Origin: an uncultured Gammaproteobacteria bacterium
GTDB lineage: Bacteria > Patescibacteriota > Patescibacteriia > Patescibacteriales > GWE2-39-37
Assembly (NCBI GenBank): GCA_964443495.1
Contig: CAYUCS010000001.1
Coordinates: 213,496 to 277,495 of the forward strand
DNA length: 64,000 bases
Direction of reading: 5' to 3'
Part shown: piece by piece, positions 1 through 64,000 of the stretch
Layout: each line of letters opens with the position of its first letter
Numbering within the stretch: position 1 is the first letter of the stretch
The notes under the pieces: model-generated
Seen by the model: the letters and a program-made list of their open reading frames with translations, nothing else
Database searches by the model: none
Told to the model about the DNA's origin: nothing
Program-made: the position numbers and the translations under genes

Positions 1-1
1 C

Positions 2-1042
2 GTCACGGAAACGGAGATTTTGTTTGTCTTTCCCCAAGTGGAAGAATACCTTTACGACTACGAGCTTCTGCTCGAGGATTTGCAAAAGAACGGCATCCAG
101 ATCATCGAGGACTCGGGAGGCTTTTTGGATTTCGAGCTGGACGAGAAGAAAAAGCAGAAAGTGGCCGAAATTACCGGCACCGCTAAAGATAAGAAGAAGT
201 TCGATATCTCCGAATTGTCGGCCGATTCGATCCAGATGTACCTGAAAGAGATCGGCAAGGTGCCGCTCTTGACCAACTCCGAGGAAATCGAACTGGCTAA
301 GCGCAAGGAAAAGGGCGACAAGGAGGCCGAACGCCGCTTGATCGAAGCCAACTTGCGTTTGGTCGTGTCCATCGCCAAGAAGTTCACCGGCGCCAAGGGC
401 TTGTCCTTGCTCGACCTGATCCAGGAGGGTAATATCGGCCTGTTCCGTGCCGTGGAAAAATTCGAATACCGCAAAGGCTACAAATTCTCGACTTACGCCA
501 CCTGGTGGATCCGCCAAGCCATCACCCGCGCTTTGGCAGACCAGTCGCGTACCATCCGCATTCCGGTGCACATGGTCGAGACCATCAACAAGTTCCAGCA
601 GATCCAGCGCCAGCTGATCCAGGATCTCGGGCGCGAACCGCTGCCCGAGGAGATCGCTTCGGAAATGGGCGAGGACATCGAGAAGGTCAGGCACGTCATC
701 AAGATTTCGCAGGACACCATCTCCCTTGAAACTTCCATCGGCGAGGACGAGGAGGATTCGACCCTGGAAGACTTCATCGAAGACGTCAAGAACGTCACCC
801 CTGATCGCGCGGCTGCGCTGCAGTTGCTCAAAGACTATGTCCGCGAAGTTATTTCCCACCTTAGCCCGCGCGAGCAGAAGATCCTGGAAATGCGTTTCGG
901 CTTAGTCGATGGCGTTGCCCACACCTTGGAAGAGGTCGGGCGCGAGTTCGACGTCACCCGCGAGCGCATCCGTCAGATCGAGGCCAAAGCTTTGGAGCGC
1001 ATCCAGAAGCATGAAGGCATCAAGAAGCTGCGGGATTACTAA
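2..1042 (+). CDS. rpoD: RNA polymerase sigma factor, sigma-70 (RpoD) family; 5' end probably truncated by the window edge
   Basis: The frame is open to the window start; the track ORF begins at TTG 20. Region 1.2 ([15 protein letters not shown]), region 2 ([53 protein letters not shown]), region 3 and region 4.2 ([24 protein letters not shown]) are all recognisable. Confidence 0.92.
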
Positions 1043-1065
1043 AAAGAATATTCTCTATACGAAAT

Positions 1066-1091
1066 AAGCCCCTCGTTGCCGAGGGGCTTTT
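1066..1091. terminator. Rho-independent terminator, bidirectional, between convergent rpoD and the 1093..2346 gene
   Basis: Perfect 10-bp stem aagcccctcg/cgaggggctt with a 4-nt loop ttgc. A T-run follows on the + strand and an A-rich stretch precedes it. Confidence 0.7.
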
Positions 1092-1092
1092 G

Positions 1093-2346
1093 TTATGCGA
1101 TATCGAAAGGGCGGTCGACTATTATCCGACGCGCCGTTTCGATAAGGCGGTCGGCGGTTGGCCGGTCATGGGCCGACTCTCGTGCCTGCTTCAGATAAAA
1201 GGCGGCTTGCCTGCCCTGAGCGTAGTAGGGCAGTATGGAAGCTTGGCCAAGGACGTGCATGGCCTGGCCAATTTTGGCGCTCAGCTCTTCGGCCGACAGG
1301 TGGACCTTGTCCAGGATTTTGAGCCTGTCCGCGGCTTCGTTCAGGGCGTCGTAGATGTTTGTCCGTTTGGCTTCGAGCGCTTGCTTGCGTCGAGCGATGA
1401 TCGGAATGATGCGATCCAGCTCTGCCAGGCGGTCGGCCAGGCGGTTGAGCAAGGCAGACGTGCGTGCGGCTTGGGCGCCAGGGTTGTGACGGCCCAACGA
1501 GTCAAGCGGTTCAGCCAGATGTTCAGCTTGGCGCCGTGCACCCAGCTTTTCCGGGTTGCGGCTGCGCGACAGCAGTCGAGCGATGCGGTCAGCCAGCTCT
1601 TTGATCTTGCCTAGTAGGGTTTCGGGGTCAAGCGCGAATTTCCATGAAAAGATGGCTTTGTGGATCTCTTCGGCTAGGGATTTGAGCTCGTCCAGGCGGT
1701 GCATCTCGCTCGCTGTCTTGCCAATCTCGTTGAAGTAGCCGTCAAGGATATGCTGCTGCATCCTGATGGCGGCGTTGAGGTCGGCGAGCTTGGACTGAAT
1801 CTTGCTTTCCTTGCTTTCTGTCCGGTCCGTCCGACTGACGGCAAGCACGCCGCGTTCGAGCAGCTTGATGCCGGCCTGGCGCAATGCTTCAAAGTGATTC
1901 CGTTCGGAGCGGTGAAGGTAGAAGAGCTCGCTTTCGCGGTAGGCGCTCTCCTTGGCGTCAGCGAGGAAAAGTTCGCGCTCAGCTTTGGCTGGACTAAGCT
2001 TTTGTTGGCGGGCGAGCATCTCGACCCTTCGTCGGTACGGCTTCGATTCTTCGAGTGCTTTCTTAACCTCGCGGACGACCAGAGGAAGGTTCTGGCGATC
2101 GGGTGGGTGGCGCTTGCCGTTCTTGTTTGAGAAAATGGCTTCGACCCTTTGCTTCAGGCGAGCGTAATCGTCTCTGGGCAATTTAAAGCTGGCCAGCTTC
2201 TTGCCCGGAGGGGCGGCGCTTTCCCGAGTTTCCTTGATCTGCCCGGCAGCTGTTTTGCTAAAGGTAATTTGAATCCAGTCGCAAACTGTTACGATTTCGG
2301 TTACGATGCCACTTTCCCGCTTGACGGTTTTAATCACGATTTCCAT
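1093..2346 (-). CDS. Hypothetical cytoplasmic protein, largely alpha-helical or coiled-coil, with no recognisable family
   Basis: 417-aa ORF with charged heptad-like stretches (AERELFLADAKESAYRESELFY, LADRLAELDRIIPIIARRKQALEAKR). Overlapping alternative-frame ORFs are shorter and compositionally odd. Confidence 0.6.
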   Translation of the reverse strand: MEIVIKTVKRESGIVTEIVTVCDWIQITFSKTAAGQIKETRESAAPPGKKLASFKLPRDDYARLKQRVEAIFSNKNGKRHPPDRQNLPLVVREVKKALEESKPYRRRVEMLARQQKLSPAKAERELFLADAKESAYRESELFYLHRSERNHFEALRQAGIKLLERGVLAVSRTDRTESKESKIQSKLADLNAAIRMQQHILDGYFNEIGKTASEMHRLDELKSLAEEIHKAIFSWKFALDPETLLGKIKELADRIARLLSRSRNPEKLGARRQAEHLAEPLDSLGRHNPGAQAARTSALLNRLADRLAELDRIIPIIARRKQALEAKRTNIYDALNEAADRLKILDKVHLSAEELSAKIGQAMHVLGQASILPYYAQGRQAAFYLKQARESAHDRPTADRLIETARRIIVDRPFDIA

Positions 2347-2531
2347 AACCAGCTCCTTTCAGATAGGGTATTGGGCATAAAATGAGCGAAATAGCCTTTA
2401 TTTTTACCATTATATAGCCGATTTGTCAAAGGTTTTTCGGCTAGTCCGGGACACTATTGACTAGGCTGGCCAAATATCATAAAATAGCTATACCTGCCTA
2501 AAGGGCAGCTTTTAGTTTGAAAATTTCATAT

Positions 2532-2603
2532 TCCCGGGTAGCGCAGCGGTAGCGCAGTTCGCTGTTAACGAATTGGTCGTCGGTTCGAATCCGACCCCGG
2601 GAG
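2532..2603 (+). tRNA. tRNA-Asn (anticodon GTT), CCA not encoded
   Basis: Manual cloverleaf fold: acceptor tcccggg/cccggga, D arm gcgc-agcggta-gcgc, anticodon arm gttcg-ctGTTaa-cgaat, variable tggtc, T arm gtcgg-ttcgaat-ccgac, discriminator g. Confidence 0.9.
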
Positions 2604-2606
2604 CAT

Positions 2607-2648
2607 AAAACAAAAACACGCCTAAACCCTTGGGTGTGTTTTTGTTTT
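2607..2648 (+). terminator. Hairpin downstream of tRNA-Asn, a probable terminator
   Basis: 13-bp perfect inverted repeat aaaacaaaaacac ... gtgtttttgtttt, with a T-rich 3' arm. Confidence 0.5.
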
Positions 2649-2768
2649 ATATTTTGAGAGTCGGCCGAGAAGTCTGCACCCTGGAGCGTTAACTGGAGGA
2701 TATCTAATTTTGCATTTAAATGACTAAAATATGGTAAAATGTAGGTAGTATACTTATAAATTTTTTTT

Positions 2769-5057
2769 ATGAAATATCAATGCCCAATGCATCCCGAGAT
2801 TATTTCCGATAAGCCGGGTAATTGTCCGAAATGCGGGATGAAAATGAACCAAATCGAAGCTGCCGGCCACGACCATCATGATCACAAACATCATGACCAT
2901 CAAGAAAATCGAGCCAGTCATGATAATCATGAAAGCCATGCACCATACGAACAAAAAACGGATAATGAGCATGCGCACCACATGATGGACTCGTCGAAAA
3001 TGGCCTGGTGGGACAGGTTCAAAATGAGCATGACCATGACCATGGGTATGGAGCACAAAGGCTTGGCCGGGCGGGAAATGGCCAGGCTCATGGAAGAAGA
3101 TATTAAGCGCAAGTTTTATTTCTCCTTAGTTTTCACTTTGCCGATTATCGCATATTCGCCGCTTGGGGAGAAGATTTTGGGATTCAATTTACCGGTACCG
3201 ATTCCAGTGGAATGGATCATGCTGATACTCACCACCCCGGTATTTTTTTATGCGGGGTGGATTTTTATCTATTCGAGCTACAAGGCTTTGCAAAAAAAGA
3301 TTCTGAATATGGCAGTCTTGATTGCTATCAGCATTACCGCTTCCTATTTGTTCAGTGTTATCTTGACTCTGATTGGCTCCAAAGATTCTTTTTACGAAGC
3401 GGCCGCTATGTTGACCACGTTCGTTTTATTCGGCCATTGGATGGAAATGAAATCCAGGCGCGGCACGACTGACGCTTTGGCCGCTTTATTCGCCCTCATT
3501 CCCACGCAAGCCAGAGTAGAAAGGAACGGCAAGGAAGAGTTGATTCCTACGGCTGAGGTGCAAGTCGGCGATATTTTGATTCTAAAGCCTGGCGACAAGA
3601 TAGCGGTCGATGGCGAAATCACAGAGGGCGAAACCACGATCGATGAGTCGCTTGTTACCGGCGAATCTCTGCCGGTGGCAAAGGCCAAGGGAAATCCAGT
3701 GATCGGCGGGTCAATCAATCAGACAGGCTCGGTTAAATACAGAGCAGTCAAGGTCGGGGGCGATACGGTCCTGTCGCAGATCGTGAAACTGGTCGAAACG
3801 GCACAGAATTCTAAGGCGCCGGGACAGAAATTGGCTGATCAGTTTTCGGTTTATCTGATTTTCTTGGCAGTTGGCGGAGGATTGCTGACTTTCATTATTT
3901 GGTATTTTGTTATGGGCGAGTCATTAATATTCGCTTTGACTTTCGCCATCTCGACCGTGGTTATCGCTTGCCCTGATGCCTTGGGATTGGCAACTCCGAC
4001 GGCTGTGGCAGTCGGTACAGGATTGGGGGCTAAGCATAATATTTTGATCAAAGACGCTCCGACTTTGGAGCAGGTTTCTAAAATCCAAGCAATCGTATTC
4101 GACAAGACCGGCACCTTGACTGAAGGCAAGCCGAAAGTGACTGATATAGACGTAGCTGAAGGCACGACTGAAGAAGAATTGATTAGGCTGGTGTCGTCCG
4201 CTGAAACCAAAGCAGGTCATCCTTTGAGCAAGGCTTTGCTTGATGAGGCGGAAAAAAGAAAAATAGGTCTGTCGGTTAATGTTCAAAAATTCAACGCAAT
4301 CTCCGGACATGGCGTAGAAGCTCAAGTTGACGGCAAGCTGATCTTGGCTGGGACGGTCAAACTGATGGAAGACAGAGGAGTCGATATTAATCCGTTAGCT
4401 CAACGAATTAACGTATTATTGAGTAAGGGCAAAACTTTGATAATCGTTGCTATTGATAACCGAATCGCCGGCGTGGTGGCGGTGGCCGATTCGCCGAGAG
4501 AAACGTCCAAGAAAGCGGTTGATAGGTTAAGGAAACTTGGCATCGAGGTGGCAATGCTAACCGGCGACAACAAGATGACGGCCCAATCGGTCGGAGCCCA
4601 ATTAGGCATTGATCGGATTTTCGCCGAAGTATTGCCGGAAGAAAAAGCGAATTATGTTAAAAGGTTGCAGGATGAGAAAAAGTTTACGGCCATGGTGGGG
4701 GACGGTATCAACGATGCGCCCGCCTTGGCTCAAGCCGATATCGGCATTGCGATCGGCGCAGGCACGGATGTAGCAGTGGAAACGGCCTCCGTGGTTTTGA
4801 TGAAGTCCGATCCTGCTGACGTGCTTCGCGCTATACGCCTAAGCAAGGCTACGGTCGTGAAAATGAAACAGAATTTATTCTGGGCTTCGATTTACAATAT
4901 CTTGGCAGTGCCCGTAGCGGCCGGAGTGCTATATCCGACCTATGGCATAATCTTGAGGCCGGAAATTGCAGCTTTGCTTATGAGCATATCCTCAATTATC
5001 GTAGCTACCAATGCCGTATTACTCAAAAGAGCGGAAAGGCAGTTAATAGAAATTTGA
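2769..5057 (+). CDS. P1B-type heavy-metal-translocating ATPase (CopB/CopA-like) with an N-terminal Cys4 metal-binding motif and a His-rich tract
   Basis: DKTGTLT phosphorylation motif, TGES actuator motif, GDGINDAP hinge and MLTGDN are present. The N-terminus has CPMHPEI..PGNCPKCGM plus HDHHDHKHHDHQ. The transmembrane metal site reads CPD (codons 3969-3977). Confidence 0.9.
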   Translation: MKYQCPMHPEIISDKPGNCPKCGMKMNQIEAAGHDHHDHKHHDHQENRASHDNHESHAPYEQKTDNEHAHHMMDSSKMAWWDRFKMSMTMTMGMEHKGLAGREMARLMEEDIKRKFYFSLVFTLPIIAYSPLGEKILGFNLPVPIPVEWIMLILTTPVFFYAGWIFIYSSYKALQKKILNMAVLIAISITASYLFSVILTLIGSKDSFYEAAAMLTTFVLFGHWMEMKSRRGTTDALAALFALIPTQARVERNGKEELIPTAEVQVGDILILKPGDKIAVDGEITEGETTIDESLVTGESLPVAKAKGNPVIGGSINQTGSVKYRAVKVGGDTVLSQIVKLVETAQNSKAPGQKLADQFSVYLIFLAVGGGLLTFIIWYFVMGESLIFALTFAISTVVIACPDALGLATPTAVAVGTGLGAKHNILIKDAPTLEQVSKIQAIVFDKTGTLTEGKPKVTDIDVAEGTTEEELIRLVSSAETKAGHPLSKALLDEAEKRKIGLSVNVQKFNAISGHGVEAQVDGKLILAGTVKLMEDRGVDINPLAQRINVLLSKGKTLIIVAIDNRIAGVVAVADSPRETSKKAVDRLRKLGIEVAMLTGDNKMTAQSVGAQLGIDRIFAEVLPEEKANYVKRLQDEKKFTAMVGDGINDAPALAQADIGIAIGAGTDVAVETASVVLMKSDPADVLRAIRLSKATVVKMKQNLFWASIYNILAVPVAAGVLYPTYGIILRPEIAALLMSISSIIVATNAVLLKRAERQLIEI

Positions 5058-5058
5058 T

Positions 5059-5847
5059 TCAATCAATACGAAGACGCAGATTCCGAAATTTTTTGTTGTT
5101 CAATTTTTTAAAAATATTTAATAGAGTACGTGCGTTTGCTGTCGGGTTGATGGTCGAGTTGTTGAAGAAGATAAAAAGCTTTTTAGGATTGAGACCGAGC
5201 AGGTCTCTTGCCCATTTTTCAAGCGCGTCTTCCGGGTAAAGGGATTCGAACAGGATGGGGCGGCCATGGAAGCGGACGTAGGCCCAGTCCGTGGTCATGA
5301 TCGTCTTGGTCGGCCACTCCGGCGAGTCGGAGATGCAGAAGGCGACTTTGTTTTTCCTGAGAAGCGAGTAGGTGTCGTCGTTAAGCCAGGAGTCTTGCCT
5401 GAATTCGATGGCGAACATGGGCTGGCGCTTGAAGATTTTGCGGGATGACGATATTAGACTTTTAAGGAAAATTTCCAGTCTTTCCCGGTTGTATTTGGCG
5501 CCGGGCGGCAGTTGGACGAGGATCGGGCCGAGCTTGCCGTCCAGGGCGGCCAGGTTTTCCAGATCATGCTCCAGGACTGGGAGGCTTTCCTCGTCGATTA
5601 TCAGCCTTTTGACATGCGTTATGTAACGGAACAGCTTGGCGGCGAAGAGGAAGTCCTTCGGCGCTTTTTTAATCCATTTTTCGTAGGTCGGCCCGAGCTT
5701 GAGGCGGTAGAATGAGGTGTTGATCTCGACGGTGGAAAAATGTTTCACGTAGTAGTCGAGCCAGTCTTTGCTAGGTAGGTCTTTGGGGTAGAAGACCTCC
5801 TTCATCTCTTCGTGCTGCCAGCCTGATGTGCCGATATATAGTTTCAT
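5059..5847 (-). CDS. DUF72 (UPF0759, YecE-like) family protein
   Basis: N-terminal signature YIGTSGW...FYP...LxYYxxxFxTVEINxSFY. Its ATG overlaps the ligD stop (ATGA). Confidence 0.8.
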   Translation of the reverse strand: MKLYIGTSGWQHEEMKEVFYPKDLPSKDWLDYYVKHFSTVEINTSFYRLKLGPTYEKWIKKAPKDFLFAAKLFRYITHVKRLIIDEESLPVLEHDLENLAALDGKLGPILVQLPPGAKYNRERLEIFLKSLISSSRKIFKRQPMFAIEFRQDSWLNDDTYSLLRKNKVAFCISDSPEWPTKTIMTTDWAYVRFHGRPILFESLYPEDALEKWARDLLGLNPKKLFIFFNNSTINPTANARTLLNIFKKLNNKKFRNLRLRID

Positions 5848-8294
5848 AATTTTTCGTAATCGCGTTGCAATTTATCAATTGCTTGAAGCAGGTCGATGCC
5901 TTCGCCCAGCACCCCTTCCCAAAGATCGCCTACCTTCTTCAGCCGCGAGAAGATATTTTTCATATGGTAGTCCCTAGGCTTGAGCCCGGGGCGGACTTCA
6001 GACCACTTGAGCGGGGTCGAAACGGGCGCTCCCGGCAACGGCTTGAGCGAATAGGGCGCAGCCAGTGTTTGTCCGCGCCGATTTTGGAGATAATCAAGAT
6101 AGACTTTGTTTTTCCTGGAGCCGGGCAGCCGCGCCAGGCTGGTTATCTCCGGTAGCCGCCGGTTGACCAATACGTTGATGAGATGCGCGAACTCCCGGGC
6201 CTGCTCGTAATCGTATTTGGCGCCCAACGGCACGCAGATGTGAAGTCCGGTCGCGCCCGAGGTCTTGGGGTAGGCGGTTATGCCAGACCGTTTCAAAATG
6301 TCGTTGGTGGCCAAGGCTACTTTAACCACATTGTCGAAGCTGATGCCTTGGGGGTCGAGATCGAGAATGAGGTAATCCGGATTATCCAGGCTGCCGATGC
6401 GTGAATTCCAGGGATTGATCTCGATGCATCCCAGGTTGGCCATGTAGAGCAATGCAGCTTTGTCTTGGCATAAAAGATAGTTCACGGTCTTGTTTTCCGC
6501 CTCCGAGTAGAGCGGGATGGTCCTTATTTCCGGGGGCGCATCAACCAGATTCTTCTGATAGAATTCCTCTCCATTGATGCCGTTGGGAAAGCGATGGAGC
6601 GATTCAGGCCGGTCAATCAGGTAGGGCAGGATCACGTCGGCGATCTTGTCATAGTACTCTACTAAGTCGCGTTTGGCGTAGCGATCTTTCGGCCAGAAGA
6701 TTTTGTTCGGATTGGAGATTGCGAGCCCAACCCCGGTTTTTCTGGCGGCAAATTTTTCCGTCTGGGCCGGCAGTTCGCGTGAAACTTCTTCTGGTTTTTT
6801 ATCGTCCCTTAATCCGATGAAGATCGGGTGGCGCATGAAGCCATCCTTAGTCCATCCGGAGAGCCTGACCTCGCATACCAGCTCCGGCTTGACCCAGGTG
6901 GCCGGGGCGTTGGTTTTTGGCTCGACCAAAAACGGAGAGCGGGCGACGCGCAAAGCATTCATTCTTTTTTTCAGAAGCTTGAGGCCGCTTTCATCAAAGC
7001 CGCTGCCGCAATGGCCGACATAGACGAGCTTTTTTTCTTGGTAGACGCCGAGTACTAAGGCGCCGAAATCGGTGCGTCCGCCCTGCGGTGCGGTGTAGCC
7101 GCCGATAACCGCTTCTTGGGTTTTGGTGATCTTGATCTTCAGCCAATCGTCGCTTCTTTTGCCTTCTTCATAGGTGCTCGATAGGTTCTTCGCAATGATG
7201 CCTTCGATGCCGGCCTGCTCGGCGCTGCGGAGCAACAGGATGCCTTCGGTCTCGACGTGTTCGACATACCTGACGTCAGGCAAGATCGGCAGGATCTTTT
7301 TCAGGATCTCTTTGCGTGAATGCAGGGGCAAGCCGGCCAGGCTGCGGCCGTAGTAGAGGATGTCGAAGACGTAGTAGATCGGGAAGCCGCGGCCAGTTTC
7401 GAGATATTCCCGCAGCAGTTGGAAATCTGGCCGCCCCTTGCGATCAAGCACGACGATCTCGCCGTCGAAGATGACGGGGGCAGGTATTTTGCCCAATGAT
7501 CTTATCAGGCCAGAGAAGCGTTCATTCAGCGAAAGATTGTTGCGTGAGCGGATGTCTATCCGGCTGTTATTCAGGAAAGCGACAGCACGATAGCCATCGA
7601 GCTTGAGTTCGAAGATCCAACCCTCCCGCTTGAACGGTTTCTCGATCAAGCGTGCCAGCATCGGCTTGATCGATTTCGGCATCACCGCCTTCGCTCCTTT
7701 GCCTATTTCCGGCAGGTCAGGCATAGCTCTTCCCGGTACGATCCGGCCGCTTTTGACCGAGCTGTCGTCGGCTATCTCCAGATTGGCGAACTCATCGTCA
7801 GCCTTCATGAGAAGCCAATTGTTCCCATCTTTCTTCATTCGCGCAAGAGTGAAGCGTCCCCTGATCTTCCGGCCCTCGAGCACGAAGGTGAAGTCGCCTT
7901 TGTCCAAGCCGTAGAGGATCGCTTTTTCCGCCTCGGCTTTTGAAAGCCCAGGGACTCGGTAGGTTCCGGAATCCCAGACTATGACGGAACCGGCGCCGTA
8001 GTTGCCTTCAGAGATGATGCCTTCGAAATCGGCATAGCCGAGCGGGTGGTCTTCGACCATGACCGCGAGCACCCTTTTTTTGGGGTCTGTCGATGGCCCT
8101 TTAGGCACGGCCCAACTTTTTAGGACCCCGCCCGCCTCGAGCCGCAAATCATAATGCAGCCTGCGGGCAGCGTGCTTTTGTATGACAAACTTGAGACCCT
8201 CGGCGCTACGTTTACCTGAAGCCGGTTCGCCGGAGCGCTTCAAGTCCCTTTTTGTCTTATAAGCGCTTAGTTTCTTATCTGTGTTTTTTGGCAT
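5844..8294 (-). CDS. ligD: Multidomain ATP-dependent DNA ligase D (phosphoesterase - ligase - polymerase/primase order), NHEJ
   Basis: PE domain FVIQKHAARRLHYDLRLE; adenylation motif ELKLDGYRA; C-terminal LigD polymerase-like region (FWPKDRYAKRDLVEYYDKIADVILPYL...). 816 aa. Its start overlaps the ku 3' end by 20 nt. Confidence 0.9.
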   Translation of the reverse strand: MPKNTDKKLSAYKTKRDLKRSGEPASGKRSAEGLKFVIQKHAARRLHYDLRLEAGGVLKSWAVPKGPSTDPKKRVLAVMVEDHPLGYADFEGIISEGNYGAGSVIVWDSGTYRVPGLSKAEAEKAILYGLDKGDFTFVLEGRKIRGRFTLARMKKDGNNWLLMKADDEFANLEIADDSSVKSGRIVPGRAMPDLPEIGKGAKAVMPKSIKPMLARLIEKPFKREGWIFELKLDGYRAVAFLNNSRIDIRSRNNLSLNERFSGLIRSLGKIPAPVIFDGEIVVLDRKGRPDFQLLREYLETGRGFPIYYVFDILYYGRSLAGLPLHSRKEILKKILPILPDVRYVEHVETEGILLLRSAEQAGIEGIIAKNLSSTYEEGKRSDDWLKIKITKTQEAVIGGYTAPQGGRTDFGALVLGVYQEKKLVYVGHCGSGFDESGLKLLKKRMNALRVARSPFLVEPKTNAPATWVKPELVCEVRLSGWTKDGFMRHPIFIGLRDDKKPEEVSRELPAQTEKFAARKTGVGLAISNPNKIFWPKDRYAKRDLVEYYDKIADVILPYLIDRPESLHRFPNGINGEEFYQKNLVDAPPEIRTIPLYSEAENKTVNYLLCQDKAALLYMANLGCIEINPWNSRIGSLDNPDYLILDLDPQGISFDNVVKVALATNDILKRSGITAYPKTSGATGLHICVPLGAKYDYEQAREFAHLINVLVNRRLPEITSLARLPGSRKNKVYLDYLQNRRGQTLAAPYSLKPLPGAPVSTPLKWSEVRPGLKPRDYHMKNIFSRLKKVGDLWEGVLGEGIDLLQAIDKLQRDYEKL

Positions 8295-9054
8295 GTTCCA
8301 AGCTTTCCTTAAGTTTGATCATGATATCCGGAATCAATGTCGGGACTGGCATCTCCTCGGCCTTGACGCGGATAGGGTGTCCTTTGATTTTCTTGTCGAT
8401 CATGGATTTCAGTTCCGATGAGTAGGTATCTTTGAATCTTTTCGGGTCGAACGGGGCGGCAAGCTCGTCGATGAGCATGGAAGCGATCGACAGTTCCTTA
8501 TGGGTAAATTCGTCCTTTTCGGGCAGATCGAGTTCGGCCGGGCTTTTCAATTGGTCGCTGAAGCGCAGCTGGTTAAGCATCAGTAGGTCGTTATCGACGC
8601 TGATTGCCACGAAGTATTCCCGAGTATGCATGACGAACTTGGCCAGACCGGCTTTTTTTGTTTTGCGCAGTGTTTCCCTCAGCAGGGCATAAGTCTTTTT
8701 CGCCCCCTTGTCCGGTTCGATATAATACGGCTTTTCGATGTATTTCCAGTCGATGTCGCCTTTATCGACGAACTCGATAACTTCGATCGTCTGGCTTCTC
8801 TTGACGGCTACCTTCTTAAGATCGTCTTCGTCGATGACGACGAAGCGGCCCTTCTTGAATTGCAGACCGCGGACAATCTCCTTGTAAGGCACTTCCTCGC
8901 CGGTCGTCTCGCAGACCCGCTTATACCTTATCGGGCACATGTCCTTCCGGCTCAGGTAATGAAAATCGAAGCTCTTCTCCTGGCTAGCGCTATAGAGTTT
9001 TATCGGGATGTTGATCAGGCCGAAGCTGATCATTCCTTTCCAGATAGGGTGCAT
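8275..9054 (-). CDS. ku: Ku DNA end-binding protein (NHEJ)
   Basis: Canonical bacterial Ku N-terminus WKGxISFGLxNIPIKLYSA. 259 aa, immediately upstream of ligD. Confidence 0.9.
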   Translation of the reverse strand: MHPIWKGMISFGLINIPIKLYSASQEKSFDFHYLSRKDMCPIRYKRVCETTGEEVPYKEIVRGLQFKKGRFVVIDEDDLKKVAVKRSQTIEVIEFVDKGDIDWKYIEKPYYIEPDKGAKKTYALLRETLRKTKKAGLAKFVMHTREYFVAISVDNDLLMLNQLRFSDQLKSPAELDLPEKDEFTHKELSIASMLIDELAAPFDPKRFKDTYSSELKSMIDKKIKGHPIRVKAEEMPVPTLIPDIMIKLKESLEHAKKHR

Positions 9055-9528
9055 ATCGTTGATTTAAATATTTAGCGTCATTATCAAGGTACAAAAAAAA
9101 GATTAACCCCTCATTAAGGACCGGCCGGCGGCGCATCCGTAGTCGTCCAATGCACTGGATGTAAAAACCTCAACTTTCTGTCCTTAAAAAAGTTTCAGCT
9201 CAATTTGGCCGAGTAGACCAATCAAAACACCAACGACCCACTGCCGCGAGACTTGTTCCCGTGGCCTCTTTTTTAATCGGTCAAATTAAAAGAAAAAGAA
9301 AGAATCAAGATGGATAAATTTCCTTGGAGGGGTAATAAATACGCATCCTTAGAATTGAGTTACCGACTTAATGCTCAAAAAAATTCACCACTTTCAGTAA
9401 GTTAGGTTTGTGGCAAAATAATATAGTTTTAATTAAAATAAGTTTATATCTACTTAAGAACTCGTGACTAATATTTGAAATAATACTAGTATTAGCGTTA
9501 TTTTTTATTTAAGGCTTTATGATTACTA

Positions 9529-9556
9529 TTGACAAAAATGGCAAAATGTGTAAAAT
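9529..9556 (+). promoter_or_regulatory. Sigma-70-type promoter candidate for the 9701..11884 gene set
   Basis: TTGACA (9529-9534), 16-nt spacer, TAAAAT (9551-9556), inside a strongly AT-rich region. Confidence 0.45.
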
Positions 9557-9700
9557 AATAAATTGGTCTTTGACAATTGCGTTGATGCAAAATAAAACTG
9601 AAAGGAGGTGAATTAACCGATTAAAAGGTTAAAAGCATCATAAATAAAATCTAGGAGGTACAGCAAGAATTAAAGAAAGTTTGGAGAGGAGGTTCGCAGA

Positions 9701-9937
9701 GTGGAAAAAGAAGATTTGCCCCAAAAAGGAGTAGTGAGGGCGATCAAGAGCGGCCATAACGGCCCTTATTTTTTGGCCGAATGCAAAATTGGGATGGTTT
9801 CCGTTTCTTTAAAAAAACCCGTTTGGCAAGAAGATGATATGCCAGAGGGCGGGAGCGGAGTGATCATCTCTGACATTCGCTGGAAGACTAAGGGTTGGCG
9901 TGGCCATAGCGCCAGATTTTTAAGGCCAGGAGATTGA
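9701..9937 (+). CDS. Small hypothetical protein (78 aa, GTG start)
   Basis: A strong SD (GGAGAGGAGG) lies 7 nt upstream of the GTG. No recognisable domain. Confidence 0.45.
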   Translation: MEKEDLPQKGVVRAIKSGHNGPYFLAECKIGMVSVSLKKPVWQEDDMPEGGSGVIISDIRWKTKGWRGHSARFLRPGD

Positions 9938-9969
9938 AATAAATCAACTGAACGAGAGGAGAATAAGGG

Positions 9970-10680
9970 ATGATGGAAAACATGAGTCCTGAACAAAAAC
10001 GGGACAGGCTGAGCACGATAGTGAAGTGGATTATTGCCATATTGGCGACTGCGCTTATTTCGCCGATCATCTTCCTTTCCATAAAGGGAATGGTCGGCCT
10101 GGCTATTGCGTTCGTAGTTGGCCAGGTAGTAATCCAGCTTGCTCCCGTAGCATCCTTGAAGCTGGCAAACTGGAAGATGAAGCTGCTCATTGCCGAGGTA
10201 AAGGCAAATCCGATTGAAACGATGAAAAACCTCTGGGTGGAAAAAGATGCCGAGCTGAAGGCGGCGGACGAGAGAATTGTCGATTTCGAAACCGAGGTCG
10301 GCGCTTTTGCCGATCATGTCACTGACTTTAGCCAGCAGTATCCCGAAGAATCTGAACAGTACAAGCTGCTGCTTGAAAAGATGCGCAGCTCACTTGAAGG
10401 CATGAAAACGGAGCAATCCAATGCCCGAGGAGAGTTGAAAGCATTCAAGGAGAAGATAACGAGAGCGGAAGCGATCTACTCGATGAGCCTTGCGGCCCAG
10501 AACGTGGTAAAGCTTTCCGGTTCAGCCGAAGCGGCCGTGTTTGCCGAAATAAAAGAGAAGGTCGCATTCGACTCGGTGCGCAATCAGCTTAACAGGGCTT
10601 TCGCGAATCTCAATCTCGCGCTTGAACGTCGTCAGGATGCAGTAAGGCTGGCGACCCCGAAAGCGATACCGGCACAATAA
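9970..10680 (+). CDS. Membrane protein with two N-terminal TM helices and a long coiled-coil C-terminal domain
   Basis: SD GAGGAG upstream. Hydrophobic segments WIIAILATALISPIIFL and GLAIAFVVGQVVIQLAPV are followed by a heptad-rich charged region. Confidence 0.65.
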   Translation: MMENMSPEQKRDRLSTIVKWIIAILATALISPIIFLSIKGMVGLAIAFVVGQVVIQLAPVASLKLANWKMKLLIAEVKANPIETMKNLWVEKDAELKAADERIVDFETEVGAFADHVTDFSQQYPEESEQYKLLLEKMRSSLEGMKTEQSNARGELKAFKEKITRAEAIYSMSLAAQNVVKLSGSAEAAVFAEIKEKVAFDSVRNQLNRAFANLNLALERRQDAVRLATPKAIPAQ

Positions 10681-10700
10681 AAAGCCAACAGGAGGCCTAC

Positions 10701-10865
10701 ATGAAGTTTAGGATTATCGCGTCAATTTTGCTTGTTGTCGTTCTGGCAGCCGCTTTTTATTTTACGGGCGGCTATGATGAGTTTGTCGGCGGTCAGGCAA
10801 CCGAAGGTCTGCCGGCAGCTGCGCCGAGCAATCAACCAGCAAATACTCCAAGCTACTATCGTTAA
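10701..10865 (+). CDS. Small (54 aa) signal-anchored or secreted peptide, absent from the ORF track because it is below the length cutoff
   Basis: AGGAGG lies 6 nt upstream of ATG 10701. My translation is MKFRIIASILLVVVLAAAFYFTGGYDEFVGGQATEGLPAAAPSNQPANTPSYYR*. Confidence 0.5.
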   Translation: MKFRIIASILLVVVLAAAFYFTGGYDEFVGGQATEGLPAAAPSNQPANTPSYYR

Positions 10866-10897
10866 CATTCTTTACCACCACACAAAAGGAGAAAAGC

Positions 10898-11884
10898 ATG
10901 AAGAAACAGTTCAGTTTTATCTGGATGGTATTTGTAATCGCCCTGTTGTGCGCAACCTCGGTTAGCGCTGAAATGGACCAGAAGTTGTTTCCCGGATGCA
11001 CCGATGAAAAGATAGTCATCGGCACCGGCCTGCCCACGGCGCCATATTCTCAGATGATCAAGACAGCCATCAAGGCCAACCCGAACATCTGCGAATATAT
11101 CGGCTCTACCGGAGGCGAGGATAATATTCAGGCCATGATCGACAGACTGATCGACGCTGGAATCGCACAGGCAGACGTGGTGGACTTTTTGAGCCGAACC
11201 GATCCGATGGTCAAGAAGAAGATCCGTTCACTCGTCGGCCTTCACACCAACTACGTTCACATATTCACCCTGAAAAACGGGTTCAAGGTGAGCCAAGGGA
11301 GGTTCAAGTCTGACAAGATCGTTTATGTGCGCGACTTGCAACAATTGAAAGGCGTCAATGTGGCGGCTTTCGGCTCGGGGCCAATTACTGCAACTTTGAT
11401 CAGTGAGCGCCTTGGGCTGAACTTGCGTATTACCAAGGTTGACAAGAAGGATGAAGGTCTGGAGATGCTTAAGAATGGTAAGGTTTACGCTTTTATCGCC
11501 ATGGGCGGCAAACCGATTCCCTGGGTCAAGGATCTGGACAAAAATACCATCACCATGGTTAACGTCAGCCAAGACGATGTCAAAAGGCTTGGTGCCCCGT
11601 ATTACCCCGGTAAACTGACCTACAAGAACCTGGACATCACCGGTATTAACACCATTGGCGTCCGCAACGACTTGATGGTCTGGAACCTTGAAGGCGGCAA
11701 GGGGGCACAAAAGCTTCTGGGCTTGAGGGGATTCTTCTATAGCGACCTTAACGACATCAAGGATGTGCGTGGCGCCCACCCGGCCTGGCAAGAAATCGAG
11801 CGAAGTACGCTTGACGACGTCAGCTGGCTACGTTACGAGCCGGCAGGGACTGCCAAGGTTTCAGCCAAGAAGAAGAAAAAATAG
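10898..11884 (+). CDS. Secreted solute-binding protein, TAXI/NMT1-like periplasmic-binding fold
   Basis: Signal peptide MKKQFSFIWMVFVIALLCATSVSA. Pattern IGTG..Y..... STGGEDNIQAMIDRLIDAGIAQADV resembles TAXI receptors. Lys-rich C-terminus. Confidence 0.5.
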   Translation: MKKQFSFIWMVFVIALLCATSVSAEMDQKLFPGCTDEKIVIGTGLPTAPYSQMIKTAIKANPNICEYIGSTGGEDNIQAMIDRLIDAGIAQADVVDFLSRTDPMVKKKIRSLVGLHTNYVHIFTLKNGFKVSQGRFKSDKIVYVRDLQQLKGVNVAAFGSGPITATLISERLGLNLRITKVDKKDEGLEMLKNGKVYAFIAMGGKPIPWVKDLDKNTITMVNVSQDDVKRLGAPYYPGKLTYKNLDITGINTIGVRNDLMVWNLEGGKGAQKLLGLRGFFYSDLNDIKDVRGAHPAWQEIERSTLDDVSWLRYEPAGTAKVSAKKKKK

Positions 11885-12062
11885 CTCTTTGTAACGCAGA
11901 ACAAGGCCGTCGGGCATGAGTGAAAACTTATGTCAGGCGGCCTTTTAAAATTATAATAATCCAGGCCTTAAACGATTGCGCGACAAAACAGAAGGTTGCT
12001 TTTTACGAGAATTTTGTTAATATCTTAGTATCGTTTTTTATAATACTCGCAGGAGGTGTGTC

Positions 12063-12368
12063 ATGTCCAAGGATGATGATGGCGGATGGGTGGCTTTCGG
12101 TTTGATGCTGCTAACAGGCTACTGCATCTACAAGAAGTTGGAGCGGGAGGCAGAAACAAAGGCGAAATTGCCGACGTCTCAGCCGCGGAGTCAGCCAGCC
12201 GCAGCGAGCTATTCTTACTCATCGTCAAGAAGTTCTGTTGACGAGCGCGAAGAGTGTCCCGGTTGCCACAGGCGAGAGGTGCTGTTGTGGGATGACAATA
12301 TAGGGCGCCGAGCCTGCGTCGCGTGTGGCGGAGGCATGGGGAGCGATGATTGCGAAAGCTGCCCCTAA
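12063..12368 (+). CDS. Small membrane-anchored zinc-ribbon protein
   Basis: SD AGGAGG upstream; TM helix WVAFGLMLLTGYCIY; CPGC...CVAC...CESC cysteine pairs. Confidence 0.5.
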   Translation: MSKDDDGGWVAFGLMLLTGYCIYKKLEREAETKAKLPTSQPRSQPAAASYSYSSSRSSVDEREECPGCHRREVLLWDDNIGRRACVACGGGMGSDDCESCP

Positions 12369-12383
12369 CCATCGACACAAACC

Positions 12384-12411
12384 GGCCGCCTTGTTCTCAA
12401 GGCGGCTTTTT
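12384..12411 (+). terminator. Rho-independent terminator
   Basis: gccgcc/ggcggc stem followed by TTTTT. Confidence 0.55.
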
Positions 12412-12441
12412 GATACATTGAACGTGAAGATAATAATTGTT

Positions 12442-12615
12442 ATGGATGACAAAAAAGCGGCGGCCATCTTGCTGGCTATGCTTGATAAATATCAATTAAG
12501 CGATGAGGAGAAGGAGGCAGTAAAGAATGCTGTCGGTATTTTGGGTTGGACTTCTTTGGCGCAGAGCAGGCTGAAGGTAATGAAGGAAAAGCGGGACAAG
12601 AAAGCTTTGCAATAG
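12442..12615 (+). CDS. Small hypothetical protein (57 aa)
   Basis: This ATG lies downstream of the 12384-12411 terminator, so the longer track ORF from 12325 is unlikely. The ORF is followed by its own terminator. No clear SD. Confidence 0.4.
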   Translation: MDDKKAAAILLAMLDKYQLSDEEKEAVKNAVGILGWTSLAQSRLKVMKEKRDKKALQ

Positions 12616-12635
12616 CCCGTTTATGCGAAAAATTG

Positions 12636-12665
12636 GCCGCTGGTCATGCTGATCGGCGGCTTTTT
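12636..12665 (+). terminator. Rho-independent terminator
   Basis: 10-bp stem gccgctggtc/gatcggcggc (two G-U pairs), 5-nt loop, TTTTT. Confidence 0.65.
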
Positions 12666-12727
12666 GCGTTTTAACGTCAGCTTAATCATGCGGCTGTAAA
12701 TTAACTTCATGGAATAAGGCCGCGCGT

Positions 12728-12952
12728 ATGAAAAAATTAATTTTCATATTAGTCCTCTCTGCCTTGGTTGGCGATCCGTTGGATTCGGGCTTTTTCGAAG
12801 CCCCAACCGGCGAACGTGTTTGGTGGAAATGGTTCGGCGCCTCGTTAGGCGTAATGGACGATAGGGGGCAGTGCTTTTGGAATGAGGGCGAGCCCAGGCC
12901 TTGCAGCTTCGCCGAGTTCAGCATAATGCTCAGCAGCGCGCCGCAGCTCTGA
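12728..12952 (+). CDS. Small putative secreted protein (74 aa)
   Basis: The N-terminus MKKLIFILVLSALVG is signal-like. There is no family match by eye. Confidence 0.3.
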   Translation: MKKLIFILVLSALVGDPLDSGFFEAPTGERVWWKWFGASLGVMDDRGQCFWNEGEPRPCSFAEFSIMLSSAPQL

Positions 12953-13046
12953 TTCGAAGCGAAGGCTGGGTTAATGATAATTTAATCAGGATCGTATTTA
13001 ATGATATGATAAGGCAAAAATAGCATATTACAACTAAGCTAAATAT

Positions 13047-13946
13047 ATGAAAAACATGAAAAACCAAAAGATAACCACGCATCTGTGGTATGACAAGGAG
13101 GCCAAAGAGGCGGCTGAATTCTATGTTTCCATTTTTGATGGTTCGAAAGTTAAAAATATCACAACGATCCACGACACCCCTTCCGGCGATGCCGACATCG
13201 TCGATATCGAGCTTGCCGGCGAAAGTTTTACCCTGATCAGTGCTGGACCGTATTTCAAGTTCACGCCGGCGGTTTCGTTCCTGGTCGCTTGCGACACCCC
13301 TGAGGAGGTAAATCTGTTGTGGGATAGGCTGTTCGAAGGCGGTTCGGCCTTGATGGAGCTCGGCAAGTACCCGTTCAGCGAGCGGTACGGCTGGCTGCAA
13401 GACAAGTACGGCCTTTCGTGGCAGATCATGCTCATGGGCGAGATGAGGGCGGCCCGCAAGATAACTCCGACAATGATGTTCGTGGGCGATGTAGCCGGCA
13501 AGGCAGAAGAAGCGATTAATTTCTACGTTTCAGTCTTTCGTGACTCGAAAATCGGAGACATTATGCGTTACGGAAAAGGCGAGGCGCCGGACAAGGAGGG
13601 AACGATAAAGCATGGGACGTTCGCTCTCGAAGGACTAGAATTTGCCGCCATGGACAGCGCATATAAGCATGATTTCGCGTTCAACGAGGCGATTTCGTTC
13701 ATGGTCCATTGCGACACCCAGGCAGAGATAGATTATTATTGGGACAAGCTTTCGGCGGTGCCGGAGGCGGAGCAGTGCGGCTGGCTCAAGGACAAATACG
13801 GCTTTTCGTGGCAGATCGTGCCGACGGCCATGGAGGAGATGATGAGCAGCGGCGACAGCGAAAAGATGGCACGAGTGACAGAAGCGTTCCTGAAGATGAA
13901 GAAATTCGACATTGCTGAATTGCAGAAAGCATATGAAGGCAGATAG
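13047..13946 (+). CDS. Tandem-domain VOC-superfamily protein (PhnB / 3-demethylubiquinone-9 3-methyltransferase-like domain x2)
   Basis: Two copies of the pattern ...FYVSxF.....I.......G.....F.L.G..F.......F.FN.A.SF.V.C....E.D..W..L......CGWLKDKYG(L/F)SWQI. Confidence 0.8.
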
Positions 13947-14047
13947 CGGATGGCCGCGCGGGGCAGAGTCAGTGTATTTAAGAGCTCTTAATCATCGGTT
14001 AATCTGCCAGGTTTAAGATTTAATCATTAATAAATTAAACGAAACAT

Positions 14048-14416
14048 ATGGCAAAGTATGTCGATGGTTATGTCATTCCGATATCGAAGAAGAATCTTCC
14101 GGCTTATCTCCGCATGGCTAAGGAGGGGGCCAAAATCTGGAAAAAATACGGGGCTCTCGAATATTTCGAGTGCGTCGGTGACGACCTTAACCCGAAGTGG
14201 CCGGGGGTCAAGTTCCCGCGCCTAGTCGGAGCCAAGCCGAGCGAGACGGTCGTGTTTTCATTTGTCGTCTTCAAATCTCGGGCCGATCGTGATCGCATCA
14301 ACGCCAAGGTGATGAGCGACCCGGCCATGGATGACCCGAAATACAAGGATAAGCTGATGCCTTTCGATGAAAAGCGCATGGCTTACGGCGGCTTCAAGAG
14401 CATCGTTGACGCTTAA
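14048..14416 (+). CDS. DUF1428 family protein
   Basis: MAKYVDGYVIPISKKNL.AY...A......W.KYGAL.Y.EC.GDDL is typical of DUF1428. Confidence 0.75.
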   Translation: MAKYVDGYVIPISKKNLPAYLRMAKEGAKIWKKYGALEYFECVGDDLNPKWPGVKFPRLVGAKPSETVVFSFVVFKSRADRDRINAKVMSDPAMDDPKYKDKLMPFDEKRMAYGGFKSIVDA

Positions 14417-14527
14417 TGCGTAATCCGCTGGAAATCACAATCTCGTGAGGAGAGTTGGTCGGACTGGCTTGTCATGAAGTGCTGATCGAAATGATCCGGC
14501 TGAGATGCTATAATAAAATAAAGCCGT

Positions 14528-14830
14528 ATGAAAGGAATTACTTATACGATCAAGATGAAGGTTTGGCTGCATGACGGCCCCGCGGCCTGGCATTTCGTGA
14601 CACTGCCCAAGAAAGAATCTGATGAGATCCGGGAGCTTTTTGGCGGAATGAGCCGTGGCTGGGGTTCGCTTCCGGTCCGCGCAACGTTAGGAATGACGAC
14701 TTGGGAAACCTCGATCTTTCCTGACAAGGAATCGGAAGCCTATATTTTGCCGCTCAAAGTCCAAGTCAGAAAAACGGAAGGAATCGGTGCGGGCAGCGTC
14801 GTGCAGCTGGTGCTTGAAATATTGATCTGA
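14528..14830 (+). CDS. DUF1905 domain protein
   Basis: WHFVTLPKKESDEI...GWGSLPVRATLG.T.WETSIFP.....YILPLK matches the DUF1905 pattern. Confidence 0.75.
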   Translation: MKGITYTIKMKVWLHDGPAAWHFVTLPKKESDEIRELFGGMSRGWGSLPVRATLGMTTWETSIFPDKESEAYILPLKVQVRKTEGIGAGSVVQLVLEILI

Positions 14831-14852
14831 ATTTAATCATTCAAGCGATATT

Positions 14853-15248
14853 ATGCAAAACTATGATTGGTATCAGCAGCTGGCAAAGCCATCTTGGGCG
14901 CCGCCAGCTTGGCTTTTCGGTCCGGTTTGGACGGTTCTTTATGCCGTTATCGCTGTTTCTTTCGGCAAGGTTTTCCTGATGGCTTGGCAGAAGCAGGTTC
15001 CGCCATCAGTGGCATTGCCTTTCGTCCTCAACCTGATTTTCAATTTGGCTTTTACGCCCATCCAGTTCGGTCTCAAGAATAATTTTTTGGCCAGCCTTGA
15101 TATCGCTTTGGTGCTGGGCACTTTGATTTGGGCGATGGCCGCGGTTTATCCTTACATTCGATGGATAGCGTATGCGCAGATTCCTTATCTGATTTGGGTC
15201 GCATTCGCTACGATCTTGCAGCTAACAGTGGCTTATTTAAATAGATAA
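14853..15248 (+). CDS. tspO: TspO/MBR (tryptophan-rich sensory protein) family, short form
   Basis: YQQLAKPSWAPPAWLFGPVWTVLYAVIAVSF signature. At 131 aa it is shorter than typical five-TM TspO proteins. Confidence 0.75.
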   Translation: MQNYDWYQQLAKPSWAPPAWLFGPVWTVLYAVIAVSFGKVFLMAWQKQVPPSVALPFVLNLIFNLAFTPIQFGLKNNFLASLDIALVLGTLIWAMAAVYPYIRWIAYAQIPYLIWVAFATILQLTVAYLNR

Positions 15249-15251
15249 GAC

Positions 15252-15290
15252 AAAAAAATAGCGGTGGCTAGAGTAGGCCACCGCTTTTTA
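15252..15290. terminator. Bidirectional rho-independent terminator between convergent tspO and ddh
   Basis: agcggtggc/gccaccgct stem flanked by A7 upstream and T5 downstream. Confidence 0.7.
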
Positions 15291-15305
15291 GTTATGAGGT
15301 GCGTG

Positions 15306-16313
15306 TCAGATCAATTTGAGGTAGTCGTTCGGTTCGCGCAAAAGGTATTTGATCGGTACGTCGAGCGCGGTGAAAGCGCCGGTGACTCCGCCTTCATTGA
15401 AGTGGACGGCGGCCCGGGCGAATGCTAGCAGGATGCCCGCCGTGCCGTCAGGATTGCTGAGCCAGTCATTGCGGAATTCCATCCAGCCGTGTTCGGCGGC
15501 GGCAATGACCATGCCGTTGTGCGGCATGCCGCTGTGTTTGGCGTCGAGTTCCTCCTGGGTAATGAAAGCAACGGTCGTTTGGAACGGTTGGAAGTAGTTG
15601 GGCATGTTTATGATTTGTTCCTTGATGAGTTGCTGATCAGCACCGTCTTCCGGAACCACGAAACATTCGCGCCAGTGCATTTGGCCTGGTTCAAGCGTCG
15701 GATTTGTGCCGGAACGCATCAGTTCGATGCTGCCTGGCATGGCGTGAGTGTATTGCCTGGCGTCCTTGACGCCAGGAATGGTGCGGAGGGCGTCGGAATG
15801 ACCCATGCTGAGGCCGCCATTTTCGGTCAGGCCGTAAAATCCTTCGGCCTTGGCTTCGCCGAGGCAGGCGGTGAAAAGCGCGCGCATCATCGAGAAAAGG
15901 CCTGGATCCCAGCCTTGGCAGACCATGGCAGTATGGTCGCTGCCCTTGGCAACCGAATCCATGATGTGGAAATAGCCGCGCTGTTCCTGGCCGGAGCCGT
16001 CAACATAATCATCGATATGGGCATGAGTATCGAAGCTGCAGACAGTGTTGAAATATTGCGCTACCACCGGCGCTTGTTCGGGCAGATCATTCTTCGAACC
16101 GCCGCAAAGGATGGCCACATCGGCCATGCACTCTTTCCAGTTGTCGTTGCCGAAGTCCATGATTATCAGGTCTTCGACTTCTTTGGAGACTCTCTCGGGG
16201 TTACGGGTTACGATGCCGATGCACTCGAAATCCGGAAAGTGTCTGAGAGCGCCAAGTACGCTCCGTCCGATGTTGCCGAAACCGACGATTAAAAGCCTGA
16301 ATTTTCTTTGCAT
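15306..16313 (-). CDS. ddh: meso-diaminopimelate D-dehydrogenase
   Basis: It aligns by eye along its full length with Corynebacterium Ddh: IVGFGNIGRSV (Rossmann), GWDPGLFSMMR, GLSMGHSDALRTIPGVKDARQYT, HSGMPHNGMVI. Confidence 0.85.
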   Translation of the reverse strand: MQRKFRLLIVGFGNIGRSVLGALRHFPDFECIGIVTRNPERVSKEVEDLIIMDFGNDNWKECMADVAILCGGSKNDLPEQAPVVAQYFNTVCSFDTHAHIDDYVDGSGQEQRGYFHIMDSVAKGSDHTAMVCQGWDPGLFSMMRALFTACLGEAKAEGFYGLTENGGLSMGHSDALRTIPGVKDARQYTHAMPGSIELMRSGTNPTLEPGQMHWRECFVVPEDGADQQLIKEQIINMPNYFQPFQTTVAFITQEELDAKHSGMPHNGMVIAAAEHGWMEFRNDWLSNPDGTAGILLAFARAAVHFNEGGVTGAFTALDVPIKYLLREPNDYLKLI

Positions 16314-16523
16314 CCTTCACCTCCGTGTGGGGTATTTCTGTCTTTGTGACAGAAGGGTTGATGAAATGAGCGACAATAAAAAAATCCTTTTGAGGATTTA
16401 TTTAATATTAGCAAAAAAATATTTATTGTCAAGGAGTTTGCGTAAAGAGGGTGATTAGTTTTGACAAAAAACGGTAATTGTGATATATTATTATGTTTTT
16501 TAAGTAACATTAGGCAAGTAGTG

Positions 16524-19391
16524 ATGAAGACATGGCAAAGCAAAGCGATCGTCATTTTAGCGGCTTCGTTTTTCGCCGTTAGCGTCGTTGTCCAGGCAAT
16601 TCTCAGCTTGGATAGTTTTTTCGCGTCCGAAAAAGAAGCTGGACCGGCGAAGGCGATCGATGCCGGGCAGGTGCCGATCATCTCGGTCGATTTTTCCAAG
16701 AATTCGGGCACGATCAGCGACAAGATTTTCGGCGAGGGCGTCGAGATGCCTTTTCTCGACAACATCTGGGATAAGAATGCCGGGTTCGATCAGAACACCC
16801 TGAACGTGGCCAAAGCTATCAAGTTCACCAATCTCCGTTTCGGCGGCGCCACTTGCCGCACCTACAACTGGAAGAACGAGGCTATGACCGGCTACCGCCC
16901 GTATCAGAAAGTCTATTGGGAAGGTATCGATCAGTGGTACCAATACGCCAAGCTGCTCGACTTGCCGGCGCCGACCATCTGCACCAACATCCATCTGACG
17001 CCGCAGGATTCTGCCGATTGGGTCAGGTACGCCAACATCGAGAAGAAATACGGCATTACCAACTGGGAGATGGGCAATGAGGAATATCTGGCCTACACCA
17101 GCGTCGATGATTACTTGCGCGATGCCAGGGCGCACTGCGCGGCGATGAAGGCGGTCGATGCCAGTGTCAGATGCGGCGTTGTCGGTGACGAGAAGGGGGT
17201 CAGTTGGACCAATGCCCAACTGCTGTCTAAGCTCAAGCCAGGGGAGTTCGATTTTTTCGTCGCTCACTTCTACGAGCCGGAGAGTTATTACAATTACTAT
17301 TCGCTGTACATGAACAGCGACAAATACGAAAAGAAGGTCAACTTGAAGCAGGGCAAGTACCGCTTCACTTTCTTCGCCATCGGCGACCAGGCGCCTGAAA
17401 ACTCCGACCCGGTGCCGACCATGCAGGTTTGCTTTGACAAGGATTGTTCCTGGACCGACGTTTCCAACACCGAGCGCGGCAAATGGGTCAAGTATTCGAC
17501 CAGGGAATATGAAGTGAAGGCCGGAGTCCACACCATCTCATTCAATCTGGCCGATGATTATTACGGTTGGACCAGCCGCCAGGACAAGAATATCTTTGCG
17601 GCCAACGTCACGTTGGTCAATAATTTTTCCGACGAAACCAAGCTTGATTTCGTCGATACCAAGGCCTGGACCTATTCTTTCCTTGCCTCCAACCTTTCGA
17701 CCGAGGATTCGATCAAGGGCATCAGGACCTTGATGGACAAGTACAAGGTCAGCATGCCGATCTTTATCACTGAATACGGCTGGAGCTACGGCGTCGAGGC
17801 GTATCCGAATTGGGGACAGCAATATGATTGGCGCTCGACTTTGTTCGACGTCTTGCATATCCAGTCGCTGATCAAAGAAGCCATCCCTCAGGCCAATATC
17901 TGGAAAGACCTTTCGACCGGCTATTGGAAATATTTTTCGGATGATATCAAGGGACAGAACTATTGGCCGATCTTTTCAGTCTTCAAGCTGCTTTCGGAAA
18001 AGACCGGAGACGTCTTGGTTGAAACCAAGATCGAGAACGTGCCGACGTATAACGCCCAGAAGTTCCAGACCGAAGCCCGAGAAAACATACCGTATTTATC
18101 GATAGTTTCCAGTAAGAATGGCACCAAGAACTATATCAATGTGGTCAACCGCAGCCAGGATAACGCAATCCTGGCCACGATCAGGACGAACATCGACTAT
18201 ACTTCGGTCAAAGTTTCCGAGGTCGCACCGTCATCGATGGAAGCCCATCCTTATCGCGATGACGGCTATAAAGAAAATATAACGACCCAGGACAAGACCT
18301 TGTCGGTGAGCGGAGATTTCAATTACAGTTTCAAGCCGTTCTCCGTGACGACTTTCGAATTCAATGTCACCGCCCCGCTGATTTCCGGCGGCTATCCGGC
18401 CAGCACCTTGCCCGCAACGACCGATCATGCGACTTTGCGGGTGAATACCGACAAACCAGCCAATTGCCGTTACAGCCTGAAGCCCAACGAAAGCTACGCT
18501 GCCATGGAGCAGCGTCCTTTCGTCACTGCCAACGGAGTCACGCATACCGTGACCGTGCCGGGGCTGAAGGCTGGAAAGTCATACGAATACTTCGTCAAGT
18601 GCCAGAATGGCGGCGGTGCTTCGAACCTTTCCGATTATCGCATCAGGTTCAGTGTCGCAGCCCCGGCTAATCCGACAACCTGCGTCCTGACCCCTGACGG
18701 CGGCAATCATTTCCGTGGTCGCAACGTCACGATAAATTGCGGACGTGATGTCGTCGAGGCCAGCTACCAATGGGACCAGGGGCCGGTGACGGAGTTCAGG
18801 AACAGCACTTCTACTTGGTTCGCTGCCGACAAGAAAAGAGTCTTGAATATAAAATATCGTTACAAGTCTGGCGCAAACGGCAAGCCGGCCGAGAAGACTG
18901 TGAAATTTTCCAAGACTTTCGACGCTAACCAGCGTTTCTGCAACATCTCGCCTGGCGGCGGCATCTTCAACCGCGACACCAATGTCTTTATCGAGTGCGG
19001 CAAGAATGTCAAACGGAGCACTTGGCGCTGGGGCAACGGCCAGGCTTACAATTTCAGTCCGTCAACCGACGTGAAATTCGTGGCTGACTTCTCTAAGAGC
19101 CTGAATATCTCCTTCGCTTACGATCAGGTCAACGGCAAAGGCGTCGAAGAGAAGGTAGTCAGGTTTTCTAAGAATTTCCAAGTGCCGCCATGCGTCGATT
19201 CAGATAACGGCATCAACCAATTCCAACGAGGCACGCTGCTCTACACCGGCCAGACGATCAAGCGTAATTATGCCGATGCTTGCAACGGCAGCTCGTTGAC
19301 CGAATACTACTGCGACAAGGGACTGATGGCTTATGCCATAATCAGGTGTGCCAATGGTTGCGCCAACGGCGCGTGCATTTCGAGAAGGTAG
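16524..19391 (+). CDS. Secreted clan GH-A-like glycoside hydrolase with a duplicated C-terminal beta-domain and a terminal Cys-rich module
   Basis: A signal peptide follows ATG 16524 (MKTWQSKAIVILAASFFAVSVVVQA). LRFGGATCRTYNWKNE, NWEMGNEEY (acid/base NE) and FITEYGWS (nucleophile E) fit a (beta/alpha)8 retaining hydrolase. There are two ~95-aa repeats (C.L/ISPxGG..F....V.I.CG..V....) and a terminal CVDSDNG...EYYC...C.NGC.NGAC module. Confidence 0.65.
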   Translation: MKTWQSKAIVILAASFFAVSVVVQAILSLDSFFASEKEAGPAKAIDAGQVPIISVDFSKNSGTISDKIFGEGVEMPFLDNIWDKNAGFDQNTLNVAKAIKFTNLRFGGATCRTYNWKNEAMTGYRPYQKVYWEGIDQWYQYAKLLDLPAPTICTNIHLTPQDSADWVRYANIEKKYGITNWEMGNEEYLAYTSVDDYLRDARAHCAAMKAVDASVRCGVVGDEKGVSWTNAQLLSKLKPGEFDFFVAHFYEPESYYNYYSLYMNSDKYEKKVNLKQGKYRFTFFAIGDQAPENSDPVPTMQVCFDKDCSWTDVSNTERGKWVKYSTREYEVKAGVHTISFNLADDYYGWTSRQDKNIFAANVTLVNNFSDETKLDFVDTKAWTYSFLASNLSTEDSIKGIRTLMDKYKVSMPIFITEYGWSYGVEAYPNWGQQYDWRSTLFDVLHIQSLIKEAIPQANIWKDLSTGYWKYFSDDIKGQNYWPIFSVFKLLSEKTGDVLVETKIENVPTYNAQKFQTEARENIPYLSIVSSKNGTKNYINVVNRSQDNAILATIRTNIDYTSVKVSEVAPSSMEAHPYRDDGYKENITTQDKTLSVSGDFNYSFKPFSVTTFEFNVTAPLISGGYPASTLPATTDHATLRVNTDKPANCRYSLKPNESYAAMEQRPFVTANGVTHTVTVPGLKAGKSYEYFVKCQNGGGASNLSDYRIRFSVAAPANPTTCVLTPDGGNHFRGRNVTINCGRDVVEASYQWDQGPVTEFRNSTSTWFAADKKRVLNIKYRYKSGANGKPAEKTVKFSKTFDANQRFCNISPGGGIFNRDTNVFIECGKNVKRSTWRWGNGQAYNFSPSTDVKFVADFSKSLNISFAYDQVNGKGVEEKVVRFSKNFQVPPCVDSDNGINQFQRGTLLYTGQTIKRNYADACNGSSLTEYYCDKGLMAYAIIRCANGCANGACISRR

Positions 19392-19401
19392 TTTTGATAT
19401 G

Positions 19402-19431
19402 AAAACAGCCCCTTATCGGGGCTGTTTTTTT
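19402..19431. terminator. Bidirectional rho-independent terminator (GH gene / greA)
   Basis: acagcccc/ggggctgt stem, loop ttatc, T7 run, A-run upstream. Confidence 0.75.
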
Positions 19432-19438
19432 GCGGCGA

Positions 19439-19939
19439 TTATTCGATGCGGATGATTTTATATTCGATCGTCCTGTTGGCGGTAACGACTCGTTTTATTT
19501 CGCCGATCTCGCCGCCGAGCAGGGCTCGTCCGACCGGCGAGTTGCGCGAGATGACATCTGAGAAGGGGTCGGTTTCGGAAGAGCCGAGTATCAGGAAAGT
19601 TTTTTGTTTGCCGTTGACTTCGACCGTCACCCTGCTGCCTAACTCAACCAAACCGGTTTTGGGGTTGGGCTTGATTATGATAGCTTGTTTCAAATGCTCC
19701 TCCATGTCCATGATGCGCTGGTTGATGCCGCGCAGCCGGCCCTTGGCTATGCCATAGGCGGCGTTCTCGGAAAAGTCACCCATCTCGGCCAAGCGTTTGA
19801 CTTCGGCCGCCGCTCGCGGCTGGCTGACCTTCTTGAGCCGCTCAAGCTTGGCTTTGAGCTCGTTGAACTTATCCTCGGTCATGTGGGGATCGGGTTTCAA
19901 ATGCGTGTATTTTCCAGGTTTTCTTATGGGTACTTGCAT
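19439..19939 (-). CDS. greA: Transcription elongation factor GreA
   Basis: GDFSENAAY motif in the coiled-coil domain and a C-terminal FKBP-like domain (SPVGRALLGGEIGE). Confidence 0.9.
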   Translation of the reverse strand: MQVPIRKPGKYTHLKPDPHMTEDKFNELKAKLERLKKVSQPRAAAEVKRLAEMGDFSENAAYGIAKGRLRGINQRIMDMEEHLKQAIIIKPNPKTGLVELGSRVTVEVNGKQKTFLILGSSETDPFSDVISRNSPVGRALLGGEIGEIKRVVTANRTIEYKIIRIE

Positions 19940-20071
19940 ATGCTTATTATATTACTCTGACCGGGAATGGCAAGGCAAAAGACAAATTGTTTGCATGGTT
20001 GGAAAATAAAAAAGGGAGAGGCAGAAACGTTGTTCGTTTCCGACTCTCCCTGCTATTTCGTGCAGTTGCTG

Positions 20072-21454
20072 TTAGCTGGCCATAATGGCCGATTTGATCC
20101 TTTCACCTCCTTCGGGCGTGAAGATTTCGAGGTTCATCATGGCGAAAAGCTCAGCCGGCATGTTGTTGATTATGACCATGTCGAGCGTGCCCTCCTCGCA
20201 ATGCTTGATGATGTGCTCTTCCAGTTGCCGGATGCGCTCCTCTTCGGTACCTTCCGTGATTTCGATCATGGCCGACCCCCAGCTTGAATCAGTCTTGGTC
20301 GGACTCATGCCGAGTGCTTCGCGAGCCCTCGAGGCCTTCTTGGCGGGGCAGGACGGCAGCTTGGCGCACTCAAAGCAGCCAGTAATATCCAATCCGCGGT
20401 ATTCGCCGTCATCTGCATTCATGGGGCTAAAAATGCTGGGGAGCGGACCGTCGAATCCAGGGAAATCGTCACCATCTTCGAAGCCAGGTATGATGTCACT
20501 GAGGCCGGGCTGATCTTCGAGCTCTCCGAAAACGTTGTCGAAGGCTCTTTCCAGGATATTGTGAAGCGCCACGGTGCTGATCAGGCGCCCGATCAGGTCG
20601 CCGATGGAACCGTCCCTCGAACCGCTGTCGGGATTTGCCAGCTTTTCAAGCTTGCTCCTGAGTCCGTGGCCCAGGTCGATTCCGGCTTCGGATATTCTCC
20701 GAAGAATTTGGCTGGCGACATGGCTGCCGCCGAGCTTGTGGGTGACGATGGCATCAGCAAATCTCATTGCCTGGATGCTGCTGGTCAGCTGGTTTTCATC
20801 AAGCCAGGCTGAGAGGAAGCGGTGGTGGGAGGGGATGAGCTGGAAATGCTCGGCGAAGTGGACCGCACCGTGAGGGTCGCCTTTGAGCTTGGCCACGGCC
20901 AGGCCGATGACCAGGTCCTCGGCAGCGCGCGAATCGTCCTGGTTGCGGGTGAAGTTCTCGATCCTCTCGGCTAGCAAGCCGATGCTGCCAATGCTGAGCG
21001 AAGGCCCGGTTTCGGCGGCCAGTTTCCGGCCATAGGTCGTGAGCAGGGCGCCGGTCGAGTAGCATTCGTTGGCTTCTTCGAAGTCCAGAGTGTCGTAATT
21101 GACTCCCTTGTTGAGGTTGTTGAGCAGCGTGATGATGTTCCCGAGGTCGCCGGTGCGTGCGCCATAAGCTTTGAACAAAGCGTTGCGGATGGCTGGCAGT
21201 TTGATGCCGTTCGACAGCGAGATGATGTCGTCGATGCCGGTAGCCAGTAGCAGGGCCTTGTTCACCAAGGCGTCGGTCAGCTTGCGCTGCCACAGCCGGG
21301 TGATTGACGGATGGAGCTCTCGGCTCTCGCTTAACAAGCCCTCAATCGCGCTCGGCGCGAATTTGAGGTCGCTGAAATGCGAATTGCTGATAGCTCTCTC
21401 GAAATTCCTGGTCTCCAGGTACAGCATGACGTACAACTTCAGTTTTTTTAGCAT
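20072..21454 (-). CDS. Hypothetical protein (461 aa from the SD-supported ATG), no recognisable family
   Basis: The track ORF extends to 21589, but AAAGGAGGAAGG sits immediately upstream of ATG 21454 (MLKKLKLYV...). No TM helix or signal peptide. Confidence 0.6.
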   Translation of the reverse strand: MLKKLKLYVMLYLETRNFERAISNSHFSDLKFAPSAIEGLLSESRELHPSITRLWQRKLTDALVNKALLLATGIDDIISLSNGIKLPAIRNALFKAYGARTGDLGNIITLLNNLNKGVNYDTLDFEEANECYSTGALLTTYGRKLAAETGPSLSIGSIGLLAERIENFTRNQDDSRAAEDLVIGLAVAKLKGDPHGAVHFAEHFQLIPSHHRFLSAWLDENQLTSSIQAMRFADAIVTHKLGGSHVASQILRRISEAGIDLGHGLRSKLEKLANPDSGSRDGSIGDLIGRLISTVALHNILERAFDNVFGELEDQPGLSDIIPGFEDGDDFPGFDGPLPSIFSPMNADDGEYRGLDITGCFECAKLPSCPAKKASRAREALGMSPTKTDSSWGSAMIEITEGTEEERIRQLEEHIIKHCEEGTLDMVIINNMPAELFAMMNLEIFTPEGGERIKSAIMAS

Positions 21455-21718
21455 GTCCTTCCTCCTTTGGTCTGGTTCTTGCGGTTGGGGTTGATGTCCA
21501 AGATGCAAAGCGTCAGGGTCTCGTTTGATGCGACTGCAGATTTTAAAAAAGCAATTATATAGATTGACATATTTTATACAATTTGTCAACGTTAATGGCT
21601 AGCATTCGCCAATATCGTAATCATTTTATCTAATATTAAGTAAAAAATTGGCCGTAACAAAGTCTGGCAGGGCTGGTAATATATAGGCAATGTCTAATTC
21701 TTAATTAGGGCAATTAAT

Positions 21719-23239
21719 ATGGAATATAAGTATTTTATCCGTAAAATTTACCAGCCTTCGCCCGAAGTGGTCGTCCTGGAGCTGGCCGACCAGCTTGGCC
21801 GGCCGGTTTTCGGGTACAAGCCGGGGCAATATGTCATGATCGCCTACGCCAATGAAAGGGGGTTGCTTGAACGCAAGCACGCCTTTTCATTGGCTAGTTC
21901 GCCAACCGAAACCGACCACATCAAGCTGGGCATCAAGATCGGCGGCAAATTTACGCAGGGTCTTTTGAAGCTGGAGCCAGGCAGCCAGGTTGTCGTCAAC
22001 GGGCCGTTCGGCAGCTTCGTTTTTGACGAGACCAAGCATCGGGATGCGGTTTTCTTGGCCGGCGGCATCGGCATCACGCCTTTTTACAGCGCCCTTAAGT
22101 ACGCGACTGAAAGGAATCTCGATAACAAGATGGCGCTTCTGTATAGCAATAAGACTTTGGATGGGACTTTATTTTACCGTGAAATCAAAGCGCTCGAGGA
22201 CAAGAATGAGAATTTGCGCGCGCTGTTTTCCGTGACTGACAAGAACGTCTTGCCGGTTGGCGCCAATGTGGTCAACAAGCGCCTCGATGGCGCAGTTATC
22301 AATGGATTCGTCGGCGGCCATGAGGGCAAGACCTTCTTTATCTGCGGTCCAGCCCCGTTCATGAAGGCGATGAGGTCTGATTTGCTCGGCCTGGGCGTCA
22401 AGCCGTCACAGATCGAAATGGAAGGTTTTTCTATGATGGCCGGCAGCGGCGTATTGGCCGGGACTAAGAACGTGGCTTATGCCATGGGTTTTTCCGGCGC
22501 TCTGATGCTGAGCTCGTTTTATCTGATCGCCAATCCTGGCAGCGCTCCGGCTGCGGGTAATCTAGAAAAGCTCGGCCTGGTCGATTCATTGCTGAACGAT
22601 TATTCGTCTATCGAGGCGCAGGCCGCCGGACCGCTGGCACTGTCGGAAGAATCAGGTTTTCCGGTCGCAGCCGTTTTGAATGCCGGCACAGATTCCAGCA
22701 CGGCGCCGGTTACGGAAACCGTAGCCTTGGCGTTAGCTCAGGGCAGTCAAAAAGCGGAAGCAGCAAGCGCCACCGCCCCAGTCTCGAATCAACGGCCCGC
22801 GACTGGCAAAGCGGCAGTCACCGCCGCTCCGGCACCGGTAACTCACGCATCTCCTGTCAAGGAGACGGCCGCCGCCGCGAAACCGACTGCTGCTGCGACG
22901 GCTGCAAGCAAAACTTCGACAACCGCGGCCCCGGCTCCGGTCACTTCCGCTTCAGCTCCGGCGCACACATCACCGACACCAGTGGCAACCGCTCCGACTA
23001 CCCAGGCGGCAGCCTCGGCCCCGGCTCCGGTCACTTCCGCTTCGGCTCCCGCTTCGTCCGTCACCACAGCTACCCCGAGCCAGCCAGCTGCCACAACGCC
23101 AAGCACGGCTCCGGCTCCGTCAACCTCGGCTTCGACTCCGGCTTCTGGAACAGGAACGTCCGTGTCGTCGGCCGCACCGACGACCGCCGCCCCTGCCACC
23201 GTCTCAAGGAATCGGCACGATGACGATGATGACGATTAA
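21719..23239 (+). CDS. FNR-like FAD/NAD(P)H oxidoreductase domain fused to a TM helix and a ~230-aa Ala/Pro/Thr/Ser-rich tail ending in D6
   Basis: FAD site KHAFSLAS (RxYS-type), GKFT, NAD(P) site FLAGGIGITPF, FICGPAPFM. TM segment VAYAMGFSGALMLSSFYLIA. Low-complexity tail ends ...SRNRHDDDDDD. Confidence 0.8.
   Translation: MEYKYFIRKIYQPSPEVVVLELADQLGRPVFGYKPGQYVMIAYANERGLLERKHAFSLASSPTETDHIKLGIKIGGKFTQGLLKLEPGSQVVVNGPFGSFVFDETKHRDAVFLAGGIGITPFYSALKYATERNLDNKMALLYSNKTLDGTLFYREIKALEDKNENLRALFSVTDKNVLPVGANVVNKRLDGAVINGFVGGHEGKTFFICGPAPFMKAMRSDLLGLGVKPSQIEMEGFSMMAGSGVLAGTKNVAYAMGFSGALMLSSFYLIANPGSAPAAGNLEKLGLVDSLLNDYSSIEAQAAGPLALSEESGFPVAAVLNAGTDSSTAPVTETVALALAQGSQKAEAASATAPVSNQRPATGKAAVTAAPAPVTHASPVKETAAAAKPTAAATAASKTSTTAAPAPVTSASAPAHTSPTPVATAPTTQAAASAPAPVTSASAPASSVTTATPSQPAATTPSTAPAPSTSASTPASGTGTSVSSAAPTTAAPATVSRNRHDDDDDD
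22927..23049 (+). repeat. Direct repeat (~33 bp, 90-bp period) inside the low-complexity tail
   Basis: ggccccggctccggtcacttccgcttc(a/g)gctcc occurs at 22927 and 23017 and encodes APAPVTSASAP twice. Confidence 0.7.
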
Positions 23240-23632
23240 ATGAATAAGCGTATGAAAAAAATATTCGATACACTGTTATTAGCCGTATTGATTGCCGTTT
23301 TCGGCGTCGGCGGCTATAAGCTAGGAGCCAAGAAAGAACGGGTCGAGGTAATTGCCGCCGCCCCTCTAGCAGCTTCGCCAAAGCAGGATGGCTTGCCCCA
23401 GGCTGAGCCTGCAAATCGGCAACCTGCCGCCTCAAGCACTCCAGCCGCTTCTCAAGAGGCGCCTTTCAAGCCTGCTCCTGCCGTTGCACCGAAGCCGGTC
23501 GCACAGGTGTTGGGCAATAAAGTGACTGCTAAGCCAGCATCTCCAAAGCCGGCGCCGGCCGCCCAACCATCAACCCCTGTCGTCGTGCCGCAACCTGCCG
23601 CTGAGCCGCAGCCAGCAACCAAGGTTTCCTGA
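23240..23632 (+). CDS. Membrane-anchored Pro/Ala-rich protein
   Basis: The ATG directly abuts the preceding TAA (TAAATG). N-terminal TM IFDTLLLAVLIAVFGVGGY followed by a PA-rich tail. Confidence 0.55.
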   Translation: MNKRMKKIFDTLLLAVLIAVFGVGGYKLGAKKERVEVIAAAPLAASPKQDGLPQAEPANRQPAASSTPAASQEAPFKPAPAVAPKPVAQVLGNKVTAKPASPKPAPAAQPSTPVVVPQPAAEPQPATKVS

Positions 23633-23692
23633 TGCGGTTCTTAATCAATTCCTAATTTTTCCGGGCGATAATCTGATAATCATGATATACGT

Positions 23693-24625
23693 ATGATTTG
23701 GAAAAAATTCAACGCTTTAGGAACGGAAATAGTCATCAGCGCTTCGTTGGAACCGGGGAGGGAGGACGTGCTTGATGCCGCAGAAAAGGAAATCAGCGAT
23801 TTCGAGAGGAAATTCAGCCGCTTCCTGGTCGGTAACGAGCTTTATAAGCTGAATAGCGCGCCTGGCGGCGAATTCGAGGCCAGTCCCGCCCTGGCCGACC
23901 TGTTGCGTGAAGCCAAGAAGCTGAACGCGGAAACAGGCGGGCTCTTCGACCCGACGATCATCAGCAGCTTGGAAGATGTCGGATACGATCGCAGTTTTTC
24001 CGAGGGCGCAGCTGATGAGAGTCCGATGCCGATCGACCTTGCCAGGATCAGCCAGCGTTTCGCAGAGCGCTCGAAGATGTCAGAATTGGCAATCGACGGT
24101 AATGTAATCAGTAAGCCTGCCGGATTCAGGGTCGATTTGGGCGGATTGGGAAAGGGCTATATCGTTGATCAGCTTGCCAATGGACTCTTTGCCGATGTCG
24201 AGGATTTCTGGATTTCGGCCGGAGGCGACTTGGTCATCAAGGGTAACGCCGAAGGCGGCAAGGGTTGGAAAGTCGGAGTGCAGAATCCCAACAAGCCGGA
24301 CAAGGAAATCTTTTCAGTTGTAACTAAGGGCGAAAAGGTTGGCATCGCCACCTCCGGTATTTTCAAGCGTCGAGGTGAGCGAGGCGGAGTCCAGTGGCAT
24401 CATCTGATCGATCCCCGGACCGGCTTGCCGGCCGACAATAACATCCAGGCAGTAACGGCCATTTCCAGCAGCGCGGCCAGGGCAGATGTCTTTGCTAAGA
24501 CGGTCCTGATCTTGGGAGAGGAGGAAGGGTTGCGTTTCATAGATAGCTTCCAAGATTCGGCCTGTATCATATTTTTCAAGGACCGGGGATTGAAATTCTC
24601 CGAAAGAGCATTTAATTATTTCTGA
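23693..24625 (+). CDS. apbE: FAD:protein FMN transferase (ApbE family), no obvious signal peptide
   Basis: GGLGKGYIVD, ISAGGDL, IATSG and HHLIDPRTGLPA motifs. Confidence 0.85.
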   Translation: MIWKKFNALGTEIVISASLEPGREDVLDAAEKEISDFERKFSRFLVGNELYKLNSAPGGEFEASPALADLLREAKKLNAETGGLFDPTIISSLEDVGYDRSFSEGAADESPMPIDLARISQRFAERSKMSELAIDGNVISKPAGFRVDLGGLGKGYIVDQLANGLFADVEDFWISAGGDLVIKGNAEGGKGWKVGVQNPNKPDKEIFSVVTKGEKVGIATSGIFKRRGERGGVQWHHLIDPRTGLPADNNIQAVTAISSSAARADVFAKTVLILGEEEGLRFIDSFQDSACIIFFKDRGLKFSERAFNYF

Positions 24626-24626
24626 T

Positions 24627-25364
24627 ATGTACAAGATATTCGCAACGATATTCTTCTTGATGCTAGTCGGTTCAGCCGGCTTCTTGTTCGGCTCCAAGAA
24701 CAGGGAAGTGGAGTATGTTATTCGCGGGGGCGCGGGAGCAGCCACCTCGACGGTCGTCATCAGTCAGACGAATGCGGGCGAGAGCCGCTTCTTCGGCCTG
24801 GTGCCGGCCGACAAGGTTTCCAGTATCCCGTGGTATGTTTCCCGATCGGCTGCTATCGTGGCCTACTTAGTGATGTTCCTAGTCGTCCTGTTGGGCACAG
24901 GCATGACCACCGGTTTCGCCTATCGTTTGCTTGACCCGGTAGTCGCTTGGAGTACGCATCAGTATCTGGCCATTTCCTTGGCCGTGACTTTGGCCATACA
25001 CATCATTTCCATCTATTTCGACGAATTCATCAACTTCACGGTCCGCGATTTGCTGGTGCCGTTCATATCGGACTACAAGACGGCCTACCTGTCTATGGGT
25101 ATCATCAGTTTCTATCTCCTGGTCGCAACCATATTGCTTTCGATATTCTTGAGGCTAAAGTCGCCGAAATTCTGGCGGGCTACCCACTTCCTGGTCTATC
25201 CGCTATTCGCGCTTTCATTGGCTCACGGCTTGTTTACGGGGAGCGATTCCGGCACCATCGCGATGCGCATGATTTACTGGGTGACCGGAGCCATCTTTGC
25301 CGCATTGCTGGTTTATCGCTTCGCCTTGTATCCGCTCAAGGCAAAAAACATGAGGCGCGCTTGA
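24627..25364 (+). CDS. Ferric-reductase-like transmembrane (bis-heme) domain protein
   Basis: Six predicted TM segments. There are two His pairs: H(x13)H in STHQYLAISLAVTLAIH and H(x12)H in THFLVYPLFALSLAH. The start lies 1 nt after the apbE stop. Confidence 0.75.
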   Translation: MYKIFATIFFLMLVGSAGFLFGSKNREVEYVIRGGAGAATSTVVISQTNAGESRFFGLVPADKVSSIPWYVSRSAAIVAYLVMFLVVLLGTGMTTGFAYRLLDPVVAWSTHQYLAISLAVTLAIHIISIYFDEFINFTVRDLLVPFISDYKTAYLSMGIISFYLLVATILLSIFLRLKSPKFWRATHFLVYPLFALSLAHGLFTGSDSGTIAMRMIYWVTGAIFAALLVYRFALYPLKAKNMRRA

Positions 25365-25526
25365 CATTTTGGTCAAAAAGTGCTAATTTATAAGACAATT
25401 TAGTCTTTCTTTTGGGAGGCTATTTTTGTTTTTTTGACAATCGAATGATCAATATCCTATAGGAAATCAACGCCAACCGAGACAGTTTTACCGACTGCTC
25501 ACAACCGCGAAAAGGAGGAAGCACCC

Positions 25527-27059
25527 ATGGAAGAGAGAAAAGATTTGAAGCTGCCAGTAGACGGTTTTTTTAGGCGCATCGAACGGTTCGGCTTAGCGCT
25601 GTCCTATGAAGATTTGCTGCTCAAGACCTGCTACACGGAAATAGAGCCGGCGGATGCCAAGTTGAACACCCTGTTTTCCCGCAATGTGCCGTTGAACATC
25701 CCCTTCGTGTCCTCGCCGATGGACACCGTAACCGAGTACCGTATGGCTATCACCATGGCCAAGCTCGGCGGTCTGGGCATCATCCATCGCAACCTACCGA
25801 TCAAGGAGCAAGCAGCTCATGTTGCCCGGGTCAAGTTCGAGCTTAACGGTTTCATCAGGAGACCGATTTGCTTTAAAGAGAACATGACGATGGGTGAGGT
25901 GCTTCAGACAATGAAAGATAAGGGGTACGATGAGCGATTCCACAGCTTCCCGATCATTAACGATGATGGCAGGCTGGTGGGGCTACTCACTCACAGCAAC
26001 TTCGAGTTCCACCCGGATCTCAGCCAGCGGGTCGCGACAGTGATGTCGCGCGAGCTGGTTACGGCCCCCTCCGGCACTTCGTTGACCGACCTGTTCAAAA
26101 TCATGTGCCAGGAGCGCAAGAAGGTCATCCCGATCATTGATGCCAGGGGTGACATGGAAGGCATGTACGTTTACAAGGATGTCGAACGGATCGTCACCGG
26201 CGAATCGCCGAGCTTCAATCTGGATGATAACGGCAACCTGCGAGTCGGCGCCGCTATCGGCACCGGCATTGACACTGATGAGCGCGTAGAAGCGCTGGTA
26301 GCCAAAGGCGTCGACGTGCTGGTAATCGATACTTCGCATGGCGACTGCAAAAAGGTCATTGAGACGCTCAGGCGGATCAAGGCCGTTTACCCGAAGATCG
26401 ACATCGTGGCCGGCAACATCGCCGAAGGCGAGTCGGCCAAGCGCTTGGTTGATGCCGGCGCTGACGGCGTCCGGGTCGGCATTGGTCCGGGCTCGATCTG
26501 CACCACTCGCATTGTCACCGGCGTCGGCAAGCCGCAGGTCTCGGCAGTTTATGACTGCGCTAAGGCCATTCGCGGTTCCGGCGTCCCAGTCTGCGCTGAC
26601 GGCGGCATCAAGTTTTCCGGACACGCTGCCATCGCTCTGGCCGCCGGCGCCCATACCGTCATGCTCGGCAATATGCTGGCCGGCACGGACGAGTCGCCAG
26701 GCGAAGTTACCACTATCGGCGGCCAGTCGTTCAAGCTGTACCGAGGCATGGGCTCACTCGGCGCGATGCAGGCTGGCAAGGGGGCGGGTGAACGCTATCA
26801 TCAAGGCAATGAAGAGCAAAAAGAGAAGCTGGTGCCGGAAGGTGTCGAAGGGAAGGTGCCGTATCGCGGCAATGTGCCCATGGTCATCTTTCAATTCATC
26901 GGCGGACTCCGCAGCGGCATGGCCCATCTCGGGTCGTCGACAATCGATGAGCTGCATCGGCAGGCGAACTTCTGCTGGCAGACCGCCGGCGGGGTCAAGG
27001 AATCGCACCCGCACAACTTGACTTTCATTGCGGAAGCACCCAACTATAAAGCGTCATAA
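25527..27059 (+). CDS. guaB: IMP dehydrogenase (with CBS pair)
   Basis: [20 protein letters not shown] catalytic loop and GGIKFSG motifs. SD GGAGGAAG upstream. Confidence 0.92.
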
Positions 27060-27084
27060 CGTCACGAACAAGAGGAGAGTATCG

Positions 27085-28584
27085 ATGAAAGAAAAATTGG
27101 ATAGATTATTGCGAGGCATTAACACGGCGGCAGTCATCTGCAGCCAATGGGGCGATACCGGCAAGGGCAAGATCGTCGATCTTCTGGCTGACTGGGCGGA
27201 CATTATCGCTCGCGGTACCGGCGCAGATAACGCCGGCCACACTATCTGGGTCAATGGCAAGAAGTACGTCATGCACCTCATCCCGTCGGGCATCTTGCGC
27301 GACGGCGAAGGCAAGACCAACATCATCGGCAGCGGCGTAGCGGTCAATCCGCGCGTCGTGCTCGAGGAGATGGCCATGCTCAGCGAGGCCGGGCTGTCCT
27401 ACGATCATCTGATGATCGCCCTGAACGCCAAGCTGATCCTGCCGCAGCACATCCTGCTCGACCGTTTGCGCGAAAGCAAGTCCGGCAAGATAGGCACTAC
27501 CGGCCGCGGCGTCGGTCCGGTCTATGCGGACCATTATGCCAGGCAGGGCCTGATCGTCAACGACATGCTTAATCCCGAGTCGTTCCGCAAGAAACTCGTG
27601 AGGAACCTCAAGGAAAAGATGGTGCTATTCAAGGAGTATGACGCTGCGGTAATTCAGGAATTGATGCACCATGAACACCTGGAAAAGGGGCAGTTCTTCT
27701 CGGACGGCATCGGCATTTTCGATGTCGACGCCATTGTCGAACGGTATGCCGAATACGGCCGCCTATTACGGGACCTGGTCAGTGATACTGACACTTTCAT
27801 AAAAAGGGTCGTTGGCACGAAGAAGATTCTGCTCGAAGGAGCCCAGGGATTGATGCTTTCGGTGGATTACGGAAGCTATCCGTATGTCACCTCCTCGGAC
27901 TGCTCTGATCAGGGGCTGGCCCATGGCGTCGGCCTGAAGGACGGCCACATCGACCTGGTGCTTAACATCGCCAAAGCGTTCTACATGACGCGTGTCGGCG
28001 GCGGACCTTTCCCGACGGAAATCGGCGGTCAGGCTTCAGCCGACTGGTGCGCTGAAGCCGGAGTGACCAAAGGCGTGGAGAAAGACAACTATCCTTTCGC
28101 TACCGTCAATTCGCAGCAGGGTTTTCTCCAGGGAATCGCCATCCGGATGGCAGGCGAAGAATACGGGGCCACCACTGGCCGTCCGCGGCGGACGGGCTGG
28201 CTCGATTTGCCGGTCATGCGTTATGCCACAAGGCAATGCGGCGAGAACGTGATCCTGACCAAATTGGATGTCCTTTCCGGCTGCGAGACGATCAAGATCT
28301 GCGGGTCTTACATGTATGTCGGTGAGCCTTACAACTACGGTGACGAAACTCTCGAGTCTGGCAACGTTTTGACGGTCGCGATTCCTTTCGCTGAGGTGAT
28401 GGATCATTGCGAGCCGGTATATGTCGAATATCCCGGCTGGTGCTGCGATATCAGCGGCATCAGGGAATATGATGATTTGCCTGAAGCTCTGAAGGAAATC
28501 ATCGCTTATATCGAGCAGATGGCCAAGGTTCATGTCAGGATAGTTTCGGTCGGAGCCGACCGGGATGCGACGATCATTCGATAA
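27085..28584 (+). CDS. purA: Adenylosuccinate synthetase
   Basis: QWGDTGKGKIVD P-loop, GTTGRGVGP, TTGRPRRTGWLD. I prefer ATG 27085 (SD AGAGGAGAG) to the track start at 27028, which overlaps guaB. Confidence 0.9.
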   Translation: MKEKLDRLLRGINTAAVICSQWGDTGKGKIVDLLADWADIIARGTGADNAGHTIWVNGKKYVMHLIPSGILRDGEGKTNIIGSGVAVNPRVVLEEMAMLSEAGLSYDHLMIALNAKLILPQHILLDRLRESKSGKIGTTGRGVGPVYADHYARQGLIVNDMLNPESFRKKLVRNLKEKMVLFKEYDAAVIQELMHHEHLEKGQFFSDGIGIFDVDAIVERYAEYGRLLRDLVSDTDTFIKRVVGTKKILLEGAQGLMLSVDYGSYPYVTSSDCSDQGLAHGVGLKDGHIDLVLNIAKAFYMTRVGGGPFPTEIGGQASADWCAEAGVTKGVEKDNYPFATVNSQQGFLQGIAIRMAGEEYGATTGRPRRTGWLDLPVMRYATRQCGENVILTKLDVLSGCETIKICGSYMYVGEPYNYGDETLESGNVLTVAIPFAEVMDHCEPVYVEYPGWCCDISGIREYDDLPEALKEIIAYIEQMAKVHVRIVSVGADRDATIIR

Positions 28585-28612
28585 GCTCTTTTATTCATAA
28601 GCAATTTGCAAT

Positions 28613-28641
28613 GCCGCTGGGTTTACCCGGCGGCTTTTTTT
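28613..28641 (+). terminator. Rho-independent terminator after purA
   Basis: gccgctggg/cccggcggc stem (one G-U pair) followed by T7. Confidence 0.7.
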
Positions 28642-28672
28642 ATGGCCAAAGGGCATAAACTGCCGACCATGC

Positions 28673-28703
28673 AAAAAGCCGCCCTGTAATCGGGCGGCTT
28701 TTT
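28673..28703 (-). terminator. Rho-independent terminator after the minus-strand MCO/Big_2 operon
   Basis: agccgccc/gggcggct stem flanked by A5 and T5. Confidence 0.7.
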
Positions 28704-28720
28704 GGCGAGATGCCTCGGCT

Positions 28721-31700
28721 TTAATAGTGAGCTACGGTCGCGGTATCGACATTGTTTATCTTCTTGCCGTGGTATTGGCGAAGTTCAATCAATGATCTTA
28801 TGTGCTGTTTCTTGCCGTTCTTGATCACGTAGATCCTATTGTCCGGTCCGCGGAAGAGGTCGCCGTTCCGGAGCTTGGCGAATTTGTGCTCATCATAGCT
28901 TGAGAGCGTGGCGGCATCGACACGAATGATGGGCTTGCCTCGATACAGGCTTAGTTCAGCCATGTTAACGATGCGTTCTTTTTCGCCGAACATTATGACG
29001 TAGATCCTGTTATCCGTGCCCCTGATGAGCGTTCCGTCGGGGTAAATCTTGATGCCAAGTACGCGTCGCCTGTCTTCGGCCTTCTGCCGCTCGTCTTCGG
29101 TTTTCTTGTCATCTTCGATTTTTTTGACGGGCTTGATTATGCTGGGCAGGCCCGGGGAGCGGAAGATACCGAACAGCGTCAGGTGGTTGATGCTGAAGGT
29201 AAAAGATTTGGCGCTGGAATTGAAGAGGGCTCCAGGCACGATCAGCCATTCAAGCCGGCCTTCATCGAAAGCGTAAACGCTCAAGTTGACGACGTCGCTC
29301 GGCAGTTCAACGCCGCTGACCGTGATGGTAATCGCTTTGGCGAAGTTGGTCACTGATTGTCCGGCTTCGTTGACGGCTGTCAAATTGAAGAGCGAATGCT
29401 CGATCGGGCGCAGCTTGTCGCTTTTTTCCGTCTCGGTGAGGTCGGTCAATTGCCCTCGTGTCACCCGGAAAGTGGTTTTGCTAGTAACTGCGCCCGCAGG
29501 GATGTTGACTACGACCTTGAGGCCGTCCTCAAGCGTCTGTTCGAGAATGCCGTTTTCTGTCGGCTGGATTGTCAGAGGTGCATTTGAGGTCGTTACGGTA
29601 GTCGGCAACGGGAAGCCTCCGCCTCCACCGCCACCTCCGCTCGGAGGAGGTGTCGGAACAGCCCCAACATTGATGGTAACGTTACGAAGCACGCCGGACG
29701 ACTGGCCGTCGCTTGCTTGGATGTCGAATGAGAATCGCCCAACCGCAGCCGGAGTCCAGCTTAACATGCCGGTCGAAGACCCGATTGATAATCCTGCCGG
29801 AGCGCCGATTAGGGAATAGGTTATCGGATCGCCGTTCGGGTCAGTTGCTAAGACTTGATAGGACATCGCTTGTCCTGCGGTGGCAGGAAGCTCAGGAATG
29901 GCTGTGATTTTAGGATGGAGATTTACCGTGTTGCCGGTCGTGAATGACCATGAGTATGGAGCTGAAAGCGGCGTTCCGCCGGCATCCTTCACTCCGGTTG
30001 TCACGAAAACGGTGTATGATGCATTGCGATTCATGTTCATGTGCGGCACCAGCATGAATTGTCCGCCGCCACGCGACATGTACATGACGTTGACAGTATT
30101 GCCTAATGCATCCCGGAGATAATAGGTGTTTGCGTTCACTGATGCCACATCCATCTTCTTGTTAAAAATTAGATGGATCATGCGGTCGATCGGGAAATCC
30201 GTGCCATTGGCTAGCGGATTGGTAAATTCGATCGTTGTGGTGGCAATCGTGCCCGTAGGTGCCGTGGAGAAACTCCAAGAATACGGCTGAGCCATTGCGA
30301 CTCCCGCCAAGTTTTTTATTCCGGTAGTCAGATTGACAGTGTAGGTTGTTGACGCTTGCAGCGGGACGGCCGGAACGAAGGTGGCAATCCTGTTGCAGCA
30401 ACCCGTCACCAAAGCGGCAGGGACGGGGTTGCCTTGATTGTCGGTCAAGGTGATATTCTGTGAGTTGAGCGTGGCAGTGTCGATATTATATTTGGTAAAG
30501 ACGATATAGATCGACCTGTCCAGATTTTGGCCGGTCATCAGGTTGGCAGGGTTGACGAAATCCACTAATGGAGCGGCATTGTCTATTGGGTTAGCCGGGG
30601 AAGCTATGGTGACGATAGTGTTGCCAGTCGTCGTGCCACTAGTCGCAACAACAGTCGTCGTGCCGACGGCCTGAGGAGTCATTAAGCCTGACGCGCTGAT
30701 CGTGGCCGCCGCCTGATTCGAGGAAGACCAGGTGAAGGCCGGCTGCGGGTTCATAGCTGCGCCGAATTGGTCAAATGCTGTCGCGCTGAACTGGGTGCTT
30801 GTACCCAAAGTCGCCGTTGAAGTGGCTGGGGTTACTGAAATCGAAGTTAAGACTTGGGGGATGATTGCCGCGGTAACGAGAGTGCTGCCGCTTACAGCGC
30901 CGGATGTAGCGCTGATGGTGGTCGTGCCGACGGCCATCGACATGACCAGGCCGTTAGCATCAACCATGGCCGCTGCAGGGTTCGTTGAGTTCCAGGTAAA
31001 TGCGGGCTGTGGCAGTAGGGTGTTGCCGTACTGGTCGAGGGCGTTAGCGCTGAATTGCAAGCTTGCGCCCACGATAATCGTGGATGTGGCCGGAGTGACG
31101 GAAATCGATGTCAGTACCGGTGGTGCCAAGGTCACGCCCAGTGAGGCAGTGCCTGATATGGCTCCGCTTAAAGCCGTTATCGAGGTCGTACCCACGGAGA
31201 TGCCGGTAGCTAGCCCTGAAATCGGGTCAATCGTGACTGATGCTTGGTTTGACGACGACCAGGCAAAGGCAGGTTGCGGATTCATGGCCGCACCGAATTG
31301 ATCAAGGGCCTGGGCGGCGAATTGCTGGGTCGTTCCCGTAAGTATTGACGTAGTGCTTGGCGTCACATTGATCGCGGTGAGGGCTTGAGCGACGGCTGTT
31401 AATAGCGCGGAGCCGCTGATTGGCCCGCTTGAAGCGGTGATAGTGCTGGTTCCAGCTGACAGGCCGGTCGCTAAGCCGGCTGCGGTAACTGTCGCTATCT
31501 GCTGGTTAGAGGAAGTCCAAGTAAAGGCCGGTTGCGGGTTCATCTGGTTGCCGATCTGATCAAAGGCGGTAGCAGTAAATTGCTGGATGCCTCCGGCTGC
31601 CGAAATTGTCGGGTTGGCCGGCGAAACCGTTATGGTCGTAACGACCGGCACTAAAGGGTTGACCGTGACGGTCGTCGTGCCTGATATCGGTCCGCTTACG

Positions 31701-32374
31701 GCAGAGATGGTCGAGGTGCCGGCAGCCATGGCCATGAACATGCCTGAGGCGTCAATGGTGCCGGCCATAGCGTTGCTTGTTTGCCAATTGACCGGAACAT
31801 TCATCGGGTTTCCCAGTTGGTCGCGCGGTGTCGCGGTGAACATCAGCATGCCGCCTTCGGTTACCGAAGGGTTAGCTGGCGCGACGCCTATGGTCGTCAG
31901 CACAGGAACGATTACCGGAATGATATTGAGATTGATCATGACTATGACTTCGCCGCCGTATGCGGTCGTTGTCGCGGTGCTGTCCGCGCCTTGTGTCGCG
32001 GTCACCTCGAGTTGGTCGCCGATCGCCACGCATAGCGAAGGGTCTAAGTTAGCCAGGTCAACCTGATATAATCCCCCCTGAGCTGTGACCGTCGAAAACG
32101 GCGCGAAGCCTTGGGTTATGTCCCTCAGGGTTACCGTGGCCCCATCCGTCGGCACGCCATTGACGCTGACGGTGCCTGCTACCGATCCTGGCAAGCAGCC
32201 TTGGGCAGCAAAGGCGCTTTTCTCCGGGTTCATTATGGGAGCTAACGATATCGTGGCCATCATCGCCATGATGGTGGCTCCGATTATAAACCTGTTCTTT
32301 GCTAGTCTTTTCATAGGTTTGTATTTAAGAATTAATTTTAAGCCTTGTCCTGCTACAAGCCAGCGACCTTTCAT
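28721..32374 (-). CDS. Large secreted multi-Ig surface protein (CarboxypepD_reg-like, 5x Big_2, 2x SbsA-type Ig, cadherin-like Ig, Gly8 linker, 2 C-terminal wall-binding-type repeats)
   Basis: Signal peptide MKRLAKNRFIIGATIMAMMATISLAPI. There are five ~85-aa repeats (ITVSPANPTI..G..QQFTATAFDQ.GN.MNPQPAFTWSSSN...ATV...GL.T....GT..ITA). It also has YSLIGAPAGLSIGSSTGMLSWTP, PPPSGGGGGGGGFP, and two copies of G.L.RG.DNRIYVI..G.K..I....EL..Y.GK.I. The start is either ATG 32374 (abutting the upstream TAA) or ATG 32314. Confidence 0.8.
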   Translation of the reverse strand: MKGRWLVAGQGLKLILKYKPMKRLAKNRFIIGATIMAMMATISLAPIMNPEKSAFAAQGCLPGSVAGTVSVNGVPTDGATVTLRDITQGFAPFSTVTAQGGLYQVDLANLDPSLCVAIGDQLEVTATQGADSTATTTAYGGEVIVMINLNIIPVIVPVLTTIGVAPANPSVTEGGMLMFTATPRDQLGNPMNVPVNWQTSNAMAGTIDASGMFMAMAAGTSTISAVSGPISGTTTVTVNPLVPVVTTITVSPANPTISAAGGIQQFTATAFDQIGNQMNPQPAFTWTSSNQQIATVTAAGLATGLSAGTSTITASSGPISGSALLTAVAQALTAINVTPSTTSILTGTTQQFAAQALDQFGAAMNPQPAFAWSSSNQASVTIDPISGLATGISVGTTSITALSGAISGTASLGVTLAPPVLTSISVTPATSTIIVGASLQFSANALDQYGNTLLPQPAFTWNSTNPAAAMVDANGLVMSMAVGTTTISATSGAVSGSTLVTAAIIPQVLTSISVTPATSTATLGTSTQFSATAFDQFGAAMNPQPAFTWSSSNQAAATISASGLMTPQAVGTTTVVATSGTTTGNTIVTIASPANPIDNAAPLVDFVNPANLMTGQNLDRSIYIVFTKYNIDTATLNSQNITLTDNQGNPVPAALVTGCCNRIATFVPAVPLQASTTYTVNLTTGIKNLAGVAMAQPYSWSFSTAPTGTIATTTIEFTNPLANGTDFPIDRMIHLIFNKKMDVASVNANTYYLRDALGNTVNVMYMSRGGGQFMLVPHMNMNRNASYTVFVTTGVKDAGGTPLSAPYSWSFTTGNTVNLHPKITAIPELPATAGQAMSYQVLATDPNGDPITYSLIGAPAGLSIGSSTGMLSWTPAAVGRFSFDIQASDGQSSGVLRNVTINVGAVPTPPPSGGGGGGGGFPLPTTVTTSNAPLTIQPTENGILEQTLEDGLKVVVNIPAGAVTSKTTFRVTRGQLTDLTETEKSDKLRPIEHSLFNLTAVNEAGQSVTNFAKAITITVSGVELPSDVVNLSVYAFDEGRLEWLIVPGALFNSSAKSFTFSINHLTLFGIFRSPGLPSIIKPVKKIEDDKKTEDERQKAEDRRRVLGIKIYPDGTLIRGTDNRIYVIMFGEKERIVNMAELSLYRGKPIIRVDAATLSSYDEHKFAKLRNGDLFRGPDNRIYVIKNGKKQHIRSLIELRQYHGKKINNVDTATVAHY
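30602..31900 (-). repeat. Five tandem Big_2-type coding repeats (~255-270 bp each)
   Basis: Protein residues ~159-591 of the 28721..32374 ORF. Repeats 2-5 are highly similar to one another, and antisense ORFs in the track mirror the periodicity. Confidence 0.75.
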
Positions 32375-35300
32375 TTATAGCTTGTGGACGAACACCCCAT
32401 CTCCCGGATTGATAATGAAATTATTAAGCGGGAAGTTTATGATATGGCTTATCCATTTTTGCAGCAGGCTGTCAAACTTGGCCACCAGGTCGGCGCCAGC
32501 GATTGTCAGGCCGAATGTTTCGGCAGTGGTAGTGCCCGCTCCTGACCAACCCAAGAGATTCCAGCCGGGCGAAGTGACGGGCGTAGTCTGGGGAATCGGC
32601 GTGCCCGTTATCGTGACGTTTGTGGTCGTTGCCATATGGACGAAGAATCCTGAATTGTCGAGATTGAAATTGTTCAGCGGGAAGCCGACGATATGGCTAT
32701 TGTATTGCTGATTGGCGCTCGACCATTTTGCCACGACATCGGCTCCTGTCAACGACCCGAAGCTTTCGGCCGAATAGGTCAGAGGCAAGCCGCCTTGATC
32801 TACGGGCTGTACTGGCAAAGAAATCAGATTCCAGCCGGTGTTCAGCGAGATGCTAACGGAACTCGTTCCTCCGCCTTGGGCGAAGGTCGGAGCTGATGAG
32901 TTGCCGCCCGATGCATTGTAAGCGGTGACGATGTAGCTATAGCTGGTTCCCGGAGCGGCAGTGCCGTCGGTGAAGCTCGTCTGATTGGCTAGGGCGGTGC
33001 CGATTTGGACGTAGGTGCCGGCCTGTCCGTTCGTGACGACGGCACGTTGTATCCGGTAGCCGATTTCATTAGCGGAGTTGCCGAGGGTGGCGGGATTGCC
33101 AGCCGGGGTGCCGTCAGTCCAAGTGATGACTCCGCTTTGTTCGGATGCGGTCGGAGCCTGCGGGAAGGCGGTGGACACGTTGAATTTTATCGGTCTCATC
33201 ATGTCCATCTCTTCGTGGCTTAAGATATGGCAATGCCACATGTATTCCCAGCCGAAGTTGGTCATCTGATTGGTCACCGTAATCGGGTTGCCTAGGGAAT
33301 CGACGTTCTTGAAACCGGCAGTCGAGCCGATCGGCATGGTCGGGTCGAGCGGCCGTACGCTTTCCGGGACGCCGAACGGCATTTTGGGGGCAGTCGGCCT
33401 CATGGCTACGATGATGTCTTCCAAAGGGTTCATCCTTACGGTTTCCTTCCAGCCAAGCTCGTTCGGTTCCGGCGGCTTGACCACCCCAGCCCAATCGACT
33501 CGGTTGACGACCTGGACGTTGAAGTGGTGGAAGTGGATCGGGTGCGTGTCCACGCCGTTATGGGTTATTTTCCATATCTGGGTGCCGTCGCCGATGCTGC
33601 CGATAGGCGTAATCGAGGTGTTAGTATCGTTGATTATTTCGGTAGTCGGATCCTGGTAATCGTAGAAGATAGTCGTTTGATTCATACCGTTGGTAAAAGG
33701 CACTTCTACGCCCAGGAAGCCGCTCATGCGTCCGTAAATGCTTTCAAACTCTTCCGCAATCGCCTTCGGCTTGAACTGGATGGTTACCGGTGCGGCGGCG
33801 CCTAAGGGGGTAAAAGTCAGCGAGGTGTCCTGGATGCGAGCGTAAGCCCGGTTGTTGCTAGGGAAATTGCCGTTGTATGCGGCGTTATAAGGGGCCTGCG
33901 GAACGATAATCGGATCTTGCGTGGCTGCGAAAGCGGCGGGCAAAGCCGTGTTTAACGGTGCTGGATTATAGGCTGTCGGAGTGCCGGTGGCAACCCTTAT
34001 CTGCATGATTGTCCTGATGTTCGGCCCGTAGCCCGGCAGGGTGCCCTTGACGCCGCCGGTCGAGGTCAGGTCCGGAGCGCCGGTGTAATAATCGAAGCGC
34101 GGGTCTCCTGCCGGCAGGGCTGCCGGCGCGTCATTGTAGAGGATCAGCGTCTTGCCGGCGAAGGCGGAAAAGTCGATAATCACATCCGCTCGTTCCGCTG
34201 GACCGATAAAAAGGTTGTGCTCCTTGATGTTCCCGACGGTCATGCTTTTGGGATCCATATCGTAGCCCATGGGGATGTTATTGTGAGTTACCGGTGCGGG
34301 CAGAAAGCCGCCTTCGGTGCCGATCTGAATCATGGAGGGCCCTCTGGTGTTCGGATCGGGAATGCCCCCGTCGCGGTTATCCGGAGTCGGATACCCGGCC
34401 GGCCAAGCTCCGCCGGTGACGAACGGCACCATTTTGACTTCCGTATCGGTTCTTCCGTCCGGAGCGGTGACTCCCGGGTCGGCCACGTATAGCTGCAAGT
34501 TCCAGAATCGGTCGTTGGCCGCGTTGAGAACGCGGAATCTATAAGCTTTGGGTTGGACGCCAAGGAAAGGGTAGGCTGTGCCGTTTATCATCGGGGTATC
34601 GTTGAAATTTTCCATGCCCATAGATATGTTCGGCACCCCGGGAACCTTGGTGCCATCGGGGTAGTTTATCGGACCGTTAGCGACCGGCCAGGGGGGCCAG
34701 AACCACGGACCGTAATCCCAGCGTCCGAGCGGGTTGACGCCTCCGATGTCGTTAGGATTCTGGTTTGGCATATAGACATGGGGAATCCATAAATCTCCGG
34801 TGTGCGGGATGCCTGGCGTCGAGCCCCAGTTCCAGGTCGGATCAGTGGCCATGATCGTGGTCGCATCCACGAAGGTCTTGTCCTGGATGATTAAAGGAAT
34901 CTGTTCGGCTGGGATTACGCCGGTATTGATCAAGTTTTGCTCGGTCGGGTCGCTCAGAAGGTAGCCAGCCGCTTCGCCGGAATAGACATTCAATCTGGTA
35001 ATGCCGAAGGCGTGGTCATGATAGAACATCAGTCGCGCGCTCTGTTGGTTGGTGTAGTAGAATGTCTGCGATCCTGGGCCAGGGTCAGCCATATCCGGGA
35101 CATTGGAAACGCTGACACCTTTAGGATACTGGGTGTTTTCTCCTGCCGGCGTGATCCATTGGTGGGCGGTGCCGTCACTGATCCAGGGGGTAAAGCCTCC
35201 ATGCAGATGTATGGTCGCTCTGTTTTCAGTGTAGTCTTCTTTCATGCCTGGCATGCCTGGCATATCGAGAGGACCCATGCCGGCTCCCATGACTGATTTG

Positions 35301-36562
35301 TCAACCGGGATAAAAAGCTTGCCTCCAGCACCCGTGGGAAGCTGGTTTGTGAATTTAATCCTAACAGGCCGGTCCTTTGTGGCGATTATCGTCGGGCCAA
35401 GGTAGTGTATGGGCGCAGGCGCGATGGTGTTATTGCCCAAAGCGTCAGTACCGTTATTGGTCTGCACGTATCCGCGCAAAGTGGTTGCCGGCAGGTCAGT
35501 GTGCAATTTTTCGGTATATTGCCGTAGAGAGATTTCGTAATAATCCGACCCCGGATAGGTTGTCGTGTCGGGCGTGGCGACCGAGAGGTATTGCCCAAGA
35601 TTGTTGGCTTTAGCAGCTCCTAAGCCAGCAAGCGAGTCCACGAATTTGCGGATGCCGCCTGCCAGATAGCCGTTTCCTCCGCTAGCCAAAGCCAGCGCGG
35701 TGACTGATCCGCTCACGACCGAGACTGCCGTCGCGCCTGTCCCGTCACCGGTTATGGTGATAGTCGGGGCCGAAGTGTAGCCAGCCCCAGGGTTGGTTAC
35801 GGTAATGCCGGAAATGGTACCGCCTGGCCCGATAGTGGTCGTGGCCACGGCTCCGATGCCCCCGCCGCCGGCAATGTCGACGGTGGCCGCGGTGTAGCCC
35901 GATCCGGCGTTAGTGACAATGATGCCGGAAACGATGTCCATGACGACGGTGGCTGTCGCCGAAGCGCCGGTACCATTGCCGACAAACGTTACCACGGGCG
36001 CCGACGTATATCCGGAACCTCCGTTAGTCAGGGTCAGGCCGGTTATCACGCCGTTGGTGGTCGAAGCGATCGCAGCAGCTCCTGTGCCCCCGCCGCCACT
36101 CAGGCTCACGAGCGGCGCCGAATCATTTGGCTGGGGGCTGAATGCCCAATTCGGCTCAGGGCCGAAGTAGTTCGGGGTGCCGCCCGGATTGGGAATATTT
36201 GCCAGCAGCGCAGAAGGGGCATTTGCTGCCTTGGCAACTCCCAGCTTGACAGACGGAGCCGGTTTTTTTGATGAAGCCTTGATTGGTCCTTGATCTTGCT
36301 TTTTTTTGCGCTCCGCAGCCGCGCGTTTGGCCGCGGCTTCACGCTGGGCTGGAGTGATGCGCTTATTCCTTTTCTGCTTTATGGCTGCAGCGTCGTGGCT
36401 TTTGATCCGTAGGTTAGTCGTGCTAGCGGAACCGGCCGGCACAACTAACAAGCTTGACACCATGGCCATGCCAAGAAAGATCGTCATGATCGTCCTGAAC
36501 GATTTGCGGACCAGGGCCTTGCTGCCTGCTGCGGAGGCGAAAGTCTTGGTTTGTGATTTCAT
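32375..36562 (-). CDS. Giant (1,395 aa) secreted multicopper oxidase with N-terminal Gly-rich repeats and C-terminal Fn3-like plus duplicated beta-domains
   Basis: All four MCO copper motifs are present: [36 protein letters not shown]-terminal signal-anchor [17 protein letters not shown]. There are four ~36-aa repeats (..ITVTN.G.GYTSAP.VT..G.GTGA.A...V) and two C-terminal repeats (GWNL(I/L)....AE(S/T)FG...GAD(V/L)VAK......Q.. SHI(V/I).FPLNNF....G.FVH). Confidence 0.85.
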
Positions 36563-36752
36563 AATTTTTTATTTAGTCTTATGTTATCGGTCTGAGCTTA
36601 ATAACGCGTGCGAATGGCAGTTTGGCCTGGAGTGATTTCAATGATATTTGCATGGGATTAAAGAATGATTAAGGTGCGCTAAAAGGTTGGCGTACATGGA
36701 ATCCAGCCTTGATTTATCCGGCTTTTCTTGGTATGGTTAGCTTTGATATTTT

Positions 36753-37982
36753 ATGAATAAGGCGATTTACAAATACGCGATTTTAGTCCTCTTGGCTTTG
36801 ATTTTCGCATTTGTCTTCTTTAATCTGCGCAGCAAGCGGGCGGCGCAGAATGGCGATGGCGCTAAAGTGGCAGTCGGCCAGGAGGCCAATGCCGAAGAGG
36901 CAAAAAAAGAGGAAAAGAGAACTGAGGCGGTCGTCGAGGACGGCGACGTCTTCAGCAAGATCGGTGCCAGGGGCGGCTTGGATGCGGCGACGTGTTACGC
37001 GATTTATGACGCCGTCAAGGAAGTTTATGACTTGGCCAAGCTGCGGGTCGGCAACAAGCTCTATTTTTACCCCGATGAGGCCGGCACGATTTACAAGCTG
37101 ATGTACGCTGTCGATAATGACCGTGAGCTATATATAGAAAAGGATGTCGCCGGGCGATGGGCGGCCAGGTTGGAAAATATAGTTTATGAGGTCAAGGAAA
37201 AGACCGTCGAAGGCACGATCGACTCGTCGCTTTATGAGTCCGCCTTGGCAGCCGGCGCTGATGAGCGGGCCGTGCTGCAGTTCGCTGAAGGTCTGGAATG
37301 GAGCATTGATTTTGCCAACGATCCGCGGGTCGGCGACCGATATAAGTTCGTTTACGAAGAGCGTTATCGTGACGGCAAGTTCGTCATGCCGGGCAAAGTC
37401 TTGGCCGGAGCGTATCAGAACGGCGATAAGCTGTATCAGACTTTCTATTTTGAAGAATCGGAAGACAACAAGGGCTATTTCGATGAGAACGGCAATTCTG
37501 TCCAGAAGATGTTCCTGAAGGCGCCGCTCGCCTTCAAGTACATTTCTTCTCCGTTTACCACCGGACGCCGCTACGTCGAAGCCTTCAGCGTTTCGACCAA
37601 GCACCGGGCTATCGATTATGCGGCTGCCCAGGGTACGCCGATCAGGGCGATCGGCGACGGCACGGTGACGCGAGCCGGCTGGGCGGCCGGTTACGGCAAC
37701 TTCACTTCGATCAGGCACAACGGCACATATTCGACTAACTACGGGCATCAGTCGAAGATCATCGTCAAGCGCGGCCAAAGGGTGCGGCAAGGCGAGGTGA
37801 TCGGTTATGTCGGCTCGACCGGCTTTTCCACCGGGCCGCATCTGCATTTCGAGATGGAAAAGGACGGCGTCCAAGTCAATCCGGCTAACGAGATCATGCC
37901 GCCAGGCAAGCCGATCGGCGAGTCGAGGAAAGCCGATTTCGTCAAAGCGATCGAACAACTGAAAGAGAAGATCAGGATTTGA
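36753..37982 (+). CDS. M23 family metalloendopeptidase (peptidoglycan hydrolase), membrane-anchored
   Basis: HRAIDYAA, GDG.V..AGW..GYGN...I.H, and GSTGFSTGPHLHFE (HxH) motifs. N-terminal TM YAILVLLALIFAFVFF. Confidence 0.88.
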   Translation: MNKAIYKYAILVLLALIFAFVFFNLRSKRAAQNGDGAKVAVGQEANAEEAKKEEKRTEAVVEDGDVFSKIGARGGLDAATCYAIYDAVKEVYDLAKLRVGNKLYFYPDEAGTIYKLMYAVDNDRELYIEKDVAGRWAARLENIVYEVKEKTVEGTIDSSLYESALAAGADERAVLQFAEGLEWSIDFANDPRVGDRYKFVYEERYRDGKFVMPGKVLAGAYQNGDKLYQTFYFEESEDNKGYFDENGNSVQKMFLKAPLAFKYISSPFTTGRRYVEAFSVSTKHRAIDYAAAQGTPIRAIGDGTVTRAGWAAGYGNFTSIRHNGTYSTNYGHQSKIIVKRGQRVRQGEVIGYVGSTGFSTGPHLHFEMEKDGVQVNPANEIMPPGKPIGESRKADFVKAIEQLKEKIRI

Positions 37983-37994
37983 TATACGAACGAT

Positions 37995-38018
37995 AAAACA
38001 GGCTCTTGGGCCTGTTTT
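37995..38018 (+). terminator. Rho-independent terminator after the M23 peptidase gene
   Basis: aaacaggc ... gcctgtttt hairpin with a T-run. Confidence 0.6.
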
Positions 38019-38485
38019 ATCGTTGGGGAAACTTTTTGTTCAAGCAGAGCCCAGTATTAATATTTGCTTAATGAGCAATGAATATGATGTATTCAACATG
38101 CTGCGACCTTGCGCAGCTATTGTCGAAACCGGACATGCGCGCGTTTCGGCAGGTGAAATAAATAAAACAATATTATGCACGCTATCGGTTATAAAAAAGA
38201 AGAAGAGACCGGATTTCATTCTTCGGCTCTGCGCGACGAATCCGAATATGACGCGGCGATGTTCGAATATTTCAAAGCCAAACGCGACCAGCCCGCCGCT
38301 CGCGGCGTAGTTGGCGATCATGCGGCGTCCGATGCCAGGGCCTGTTTTTCTTCATTCGTGTCATGGGTCAGGCGCCTGCTGGGCCTGACATGACTGGCTA
38401 GTTTTAATGATTATTTAATGTACCAAGATTAGAATAGAATTGATATAATGTGGATAAGGAGGCATTAATTATTAGATATAAGACT

Positions 38486-40141
38486 ATGAAGAGGCTTTTG
38501 AGCAAATTACTGCTAGTCGCCCTGATGCTCAATCTTGCCTTGCCGGTCAGCGTTATTGCCGCTCCACGTTTCAATTACAGCCGGTTTACAGTGGCTCAAA
38601 GCTGGGTCAATGGCAAGGATGAATATTGGCATATCGTGCCTGTCGGAGAAAAGACGGAATTCCGTCTCGGAGAAAAGGTCCAATTTTTCGCCCAGATCGG
38701 TCCGGTCGATTACGCTCATCAGTGGCGCCTCGTGCTTTACCGTGATGGGCGTCAGTATAAGGTGCAGAATAACCCTAAATTCAGCCCCGGCCAGTATAAT
38801 GGATGGAATTATTCCAACTTCGTGCCGTTTATGACAAATCTCCCGATCGGCGAATATCGGGCCAATTATCAGCTTGATTCAGGCAGCGGCTTCGAGACGT
38901 TAGCCAGTGTGAATTTCAGGGTTGTCAATGACAATTCATCTTCAGGCGGCTATGTCCTTGCCAAGGCCGTTGTCGCGTCTGGTTGGAGATACGGCTCAAG
39001 CGACTACTGGAATATCGAGGCGACGGGGCAGAAGACGACATTCAACCAAGGTGAAACGGTCTATCTCGTTTCCCAGTTAAAGAACATCACAGTCGATCAT
39101 CGCTACAAGCTCGAGCTGTATCGGACAGACGGCCGCCGAAACAGGGTTTTTGAGAATGTCACCCCCTGGAACCGTGTCGGCCAGGGCTGGACTTACAGCA
39201 ACTATCAGCCGTATTACAGCAACGCGGAAATAGGCAATTACCAATTCCGCCTGTCAATCGATACCGGCAGCGGCTGGACCAGCCTGGCAACCAAGACTTT
39301 CAGGGTTGTGAGCCAGCGAGACAATCCCCGTCGCCCTTATTATTACGACCGCACTACCGTCTCTAGGGGCTGGCAGAACGGCTCCGGCTCCGAATATTGG
39401 AACGTCCGCCCGGTGGATCCGCGCAACAGCTTCAATTACGGCGATGACGTATTCGCTGTATCGGTGGTTCGCAATATCATCGAGGACTACCAATGGAAAG
39501 CCGAGCTTTACCGCAACGGGCAATTGGTCTGGCAGGACGCCACGCCTTGGCGCAATGTCGGCATGGGCCATGCTTATGGCAGCTATTATCCGGAATATCA
39601 CAACGCCTTGCCTGGCAGTTATGAATGGCGCATTTACTTGAATACCGGCACCGGCTGGCAACTTCTGGACACCAAGAATTTCACAGTTTCGGATAATTGG
39701 GGAGGTCCGACCTGCAACAGCGGCAACAATTATTGCAATTATGACTGCCGCTATTACGGCAGCTGCTTCACGGACGCTAAATGGACTTATAACGGCGCGA
39801 CAGTGGCGGAAAATTGGAAGCCTTATGGCAACGATCAGCGCAATCTGCAGCCGGTCAACCCTCGAACCAATTTCAGTCGAGGCGCCACGGTCTATGTCGT
39901 GGCTCAGGCGCGGGATGTCAGGATCGATCACCGCTGGAGCGTCGAGGCTTATCGTAATAATGCCTTGCTTTGGACTTTTAAGACTCCATGGAACAGGGTC
40001 AATAATACGACTTGGCCTTATAGCAGCGTTGTGACCAGCAACTACAATTCCGATTACGGCAACTATGAGTTCAGGATATTCTTCGATGACGGCTCCGGTT
40101 TCAGGCAGGTCGATAGCAAATATTTTTACGTCAATTATTGA
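38486..40141 (+). CDS. Secreted protein built from four ~120-aa repeats of an unassigned Trp/Tyr-rich domain plus a Cys-rich linker
   Basis: TATAAT at 38444-38449 makes the track start at 38450 unlikely, so I use ATG 38486, which gives signal peptide MKRLLSKLLLVALMLNLALPVSVIAA. Repeat pattern: W.NG...YWN..P....F..GE.V......(N/D)....H..K.ELYR.G........PW..VG.GW.YSN..P.....IG.Y.....(L/I)D.GSG...L....F.V. Confidence 0.7.
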   Translation: MKRLLSKLLLVALMLNLALPVSVIAAPRFNYSRFTVAQSWVNGKDEYWHIVPVGEKTEFRLGEKVQFFAQIGPVDYAHQWRLVLYRDGRQYKVQNNPKFSPGQYNGWNYSNFVPFMTNLPIGEYRANYQLDSGSGFETLASVNFRVVNDNSSSGGYVLAKAVVASGWRYGSSDYWNIEATGQKTTFNQGETVYLVSQLKNITVDHRYKLELYRTDGRRNRVFENVTPWNRVGQGWTYSNYQPYYSNAEIGNYQFRLSIDTGSGWTSLATKTFRVVSQRDNPRRPYYYDRTTVSRGWQNGSGSEYWNVRPVDPRNSFNYGDDVFAVSVVRNIIEDYQWKAELYRNGQLVWQDATPWRNVGMGHAYGSYYPEYHNALPGSYEWRIYLNTGTGWQLLDTKNFTVSDNWGGPTCNSGNNYCNYDCRYYGSCFTDAKWTYNGATVAENWKPYGNDQRNLQPVNPRTNFSRGATVYVVAQARDVRIDHRWSVEAYRNNALLWTFKTPWNRVNNTTWPYSSVVTSNYNSDYGNYEFRIFFDDGSGFRQVDSKYFYVNY

Positions 40142-40152
40142 GCAGTTAAAAA

Positions 40153-40179
40153 ATAGAGCCCCTAGGGGCTCTATTTTTT
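40153..40179 (+). terminator. Rho-independent terminator
   Basis: atagagcccc/ggggctctat palindrome followed by T6. Confidence 0.7.
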
Positions 40180-40211
40180 GTTGTGCCATGTTTTTTTATT
40201 AAGGCCGATTG

Positions 40212-40220
40212 TGGTATAAT
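40212..40220 (+). promoter_or_regulatory. Extended -10 promoter element TGGTATAAT
   Basis: The same 9-mer also occurs at 45400-45408 and 57224-57232. It sits between a terminator and the next ORF. Confidence 0.5.
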
Positions 40221-40227
40221 AATAGTT

Positions 40228-42660
40228 GTGAATAACAAAACTCAAAAAACGTCCAAGGCAAAAAAAGCGCTAAAATCTCACGAGCCGGAACGCCATTCAT
40301 GGTTCAAAAAATTCAGCGTCGCCGGGGAGGATTTTACGATCAACTTCAGCATCAAGCAGAAGCCGGTCAGGGAGGCGAATAAGAGCTACTTGTTCAAGCA
40401 TCGCAAGGAGATTAAAGGCGGTCTTGCCTATGGCGCCCAGGCTTTTGTCGCCGTATTCTTGCTGACCGTGATTGTCAGCATGCTGTCTTGGTCGGCCTTG
40501 ATCTGGAACAAATCGGTGCAGGATCGGTATCGTCCGATTCAATTATTGCGTTCGACTTTGGGTAACTTCGGCCAATTGGCTATGGACACGATATCCGGGC
40601 AGAATCAGGCAGCGGCTTCATCGACCGCTCCTTCGATTTTTTCATTGATAAAAGAAGGCATTAAGAAAGAAATCGGCAACATCGCCTCGGGCGCCAAGAA
40701 GCTGGCCTCCAAGCCCAGCCCGGCGAAAAAACCGAACACGGCCAGTCCGCCGCCCGCCGCTTCAAGCGCTCCACCTGCCGTTACGACCAGCACTCCTAAG
40801 AACGCACCCGCGACCTCGACGACTCCGGTCGTGGCTAAGGCGACCACCACGCCGGCGAAGGCTACGACGACTCCGGTCGTGGCTAAGGCGACCACCACGC
40901 CGGCGAAGGCTACGACGACTCCGGTCGTGGCTAAGGAGACCACCACGCCGGCCACCACCACGCCCATAGCCAAGGCGCCAGAACCAGAAACAACGCCACA
41001 GACAATAGTTAGATACGTGGAAACACCGACCGTGGTTTACCCCAACACGACCATTACCGTCTCGCCACCAGCATTGACTAGTTCTACTGCTGCTTCTTTT
41101 GCTTACACCTCCGATAAGGCGGTCGTGATTTATGAATATAAGCTTGATAGCGGCTCGTGGACTTCGGCTGGCAGCAGCGTAACGCTGACCGGTCTGGCCG
41201 AGGGCAATCATGTCTTTATGGCTAGGAGTACGGATTCGGTCGGGCCGGATCCATCACCAGCCCAGTTCGATTGGCGCGTTGATTTGACGCCGCCAGTCGT
41301 CAATTTTGTCGCCGCGCCGGCCAGTTCGACCAATCAAACCTCTGCTGCGTTCGAATTCGGCGCTAATGAACTGGCAACATATCGCTATAAGATAGATTTA
41401 GGGGACTGGGTTACCAGCACCGCTGCCACGACTTCCTTTGCCGGATTAACCGAGGGGTATCACAAGCTTTATCTTTATGGCGTCGATTCTTTGGGCTTCG
41501 TCGGTTCGACGATCGAGTCGAATTGGCTGATCGACCTGCTGCCGCCATCCGCCTATCTCGATGAAGTGCCTCAAACGACGGCGCTCGAAGATTATGCGAC
41601 TAATGGCCTGACCGTGAGCTTCGGCGGCTCGGACCAGAACATGCCCAACGGCAGCGGTGTTTTCAGTTACGATGTCGAATATGCCGTCGATTCGGGTGCT
41701 TGGCAGCAATGGAACCAAGCCCTGGAGCAGAATTATGCCGTTTTCGGCCAGCAAATGAACGAGGGGCAGATCGTGGATTTCCGGGTGCGCGCCCGTGATG
41801 CCGCCGGCAACCTGGGCGATTGGGGAGAGGTCAGGCAGACCAGGTTCGCCAGCGTCCGCCCAGACCACATGGTACTGAGCGAGGTGCAGATCAGCGGCGA
41901 TAGCGCGACCGACGAGTTCATCGAATTGTATAATCCGACCGGTGACGCCATTACTTTGGCGACATCCGAATACGTTCTCAGCTTCAAGGATGCCGCCGGC
42001 AATGAAACCGTCTTGGTCGATGACTTCATGAATATGCAGATCGACTCGCACGGATATGTCCTTGTCGCCTCGGCTGACTACAGCGGCGGTGCGACCCCTG
42101 ACATAAGCTATCCGCCTACGAGCGAAGTGCCGTCGAACGCGACGGTCATCCTTAAGCGATCCGGCACGGTAATCGACAAGCTCGGTTTCGGCACGGCGCT
42201 AGAGTTCGAATTGGCGCAGTTTGCCGACAATCCTGGACCTTACGAGAGCTTGGAGCGCAAAGCTGCGGCAACTTCGTCGTCCGGAACCATGGTTGATGGC
42301 GCGGTGCATCATCTTTCCGGTAACGGTTATGATAGCAATAGCAACGCCGAGGATTTCGTTTTGAAGATACAGTCCGAGCCGCAGAATGTGGATAGCGGCA
42401 CGGAGTTAGCCTACGCTTCGATGATTGACCTGAGGTTGGCGGCTGCCAAAGCTGCTTCGCTTATCGGCGACGCCTGGTTCGCCTTGATCAAAGGCTGGAT
42501 CAATCCGGCCCGTCTTGATACGATCGATGTTTTTATCGATGAAGCAATCGGCAGCCTGGCTTCAGGAATGGCGGCTGTGCAGCTCGCGCTTGAAAGGTTC
42601 GAGGAGGATTGGCAATATTTTTCGACCAGATTGGTCAGTAGGATTATATCTAAAGCATAA
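40228..42660 (+). CDS. Membrane-anchored surface protein with a Thr/Pro-rich tandem repeat, Ig-like modules and a lamin-tail (LTD) domain
   Basis: The start is uncertain. GTG 40228 lies just after the -10 element (near-leaderless), while the track ORF opens at 40183. TM AQAFVAVFLLTVIVSMLSWSAL. LTD signature MVLSEVQISGDSATDEFIELYNPTGDAITL. Confidence 0.7.
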   Translation: MNNKTQKTSKAKKALKSHEPERHSWFKKFSVAGEDFTINFSIKQKPVREANKSYLFKHRKEIKGGLAYGAQAFVAVFLLTVIVSMLSWSALIWNKSVQDRYRPIQLLRSTLGNFGQLAMDTISGQNQAAASSTAPSIFSLIKEGIKKEIGNIASGAKKLASKPSPAKKPNTASPPPAASSAPPAVTTSTPKNAPATSTTPVVAKATTTPAKATTTPVVAKATTTPAKATTTPVVAKETTTPATTTPIAKAPEPETTPQTIVRYVETPTVVYPNTTITVSPPALTSSTAASFAYTSDKAVVIYEYKLDSGSWTSAGSSVTLTGLAEGNHVFMARSTDSVGPDPSPAQFDWRVDLTPPVVNFVAAPASSTNQTSAAFEFGANELATYRYKIDLGDWVTSTAATTSFAGLTEGYHKLYLYGVDSLGFVGSTIESNWLIDLLPPSAYLDEVPQTTALEDYATNGLTVSFGGSDQNMPNGSGVFSYDVEYAVDSGAWQQWNQALEQNYAVFGQQMNEGQIVDFRVRARDAAGNLGDWGEVRQTRFASVRPDHMVLSEVQISGDSATDEFIELYNPTGDAITLATSEYVLSFKDAAGNETVLVDDFMNMQIDSHGYVLVASADYSGGATPDISYPPTSEVPSNATVILKRSGTVIDKLGFGTALEFELAQFADNPGPYESLERKAAATSSSGTMVDGAVHHLSGNGYDSNSNAEDFVLKIQSEPQNVDSGTELAYASMIDLRLAAAKAASLIGDAWFALIKGWINPARLDTIDVFIDEAIGSLASGMAAVQLALERFEEDWQYFSTRLVSRIISKA
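40819..40953 (+). repeat. Perfect 48-bp tandem repeat, ~2.8 copies, in frame (TTPVVAKATTTPAKAT)
   Basis: 40819-40866 and 40867-40914 are identical by my reading. A third partial copy has a G->A change (gcg->gag). Confidence 0.85.
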
Positions 42661-42662
42661 TT

Positions 42663-43097
42663 ATGCACCACATAGATGATGAGATAATGATGTATATGGC
42701 TGAGAGCCATGCCGAGCTCGATCGGTTGATCGGACAAATCGGCGAGGCTGAAGAGAATGATGAACGTGCGGGGCTGTTCGGCGAATTCAAGTCCAAGCTT
42801 GAAAAGCACATGCTGACCGAGGAGCAGAGCATCTTCAGCCTTGATGACCTGGCCGGCGGACCCATAGTCGAGGTCGTCAGGAAGCTGTATAAGGATCATA
42901 ACAAAATGAAAAGCGAAATGACGGCGGTGGAGGCCGATATAAAAAATCGTCAAACTCCAAAATTGACCGGGTTCATTCAGCTGCTATTCGGCCATCATCA
43001 TCTCGAGGACGAAACGTTGTATCCATACCTTGATCATCACTTGCCGCCCGGTCAAAAAGACATTATTTTGCGTGAGATCAGATCGAATCTTGATTAG
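42663..43097 (+). CDS. Hemerythrin-like (HHE cation-binding) domain protein
   Basis: Spaced His/Glu pattern: H..E.......F......EKH...EE..(F/L) and HH.LEDE.LYP.LD. Confidence 0.45.
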   Translation: MHHIDDEIMMYMAESHAELDRLIGQIGEAEENDERAGLFGEFKSKLEKHMLTEEQSIFSLDDLAGGPIVEVVRKLYKDHNKMKSEMTAVEADIKNRQTPKLTGFIQLLFGHHHLEDETLYPYLDHHLPPGQKDIILREIRSNLD

Positions 43098-43111
43098 ATA
43101 AATCGCAACCC

Positions 43112-43720
43112 ATGCTTGTCAGAAAAAAATTCATAGCCATAGCGCCCGTTTTAGCCATTTTGGGCATGGTTTGCCCGCAATCCGTTTCCCTGGTATCGGC
43201 CGAGGATCTGTTTTCCGGTCAGGCTTTCCGTCAGAACGAGGCGGCCTTGTCCGGGGTCCAGGAAATAGCGCCGCTGGCGCCGGCGAACGAGGAGCGTGAT
43301 TATGTCCGAAGCGCCTCGCTCAGTATCGATTCGGAGCTGTCTTCGACGGTGGCTTTTGGCCAGACCGTGAGCGTCAAGCTGACCGTTACGCCGGGGGAGA
43401 CGGCTATTAATGTGGCCAAGGCCAGCCTGGCTTATTCCTCGGACACTTTGAAACTGGTGGCCGTCGATAGCGAGGGGTCGCCGTTTTCCATGATTTTCGA
43501 TGACCAAGCCGGGGCAGGGGAGGTGGCCGTGACGGCGATGCGGCCAGCGCCAGGCATTAGCGCCAAATCGCAAGTGGCGGAATTGTATTTTATCGCGGTA
43601 GCGGCCGGCGAGGCCAGGATAGATTTTCAGCCAGATTCAGTCGTCTTGGCCAATGATGGTCACGGATCAGATGTTCTGGCCTCGGCGCAAGGCCTGGTCT
43701 TCGGGATATCGGAGTACTAG
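43112..43720 (+). CDS. Secreted cohesin-like domain protein
   Basis: Signal peptide FIAIAPVLAILGMVCPQSVSLVSA. The pattern V.VKLTV.PG...INVAKASLAYSSDTLKLVAV...GSPFS...D....GEV.V is reminiscent of cohesin modules. Confidence 0.45.
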   Translation: MLVRKKFIAIAPVLAILGMVCPQSVSLVSAEDLFSGQAFRQNEAALSGVQEIAPLAPANEERDYVRSASLSIDSELSSTVAFGQTVSVKLTVTPGETAINVAKASLAYSSDTLKLVAVDSEGSPFSMIFDDQAGAGEVAVTAMRPAPGISAKSQVAELYFIAVAAGEARIDFQPDSVVLANDGHGSDVLASAQGLVFGISEY

Positions 43721-43737
43721 GAGCTCATTATCTGCTT

Positions 43738-43761
43738 CGCCCGTAGTGGGGCGCTTTTTTT
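43738..43761 (+). terminator. Rho-independent terminator
   Basis: Short GC stem cgccc/gggcg followed by T7. Confidence 0.55.
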
Positions 43762-43832
43762 GTTTTTGGGCTAGTATGGACAAAAGAGCGGAAATCTGTT
43801 ATTCTTTGGTGGTATTTAAATAAATTTTTCAT

Positions 43833-45284
43833 ATGGCAGAAGAAGTAGTATTGAGGTTTGACGAAGTCAGCTTCGAATATGTCCACAAAAAGCCGACCTT
43901 AGACGAGGCCAGCTTCAGCGTTCGCAAAGGCTCGAAAATTACCTTGATGGGCCAGAATGGAGCCGGCAAGAGCACATTGTTCGGCCTGATCAAGGGCGAA
44001 CTTAAGCCTAAAGAAGGCAAAATTTCTATCCAGAACGGGGCGACCATCGGTACCGCCAAGCAAACGGTGGCGCGGGAAGATTTGGATTTGTCGGTCAAGG
44101 AGTATTTTGAAAAAGCCTTCGAGGTGGTGCCGGGGAATATCGGCTCCAAGATCGCCAAGGCGATGGATGCGGTCAATCTGACGGTGCCGACCGACCGCCG
44201 AGTCGGCGACATGTCCGGCGGACAGCAGGCCCGCCTGCTTTTAGCGTTCGCCTTGATCCAAGACCCGGACATCCTGCTTTTGGACGAGCCGACCAATAAT
44301 TTGGACAAAGAGGGCATCGATCACTTGGTAACCTTCCTGATAATGTATGAAAAGACGGTCATCGTCATTTCGCATGACGCTGATTTTTTGAATTGCTTCA
44401 CCGAGGGAGTTATTTATCTGGATATCCATACGCACAAGATCGAGGCTTATGTCGGCGATTATTTCACCGTGGTGGAGGAGATCGGCAAGAGGATCGAGCG
44501 TGAAAAGATGAAGAATGCCCAGCTCCTGAAGCAGATTCAAGACCGCAAAGAGAAGGTCAATTTTTTCGCCAACAAGGGCGGTAAGATGCGCAAATTGGCA
44601 TCCAAGATGAAAGATGAGATCGAGGAGGCAGAGGAAAACATGGTGGATGTCCGCAAAGAGGACCGCACCATCCGCAAGTTCACGATTCCGGTACAAGACG
44701 TCAGCGGCGAGATCGTTAAGATCGAGTCGGTCAAGGTCATCAGCAACCATGAGCCGGTCGTCAAGCCGGTCGATATCGTCCTGCGCAAGCGCAGCCGCCT
44801 TTTGGTTTCCGGGCCGAACGGCATCGGCAAGAGCACTTTTTTGCGCAACTTGGTATCGCATACCCACGAGGGTGCCAAGATTATGGAGGGCATCCGGGTC
44901 GGCTATTACAGTCAAGATTTTGCCACTTTGGATTTCAGCCACACCGTGTTCGAGTCGCTGCGCGAGGCGGCGGCCGATGGAATCGACGACCAGGAGATGA
45001 TGACCGTAGCTGGCGGCTTCATGGTGGCCGGCAGCCTTTTGGGGCAATCCGTCGGCGCCTTGTCGGAAGGGCAGAAGGGCTTGCTGTCTTTCGCCCGGCT
45101 GGTCTTGATGAGACCGGCCATCATCATCCTGGATGAGCCGACCAACCATATCAATTTTCGCCACATCCCGGTCATCGCCGAGGCGGTCAACGACTTCGAG
45201 GGGGCGATTATCATGATCAGTCACATGCCGGAGTTCGTTAGGGAAATCAAGTTTACGGACGAGCTGGATCTTGGCAAGCTATAA
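43833..45284 (+). CDS. ABC-F family ATPase (two ABC domains, no TM domain)
   Basis: Walker A GQNGAGKST and GPNGIGKST; signatures MSGGQQARL and LSEGQKGLL; Walker B LLLDEPTNNLD and IILDEPTNHI; charged interdomain linker. Confidence 0.88.
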   Translation: MAEEVVLRFDEVSFEYVHKKPTLDEASFSVRKGSKITLMGQNGAGKSTLFGLIKGELKPKEGKISIQNGATIGTAKQTVAREDLDLSVKEYFEKAFEVVPGNIGSKIAKAMDAVNLTVPTDRRVGDMSGGQQARLLLAFALIQDPDILLLDEPTNNLDKEGIDHLVTFLIMYEKTVIVISHDADFLNCFTEGVIYLDIHTHKIEAYVGDYFTVVEEIGKRIEREKMKNAQLLKQIQDRKEKVNFFANKGGKMRKLASKMKDEIEEAEENMVDVRKEDRTIRKFTIPVQDVSGEIVKIESVKVISNHEPVVKPVDIVLRKRSRLLVSGPNGIGKSTFLRNLVSHTHEGAKIMEGIRVGYYSQDFATLDFSHTVFESLREAAADGIDDQEMMTVAGGFMVAGSLLGQSVGALSEGQKGLLSFARLVLMRPAIIILDEPTNHINFRHIPVIAEAVNDFEGAIIMISHMPEFVREIKFTDELDLGKL

Positions 45285-45304
45285 ATTTATCATCATCATA
45301 TAAT

Positions 45305-45340
45305 AAGACACCCTGCCTGCGGGCAGGGTGTCTTATTATT
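45305..45340 (+). terminator. Rho-independent terminator after the ABC-F gene
   Basis: 13-bp perfect stem aagacaccctgcc/ggcagggtgtctt, loop tgcg, T-rich tail. Confidence 0.8.
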
Positions 45341-45378
45341 TTCTTAAATCTAGAACTTTCCGATCGTATTTATTTCTC

Positions 45379-45408
45379 TTGCACCGTTTTGGTGCATTGT
45401 GGTATAAT
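45379..45408 (+). promoter_or_regulatory. Promoter of the giant-protein operon (TTGCAC - 18 nt - TGGTATAAT)
   Basis: -35 element at 45379-45384 and extended -10 at 45400-45408. The inverted repeat gcacc-gtttt-ggtgc (45381-45395) overlaps the -35 and spacer. Confidence 0.6.
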
Positions 45409-45416
45409 ATCCACAT

Positions 45417-45464
45417 AATCTCGAGGGTCGAGAAAATCCGTTTTTAAAATCTCGAGGGTCGAGA
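45417..45464 (+). promoter_or_regulatory. Two identical 17-bp operator-like sites, each containing the palindrome TCTCGA-GGG-TCGAGA
   Basis: aatctcgagggtcgaga occurs at 45417-45433 and 45448-45464, a 31-bp centre-to-centre spacing. The sites begin 9 nt after the -10 element and lie upstream of the HTH gene. Confidence 0.6.
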
Positions 45465-45486
45465 TTTAAATAAAATTAGCAAAAAT

Positions 45487-45906
45487 ATGTCAGGACAGGA
45501 AAACTTCATCAGTTTGAAGGAGGCGTCGAAGATTTCCGGCTACAGCCCGGATTATATCGGGCAGCTGATCCGTTCCGGCAAGATATCCGGCAAGCAGGTT
45601 TATACCAATGTTTCCTGGGTGACCACGCCTGAAGCCGTGCTGGCCTATAAGCAGGGCAAGGAGCAGCAGAAAAGCGATAAGGTTAGCCTGAAAGAGTATC
45701 TGGTAACCAGGCAGCGCAAGATGAGGATGGAGCTCGACATACTCCTGCTATTTTTCAAGACTTTCAAGTCTATTTTGCCGATATTAGCGATACTTATCTT
45801 CAGTTTTTTCTTTTTGATCCTGACGGTCATGAACTATTTTTCCGATAAGCGTTCGTTGGGCAATGACCCGGTTTTTAATTCAAATCTAAGCGAATTCTCA
45901 TTCTGA
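45487..45906 (+). CDS. HTH (excisionase/MerR-like) DNA-binding domain protein with a C-terminal TM helix
   Basis: ISLKEASKISGYSPDYIGQLIRSGKISGKQ is a helix-turn-helix pattern. TM ILPILAILIFSFFFLILTVM. Confidence 0.65.
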   Translation: MSGQENFISLKEASKISGYSPDYIGQLIRSGKISGKQVYTNVSWVTTPEAVLAYKQGKEQQKSDKVSLKEYLVTRQRKMRMELDILLLFFKTFKSILPILAILIFSFFFLILTVMNYFSDKRSLGNDPVFNSNLSEFSF

Positions 45907-45928
45907 TCTGATCCCTTAACCTTTCCCC

Positions 45929-48900
45929 ATGCCAAAGAAGGTTAAAACAATCATCAGCAAATTCAAGCGATTTTTTGCTACGAACCAGCAAGAAGTTCGC
46001 CGTTCCCGGCCAGTCGTCCGCGTCATGCAGGACATCGTGCCGCCGAGCGTCCTCAGGATCTCGAATGAGGTTTTGGGCATTAAAGAATACGGTTCGAATA
46101 ATCTGAAAATTTTCGGCAGAGCCTGGCGCGGAGCGGTCGGGCTTTTCTTTTTGCTATGGACGGTTACCGGACTCGGTCCGGTCGATGTCATCCGGAAATC
46201 GGTGGCCGCTTTGGCTGGCGAAGACATCCAGACGGTCAATCTTTATGCTACGGACTGTTCCATCGAGACCGCCGCTTCCAGTAGCTGGCAGCACCTTGAA
46301 AAGATCAGCGGCGCTCCTGATTTGGCAGCCGACGCTACGAGCTCGGATTTTACGGAAGGCAACTCAGCTTCATATCTGGGCGGCAGCGGTAATGTTACGT
46401 GCACTGGCTTCAGGCAAGCTGCCCCGGCCGTCGAAATAAAGACGGAGGAGGATGCCCCGTCGGTTGTAGGAGTTGAGCCGGCCAAGGAGGCGGTCGAAAT
46501 CAAGGAAGAGCCGATTGCGGAAGATATCGCGGTCGTGAAAGAAGATGGCGAACAAGCTTCCAGCTCGACCATTGTTGAAGAAGAGAAAGCAGAAGCAACC
46601 ATTGAGGAACCGATAGTCGTCATTGAAGATGCCGCAACAAGCGGGCAGCCAAGCATTGGCATTAAAACAGAGGAGGGTGAATCGTCCAACGACACTCCCG
46701 CTTCGGAGCCGTCTGAATTGCAAACTACCGAACCGACCCCTGAAGCCGTTGAGCCGAGCGTGTTGCAGGAGACGGCCGACCTTATCATTGAGACGGTCGA
46801 GGAGGTGGCGGATATTGTAGAGAACCTGATTGACGAAATCGTGCTGATGGCTGGTGCCAAGCAGGGCGAGGATAGTCTTAAGAATTTGGGAAGGCTGAAG
46901 GGGGCGAAAATCAATCTGTCATTGTCCCAGAATTTCGCGACCTCAACCGAAAAGGAAAAGGCTGATGCCGCCGAAGTTGCCACTAGTACGTCTTTTGTCG
47001 GGGTGAAAATCCTATATTCCACCGACGCTCCAGGCGAGGACTCGCCCGACAGCAAGATCTGGCACGAGCTTGTCGAATTGCCTGAAACCGACCTGTCAGC
47101 TTGCGTCGAGGCCACCTCGAGCGACTGCCTCATTTTCAGGCTGGCTGAGTATGCCCAGGCCGGTTACCTGTCCTTCGCTGCCCCGGAGATCGAATCTTGG
47201 GAAGATGTCGAGAATATCCAGGTCAAACTAGAGGGCGGCCATAACGGCGCAGCGGACTATCGGCTGTCGCTGGACAGCGTTTGGGTCGAGGCGTCTTATG
47301 ACGATAATCGCGAAGAGTTGGATCAGGATGACGGTTATGAATCTTTTGACAAGATATTTGTCGATGGCAAGGAGATAAATTTCGAATTTACGGATGATAA
47401 TAGCGATGAGAATCTGATCATCAGGTCGAATCGCAAGGATTACTACGGCGTGACCGACGCTGTGGTCTATTTCAGCGTCACGAACGCCTCGGCGAAGCGC
47501 GAGGCGGTCAACCTCCAGGTGCACTTCCCGGAAGACAAGGGCGGCGTGGCCAAGCTGGAGCAGCTGCGCAAAGATATTTGGACCGAGACTGAGCTGGACG
47601 GCGGGGAACTGCCTTCGCCCAACGTCTTCAAGCAGGTCTTCGGCCAGGAAATCAAGCGCAAGCACGTGCCAGAAACGATGCGCCCCAAGAATAGCACTAG
47701 AGGCGGCGGCCACCTTATCGGCCCAGGCAAAACGCAGTACTACAAGATGCGTATCACTTATCCGGCCGGCACCAGGGGCGAGTTCTTCATCGAAGCGGTG
47801 GGCGACGGCCAGGGCTACGGCCTTTTGGATCCGTGGTGGAACGGCTCATGGCCGTATAAGCTGCCGATCACTATCGATAATACCGCCAATACCTCAGCAT
47901 TGACCGACTACCAGGTGCTGGTGGAAATCGATTCGACGACCGCCGGTTTCTGGGATAATGTCAACGCCGACGGTTCGGATATCCGTTTCTTGAATAGCGC
48001 CCAAGATACGCAGCTCAATCATTGGACGCAATATTTTGACAAGACCGGTTCAAGTACGCAGATTTGGGTCCAGGTCGATTCCATTCCGGCGGCCTCAACC
48101 AGCCAGATTTATCTGTATTATGGCAACGGCGCGGCGGCCTCAACCAGCGATATGTACACGACCTTCAGTTACGCTACGATGCAGGATCTGTATTACGTGG
48201 TCAGGGGCAGCTTGACCAATGCCACGGTCACGGTCGTGAGCTTGATCGATAATAATCAAGTCCAGCTCGATAACGGGACGGCCACCAATCTGAATCGCCA
48301 GCAGATTGCTAAATTGGTGCCGGTCACGCAGACTTCCGTGCTTCGCGCAAAGGGTCCGGTGCAGGCAAGCATAACCGGCGTGGCGGCCGGAGCGACCCTC
48401 GTTCCGATTTCTTATGCCGGTACGGCTTTCGTTATGCCGCTGAACTCCGGCACGACCGAGTCCTGGTCGCGCTATGCTCCGTTCGTCCGGGCGACCACTA
48501 CGATCTATAATGGTAATACCCTTGGCAATACTACGGCCATCAACGCCGGAGCGGCGGCGACGACGGCCTATAATATCACCACGACCGGCCGCCTGCTGTC
48601 GACCAACCCGATCCTGGCTGCTTGGTACGCCACCGCTACCACTTATTCAGCTGCCGTTTATCCGGCGACGACGCGCGACCTTTACGGCATCCGCTCCGGC
48701 ACGAACAACATCGGCTTTACCGGCAACACCGATTTTTCAATCTATTGTTCGAGCGGCGCTTCGCTCAATGTCACGGGTCGGACTACGGCCGCTCTGTATG
48801 CCAACACCACTTGCGCCACCGTGACTGAGGGTGGCGGCAATGCCGTCCGCCTGACCGGCCAGACCAATCCGATCGGCGGCGTTGTTTATAACGATTCTGA

Positions 48901-51900
48901 TGGAACCTCGATGACCTACATGCTTCCTGATATCGAGCTTTCAGCCGAGTATATGGTGCCACGCAACGCTGCCTATATCGCCGTCGCCTGCGTGCCGAAG
49001 CATGGCACGACCTCATTGAGCATTTATGATCCGAGCAATGTCTTTGTAACCAGCGCTACTTGTACTTCAACGACAAATAATCCAGGTAAGGTCAAATTTG
49101 GCGGCACCGATACCGTTACTTATGCGGCCGGCTCGCGCATCGTCTCGACCAACGGCAAGCCGTTCTATGCTTATTATGAAGATGTCGAACAGGTGGCGGT
49201 GACCGGCACGGGCGGCGACGAGAGCAATTTCCTTGGCGCTACGCAGGCCAGGAAGCAAGCTTCGACTTCTCCGATCATCACTTTGGGTACCGAGCAATCG
49301 AGCAAGATCACGGTTTCGGGCAAGGTTTACAGCGACCAGGGAGCGACGCCGCTCCTGACCCGGCCAGTCGTCCATCTGGTTGTCGGCGGAACCCTCATCT
49401 CATCTACCACTGCCTCCTCGACTGATGGCAGCTTCGTTTTCAATAATGTCACGATGCCGGAAACAGGCTCGAGTACCATCGTCTTTCTGGCCAGCTCGAC
49501 CGTTTCCGGTGTGACTTATGACCGCTATGCTGGTGCGGATAATATTACGGGGCTGGATATTTATCAGAATCACGTAATTGTTCGCAGTGACGCCGCCGGT
49601 TCGATCAGTAACGCTACGGTCGATCGCTACGATGCGGATCAGGACGCCTTCATTAAGGTCGCGGTGATTTCTGACAACCTGTCCGCTTCTTCGACTCAGC
49701 GGCTTTTCGTCTGGCCAGGCAGCACTTATCAGCCCGGAGGGGCGGTGACGCTGCCAGCGGGTGGCGGCGGAATCGGCGGCAGCCTCTATATCGCTACCTC
49801 CTCGATCATGAATGCCGAGGGCAATACGCTTTCGATCGGCGCTGGTTGGACCAATTTGGGCGAGTTCCAGAAGACCGCCGTCCAGTCCACCGTATTTACC
49901 GCCACTTCGACCGGTTTCGTCATCGATAACGCCACTTCGACCTTCAATCACGTCACCTTCAGTGCCAATGGCAGCTGGTCGCTGGCAACTTCGACGACTC
50001 TCGACGGCAACTTGTCCATGGCGACCGGCACCTTGTCGAGCCTTTATGATTTGACGGTCAAGGGCGGTACAGCTTCGGGCACCGGCATCGTCAGCCTGTC
50101 CGGCGGCACCTTTACGCTTCAGGGTTCGGGTGACTTCGGCGGCGCTAACGCCTGGACTTTCTATGATTTGGCTTTCGGCGACGGCGCGACCCCAGCCACG
50201 ACCACCAAGGCTGGCTTCGGTACGACCACTATCGCTAACCAGCTGGTAATCAATGCGAGCCACGTCTTGGATGCCGGCACGTCTGCTTGGATCGTAGGCG
50301 GCTCCGGCACGGCCCTGTCGGGCAGCGGCAGTCTCATCCCCTCATCTTCGCTATTCAGATTCACTGCGACGAGCAGCGTCAGCCTCGCGCCCAAGGATTT
50401 TTACCGCCTCGAGCTCGTGCCGGGGGCTGCGGGTTCGCCGAATTACGCCTTGGGAGCCGGAAGCCTATCGACGGCCGACTACTTGATAATCGGCGACGGC
50501 ACGAATCCGATCACGGTCTCGGCCAGCAATACGGCCCTAGATATAAACGGCGATTTCACCATCAATGCTTCGGCCACTTTTGCTGCGCCGACTTCTTCGA
50601 GCTTCACGGTCGCTGGCAATTGGGAAAATAACGGGACTTTCGATCATTCCGGCGGCACCGTCACGTTCGACGCTGGCAGTGCTGGGAAAATCGTCAACGT
50701 TGGCGGCTCGTCTTTCAGTACGGTGATTTTCAATAACCAGGCCGGCGACTGGACGATCGGCGAAAGCGCTACCTCGACCAGCGACTGGACGTTGGCGGCC
50801 GGAACCTTCATCGCTTCTTCTTCGATTACGATCGAAGTCGATGGGCTGTTCAGCAATCTGATCGGCGGCGCTTCGACCACCTGGGCAGGCACGACGCTCT
50901 ATCTTACGGGCGGAGCCCAGACGATCAGCGCCAGCACGACACCAGCAGAAACCTATGGCTCTTTGATTGTCGGGGCCAATACCGATGTCCGGATGTGGAA
51001 TTCTTCAGCTGCGTCATATTCCGTCGACCCGACTGGCTCGCTTTATTCGATGGATCATGGCAATGCTGACGGCGCTTTGGATATCTGGGGAGATTTCCAT
51101 ATTTCAGCCGGGACGGACGAATGGAGCTATCAGACCGATTTTGATGGCAGCGACCTCGCCGGTTCGCCCAGACAGGTCAACGTGGCCATAATTTCCGGCG
51201 GCACGGTTTCGGTCGATGGCGGCAACTTGAATATGATCGGTTCGTCAAGCCTGCCGACGACTATCGCCAACCAAGGAAGCGGCACTTATGCTTTCAATAT
51301 CAGTTCCGGTACTTTCAATGCTGATTATTACCAAGTCAGCAACGCCGATACTAACGGCCTGAATTTCTCAGGTTCGCCAGCCATCACCTCGTTGAATAAC
51401 GGCGATTTCCAGCTGGCTGGCTCGACCGGACGGGCGATTTCGCTGACGGCCAGCGCGGTTAATGCTAATCCGGGCAAGGTCATCTACGGTTGTAATTTCG
51501 CCACCACCACTGCCATCAGTTCGGCTTTTAACGTCTTTCTCGCGGCCGCGGCCGCCAGCAATTGGACCTTCGCCAACCACACCGGTACTTTCGCTGGCGA
51601 AACTTACGACAGCGATCCGGGCGATCCGACCGGCTATCTCGTCTGGGATGACAGCCCGGTCTATTCGCCGAAGGCCCGCAAATGGCGCTGGTATGACGAC
51701 ACGAACGCGGAAACTCCGGTCGTCCCGTCAGCCAACGAGGGCGTGATGCCGCAGAATATCGTCAACGGCGCCGATTTCAAGCTGCGGCAGTCGATCGATG
51801 CCACGAACATGACAGGGAATAACGTCAAGATGCGCTTGCAATATTCGACCTCGCCGACTTTCGCGAGCGATGTCAATTTCGTCGGGGAAATCGGTTCGAC

Positions 51901-54900
51901 GACGGTCGATTGGACCTATGCCAATGGCGCTGATGCTGACAATGCGGCCGTTTCGACGCTACTCTTATCCGATTCAGCCGCTGCCGCCACCCACAACGAA
52001 TCCGGCACATCGGCCTCGACCTATACCCATACCTTGAACACCGTAGCCGAGTGGGAGTTCACTCTCTTGGCGGCCAGCACCACTCCGGGAACGACCTATT
52101 ATTTCCGGCCGTATTTCAGCAATAAGCCGGTGACACTCGAAGACACGGAGACCCGACCGAGTATCTATGTCGCTGATAACATTTCCGTTTCTGGCACGGT
52201 CTATAGCGATGCTGGCTCGAACCAGCTCTTGAGCGGTCCGGTCGTCGGCTTGGCGATCGGCAATCAGCTGGTCGCGACCACGACCGCCTCGACGATCGAT
52301 GGCAGCTTCATCTTTAATAATATCACCCAGTTCTCGAGCGGCGCCTCGACAGCGATTTTCCTTGATAATTCCGAACTCGAGGCCTCGGGCGGCATCACTT
52401 ATTTCAATTCCACCTCGACCCCGGCCGATAACGGTTCCAGCGCTACCAACCCGACTGTCGTGACCCCTCCGACCAATATGCGAGACGGCGACTTGGTAAT
52501 CCTTGAAGCGGCCCATGGAGCCGGTACCGGCACCTTGTCCATTTCTAGCACTGGCGGCCAAGCCTGGACCGCCTTGACCCAGAGGGTTAATGCCACCAGG
52601 ACGGTTAACTTGTTCTGGGCGCGCTTCAACGGAACTTGGAGCGCCAACCCGAGCGTCAACATGGTCTCGGCGGTCAACAACATCGTCGTGATGCACGTCT
52701 TCCGTCCGGGCTATTCGGGCAGCACTTGGGAGATAGATGTGCCGGAAACGAGCAATACCTATGCCGCCGCTTCACCGGTCACGATTACAGGGATATCTAC
52801 CCAGACTGACGGAGCCCTGGTTTTTGCCGCCTGGACTAGTGCCGATGACAATACTTGGGGTGCGGCAACGGCCGGCTGGTCAACTCCTGGCACTGCCCAA
52901 TATCGCAACACTTCCGGTACGGCCGATCAGTCTATAACTTCCGCGTATCGTGTCATGGCCACGGCCGGACCGACTGGCAATGTTAGTAAGACGCAGACGG
53001 CATTAGGTCCTGATGCCGGCACTCGATACATCATCGCTTTCAAAGAGGTCAAGCCGACCTCGGTCTATGGTGTCGCTTTCAACCGCTATGCCGGTTCGAG
53101 TGATATGGCTAATTATGATATCTACCAAGACCGGGTCATCGTCCGCAACGACGATGCCGGTCCGATCACTAATGCTGACATCAATAATTACGATGCCGAC
53201 CAGAATTCGCAGATCAAAGCCGGCGTCGCTTCAGCGAATCTGACCGTGCCATCAACCCAGATGCTCTACATCTGGCAGAATAGTACTTTCCGGCCAGCTG
53301 GCCAAATCGCGCTCCAATCAGGTGCCGCACCCGCATCGATAGGCGGAGATTTGATAATCAATACCGGCTCTATCTTTAATGCAGAATCGAATGCCGTTTC
53401 CATAGGCGGCGATTGGACCAATCTAGGATCGTTCCAGTCGAATGCTGGCCAGACGGTCTCGTTCACCTCGACTTCGACCGGCTACAGCATCGTTACCGGC
53501 GGTTCCGGCTTCATGAATGTGGCCTTTTCAGGTGTCGGCGGCGGTTGGTCTTTCACCGACCCCGCGACCATCAACGGCGACCTGGATATGGCTACCGGCA
53601 CCTTGTCAGGCACGAATTCCATCTCGGTCAAAGGCGGCGGCGCCACCGGCAACGGCACCATCGATCTGACCGGCGGCACTTTTACGATCGATGGCACCGG
53701 CGATTTCGGCGGCTTCATCGATTGGAATTTTTACGGCCTGGAAATCGGCGACGGCGTCTGGACCGATGCCACCTCCAAGGTCGGCACTAACAATATCCTG
53801 GTCAACGGACCGATGACGATAAACGCCGGCCAAACCTTGAATGCCAGTAGCAGCACCTGGACGCTGGCGGCTAGCGGTACGCCGTTGGCTGTGAGCGGCA
53901 TCCTTAATCCGGAACAATCGACCTTCAGATTCGTTTCAACCGATGACATTAATCTGACTCCGGCAACTTTTTACAATCTTGAATTATCGCCGAACGGTGC
54001 CGGTTCGCCGAGTTACGGTTTCTATGGCGGCACCCTGGCAACTAATAACCTCACTATCGGCGACGGTACGAACCCTGTGACGGTCGCCGCCAACGTCGAT
54101 AACCCGGTCGTCGATGTCAATGGCGACTTCCTGATCCGCAGCAGCGCCATTTTCGTCGCCTCGGCTTTCAGCCCCTTCTACGCCGGCGGCAGCTGGCAGA
54201 ATGACGGCACGTTCTCGAGCAACAACGGCACAGTCGTCTTCGATGCCGGCACGACCGGCAAGACGATCGCTCCGGGCGGCTCGTCTTTTCATGGGGTCGA
54301 ATTCAACGGAGCAGCCGGTGGTTGGACTCTGGGTGCCAACGCCACTTCAACGGACAGCTTCAGCTTGGTGGCCGGCCAGTCCTTCACGCTCTCGTCCGGT
54401 TCGACCTTGGCGATCCTCAACGGCTTCAGCAACGCCTTCAACCAGGCTTCGACCACTTGGACCGGTTCGACCATCCACTTCGCCGGCAGCTCGCGCACGA
54501 TCAACGGCAAGGCCAGCAGCTCTGACGCGTACGGCACCATCAAGGTCGGCGCCAACACCGATATCAGGCTTTGGAACTCCTCGGCCACTTCGTACGACAT
54601 CGACTCAACCGGTTCATTCTATTCGATGGATCATGGCAATATCGACGGCTCGCTCTTCATTTGGGGCGATTATCACGTCGGAGCAGGGCAGACCGAGTAC
54701 TGGAATTGGCAGATCGATTTCGACGGCGCTTCGCTTGCCGGCTCGGAGCGCCAAGCCAACATACGCTTGGCTTCGAGCACGAACGTGACCGTCGATGGCG
54801 GCACGCTGCAGATCTTGGGCACCACGACGGCCAGTTCGACGGTCGATAGCCAGGGTTCAGGCTACTTCGGCTTGGCGGTCAGCAGCGGCACCCTGAATGC

Positions 54901-56281
54901 TGGTTATTATAAGATCAGCAATACCGACACCAACGGCCTCTCACTCTCGAATGCCTCGACCATCACCTCGATCGATAACGGGGAGTATGTTTTGGGAGTC
55001 AACGGCGGTTCCTCGATTACGGTCACGCCGAGCCTTATGGCTGCCAACCCGGCCAAGACGATCAGCGGCTGCAGCTTCGCTTCTTCGACCGGCGTGTTCG
55101 GCTACAACGTCAAGCTGGCCAGCGCGGCAGCGACCGAGTGGACTTTTGTTGGCCTAGCCGGCAACCTGGCTGGCGAGGATTTCGATAGCGATGTCGGCGA
55201 TCCGCGCGGCTATATCATCTGGGATAACAGTCCGACCTATGTGCCTTTATCGCAGAAATGGCAATGGTTCCATGATGAGGACCAGGAGACGCCGCTGGCT
55301 CCGGCTGGCGGGGAAGAGGTGGCACCGTCGGGCATTCCGCGGGGCAACGTCCTCAAGCTGCGGCTCTCGATCAAGGCGACGAACGGTCTGGCAGGAAGCA
55401 ACGTCAAGATGAGGCTGCAGTATTCGACCTTTTCCGATTTTTCCAATAACGTCAATTTCGTGGGCGAAATCGGCTCCTCAACTTCAATCTGGAATTATGG
55501 CGACGGCATCGACGCTGATAATGCGCCGGCCAGTTCGTACTTCCTGTCTGACTCCGATGCCACCTCGACGCATAACGAATCCGGCATCTCGGCCTCGACC
55601 TATGCCCATGGCGCCGATGCGGTCGCCGAGTGGGAATTTACCGTCGCCAATAACGGCGCCGAAGCAGGCACGACCTACTTCTTCCGCGCCTATACTGATC
55701 AGTACGGCGTCCAAGGCGTTGAGCCGAATCTGGGCAATTTTTATCCGAGCCTGACCGCCGGCGATGAGGCATTGGGCACGACCTTGTCCGGACTGCCGAG
55801 CGGTACGGCGACCGAAGGAGTAGTTACTAATATCAATACTGACCAAGTGACGGTACCGTTCGGCAATCTGCCGTTCGGCAGTTCGGTAACCGGCGCTCAT
55901 CGTCTGCTGATCTCGACCAATGGCGAGAGCGGATATCAGCTGTTCGTCAAGCAGAGCCAGGACCTGACTAATGGCCATGGCGTGACGATCAATGCCGTCA
56001 CGGCTGACAACGCCAATCCTCAGGCTTGGCCGATGACGCCTGATCCGGCTGCTTTCGGCTATCACACGAGCGACGACACCCTGTCCGGCGCTTCGCCGTC
56101 GCGTTTCGCTCCGAATAACAGCTACGCCAAGTTCGAGACAGGCATCCAAGAGGTCGGCTACAGTCCGATTCCTGTCTCCAACGATCCGATCGACCTGATC
56201 TATCGCATCGAGGTTTCGGATCAGCAGCAGCCGGGCGACTATGTAACCCAAGTCGAATATATCTTAGTGCCGACATATTGA
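45929..56281 (+). CDS. Giant (3,450 aa) signal-anchored surface protein: acidic spacer, DUF2341-like module, two ~1-kaa super-repeats, C-terminal WxL-like domain
   Basis: Uninterrupted 10,353-nt ORF. TM AVGLFFLLWTVTGLGPV. E/P/A-rich region at ~aa 170-300. DUF2341-type segment WWNGSWPYKLPITIDN...DIRF...IYLYYGN at ~47830-48135. The last 170 aa are homologous to the C-terminus of the 57413..58435 product. Confidence 0.85.
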   Translation: MPKKVKTIISKFKRFFATNQQEVRRSRPVVRVMQDIVPPSVLRISNEVLGIKEYGSNNLKIFGRAWRGAVGLFFLLWTVTGLGPVDVIRKSVAALAGEDIQTVNLYATDCSIETAASSSWQHLEKISGAPDLAADATSSDFTEGNSASYLGGSGNVTCTGFRQAAPAVEIKTEEDAPSVVGVEPAKEAVEIKEEPIAEDIAVVKEDGEQASSSTIVEEEKAEATIEEPIVVIEDAATSGQPSIGIKTEEGESSNDTPASEPSELQTTEPTPEAVEPSVLQETADLIIETVEEVADIVENLIDEIVLMAGAKQGEDSLKNLGRLKGAKINLSLSQNFATSTEKEKADAAEVATSTSFVGVKILYSTDAPGEDSPDSKIWHELVELPETDLSACVEATSSDCLIFRLAEYAQAGYLSFAAPEIESWEDVENIQVKLEGGHNGAADYRLSLDSVWVEASYDDNREELDQDDGYESFDKIFVDGKEINFEFTDDNSDENLIIRSNRKDYYGVTDAVVYFSVTNASAKREAVNLQVHFPEDKGGVAKLEQLRKDIWTETELDGGELPSPNVFKQVFGQEIKRKHVPETMRPKNSTRGGGHLIGPGKTQYYKMRITYPAGTRGEFFIEAVGDGQGYGLLDPWWNGSWPYKLPITIDNTANTSALTDYQVLVEIDSTTAGFWDNVNADGSDIRFLNSAQDTQLNHWTQYFDKTGSSTQIWVQVDSIPAASTSQIYLYYGNGAAASTSDMYTTFSYATMQDLYYVVRGSLTNATVTVVSLIDNNQVQLDNGTATNLNRQQIAKLVPVTQTSVLRAKGPVQASITGVAAGATLVPISYAGTAFVMPLNSGTTESWSRYAPFVRATTTIYNGNTLGNTTAINAGAAATTAYNITTTGRLLSTNPILAAWYATATTYSAAVYPATTRDLYGIRSGTNNIGFTGNTDFSIYCSSGASLNVTGRTTAALYANTTCATVTEGGGNAVRLTGQTNPIGGVVYNDSDGTSMTYMLPDIELSAEYMVPRNAAYIAVACVPKHGTTSLSIYDPSNVFVTSATCTSTTNNPGKVKFGGTDTVTYAAGSRIVSTNGKPFYAYYEDVEQVAVTGTGGDESNFLGATQARKQASTSPIITLGTEQSSKITVSGKVYSDQGATPLLTRPVVHLVVGGTLISSTTASSTDGSFVFNNVTMPETGSSTIVFLASSTVSGVTYDRYAGADNITGLDIYQNHVIVRSDAAGSISNATVDRYDADQDAFIKVAVISDNLSASSTQRLFVWPGSTYQPGGAVTLPAGGGGIGGSLYIATSSIMNAEGNTLSIGAGWTNLGEFQKTAVQSTVFTATSTGFVIDNATSTFNHVTFSANGSWSLATSTTLDGNLSMATGTLSSLYDLTVKGGTASGTGIVSLSGGTFTLQGSGDFGGANAWTFYDLAFGDGATPATTTKAGFGTTTIANQLVINASHVLDAGTSAWIVGGSGTALSGSGSLIPSSSLFRFTATSSVSLAPKDFYRLELVPGAAGSPNYALGAGSLSTADYLIIGDGTNPITVSASNTALDINGDFTINASATFAAPTSSSFTVAGNWENNGTFDHSGGTVTFDAGSAGKIVNVGGSSFSTVIFNNQAGDWTIGESATSTSDWTLAAGTFIASSSITIEVDGLFSNLIGGASTTWAGTTLYLTGGAQTISASTTPAETYGSLIVGANTDVRMWNSSAASYSVDPTGSLYSMDHGNADGALDIWGDFHISAGTDEWSYQTDFDGSDLAGSPRQVNVAIISGGTVSVDGGNLNMIGSSSLPTTIANQGSGTYAFNISSGTFNADYYQVSNADTNGLNFSGSPAITSLNNGDFQLAGSTGRAISLTASAVNANPGKVIYGCNFATTTAISSAFNVFLAAAAASNWTFANHTGTFAGETYDSDPGDPTGYLVWDDSPVYSPKARKWRWYDDTNAETPVVPSANEGVMPQNIVNGADFKLRQSIDATNMTGNNVKMRLQYSTSPTFASDVNFVGEIGSTTVDWTYANGADADNAAVSTLLLSDSAAAATHNESGTSASTYTHTLNTVAEWEFTLLAASTTPGTTYYFRPYFSNKPVTLEDTETRPSIYVADNISVSGTVYSDAGSNQLLSGPVVGLAIGNQLVATTTASTIDGSFIFNNITQFSSGASTAIFLDNSELEASGGITYFNSTSTPADNGSSATNPTVVTPPTNMRDGDLVILEAAHGAGTGTLSISSTGGQAWTALTQRVNATRTVNLFWARFNGTWSANPSVNMVSAVNNIVVMHVFRPGYSGSTWEIDVPETSNTYAAASPVTITGISTQTDGALVFAAWTSADDNTWGAATAGWSTPGTAQYRNTSGTADQSITSAYRVMATAGPTGNVSKTQTALGPDAGTRYIIAFKEVKPTSVYGVAFNRYAGSSDMANYDIYQDRVIVRNDDAGPITNADINNYDADQNSQIKAGVASANLTVPSTQMLYIWQNSTFRPAGQIALQSGAAPASIGGDLIINTGSIFNAESNAVSIGGDWTNLGSFQSNAGQTVSFTSTSTGYSIVTGGSGFMNVAFSGVGGGWSFTDPATINGDLDMATGTLSGTNSISVKGGGATGNGTIDLTGGTFTIDGTGDFGGFIDWNFYGLEIGDGVWTDATSKVGTNNILVNGPMTINAGQTLNASSSTWTLAASGTPLAVSGILNPEQSTFRFVSTDDINLTPATFYNLELSPNGAGSPSYGFYGGTLATNNLTIGDGTNPVTVAANVDNPVVDVNGDFLIRSSAIFVASAFSPFYAGGSWQNDGTFSSNNGTVVFDAGTTGKTIAPGGSSFHGVEFNGAAGGWTLGANATSTDSFSLVAGQSFTLSSGSTLAILNGFSNAFNQASTTWTGSTIHFAGSSRTINGKASSSDAYGTIKVGANTDIRLWNSSATSYDIDSTGSFYSMDHGNIDGSLFIWGDYHVGAGQTEYWNWQIDFDGASLAGSERQANIRLASSTNVTVDGGTLQILGTTTASSTVDSQGSGYFGLAVSSGTLNAGYYKISNTDTNGLSLSNASTITSIDNGEYVLGVNGGSSITVTPSLMAANPAKTISGCSFASSTGVFGYNVKLASAAATEWTFVGLAGNLAGEDFDSDVGDPRGYIIWDNSPTYVPLSQKWQWFHDEDQETPLAPAGGEEVAPSGIPRGNVLKLRLSIKATNGLAGSNVKMRLQYSTFSDFSNNVNFVGEIGSSTSIWNYGDGIDADNAPASSYFLSDSDATSTHNESGISASTYAHGADAVAEWEFTVANNGAEAGTTYFFRAYTDQYGVQGVEPNLGNFYPSLTAGDEALGTTLSGLPSGTATEGVVTNINTDQVTVPFGNLPFGSSVTGAHRLLISTNGESGYQLFVKQSQDLTNGHGVTINAVTADNANPQAWPMTPDPAAFGYHTSDDTLSGASPSRFAPNNSYAKFETGIQEVGYSPIPVSNDPIDLIYRIEVSDQQQPGDYVTQVEYILVPTY
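49305..52176 (+). repeat. Super-repeat copy A of the giant gene (~957 aa)
   Basis: It begins ITVSGKVYSDQGATPLL.. and ends ..TTYYFRPYFSNKPVTLEDTETRPSIYVADN. It is colinear with copy B: YDRYAGADNITGLDIYQNHVIVR / FNRYAGSSDMANYDIYQDRVIVR, and WRWYDD..NVKMRLQYSTS / WQWFHD..NVKMRLQYSTF. Confidence 0.8.
52180..55765 (+). repeat. Super-repeat copy B of the giant gene (~1,195 aa) carrying a ~230-aa insertion (~52380-53060)
   Basis: It begins ISVSGTVYSDAGSNQLL... The insertion (..PPTNMRDGDLVILEAAHGAGTGTLSISSTGGQAWTAL..ALVFAAWTSADDNTW..) has no counterpart in copy A. Confidence 0.8.
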
Positions 56282-57039
56282 TGAAATTTTCAATTTTCAA
56301 TTTTCAATTTTCAATTGGCCAAGGGTTATTGTTGATGTTTTTAGGTATGGTTTTGTCCGGTTGCCAGCTGCCGTTTGCTGACAAGACGCCGGAGCGCCCT
56401 GAGGTGCTGATTGCGCAGGAGTGCGGTATGGACGGCCTCAAATGCTGCTTGACCGAACCGGCTTGTTCTTACGGCCAGAAATGCTGTACCGATCCGGCTG
56501 ATCCGAGCCGCAACCGCTGCGCTGACGAGTGCGGCTGTGGCGGCCAGGAAGAGTTCTGCTGCGTTGACGGGCCCAAGTGCAAGGCCGGGCTGTCGTGTCA
56601 GTCGGGCAATTGCCAGCTGTGCGGCATCGAGGGCAAGGCTTGCTGCACCGGCGATGACGGTAATGTCCTGGCCGACGGTTTGGCTGGCTACAACCCGGCT
56701 TGCCCGGGCAAGGCGGCCAGCTCGACCGCTTTGGCCTGTCAGAATGACACTTGCGTCGCCTGCGGCCTGCCGGGCAATCCTTGCTGCATTGTCGGAGACA
56801 AGTGCATGAGTCCGGCGACAGGCTTGGCCGAGTGCCTGGCTGGCACTTGCCGCCTGTGCGGCGTCAACGGCGAACCGGCCTGCCAAACCGAGCCGCGCTG
56901 CCAGTCAGGCCACTTGCTTAACAACGACGCTTGCCTGCCGTGCGGCCAGGCTAACCAGCCGTGCTGCCAGGATCAGCAAGGCCAGCAAATCTGCGATAGT
57001 AAAAAGAATCTGGTCTGCGAGTTGGGGTTTTGCAAGTAG
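56281..57039 (+). CDS. Cysteine-rich lipoprotein (~37 Cys in 252 aa) with six CxxCGxxGxxCC-type modules
   Basis: The ATG overlaps the giant gene's TGA (TGATG). Signal peptide MKFSIFNFQFSIGQGLLLMFLGMVLSG|C with lipobox LSGC. Modules: ECGMDGLKCC, ECGCGGQEEFCC, CQLCGIEGKACC, CVACGLPGNPCC, CRLCGVNGEPAC, CLPCGQANQPCC. Confidence 0.75.
   Translation: MKFSIFNFQFSIGQGLLLMFLGMVLSGCQLPFADKTPERPEVLIAQECGMDGLKCCLTEPACSYGQKCCTDPADPSRNRCADECGCGGQEEFCCVDGPKCKAGLSCQSGNCQLCGIEGKACCTGDDGNVLADGLAGYNPACPGKAASSTALACQNDTCVACGLPGNPCCIVGDKCMSPATGLAECLAGTCRLCGVNGEPACQTEPRCQSGHLLNNDACLPCGQANQPCCQDQQGQQICDSKKNLVCELGFCK
56285..56316 (+). repeat. Heptanucleotide tandem repeat (AATTTTC)x4.6 inside the lipoprotein signal-peptide codons
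   Basis: Units at 56285-91, 56292-98, 56299-305 and 56306-312, plus a partial aatt. The unit length is not divisible by 3. Confidence 0.85.
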
Positions 57040-57223
57040 ACCTCCGGATGGCTCGCACTGTGGATAACGAACCGCAGATTTGCCAAAGCACGAGTCGCGT
57101 TGCCTGACATGTCGGCGTGCAAAGAGTGGAATAAATAAATAAAAAGCTAATATTAAAATAAATTTCAGAGGTTAAGAAAAATCAGTTTAATGATTGCTTA
57201 ATCTCACTGAAAAAGAAAAATTA

Positions 57224-57232
57224 TGGTATAAT
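57224..57232 (+). promoter_or_regulatory. Extended -10 element TGGTATAAT upstream of the 57413 gene (implies a ~180-nt leader)
   Basis: Same 9-mer as at 40212 and 45400, in AT-rich surroundings. Confidence 0.45.
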
Positions 57233-57412
57233 AAATTTAATAACTATATTTTCATTCCCAATTCGCCGAAGTCGGAATAATTAATCTTAACATTTGTCGC
57301 GTTTGCCCCAGGTCCAATGGGGTTAAGGTCGAAAAACCCGGTAAATGTTATACGGACAAGGGCGAAGACGGAAAAAAGCACACGCTTATTAAACAATAAA
57401 AATATCATCCCC

Positions 57413-58435
57413 ATGCAAAAATTAAGAAAAATCGTAGCCTTCATGGCCATCGTCTCGTTGGTGGCTGTCAACGGCTTCGTTTCAACGGCAAATGCCGCAT
57501 CAATAACAAACGCCAGTGATCGCTTAAGCGATTCTGATGTTAGTGTTTCCGCAACGCATACCATTACATTTACAACAACGGTTCCTACTCCGACCAATGG
57601 ATATTTTCAGGTTGTGATTCCGGCTGCTTTTGGCAACATGGTTTCCCCAACTTGTCCTGGTGGCATGACTGCCTCAGTTATTGACACTGAAACGTCAAGA
57701 TGTATTTCTACCGCAGGCACAGCCTCGGGAACGTACACCATAGTGCTCACTGGTATTGCTAACCCAGCATCAGTTGGTAGTCAGATTATAAACTTAACCA
57801 ACAAGGATAATAGTAATAATCTGTTAGAATCTGCTACAATGATGGTTGCTATAGTTGATAATATTGACGTATCCGCCACCGTTGCCGCCACTTTGACTTT
57901 TGAAATCCGCCCTCTGGCTACTACGACCCCGATCAACGGCGCCACCACTACCGCTGCTTCGGCCACGACTTCGTTGGCCTTCGGCACGCTGCAGGTCGGC
58001 ACCTCGTCGATCATGGGCCAGGAACTTCGCGTAACTACCAACGCCGATAGCGGTTACACGGTGACCGTCGAACAGGATTCCAACCTGACCAGCGCTGGCG
58101 GCTCCGATATTGACGCTTTCGCCAACGGCGCCACCTCCACTCCTGCCGCTTGGGCAGCTCCGGCCGGTACCCTTGATTCAGAGGCTACCTATGGCCACTT
58201 CGGTTTGACGACCGATGATGCTACTGGCGGCGGCACCCAGGACTTTACCTCAAGCAAGTGGCGCGGTCTCGATAATAACGTCCCAGTGGCCGTGATGTAC
58301 CACAACGGCCCGGCTGACGGCTCGACCCAGGACAAGGGTATGGCCAAGGTCGCTTACCGCATCCAGATCTCGGCACTGCAAGAAGCCGGTGATTACACCA
58401 GTGTTCTGACCTACATCGCCACCCCAGTTTACTAA
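57413..58435 (+). CDS. Secreted protein: N-terminal Ig-like domain plus a C-terminal WxL-like domain (Tyr replaces Trp)
   Basis: ATG 57413 gives signal peptide MQKLRKIVAFMAIVSLVAVNGFVSTANA; the track start at 57317 has no support. The C-terminal ~190 aa align with the giant's C-terminus: FG.L..G.S, TN..SGY...V.Q, FG..T.DD, YRI..S..Q.GDY.....YI..P.Y. Confidence 0.8.
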   Translation: MQKLRKIVAFMAIVSLVAVNGFVSTANAASITNASDRLSDSDVSVSATHTITFTTTVPTPTNGYFQVVIPAAFGNMVSPTCPGGMTASVIDTETSRCISTAGTASGTYTIVLTGIANPASVGSQIINLTNKDNSNNLLESATMMVAIVDNIDVSATVAATLTFEIRPLATTTPINGATTTAASATTSLAFGTLQVGTSSIMGQELRVTTNADSGYTVTVEQDSNLTSAGGSDIDAFANGATSTPAAWAAPAGTLDSEATYGHFGLTTDDATGGGTQDFTSSKWRGLDNNVPVAVMYHNGPADGSTQDKGMAKVAYRIQISALQEAGDYTSVLTYIATPVY

Positions 58436-58458
58436 ACGAAAACAGTCCGTACATAAAA

Positions 58459-58487
58459 AGAGGCGCCTAGCATGGGGCGCCTCTTTT
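58459..58487 (+). terminator. Rho-independent terminator after the WxL-like gene
   Basis: agaggcgcc/ggcgcctct 9-bp stem, 8-nt loop, TTTT. Confidence 0.8.
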
Positions 58488-58534
58488 GTTTGTGATGACG
58501 CCAATAATAAGGGAAAAATCTCTCGGATTTTCCT

Positions 58535-58563
58535 TTGTCAAAGGACGTAAAAATTGCTATAAT
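58535..58563 (+). promoter_or_regulatory. Promoter of the three-paralog operon (TTGTCA - 17 nt - TGCTATAAT)
   Basis: -35 at 58535-58540 and extended -10 at 58555-58563. Confidence 0.65.
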
Positions 58564-58647
58564 TTTATCAAATAGGCAGCTATTATTTTTATAATTGGCC
58601 GCCCCACATCAAGGAGTTTTTTATTCAATATTGGCAGAAATTTTTTT

Positions 58648-59772
58648 ATGAAGAAAACGAGCATTCTTGGCCGCTTGGCCGGCCTGATATCATTGGCGTC
58701 ATTGGTCATCATGACTATGGCCATGCCGCAGAAAACTTTGGCGGCCGAAGCCATTATGTTGAGCCCGTCGCGGGTGGAAGAATTGGTTTCGCCAGGGCAG
58801 GTGATAACCAAGACCATCAAGGTGACTAACAATTCGGAGTCACCGAAGAAAATCTACGCCTATCTGCGTGATTTCACCGCCGAGGGCGAGGAGGGCAAGC
58901 CTCGCTTGATCGTCCCGGGTACGGAACAGGGTTCATTCTTGTCATCTTGGATCGCGATCACTTCCGAGGGTGTGGATATTTCCGCGGGAGGCGATGCGGA
59001 GTTCGCTTACACCGTGACCGTGCCGCAGAATGCCGGCCCGGGCGGCTATTACGGCGCCATCATATTCGGCACCCGGGCGCCTGACGTCAAGATCGACTCG
59101 GTTGAAAAAGGCGCGGCTATCGGCGTGGCCCAGCAGGCCGGCTCACTGATTCTCTTGCAGATTCCTGGCGATGCCAACGAGACCGCGTCAATTCGCGATT
59201 TCATCACCGACAAGGAGTTTTACAGTACGCCCTTCAACGTCAATTTTACAGCCAGGATTCAGAACCAGGGCAATGTCCACATCAAGCCGCGCGGCACGAT
59301 TGAAATCACCAACATGCTTGGCAACAAAGTCGCTAACGTCCGGGTCAACGATACCGGTTCGAACATTCTGCCTAACAGTACTCGACGCTACGAGATGCCA
59401 TGGAGCGGTGATTTCGGCTTCGGCAAGTACAAGGCCCAGCTAGCCTTGACCTATGGCACATCGGCTGAGCAGGGAGGTAACGGCATGCAATCGCTGACCT
59501 CGATCAAATATTTCTGGATTTTCCCGTGGAAGATTATCGGCATCGTCGTTTCGAGTATCGCTTTCGTCATCGCCGCCATCTTTGTCTTCCTGAAGATTTA
59601 CAAGAACAAGGCGATCGAGAGCGCCATGAGTGAGATGGGGGTCGGCAGCGAATACTACGTCAAGAAGACTCAAGGCGGCTCGCCGGCTTTGCATCTTGGG
59701 CTGACCCTGGCGATACTTTTGGCGGTCGTCTTCCTGCTGGCAGCCGTGACTTATTTCCTGTTCTTCGCCTAA
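58648..59772 (+). CDS. DUF916/DUF3324-like cell-surface protein, paralog 1 (signal peptide, two beta-sandwich domains, C-terminal TM anchors)
   Basis: PGQVITKTIKVTNNSESPKKIYAYLRDF...SWIAI.....ISAGG.AEF.YTV.VPQNAGPGGYYGAIIF, then ...IQNQGNVHIKPRGTIEITN..G..V.....N..G..ILPNSTRRYE..W....GFGKYKA.L.L.YG, then FWIFPW + TM + KIYKNK. Confidence 0.75.
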   Translation: MKKTSILGRLAGLISLASLVIMTMAMPQKTLAAEAIMLSPSRVEELVSPGQVITKTIKVTNNSESPKKIYAYLRDFTAEGEEGKPRLIVPGTEQGSFLSSWIAITSEGVDISAGGDAEFAYTVTVPQNAGPGGYYGAIIFGTRAPDVKIDSVEKGAAIGVAQQAGSLILLQIPGDANETASIRDFITDKEFYSTPFNVNFTARIQNQGNVHIKPRGTIEITNMLGNKVANVRVNDTGSNILPNSTRRYEMPWSGDFGFGKYKAQLALTYGTSAEQGGNGMQSLTSIKYFWIFPWKIIGIVVSSIAFVIAAIFVFLKIYKNKAIESAMSEMGVGSEYYVKKTQGGSPALHLGLTLAILLAVVFLLAAVTYFLFFA

Positions 59773-59793
59773 TCAAAAAAGCAAACGGTAATA

Positions 59794-60777
59794 ATGAAAA
59801 ATTCCGGAAAAATATCCTTGTCTTTAGCGCTGGCCCTGATGATCGGCTGGCATGGCATCGGCACTGCCCAGGCGCAGACCATAGCCGCCGACGTGACGAT
59901 AACGCCGAGCATCATCGATGAGCAGGCGGAGGCCAAGGAAATCATCGAACGCACAGTCAAATTGAAGAATAATACCGCCGCCAAACTCGAACTCTATCCC
60001 ACGGTCAATGACGTCAAGCAGGACGAGGGTAAACAGGAGTTCGTCGATCCGAGCAACCTGGATCGCGCCACTTCGCTGGCCCGTTGGATCGAGATCCGGC
60101 GCGGAGTCGTCGAACTGAATCCTGGACAGGAAGTAGAGCTGCCGCTGAAGATCACTGTCAATATGAACGCCACGCCGGGCAAGTATTTCGCCGCCATCAC
60201 CTTTCCCAACGGTTCCAATCGTTCCGAGGCCGAAGCGCAAGGCGGCCAGCCGCAGATGATGATCAGTATCGAGGTGAGGGAGCATGCGGTCGAGAAAGCG
60301 GAAAATTTCGTCTTTTCGACGGAGAAATCGGTGAATTTCAACAATCAGGTCAAGTTCCTGATCGGGTTGAAGAATATCGGCAACAAGGAGATTTACCCCA
60401 AGGGATCGGTCATCATCTATGATCGGCGAGAGCGGGAGGTCGAGGTCATTGACGTGAATTATAACCAGCAGATCGTCAAGCCGGGCGAGAACCCGCAGTT
60501 CGAGCCGACCTGGTCGGCCGGCAAGCGGATGGGCAAGTTCAAAGCCAAGCTGGAGGTCGAATACGGCAAGTCAGGCGACCGCAACATCCAGGACACTATC
60601 TATTTCTGGATCCTGCCTTGGTGGCTCCTGGCCATGATCTGCCTCTTGGTCCTGCTGCTGATCACAAGCGTTTGGCTCCTTTACGCCCGCATCAAGCACC
60701 ACAGCCGCATCATCCAGTCAGCCCAGGAAGAAGCGAAATCACCGATAATAAATTTAAAAAATAGGCCAAGGCATTAA
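59794..60777 (+). CDS. DUF916/DUF3324-like cell-surface protein, paralog 2
   Basis: Same architecture: KLKNNTAAKLELYP, ARWIEI, TPGKYFAAITF, LKNIGNKEIYPKGSVIIYD, KPGENPQFEPTWS, MGKFKAKLEVEYG, FWILPWW + TM + RIKHH. Confidence 0.75.
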   Translation: MKNSGKISLSLALALMIGWHGIGTAQAQTIAADVTITPSIIDEQAEAKEIIERTVKLKNNTAAKLELYPTVNDVKQDEGKQEFVDPSNLDRATSLARWIEIRRGVVELNPGQEVELPLKITVNMNATPGKYFAAITFPNGSNRSEAEAQGGQPQMMISIEVREHAVEKAENFVFSTEKSVNFNNQVKFLIGLKNIGNKEIYPKGSVIIYDRREREVEVIDVNYNQQIVKPGENPQFEPTWSAGKRMGKFKAKLEVEYGKSGDRNIQDTIYFWILPWWLLAMICLLVLLLITSVWLLYARIKHHSRIIQSAQEEAKSPIINLKNRPRH

Positions 60778-60782
60778 TAATT

Positions 60783-62519
60783 ATGAAACCCAGTCCTAAG
60801 ACAAAAATAATCGTTTCACTGGCTTTGGCCGCGATTTTCAGCGGCTTTTTAGGCGGTCAGGCGTCTGCCCAGCAGGACAGCTCGATGATACTTTCCATCA
60901 CGCCGCCGCTCTTCAAGGTGAATATGAAGCCGGGCGAGACTTGGTCCAGCGTGGTCAAAGTCGTGAATAATAACGCTTATCCCGTTACCGTCTATACGCA
61001 GGTGGCTGATTTCAAGTCCGGTGAGGCTGGCGGAGTGGAGTTCGTCAAGAGCGAACCGGACGCCGCCGGCAAGGGCTACACCTTGAGCCAGTGGCTGGAA
61101 ATAACTTCCGAGCCGGTAGAAATCAGCGCTTTTGGCAGCAAGGATGTGCCTTTCAAGGTCATGCTGCCGCAGACCGCCGATCCGGGAGGACATTATGCCG
61201 CCATCTTGGTCGGCAACAAGCCGATCGACAACACCACGGGCAGCGTGGTCAAGATATCTTCCAAGCTGGCTTCGCTGCTTTTGGTGCGAGTGGCTGGCGA
61301 AGTGGTGGAAAAAGGCGACGTACGCGAATTCTCGACCAGCAAGGACTTCGCCAAGAAGACCGAGGCTGATTTCACGGTCCGTTTCGTCAACAAGGGCAAT
61401 GTTCATCTGCGGCCAGAGGGCGAGGTCAAGATTACCAACATGTTCGGCCAGACCCGCGGCGTGATTTCGATCAACAAGAAATCTGAATTCGGCAATGTCC
61501 TGCCAGAAAGCGAGAAGAAATGGGAGTTCAACTGGAAGGGTGAGAGTAGCATCTGGGACGCCGGGCGCATGCAGGCCGAACTTTTCTTGAGCTACGGCGA
61601 AGAAGGCAAGCAATCCGAAGTCCGGAAAATAAATTTCTGGGTGGTCAATCTCAAGCCGACCTTGATCGTCCTTGGCAGCCTGCTGCTTGTCGTTTTACTG
61701 TTCATTTTCTTCGTCAGGCGCTTCATCAAGAAGAGCATCAGCAAGGCTAGGATGGAGGCTGATGCATTGGCCGGGCGATTGGGGCGCACGGCGCCGGCCG
61801 TCGAGCGGCCAACTGCGTCCGTCAAGGCGCCGGCCGGCAAGATGGATGGCGTGGTCGTCAATCTGCGTGATGCTGGTTCTAATTCTAATAATTTAAATAA
61901 TAAAACAACCAAACTTATGAACTGGAGTTTCTTAAAGAATGTTCTGCTCTTTATCGTCGTCGCCTTAATCGTGGTAGCCGGCGCCTTCTTCTACAGTCAG
62001 TACAAGAAGAACTCGTCAGGCAGCGCCACTGAGGACAATGCGCCCAAGAGCACTGGCGTGACAGTGATCAATAACGGCGCCACTTCATCCGCCCAGGCCG
62101 TCGAGACGGTCGATGAGACAGCTACGACGACCGCCACTTCGACCGAGGCTGTCGCCACTTCTACGGATGCTATGGCCACTTCGACCGAGGCTGTCGCCAC
62201 TTCGACTGCCACTACCACGGCTGAGGCTTTGCCTAATGCTTTAGACAAAAAGGATGTCAAGCTTAACATACTGAACGGCAGCGGCGTGACCGGGGTGAGC
62301 GGCAAGGCCGCCAAGATCATTGAGGATGCCGGCTATGTCGTGGCCTCGAAGGGTAATGCGGCTAACTTCAACTTCGCTGTGACTGAAATTACTTACGGTC
62401 CGGATGTTGCAGACAATGCGCTGGCCATCGACCAGCTTGTTGGCGGCGATAGCAAATTGACCGAAGACCCGGCTGCTAGCGGCAAGATAACCGTCACTCT
62501 GGGTAAGAATTTCAAATAA
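60783..62519 (+). CDS. DUF916/DUF3324-like cell-surface protein, paralog 3, extended by a second TM, a Thr/Ala/Ser-rich linker and a C-terminal LytR_C-like domain
   Basis: PGETWSSVVKVVNNNAYPVTVYTQVADF, SQWLEI, DPGGHYAAILVG, FVNKGNVHLRPEGEVKITN, LPESEKKWEFNW, FWVVNL + TM. The C-terminus VKLNILNGSGVTGVSGKAAKIIEDAGYVV...ITVTLGKNF matches the LytR_C pattern. Confidence 0.75.
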   Translation: MKPSPKTKIIVSLALAAIFSGFLGGQASAQQDSSMILSITPPLFKVNMKPGETWSSVVKVVNNNAYPVTVYTQVADFKSGEAGGVEFVKSEPDAAGKGYTLSQWLEITSEPVEISAFGSKDVPFKVMLPQTADPGGHYAAILVGNKPIDNTTGSVVKISSKLASLLLVRVAGEVVEKGDVREFSTSKDFAKKTEADFTVRFVNKGNVHLRPEGEVKITNMFGQTRGVISINKKSEFGNVLPESEKKWEFNWKGESSIWDAGRMQAELFLSYGEEGKQSEVRKINFWVVNLKPTLIVLGSLLLVVLLFIFFVRRFIKKSISKARMEADALAGRLGRTAPAVERPTASVKAPAGKMDGVVVNLRDAGSNSNNLNNKTTKLMNWSFLKNVLLFIVVALIVVAGAFFYSQYKKNSSGSATEDNAPKSTGVTVINNGATSSAQAVETVDETATTTATSTEAVATSTDAMATSTEAVATSTATTTAEALPNALDKKDVKLNILNGSGVTGVSGKAAKIIEDAGYVVASKGNAANFNFAVTEITYGPDVADNALAIDQLVGGDSKLTEDPAASGKITVTLGKNFK

Positions 62520-62560
62520 GCCGTCTTCTGTGATCGTAGGATATTAATCTCCGACCACGC

Positions 62561-62579
62561 AAAAAGCCTAGGCTTTTTT
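62561..62579 (+). terminator. Short palindromic terminator (aaaaagcc-ta-ggcttttt)
   Basis: Perfect palindrome with flanking A/T runs after the paralog-3 stop. Confidence 0.5.
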
Positions 62580-62602
62580 AATCGGCCTGCGGGCCCAGGT
62601 CT

Positions 62603-63451
62603 ATGGACCGGACAATCAACTTAAAATCGAAGCAGCGTTCGTCCTGGCTAGGCACCAGGGAGATTGTCGTGGTCATCTCGTCGATAGTCTTGACCACTGT
62701 GGGCATCAAAGCGGCTGATAATTTCATGAATACCGGCGGCGAACAGGGAAGCGGTGCCTGTCCTGCGGACATGGTCCAGGTCTTGTCATCCGGCGGCAGT
62801 TTCTGCATCGATAAGTACGAGTCATCAGCCGGTCCGGATTGCCCTCACGCCAGCCCAACGACCCAAGCCGAGACCAGAAATAATTTGGATAACGTCAATT
62901 GCCGGGCGGTGTCGGCCAAGGGCGCCTTGCCTTGGCGCAATATTTCCCAGAACCAAGCCGCTTCGGCCTGCGCCAAAGCGGGCAAGCGCCTGCCGACCAA
63001 CAAGGAGTGGTTCCAGGCCGCCATGGGCACGCCTGATCCGGAGACCGGCTGGGGGGCTGACGATTGCAATGTCAGCAAAAATTGGGGCAGCCAGCCCGGA
63101 CAGACCGGCTCGGGCGGCAAGTGCGTTTCAGCGGCCGGTGCCAGCGATATGGTCGGCAATGTCTGGGAGTGGGTCCAGGGCACTATCTATAACGGCGAAT
63201 ACGAGAACAGGGCTCTGCCTAAACAGGGCTATGTCGCCGCCATGGATGAGAATTCTTTGCCGAGCGAAACGGCCGAGTCGGCCGACCCGAATTATGATGA
63301 GGATTATCTTTATATCAAGAACAGCGGCACGCGTGGCATCGCTCGCGGCGGCTACTGGGACAACAAGATGGAAGCGGGCGTCAATTCCGCTTATATGGTC
63401 TCTTCACCTTCGTTCGCCGGCGATGGCATCGGCTTCCGTTGCGTGAAGTGA
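62603..63451 (+). CDS. Membrane-anchored FGE-sulfatase (SUMF1/formylglycine-generating-enzyme-like) domain protein
   Basis: TM IVVVISSIVLTTVGI. Motifs FCIDKYE, ALPWRNISQNQAASACAKAGKRLPTNKEW, DMVGNVWEWV, RGGYW, GIGFRCV. Confidence 0.8.
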   Translation: MDRTINLKSKQRSSWLGTREIVVVISSIVLTTVGIKAADNFMNTGGEQGSGACPADMVQVLSSGGSFCIDKYESSAGPDCPHASPTTQAETRNNLDNVNCRAVSAKGALPWRNISQNQAASACAKAGKRLPTNKEWFQAAMGTPDPETGWGADDCNVSKNWGSQPGQTGSGGKCVSAAGASDMVGNVWEWVQGTIYNGEYENRALPKQGYVAAMDENSLPSETAESADPNYDEDYLYIKNSGTRGIARGGYWDNKMEAGVNSAYMVSSPSFAGDGIGFRCVK

Positions 63452-63470
63452 CCGGTTTAATCAAGGAGGA

Positions 63471-63872
63471 ATGATGGATTTCGAGCATTCGACAATCGAA
63501 CGGGCGATCCTGCCCGGCCGGGCGCCCAGAAGAGTGCAAATCGGTCTTTTAGGCTTGTTTTGCGCTGCCGTCTTGGCCAGCTGCCCGATATTTCCAGGTA
63601 CGGCAGGCGCCGTCACCAATGTTTCGATGAGCGTCGAGGAGAATCCTTATAACAAAGTAGCGGCTCAGCTGCAGCAGAAGGAGAAGGATATTTCTGAACG
63701 GGAGAGCTTGCTGAACAAGTATGAAAAAGAGCTTCAACGGAGCAATATGACTCTGGCGCTTTTTGTCTTGATCCTGTTCTTACTGATTATGCTCAATTAT
63801 TATCTGGATTATCACCGCAAGAAGCTGGATGAAGAGAAGCGTCCTGATAATGTCAGGTATTTAAAGCTGTGA
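63471..63872 (+). CDS. Small bitopic membrane protein with a coiled-coil segment
   Basis: SD AAGGAGGA upstream. Hydrophobic segments IGLLGLFCAAVLASCPIF and LALFVLILFLLIMLNYY flank QLQQKEKDISERESLLNKYEKELQ. Confidence 0.55.
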   Translation: MMDFEHSTIERAILPGRAPRRVQIGLLGLFCAAVLASCPIFPGTAGAVTNVSMSVEENPYNKVAAQLQQKEKDISERESLLNKYEKELQRSNMTLALFVLILFLLIMLNYYLDYHRKKLDEEKRPDNVRYLKL

Positions 63873-63874
63873 GT

Positions 63875-64000
63875 ATGCGCAAGTTCGACATAACCGTATT
63901 CTTGGGCAAGGCCGCTTTGCTGGCCGTGCTTTTTTTTCTGTTTATTACCGCTTATTCGGCTGATGCCTCGCGCTTAGCATATGTCAGCGACAAGATCAGC
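63875..64000 (+). CDS. 5' part of a further secreted-protein gene (truncated by the window end)
   Basis: The ATG lies 2 nt after the previous stop. My translation is MRKFDITVFLGKAALLAVLFFLFITAYSADASRLAYVSDKIS..., i.e. a signal peptide followed by a motif resembling the mature N-terminus of the 57413 product (ASDRLSDSDVS). Confidence 0.4.
   Translation, partial: MRKFDITVFLGKAALLAVLFFLFITAYSADASRLAYVSDKIS

Follow-up and report, generated by a model that had tools for sequence, protein, structure and literature searches.

Three consecutive paralogous genes in the analysed window (the whole 64,000-nucleotide stretch of DNA), from a Falkowbacteria-like bacterium of the ultra-small CPR group, probably encode membrane-anchored proteins that assemble or anchor a Pam-like surface fibre. 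Their ectodomains consist of two Ig-like domains, are homologous to WxLIP (DUF916) proteins and have the fold of chaperone-usher chaperones, and each protein is exported and stays anchored in the cytoplasmic membrane through a TM helix. The genes lie beside those of a small and a giant protein with a Pam-type C-terminal domain (CTD), an association that holds across CPR. What the earlier note on this DNA had observed was confirmed, while its interpretation was partly supported.

Genes of the locus and their distribution

All three paralogs are encoded on the forward strand, as a 374-aa ORF with the C-terminus ...YFLFFA (P1; 58,648–59,772), a 327-aa ORF whose tail ends in a conserved (V/I)INLK motif (P2; 59,794–60,777) and a 578-aa ORF bearing a LytR_C domain (P3; 60,783–62,519), with intergenic gaps of 21 and 5 nt, respectively. 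Pairwise BLASTP over approximately 260–300 aa gave identities of 27% (P1/P2, E = 2e-34), 32% (P1/P3, E = 7e-43) and 28% (P2/P3, E = 2e-23); at the sequence level this similarity is far beyond chance and marks them as clear paralogs. The earlier description of three tandem, diverged paralogs, each with a two-domain ectodomain and a TM segment, was thus borne out by these identities, by the Ig-like domains and by the hydropathy scan. The triplication, previously also read as old, is indeed so, because in four other genomes each copy has its own orthogroup and the order of the trio is unchanged.

Trio-type loci are native to and widespread in CPR, where 79–80 species-level loci were found (7852 cluster representatives). 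Among the 79 loci, 34 had adequate flanks, and pilin-type (CTD) genes were present in all 34. Three copies, which had been suggested as the conserved number, were the commonest state (24 loci), but the remaining 10 loci had two.

The giant gene upstream of the trio (45,929–56,281, forward strand) encodes 3450 aa, with a DUF2341 domain (E = 9e-17) and a Pam-type pilin domain at the C-terminus (approximately residues 3281–3450). The NCBIfam model NF058581 (CPR_Pam_pilin_C) matched its last 145 aa over profile positions 4–148 of 148 (E = 3e-5), short of its curated cutoff, and our own HMM of the pilin CTD matched it with an E-value of 1e-20. Loci L001, L003, L004 and L005 encode an orthologous giant protein at the corresponding place. 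The giant protein is the 'large' subunit and a candidate tip adhesin. The stop of the giant gene is overlapped by 4 nt by the start of a gene for a Cys-rich lipoprotein-like protein (56,278–57,039, forward strand; 253 aa, 37 Cys), to which no Pfam or NCBIfam family was matched; genes at the same position, matched by position alone, encode 244 aa in L001 and 204 aa in L003.

The small partner is a pilin-like subunit of 340 aa (57,413–58,435, forward strand), consisting of a signal peptide, an N-terminal beta-sandwich and a C-terminal Pam-type domain ending in ...AGDYTSVLTYIATPVY; its homologs are also approximately 340 aa long and align from an internal Met. The AlphaFold2 model (pLDDT 92) has two all-beta domains. 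NF058581 matched it over profile positions 3–148 of 148 (E = 1.4e-6) and matched 66 of 67 orthologs (best E = 1.8e-10). With 19–30 bits for the orthologs and 24–28 bits for the pilin and giant of this locus, against a curated cutoff of 55 bits, the pilins are only distantly related to the Pam pilins defined by experiment.

A terminator-like hairpin (58,456–58,487, forward strand; a 13-bp stem followed by a T-rich tail) lies directly 3' of the pilin gene, and a sigma-70-like promoter match lies 5' of P1 (58,535–58,563, forward strand; TTGTCA, a 17-nt spacer with TG, and TATAAT; 11 of 12 positions, a consensus match only). Together with the small gaps inside the trio, this operon logic was counted in support of the proposed reading. 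Downstream of P3, a gene for a TM-anchored FGE-sulfatase-type protein (62,603–63,451, forward strand; 282 aa; PF03781, E = 1.5e-16) has counterparts 3' of the trio in L001, L004 and L005 (two copies in each of the latter two). It is followed by a gene for a 133-aa protein with two hydrophobic segments (63,471–63,872, forward strand), and a gene of 127–157 aa is found at the same position in related loci.

Affiliation and fold of the ectodomains

The paralogs had been described as DUF916/DUF3324-like, families currently named WxLIP_PGBD (PF06030) and WxLIP_HBD (PF11797), respectively. The DUF916 part of this description stands on Pfam, BLASTP and Foldseek results. PF06030 matched P3 with 31.0 bits (Pfam gathering score 27.3) as well as 60 of 64 P3 orthologs; its match to P2 was sub-threshold (E = 0.009), and no Pfam match of this family was found in P1. 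The DUF3324 part did not stand at the profile level, as PF11797 matched none of P1, P2 and P3 (Pfam, E up to 0.1) and was absent among the 25 families listed for the 64 P3 orthologs (E up to 0.01). A DUF916 protein from a Paenibacillus WxL cluster, adjoining one WxL protein and one long WxL protein, is likewise under the PF11797 threshold. BLASTP matched this protein to both P3 (E = 6e-10) and P1 (E = 5e-10), and the P3 alignment extends through the second Ig-like domain, which is present in the AlphaFold2 model of P3. P3 also matched a DUF916+DUF3324 protein of L. plantarum (BLASTP, E = 2e-11), with the conserved strand YFDLKLKPKQ aligned to LFKVNMKPGE, and when the P3 ectodomain was searched against plasmids with tblastn, at least 18 of 22 matches fell on genes annotated as DUF916.

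The P3 model had pLDDT values mostly >85, and largely >90, in the ectodomain and LytR_C. Its top Foldseek matches were two crystal structures of E. faecium WxLIP (9i1y and 9i25, E = 3e-13), the latter entitled 'WxLIP ... bound to long WxL', followed by CfaA, CsuC, Caf1M, EcpB, DraB, CupB2 and YadV (E = 1e-10 to 1e-8). The trio is therefore supported as part of the DUF916/WxLIP lineage by Pfam, by BLASTP to true WxL-cluster WxLIPs and by Foldseek. PapD-like chaperones had been set apart in the earlier note as an unrelated family that would speak against this assignment; because the same model matches both WxLIP structures and chaperone-usher chaperones, "WxLIP or PapD-like" is a false alternative, and such a test cannot discriminate. 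At the sequence level, no Pfam match to PapD-type profiles was found in the trio or in the 64 P3 orthologs.

The trio shares the two-domain Ig-like fold of PapD, FimC, CfaA, CsuC and Caf1M (Foldseek target TM-score ~0.5), whereas it is membrane-anchored rather than soluble, has no sequence-profile match to these chaperones, and occurs with no usher and no outer membrane. The first domain of the P3 model ends with a long low-confidence loop, then a hydrophobic strand, presumably in the place where chaperone-usher chaperones carry the F1-G1 loop and the G1 donor strand, judging by position.

Membrane topology and the LytR_C fusion

Signal and TM segments were called by a Kyte-Doolittle hydropathy scan. 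A signal-like N-terminal segment was found in P1 and P3; the N-terminus of P2 itself did not reach the scan threshold, whereas those of its orthologs in L001–L005 did. Behind the ectodomain, P1 has TM segments at residues 296–314 and 354–372, which form a TM hairpin and include the second C-terminal TM reported previously, while P2 has a single TM (278–296) followed by a basic cytoplasmic tail. Two TMs after the ectodomain were found in 39 of 43 P1-type orthologs and a single TM in 71 of 78 P2-type orthologs; the TM pattern is type-specific. A signal peptide and a C-terminal TM behind two domains, a feature of WxLIP proteins, are thus present, with an extra second TM in P1 and P3.

P3 continues well beyond its first TM, and the succession given in the earlier note was recovered in full. 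The protein consists of a signal peptide (residues 1–29), the WxLIP-like ectodomain (30–290), TM1 (293–311), a basic cytoplasmic loop containing VVNLR (312–386), TM2 (387–405), a Thr/Ala/Ser linker (406–490) and LytR_C (491–577), and helices were modelled by AlphaFold2 at 5–23 and 290–334. The loop between the TMs carries 15 K/R against 5 D/E, so the positive-inside rule predicts a cytoplasmic loop flanked by an extracellular ectodomain and an extracellular LytR_C; the cytoplasmic location of the conserved domains that had been considered as a counter-case was not what the topology gave. The linker contains a tandem repeat (62,132–62,206, forward strand) of a 21-bp unit in 3.6 copies, encoding ATSTEAV heptads.

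The LytR_C domain (62,253–62,513, forward strand) is genuine, matching PF13399 with 46 bits against a cutoff of 22 (E = 9e-12), and is predicted to be extracellular. It was matched in all 64 P3 orthologs, and the profile of these orthologs matched 2m5y, a LytR_C-only protein of M. tuberculosis (E = 5e-9). Among LCP-type domains, LytR_C alone was found, with the LCP catalytic domain absent from P3 and its 64 orthologs (Pfam). The fusion occurs in 23 of 79 species-level CPR loci; since the other 56 are without LytR_C and 10 of the 34 complete loci have two copies, it is not essential to the system.

A C-terminal LytR_C, predicted to lie outside, on a membrane protein is shared with VirR (Rv0431, PDB 2m5y), Cei (Rv2700) and the LCP-LytR_C ligases of Actinomycetota. 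P3 differs from the ligases in having no LCP catalytic domain, and from all three in that its LytR_C is fused to a WxLIP-like ectodomain via a TM hairpin. Even in those model organisms the function of LytR_C is unknown, and it has no established wall-binding activity (PMC11481543), although localisation at the nascent wall and LytR_C-LytR_C protein contacts have been described in M. tuberculosis (PMC11832169). Attachment to the wall via LytR_C, as hinted at in the earlier note, is a plausible possibility rather than an established fact.

Relation to described systems and proposed role

The locus fits the Pam pilus better than any other described system, the Firmicute Csc cluster included. Pam pili are a CPR pilus system described in 2026 in Candidatus Mycosynbacter amalyticus, in which the pilins polymerise by donor-strand exchange, PamC and PamD are PapD/FimC-like proteins with a signal peptide, a C-terminal TM helix and a predicted chaperone role, PamR is an RbmA-like, TM-anchored tether, and an ATP-synthase neighbourhood surrounds the genes (10.64898/2026.03.03.709456). 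Likened by description, the trio resembles PamC and PamD (WP_260763277.1 and WP_260763284.1) in its signal peptide, two beta-sandwich domains, chaperone-usher-like fold and TM anchor, and both loci are of CPR origin, lie beside genes for proteins with a Pam-type CTD and encode three TM-anchored proteins. On the other hand, the lineage here is Falkowbacteria/Parcubacteria-type rather than Saccharimonadia, the pilins gave only sub-threshold NF058581 matches, and no PamC-, PamD- or PamR-type NCBIfam model matched P1–P3 (E up to 0.1). P1 and P3 have a TM hairpin instead of the single helix of PamC and PamD, and P3 has a linker and LytR_C, which the Pam preprint does not mention.

Most likely, the trio proteins act at the membrane, to which they are anchored, as donor-strand chaperones or as anchors, and the third copy is also tethered to the wall zone. 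Each newly secreted subunit would be caught by its incomplete Ig-like C-terminal domain, into which the ectodomain would insert a strand of its own first domain (donor-strand complementation), a step suggested by the fold and by the entry title of 9i25. Subunits would then wait on the outer side of the membrane until the inserted strand gives way to the linker strand of the following subunit; in a simpler variant, the ectodomains would do no more than hold them in place. The three types, which are old and each conserved in its own right, probably split the labour, for example by serving different subunits or by separating chaperoning from terminating or anchoring. As P3 crosses the membrane twice more, its LytR_C, on a flexible linker of ~85 residues, would reach the wall zone, where it could attach to wall material or to further LytR_C/LCP proteins and thereby position or anchor the assembly site.

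Compatible with this explanation is the tentative possibility that one type acts as a PamR-like terminator or tether, inserting a strand into the last pilin and fixing the fibre to the membrane and wall. The candidates would be the single-TM P2, which diverges most among the three types and shows a TM and tail pattern of its own, or P3, with a LytR_C that would be apt for an anchor. Three two-domain proteins with a TM anchor are likewise found in M. amalyticus (PamC, PamD and the RbmA-like PamR), and RbmA was among the Foldseek matches of the P3 model (E = 4e-9). However, the trio proteins are evident paralogs that share their domains, while the preprint assigns PamR to another fold class (an FnIII pair) than PamC and PamD, and the roles of P1, P2 and P3 are not told apart by the present evidence.

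Rather unlikely, in our view, is that the trio forms static WxLIP-type anchors that permanently hold a monomeric small protein and a giant adhesin by their CTDs, with no polymerisation. Structurally, the P3 model comes closest to WxLIP, one of the matches being a WxLIP–long WxL complex, and WxLIP has been proposed by Hassan et al. to bind and stabilise WxL in Firmicutes (PMC10599100). The pairing of one small and one very large partner, both with the binding domain at the very C-terminus, parallels that of short and long WxL proteins, and filaments have not been observed for this lineage. On the other side, the subunit CTD matches the profile of Pam pilins, which polymerise, the pilin is built like PamA and PamB (N-terminal domain, linker and C-terminal domain), and the terminator-like hairpin after its gene fits a highly expressed polymerising subunit. 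Assembly or anchoring of a Pam-like fibre is thus the reading that we prefer.

The earlier note had viewed the trio against the Firmicute Csc repertoire, setting the LytR_C fusion outside it, a frame that had to be abandoned, as the locus belongs to a Falkowbacteria-like CPR bacterium and its partners carry the Pam-pilin CTD and not Pfam WxL. WxL clusters are defined by at least two WxL-domain (PF13731) proteins (PMC10599100), and the partners found here are Pam-type CTD proteins. PF13731 had no match among the 67 pilin orthologs, even with an E-value limit of 1; hhalign of the CTD and WxL profiles aligned the last strand alone (probability 4.8%), and hmmsearch between CTD and WxL was not significant in either direction. 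The trio and Firmicute WxLIP/CscA (PMC10599100; 9i1y, 9i25) share a homologous first domain and the succession signal peptide, two Ig-like domains, TM, but the trio differs in having no DUF3324 profile match, a CPR host, three paralogs rather than the usual one, and extra TM hairpins and LytR_C. A Firmicute-style Csc/WxL cell-surface complex that serves carbohydrate use or host binding, and that this genome has acquired or has in common with others, is therefore very improbable despite the real DUF916 homology, given the lack of Pfam WxL in the pilin orthologs, of LPXTG/CscD-type or CscB/C-type proteins among the neighbours scanned, and the native, widespread occurrence of the locus in CPR. 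The trio links two systems so far described apart, the Gram-positive WxL surface-protein clusters and the Pam pili, and raises the idea that both are a putative single ancient system.

Three tandem membrane-anchored paralogs and their fold

The three ORFs of the trio lie on the forward strand exactly where the earlier note had placed them, at 58648–59772 (P1, 374 aa), 59794–60777 (P2, 327 aa), and 60783–62519 (P3, 578 aa). BLASTP alignments over ~260–300 residues gave identities of 27% for P1/P2 (E 2e-34), 32% for P1/P3 (E 7e-43), and 28% for P2/P3 (E 2e-23), and by these sequence comparisons the three are genuine paralogs. Chance or overlap artefacts were ruled out, since orthologs with 33–82% identity had the same architecture. 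In a hydropathy scan, P1 and P3 had signal-like N-terminal segments, whereas that of P2 fell below the threshold and those of its orthologs above it. Past the ectodomain, TM segments were found at residues 296–314 and 354–372 in P1, 278–296 in P2, and 293–311 and 387–405 in P3, and the three proteins are thus predicted to be exported and membrane-anchored. Because the N-terminal ectodomain of P3 is exported and the loop between its TM segments contains 15 K/R versus 5 D/E, the loop should be cytoplasmic, with the linker and C-terminal domain outside. The linker contains the repeat ATSTEAV, encoded by 3.6 copies of a 21-bp tandem repeat (62132–62206, forward strand), and is followed by a Pfam LytR_C domain (residues 491–577, E 9e-12). 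The second TM of P1, and the basic loop, second TM, linker, and LytR_C domain of P3, were therefore all borne out. The motif (V/I)(V/I)NL(K/R) was common to P2-type cytoplasmic tails (within 60700–60777 in P2) and P3-type TM1–TM2 loops (~61850–61870 in P3); it was present in all five P2-type tails inspected, with orthologs in the related loci L001, L003, L004, and L005, and its strict form in 34 of 64 P3 orthologs when the whole protein was counted, which suggests a common cytoplasmic partner or contact.

The trio had been read as a DUF916/DUF3324 family, and this assignment proved largely correct. Its DUF916 part was supported by Pfam for P3, by BLASTP, and by Foldseek, whereas DUF3324 had no Pfam match in P1, P2, or P3. 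Only P3 exceeded the Pfam gathering score for DUF916 (WxLIP_PGBD); P2 was sub-threshold, P1 had no match, and an NCBIfam scan of the three returned only noise. P3 was modelled with AlphaFold2 from 64 orthologs, and pLDDT values were mostly >85, and largely >90, in the ectodomain and LytR_C. In order, the model comprised two beta-sandwich domains, then a long helix that runs through TM1, a further TM helix, a linker without ordered structure, and an alpha/beta C-terminal domain. Its first-ranked Foldseek matches in the PDB were 9i1y ("WxLIP from Enterococcus faecium") and 9i25 ("... bound to long WxL") (E 3e-13), followed by the chaperone-usher chaperones CfaA, CsuC, Caf1M, EcpB, DraB, CupB2, and YadV (E 1e-10 to 1e-8), and then by RbmA (E 4e-9). 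The modelled trio ectodomain thus has a WxLIP/PapD-type fold. The earlier note had set a PapD-like assignment against the WxLIP reading, but that opposition fails, and the test is uninformative, because the same fold matches both. The first domain of P3 ends with a low-confidence loop (residues 151–159) and a hydrophobic strand (162–170, LASLLLVRV), which by position only would correspond to the F1–G1 loop and G1 donor strand of chaperone-usher chaperones.

A tblastn search of 72,556 plasmids with the P3 ectodomain gave 22 matches, at least 18 of them on DUF916-annotated genes of Streptomyces, Paenibacillus, Clavibacter, Cellulosimicrobium, and Lactiplantibacillus; the best match (Embleya) and two Enterococcus matches were in unannotated sequence. 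The Paenibacillus gene is a member of a textbook WxL cluster: its neighbours encode a short WxL protein and one of 1048 aa whose WxL domain is C-terminal. Its product was matched in BLASTP by P3 (E 6e-10), over both domains up to the TM, and by P1 (E 5e-10). P3 also matched a canonical L. plantarum DUF916+DUF3324 protein (E 2e-11), in an alignment that pairs YFDLKLKPKQ with LFKVNMKPGE, a strand singled out as conserved by Hassan et al. (PMC10599100). The same authors predicted with AlphaFold that a DUF916 hairpin inserts into WxL (PMC10599100), which is donor-strand complementation in all but name.

Pam-type subunits and the neighbouring genes

The biological frame of a Firmicute Csc complex was replaced by that of a CPR locus with partners bearing a Pam-type pilin C-terminal domain (CTD) upstream of the trio. 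Pam pili came to notice only in 2026, in a single cultured species of Saccharimonadia; cryo-EM of Ca. Mycosynbacter amalyticus filaments revealed the pilins PamA and PamB, each of which has an N-terminal sandwich, a linker strand that is donated, and an Ig-like C-terminal domain that is truncated (10.64898/2026.03.03.709456). Their assembly factors are known from predictions only: PamC and PamD as two PapD/FimC-like chaperones with a C-terminal TM helix, and PamR, in the same operon, as a TM-anchored RbmA-like tether; WxL, DUF916, and LytR are unmentioned (10.64898/2026.03.03.709456). Just upstream of the trio lies the gene of a secreted, pilin-like 340-aa protein (57413–58435; true start, Met at 57413), here called the pilin. 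Its C-terminal half matches the full length of the NCBIfam profile NF058581 ("CPR_Pam_pilin_C, Pam pilus system pilin subunit"), as do, further upstream, the last ~170 aa of a giant 3450-aa protein (45929–56281). The scores were 24–28 bits, against an NCBI cutoff of 55, and 66 of 67 pilin orthologs matched the profile (best E 1.8e-10). Pilins of type-B loci all scored 19–30 bits, with no above-cutoff Pam match bridging to Saccharimonadia, and neither the pilin nor its profile matched any PDB sequence. A full-length pilin model retrieved generic two-Ig-domain adhesins, the CfaE/CsuE tip adhesins, and BslA in Foldseek, with no PamA, PamB, or WxL chain in the top 50; the two-domain query probably blurs the match. 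The giant protein apparently contains two long internal repeats (e.g., VSGKVYSDQGATPLL / VSGTVYSDAGSNQLL), repeated 'NFVGEIGS...' modules, and a DUF2341 domain near residue 700.

Directly past the pilin stop codon, a strong terminator-like hairpin starts at 58456 (forward strand; 13-bp stem and T-rich tail), and a near-consensus promoter match with an extended -10 ends at 58563 on the same strand, upstream of P1; both are consensus matches only. The intergenic gaps are 21 nt (P1–P2) and 5 nt (P2–P3). This arrangement suggests different expression levels for the pilin and the trio, and would fit strong expression of a subunit gene, with an assembly module behind it that is tuned separately.

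A Cys-rich protein of 253 aa (56278–57039; 37 Cys, lipoprotein-like signal LSGC) has a TTG start that overlaps the giant-protein stop by 4 nt and matched no family; at the same position, L001 has a gene of 244 aa and L003 one of 204 aa. Downstream of the trio, a TM-anchored protein with an FGE-sulfatase-type domain is encoded at 62603–63451, and one or two such proteins follow the trio elsewhere (L001, 11771–12619; L004, 11790–12632 and 13123–13959; L005, 11828–13586). The FGE target motif [CS]x[PA]xR was absent from the pilin, giant protein, and trio. A role in fibre modification is conceivable by analogy with PamA, a serine of which carries an unidentified modification (10.64898/2026.03.03.709456). 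In relatives, beyond the point corresponding to the 3' end of the window, a conserved gene of ~600 aa lies three to five genes 3' of the trio (L001, 13040–14911; L003, 12383–14182; L004, 14018–15982; L005, 14240–16030), with an HSP20 gene and another gene, of ~590 aa, behind it. The start of the ~600-aa protein resembles the pilin N-terminal domain (E 1e-8 to 6e-12), without the pilin C-terminal domain, and the protein may be a further fibre component.

Conservation across CPR genomes

Close homologs of P3 were found in Candidatus Falkowbacteria and other Parcubacteria-type CPR genomes, and the LytR_C fusion was kept in dozens of full-length P3 relatives (33–48% identity). The order P1–P2–P3 was kept in a Falkowbacteria MAG (82% identity) and three more distant genomes (37–43%). 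A bit-score matrix resolved the P1, P2, and P3 types as three orthogroups; therefore, the triplication predates these lineages, and this, with the 27–32% identity among the paralogs, agrees with the claim that they are diverged and the triplication is old.

A scan of one genome per GTDB species, with ORFs typed using purpose-built HMMs, yielded 80 loci, of which 79 were counted after L014, on the same contig as L005, was set aside; 34 were complete, with at least 4 kb on both sides. At least one CTD-bearing protein was present in 73 of the 79 loci and in all 34 complete ones, and the genomic partnership of the trio with small and giant CTD proteins is obligatory. Three WxLIP-like genes were the commonest number among the complete loci (24/34), but the other 10 had two. 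LytR_C was fused in 23 of the 79 loci. The TM patterns past the ectodomain are type-specific: two segments in the P1 type (39/43), one in the P2 type (71/78), and two in the P3 type (68/80). Two layouts were observed, namely that of the window (giant protein, pilin(s), P1, P2, P3) and a second one (CTD protein, P2, P3, CTD protein, P1). A full HMMER scan (E up to 1e-3) put the family at 7,852 representatives of 50% identity clusters. In some members of 640–800 aa (P0271, P0274, and P0280), the P1 query matched in two or three stretches; here two ectodomains may be fused in tandem within a single protein.

Contigs with typical CPR loci bore titles of the 'uncultured Gammaproteobacteria bacterium' type (L009, L017, L018, L055, and L084), and the titles of many 'Saccharibacteria' TPA records were likewise doubtful. 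The labels of these third-party assemblies look unreliable, and such labels on some TPA assemblies ('uncultured Gammaproteobacteria', 'Saccharibacteria') were not relied on for taxonomy.

Putative mechanism and relation to WxL clusters

In the mechanism that we infer, the ectodomains would complete the C-terminal Ig-like domain of the subunits by strand donation on the outer face of the cytoplasmic membrane, and then either pass them to strand exchange for pilus growth or merely retain them. The three paralog types would probably specialise, and one may be a PamR-like terminator or tether. The flexible Thr/Ala/Ser linker of P3 (~85 residues) is long enough for LytR_C to reach the wall zone. 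In M. tuberculosis, VirR, a LytR_C-only protein, is located at the nascent wall, and its contacts with LCP proteins are made by LytR_C domains (PMC11832169). A Streptomyces study still called LytR_C function unknown (PMC11481543). Wall attachment of P3 is therefore a plausible reading; a tether to wall-synthesis proteins, or self-association, is equally open.

The Pam-type CTD and the WxL domain are alike in several respects: both occupy the extreme C-terminus, are carried by a small and a giant protein, one of each per cluster, have the same last-strand motif, and have a DUF916-family TM protein as partner. These parallels are circumstantial but striking. Pfam WxL matched none of 67 pilin orthologs at E up to 1. 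Against a WxL alignment of 19 Paenibacillus proteins, L. plantarum, one long WxL protein, and one Clavibacter neighbour, hhalign aligned only the last strand of the CTD profile (AGDYTSVLTYIATP vs AGTYKSVFTYTATS, 4.8% probability), and hmmsearch found nothing significant in either direction, both alignments being of low diversity (Neff ~2.8); homology is not disproved by this result.

There is a real possibility, to which we give somewhat less than even chances, that a single ancient system of single-membrane bacteria branched into the Pam pili of CPR and the WxL/Csc clusters found in Firmicutes and Actinomycetota. If so, secreted subunits, small and giant alike, would have their incomplete C-terminal Ig-like domain completed by a strand from a membrane-anchored DUF916-type protein, WxLIP would be a chaperone of the PapD kind or an anchor, the WxL domain would be the counterpart of the Pam pilin C-terminal domain, and the LytR_C-bearing third paralog would be a dedicated coupler of the machinery to the wall. 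In Enterococcus, Listeria, and Lactobacillus, WxL proteins might then assemble into strand-exchanged fibres or complexes; enterococcal crystal structures and genetics would become usable for uncultured CPR, and the CPR cryo-EM work would suggest a concrete mechanism for WxL proteins. No paper in the searchable literature links WxL with pili or chaperone-usher systems, which makes this the part worth pursuing; the LytR_C fusion and the TM hairpins are variants of this kind with no earlier description. In the prevailing view, CPR bacteria live in attachment to other cells; prime candidates for contact with the host are the fibres on their surface. A related system with two or three conserved membrane-anchored factors is widespread in Falkowbacteria/Parcubacteria-type lineages; in one of the factors, a fusion to LytR_C, a domain of the wall zone, has been retained repeatedly. 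The factors are members of the DUF916/WxLIP family, whose partners in Enterococcus, Listeria, and Lactobacillus have a reported role in virulence (PMC10599100).

On a Clavibacter plasmid (L008, 5101–5727), an unannotated 208-aa protein is encoded beside an actinobacterial DUF916 gene. It had no Pfam WxL match and ends in ...AGDYSSTITLSLFE, the last-strand motif that CPR pilins and WxL proteins have in common; actinobacterial clusters may link the WxL and CPR pilin systems as intermediate forms.
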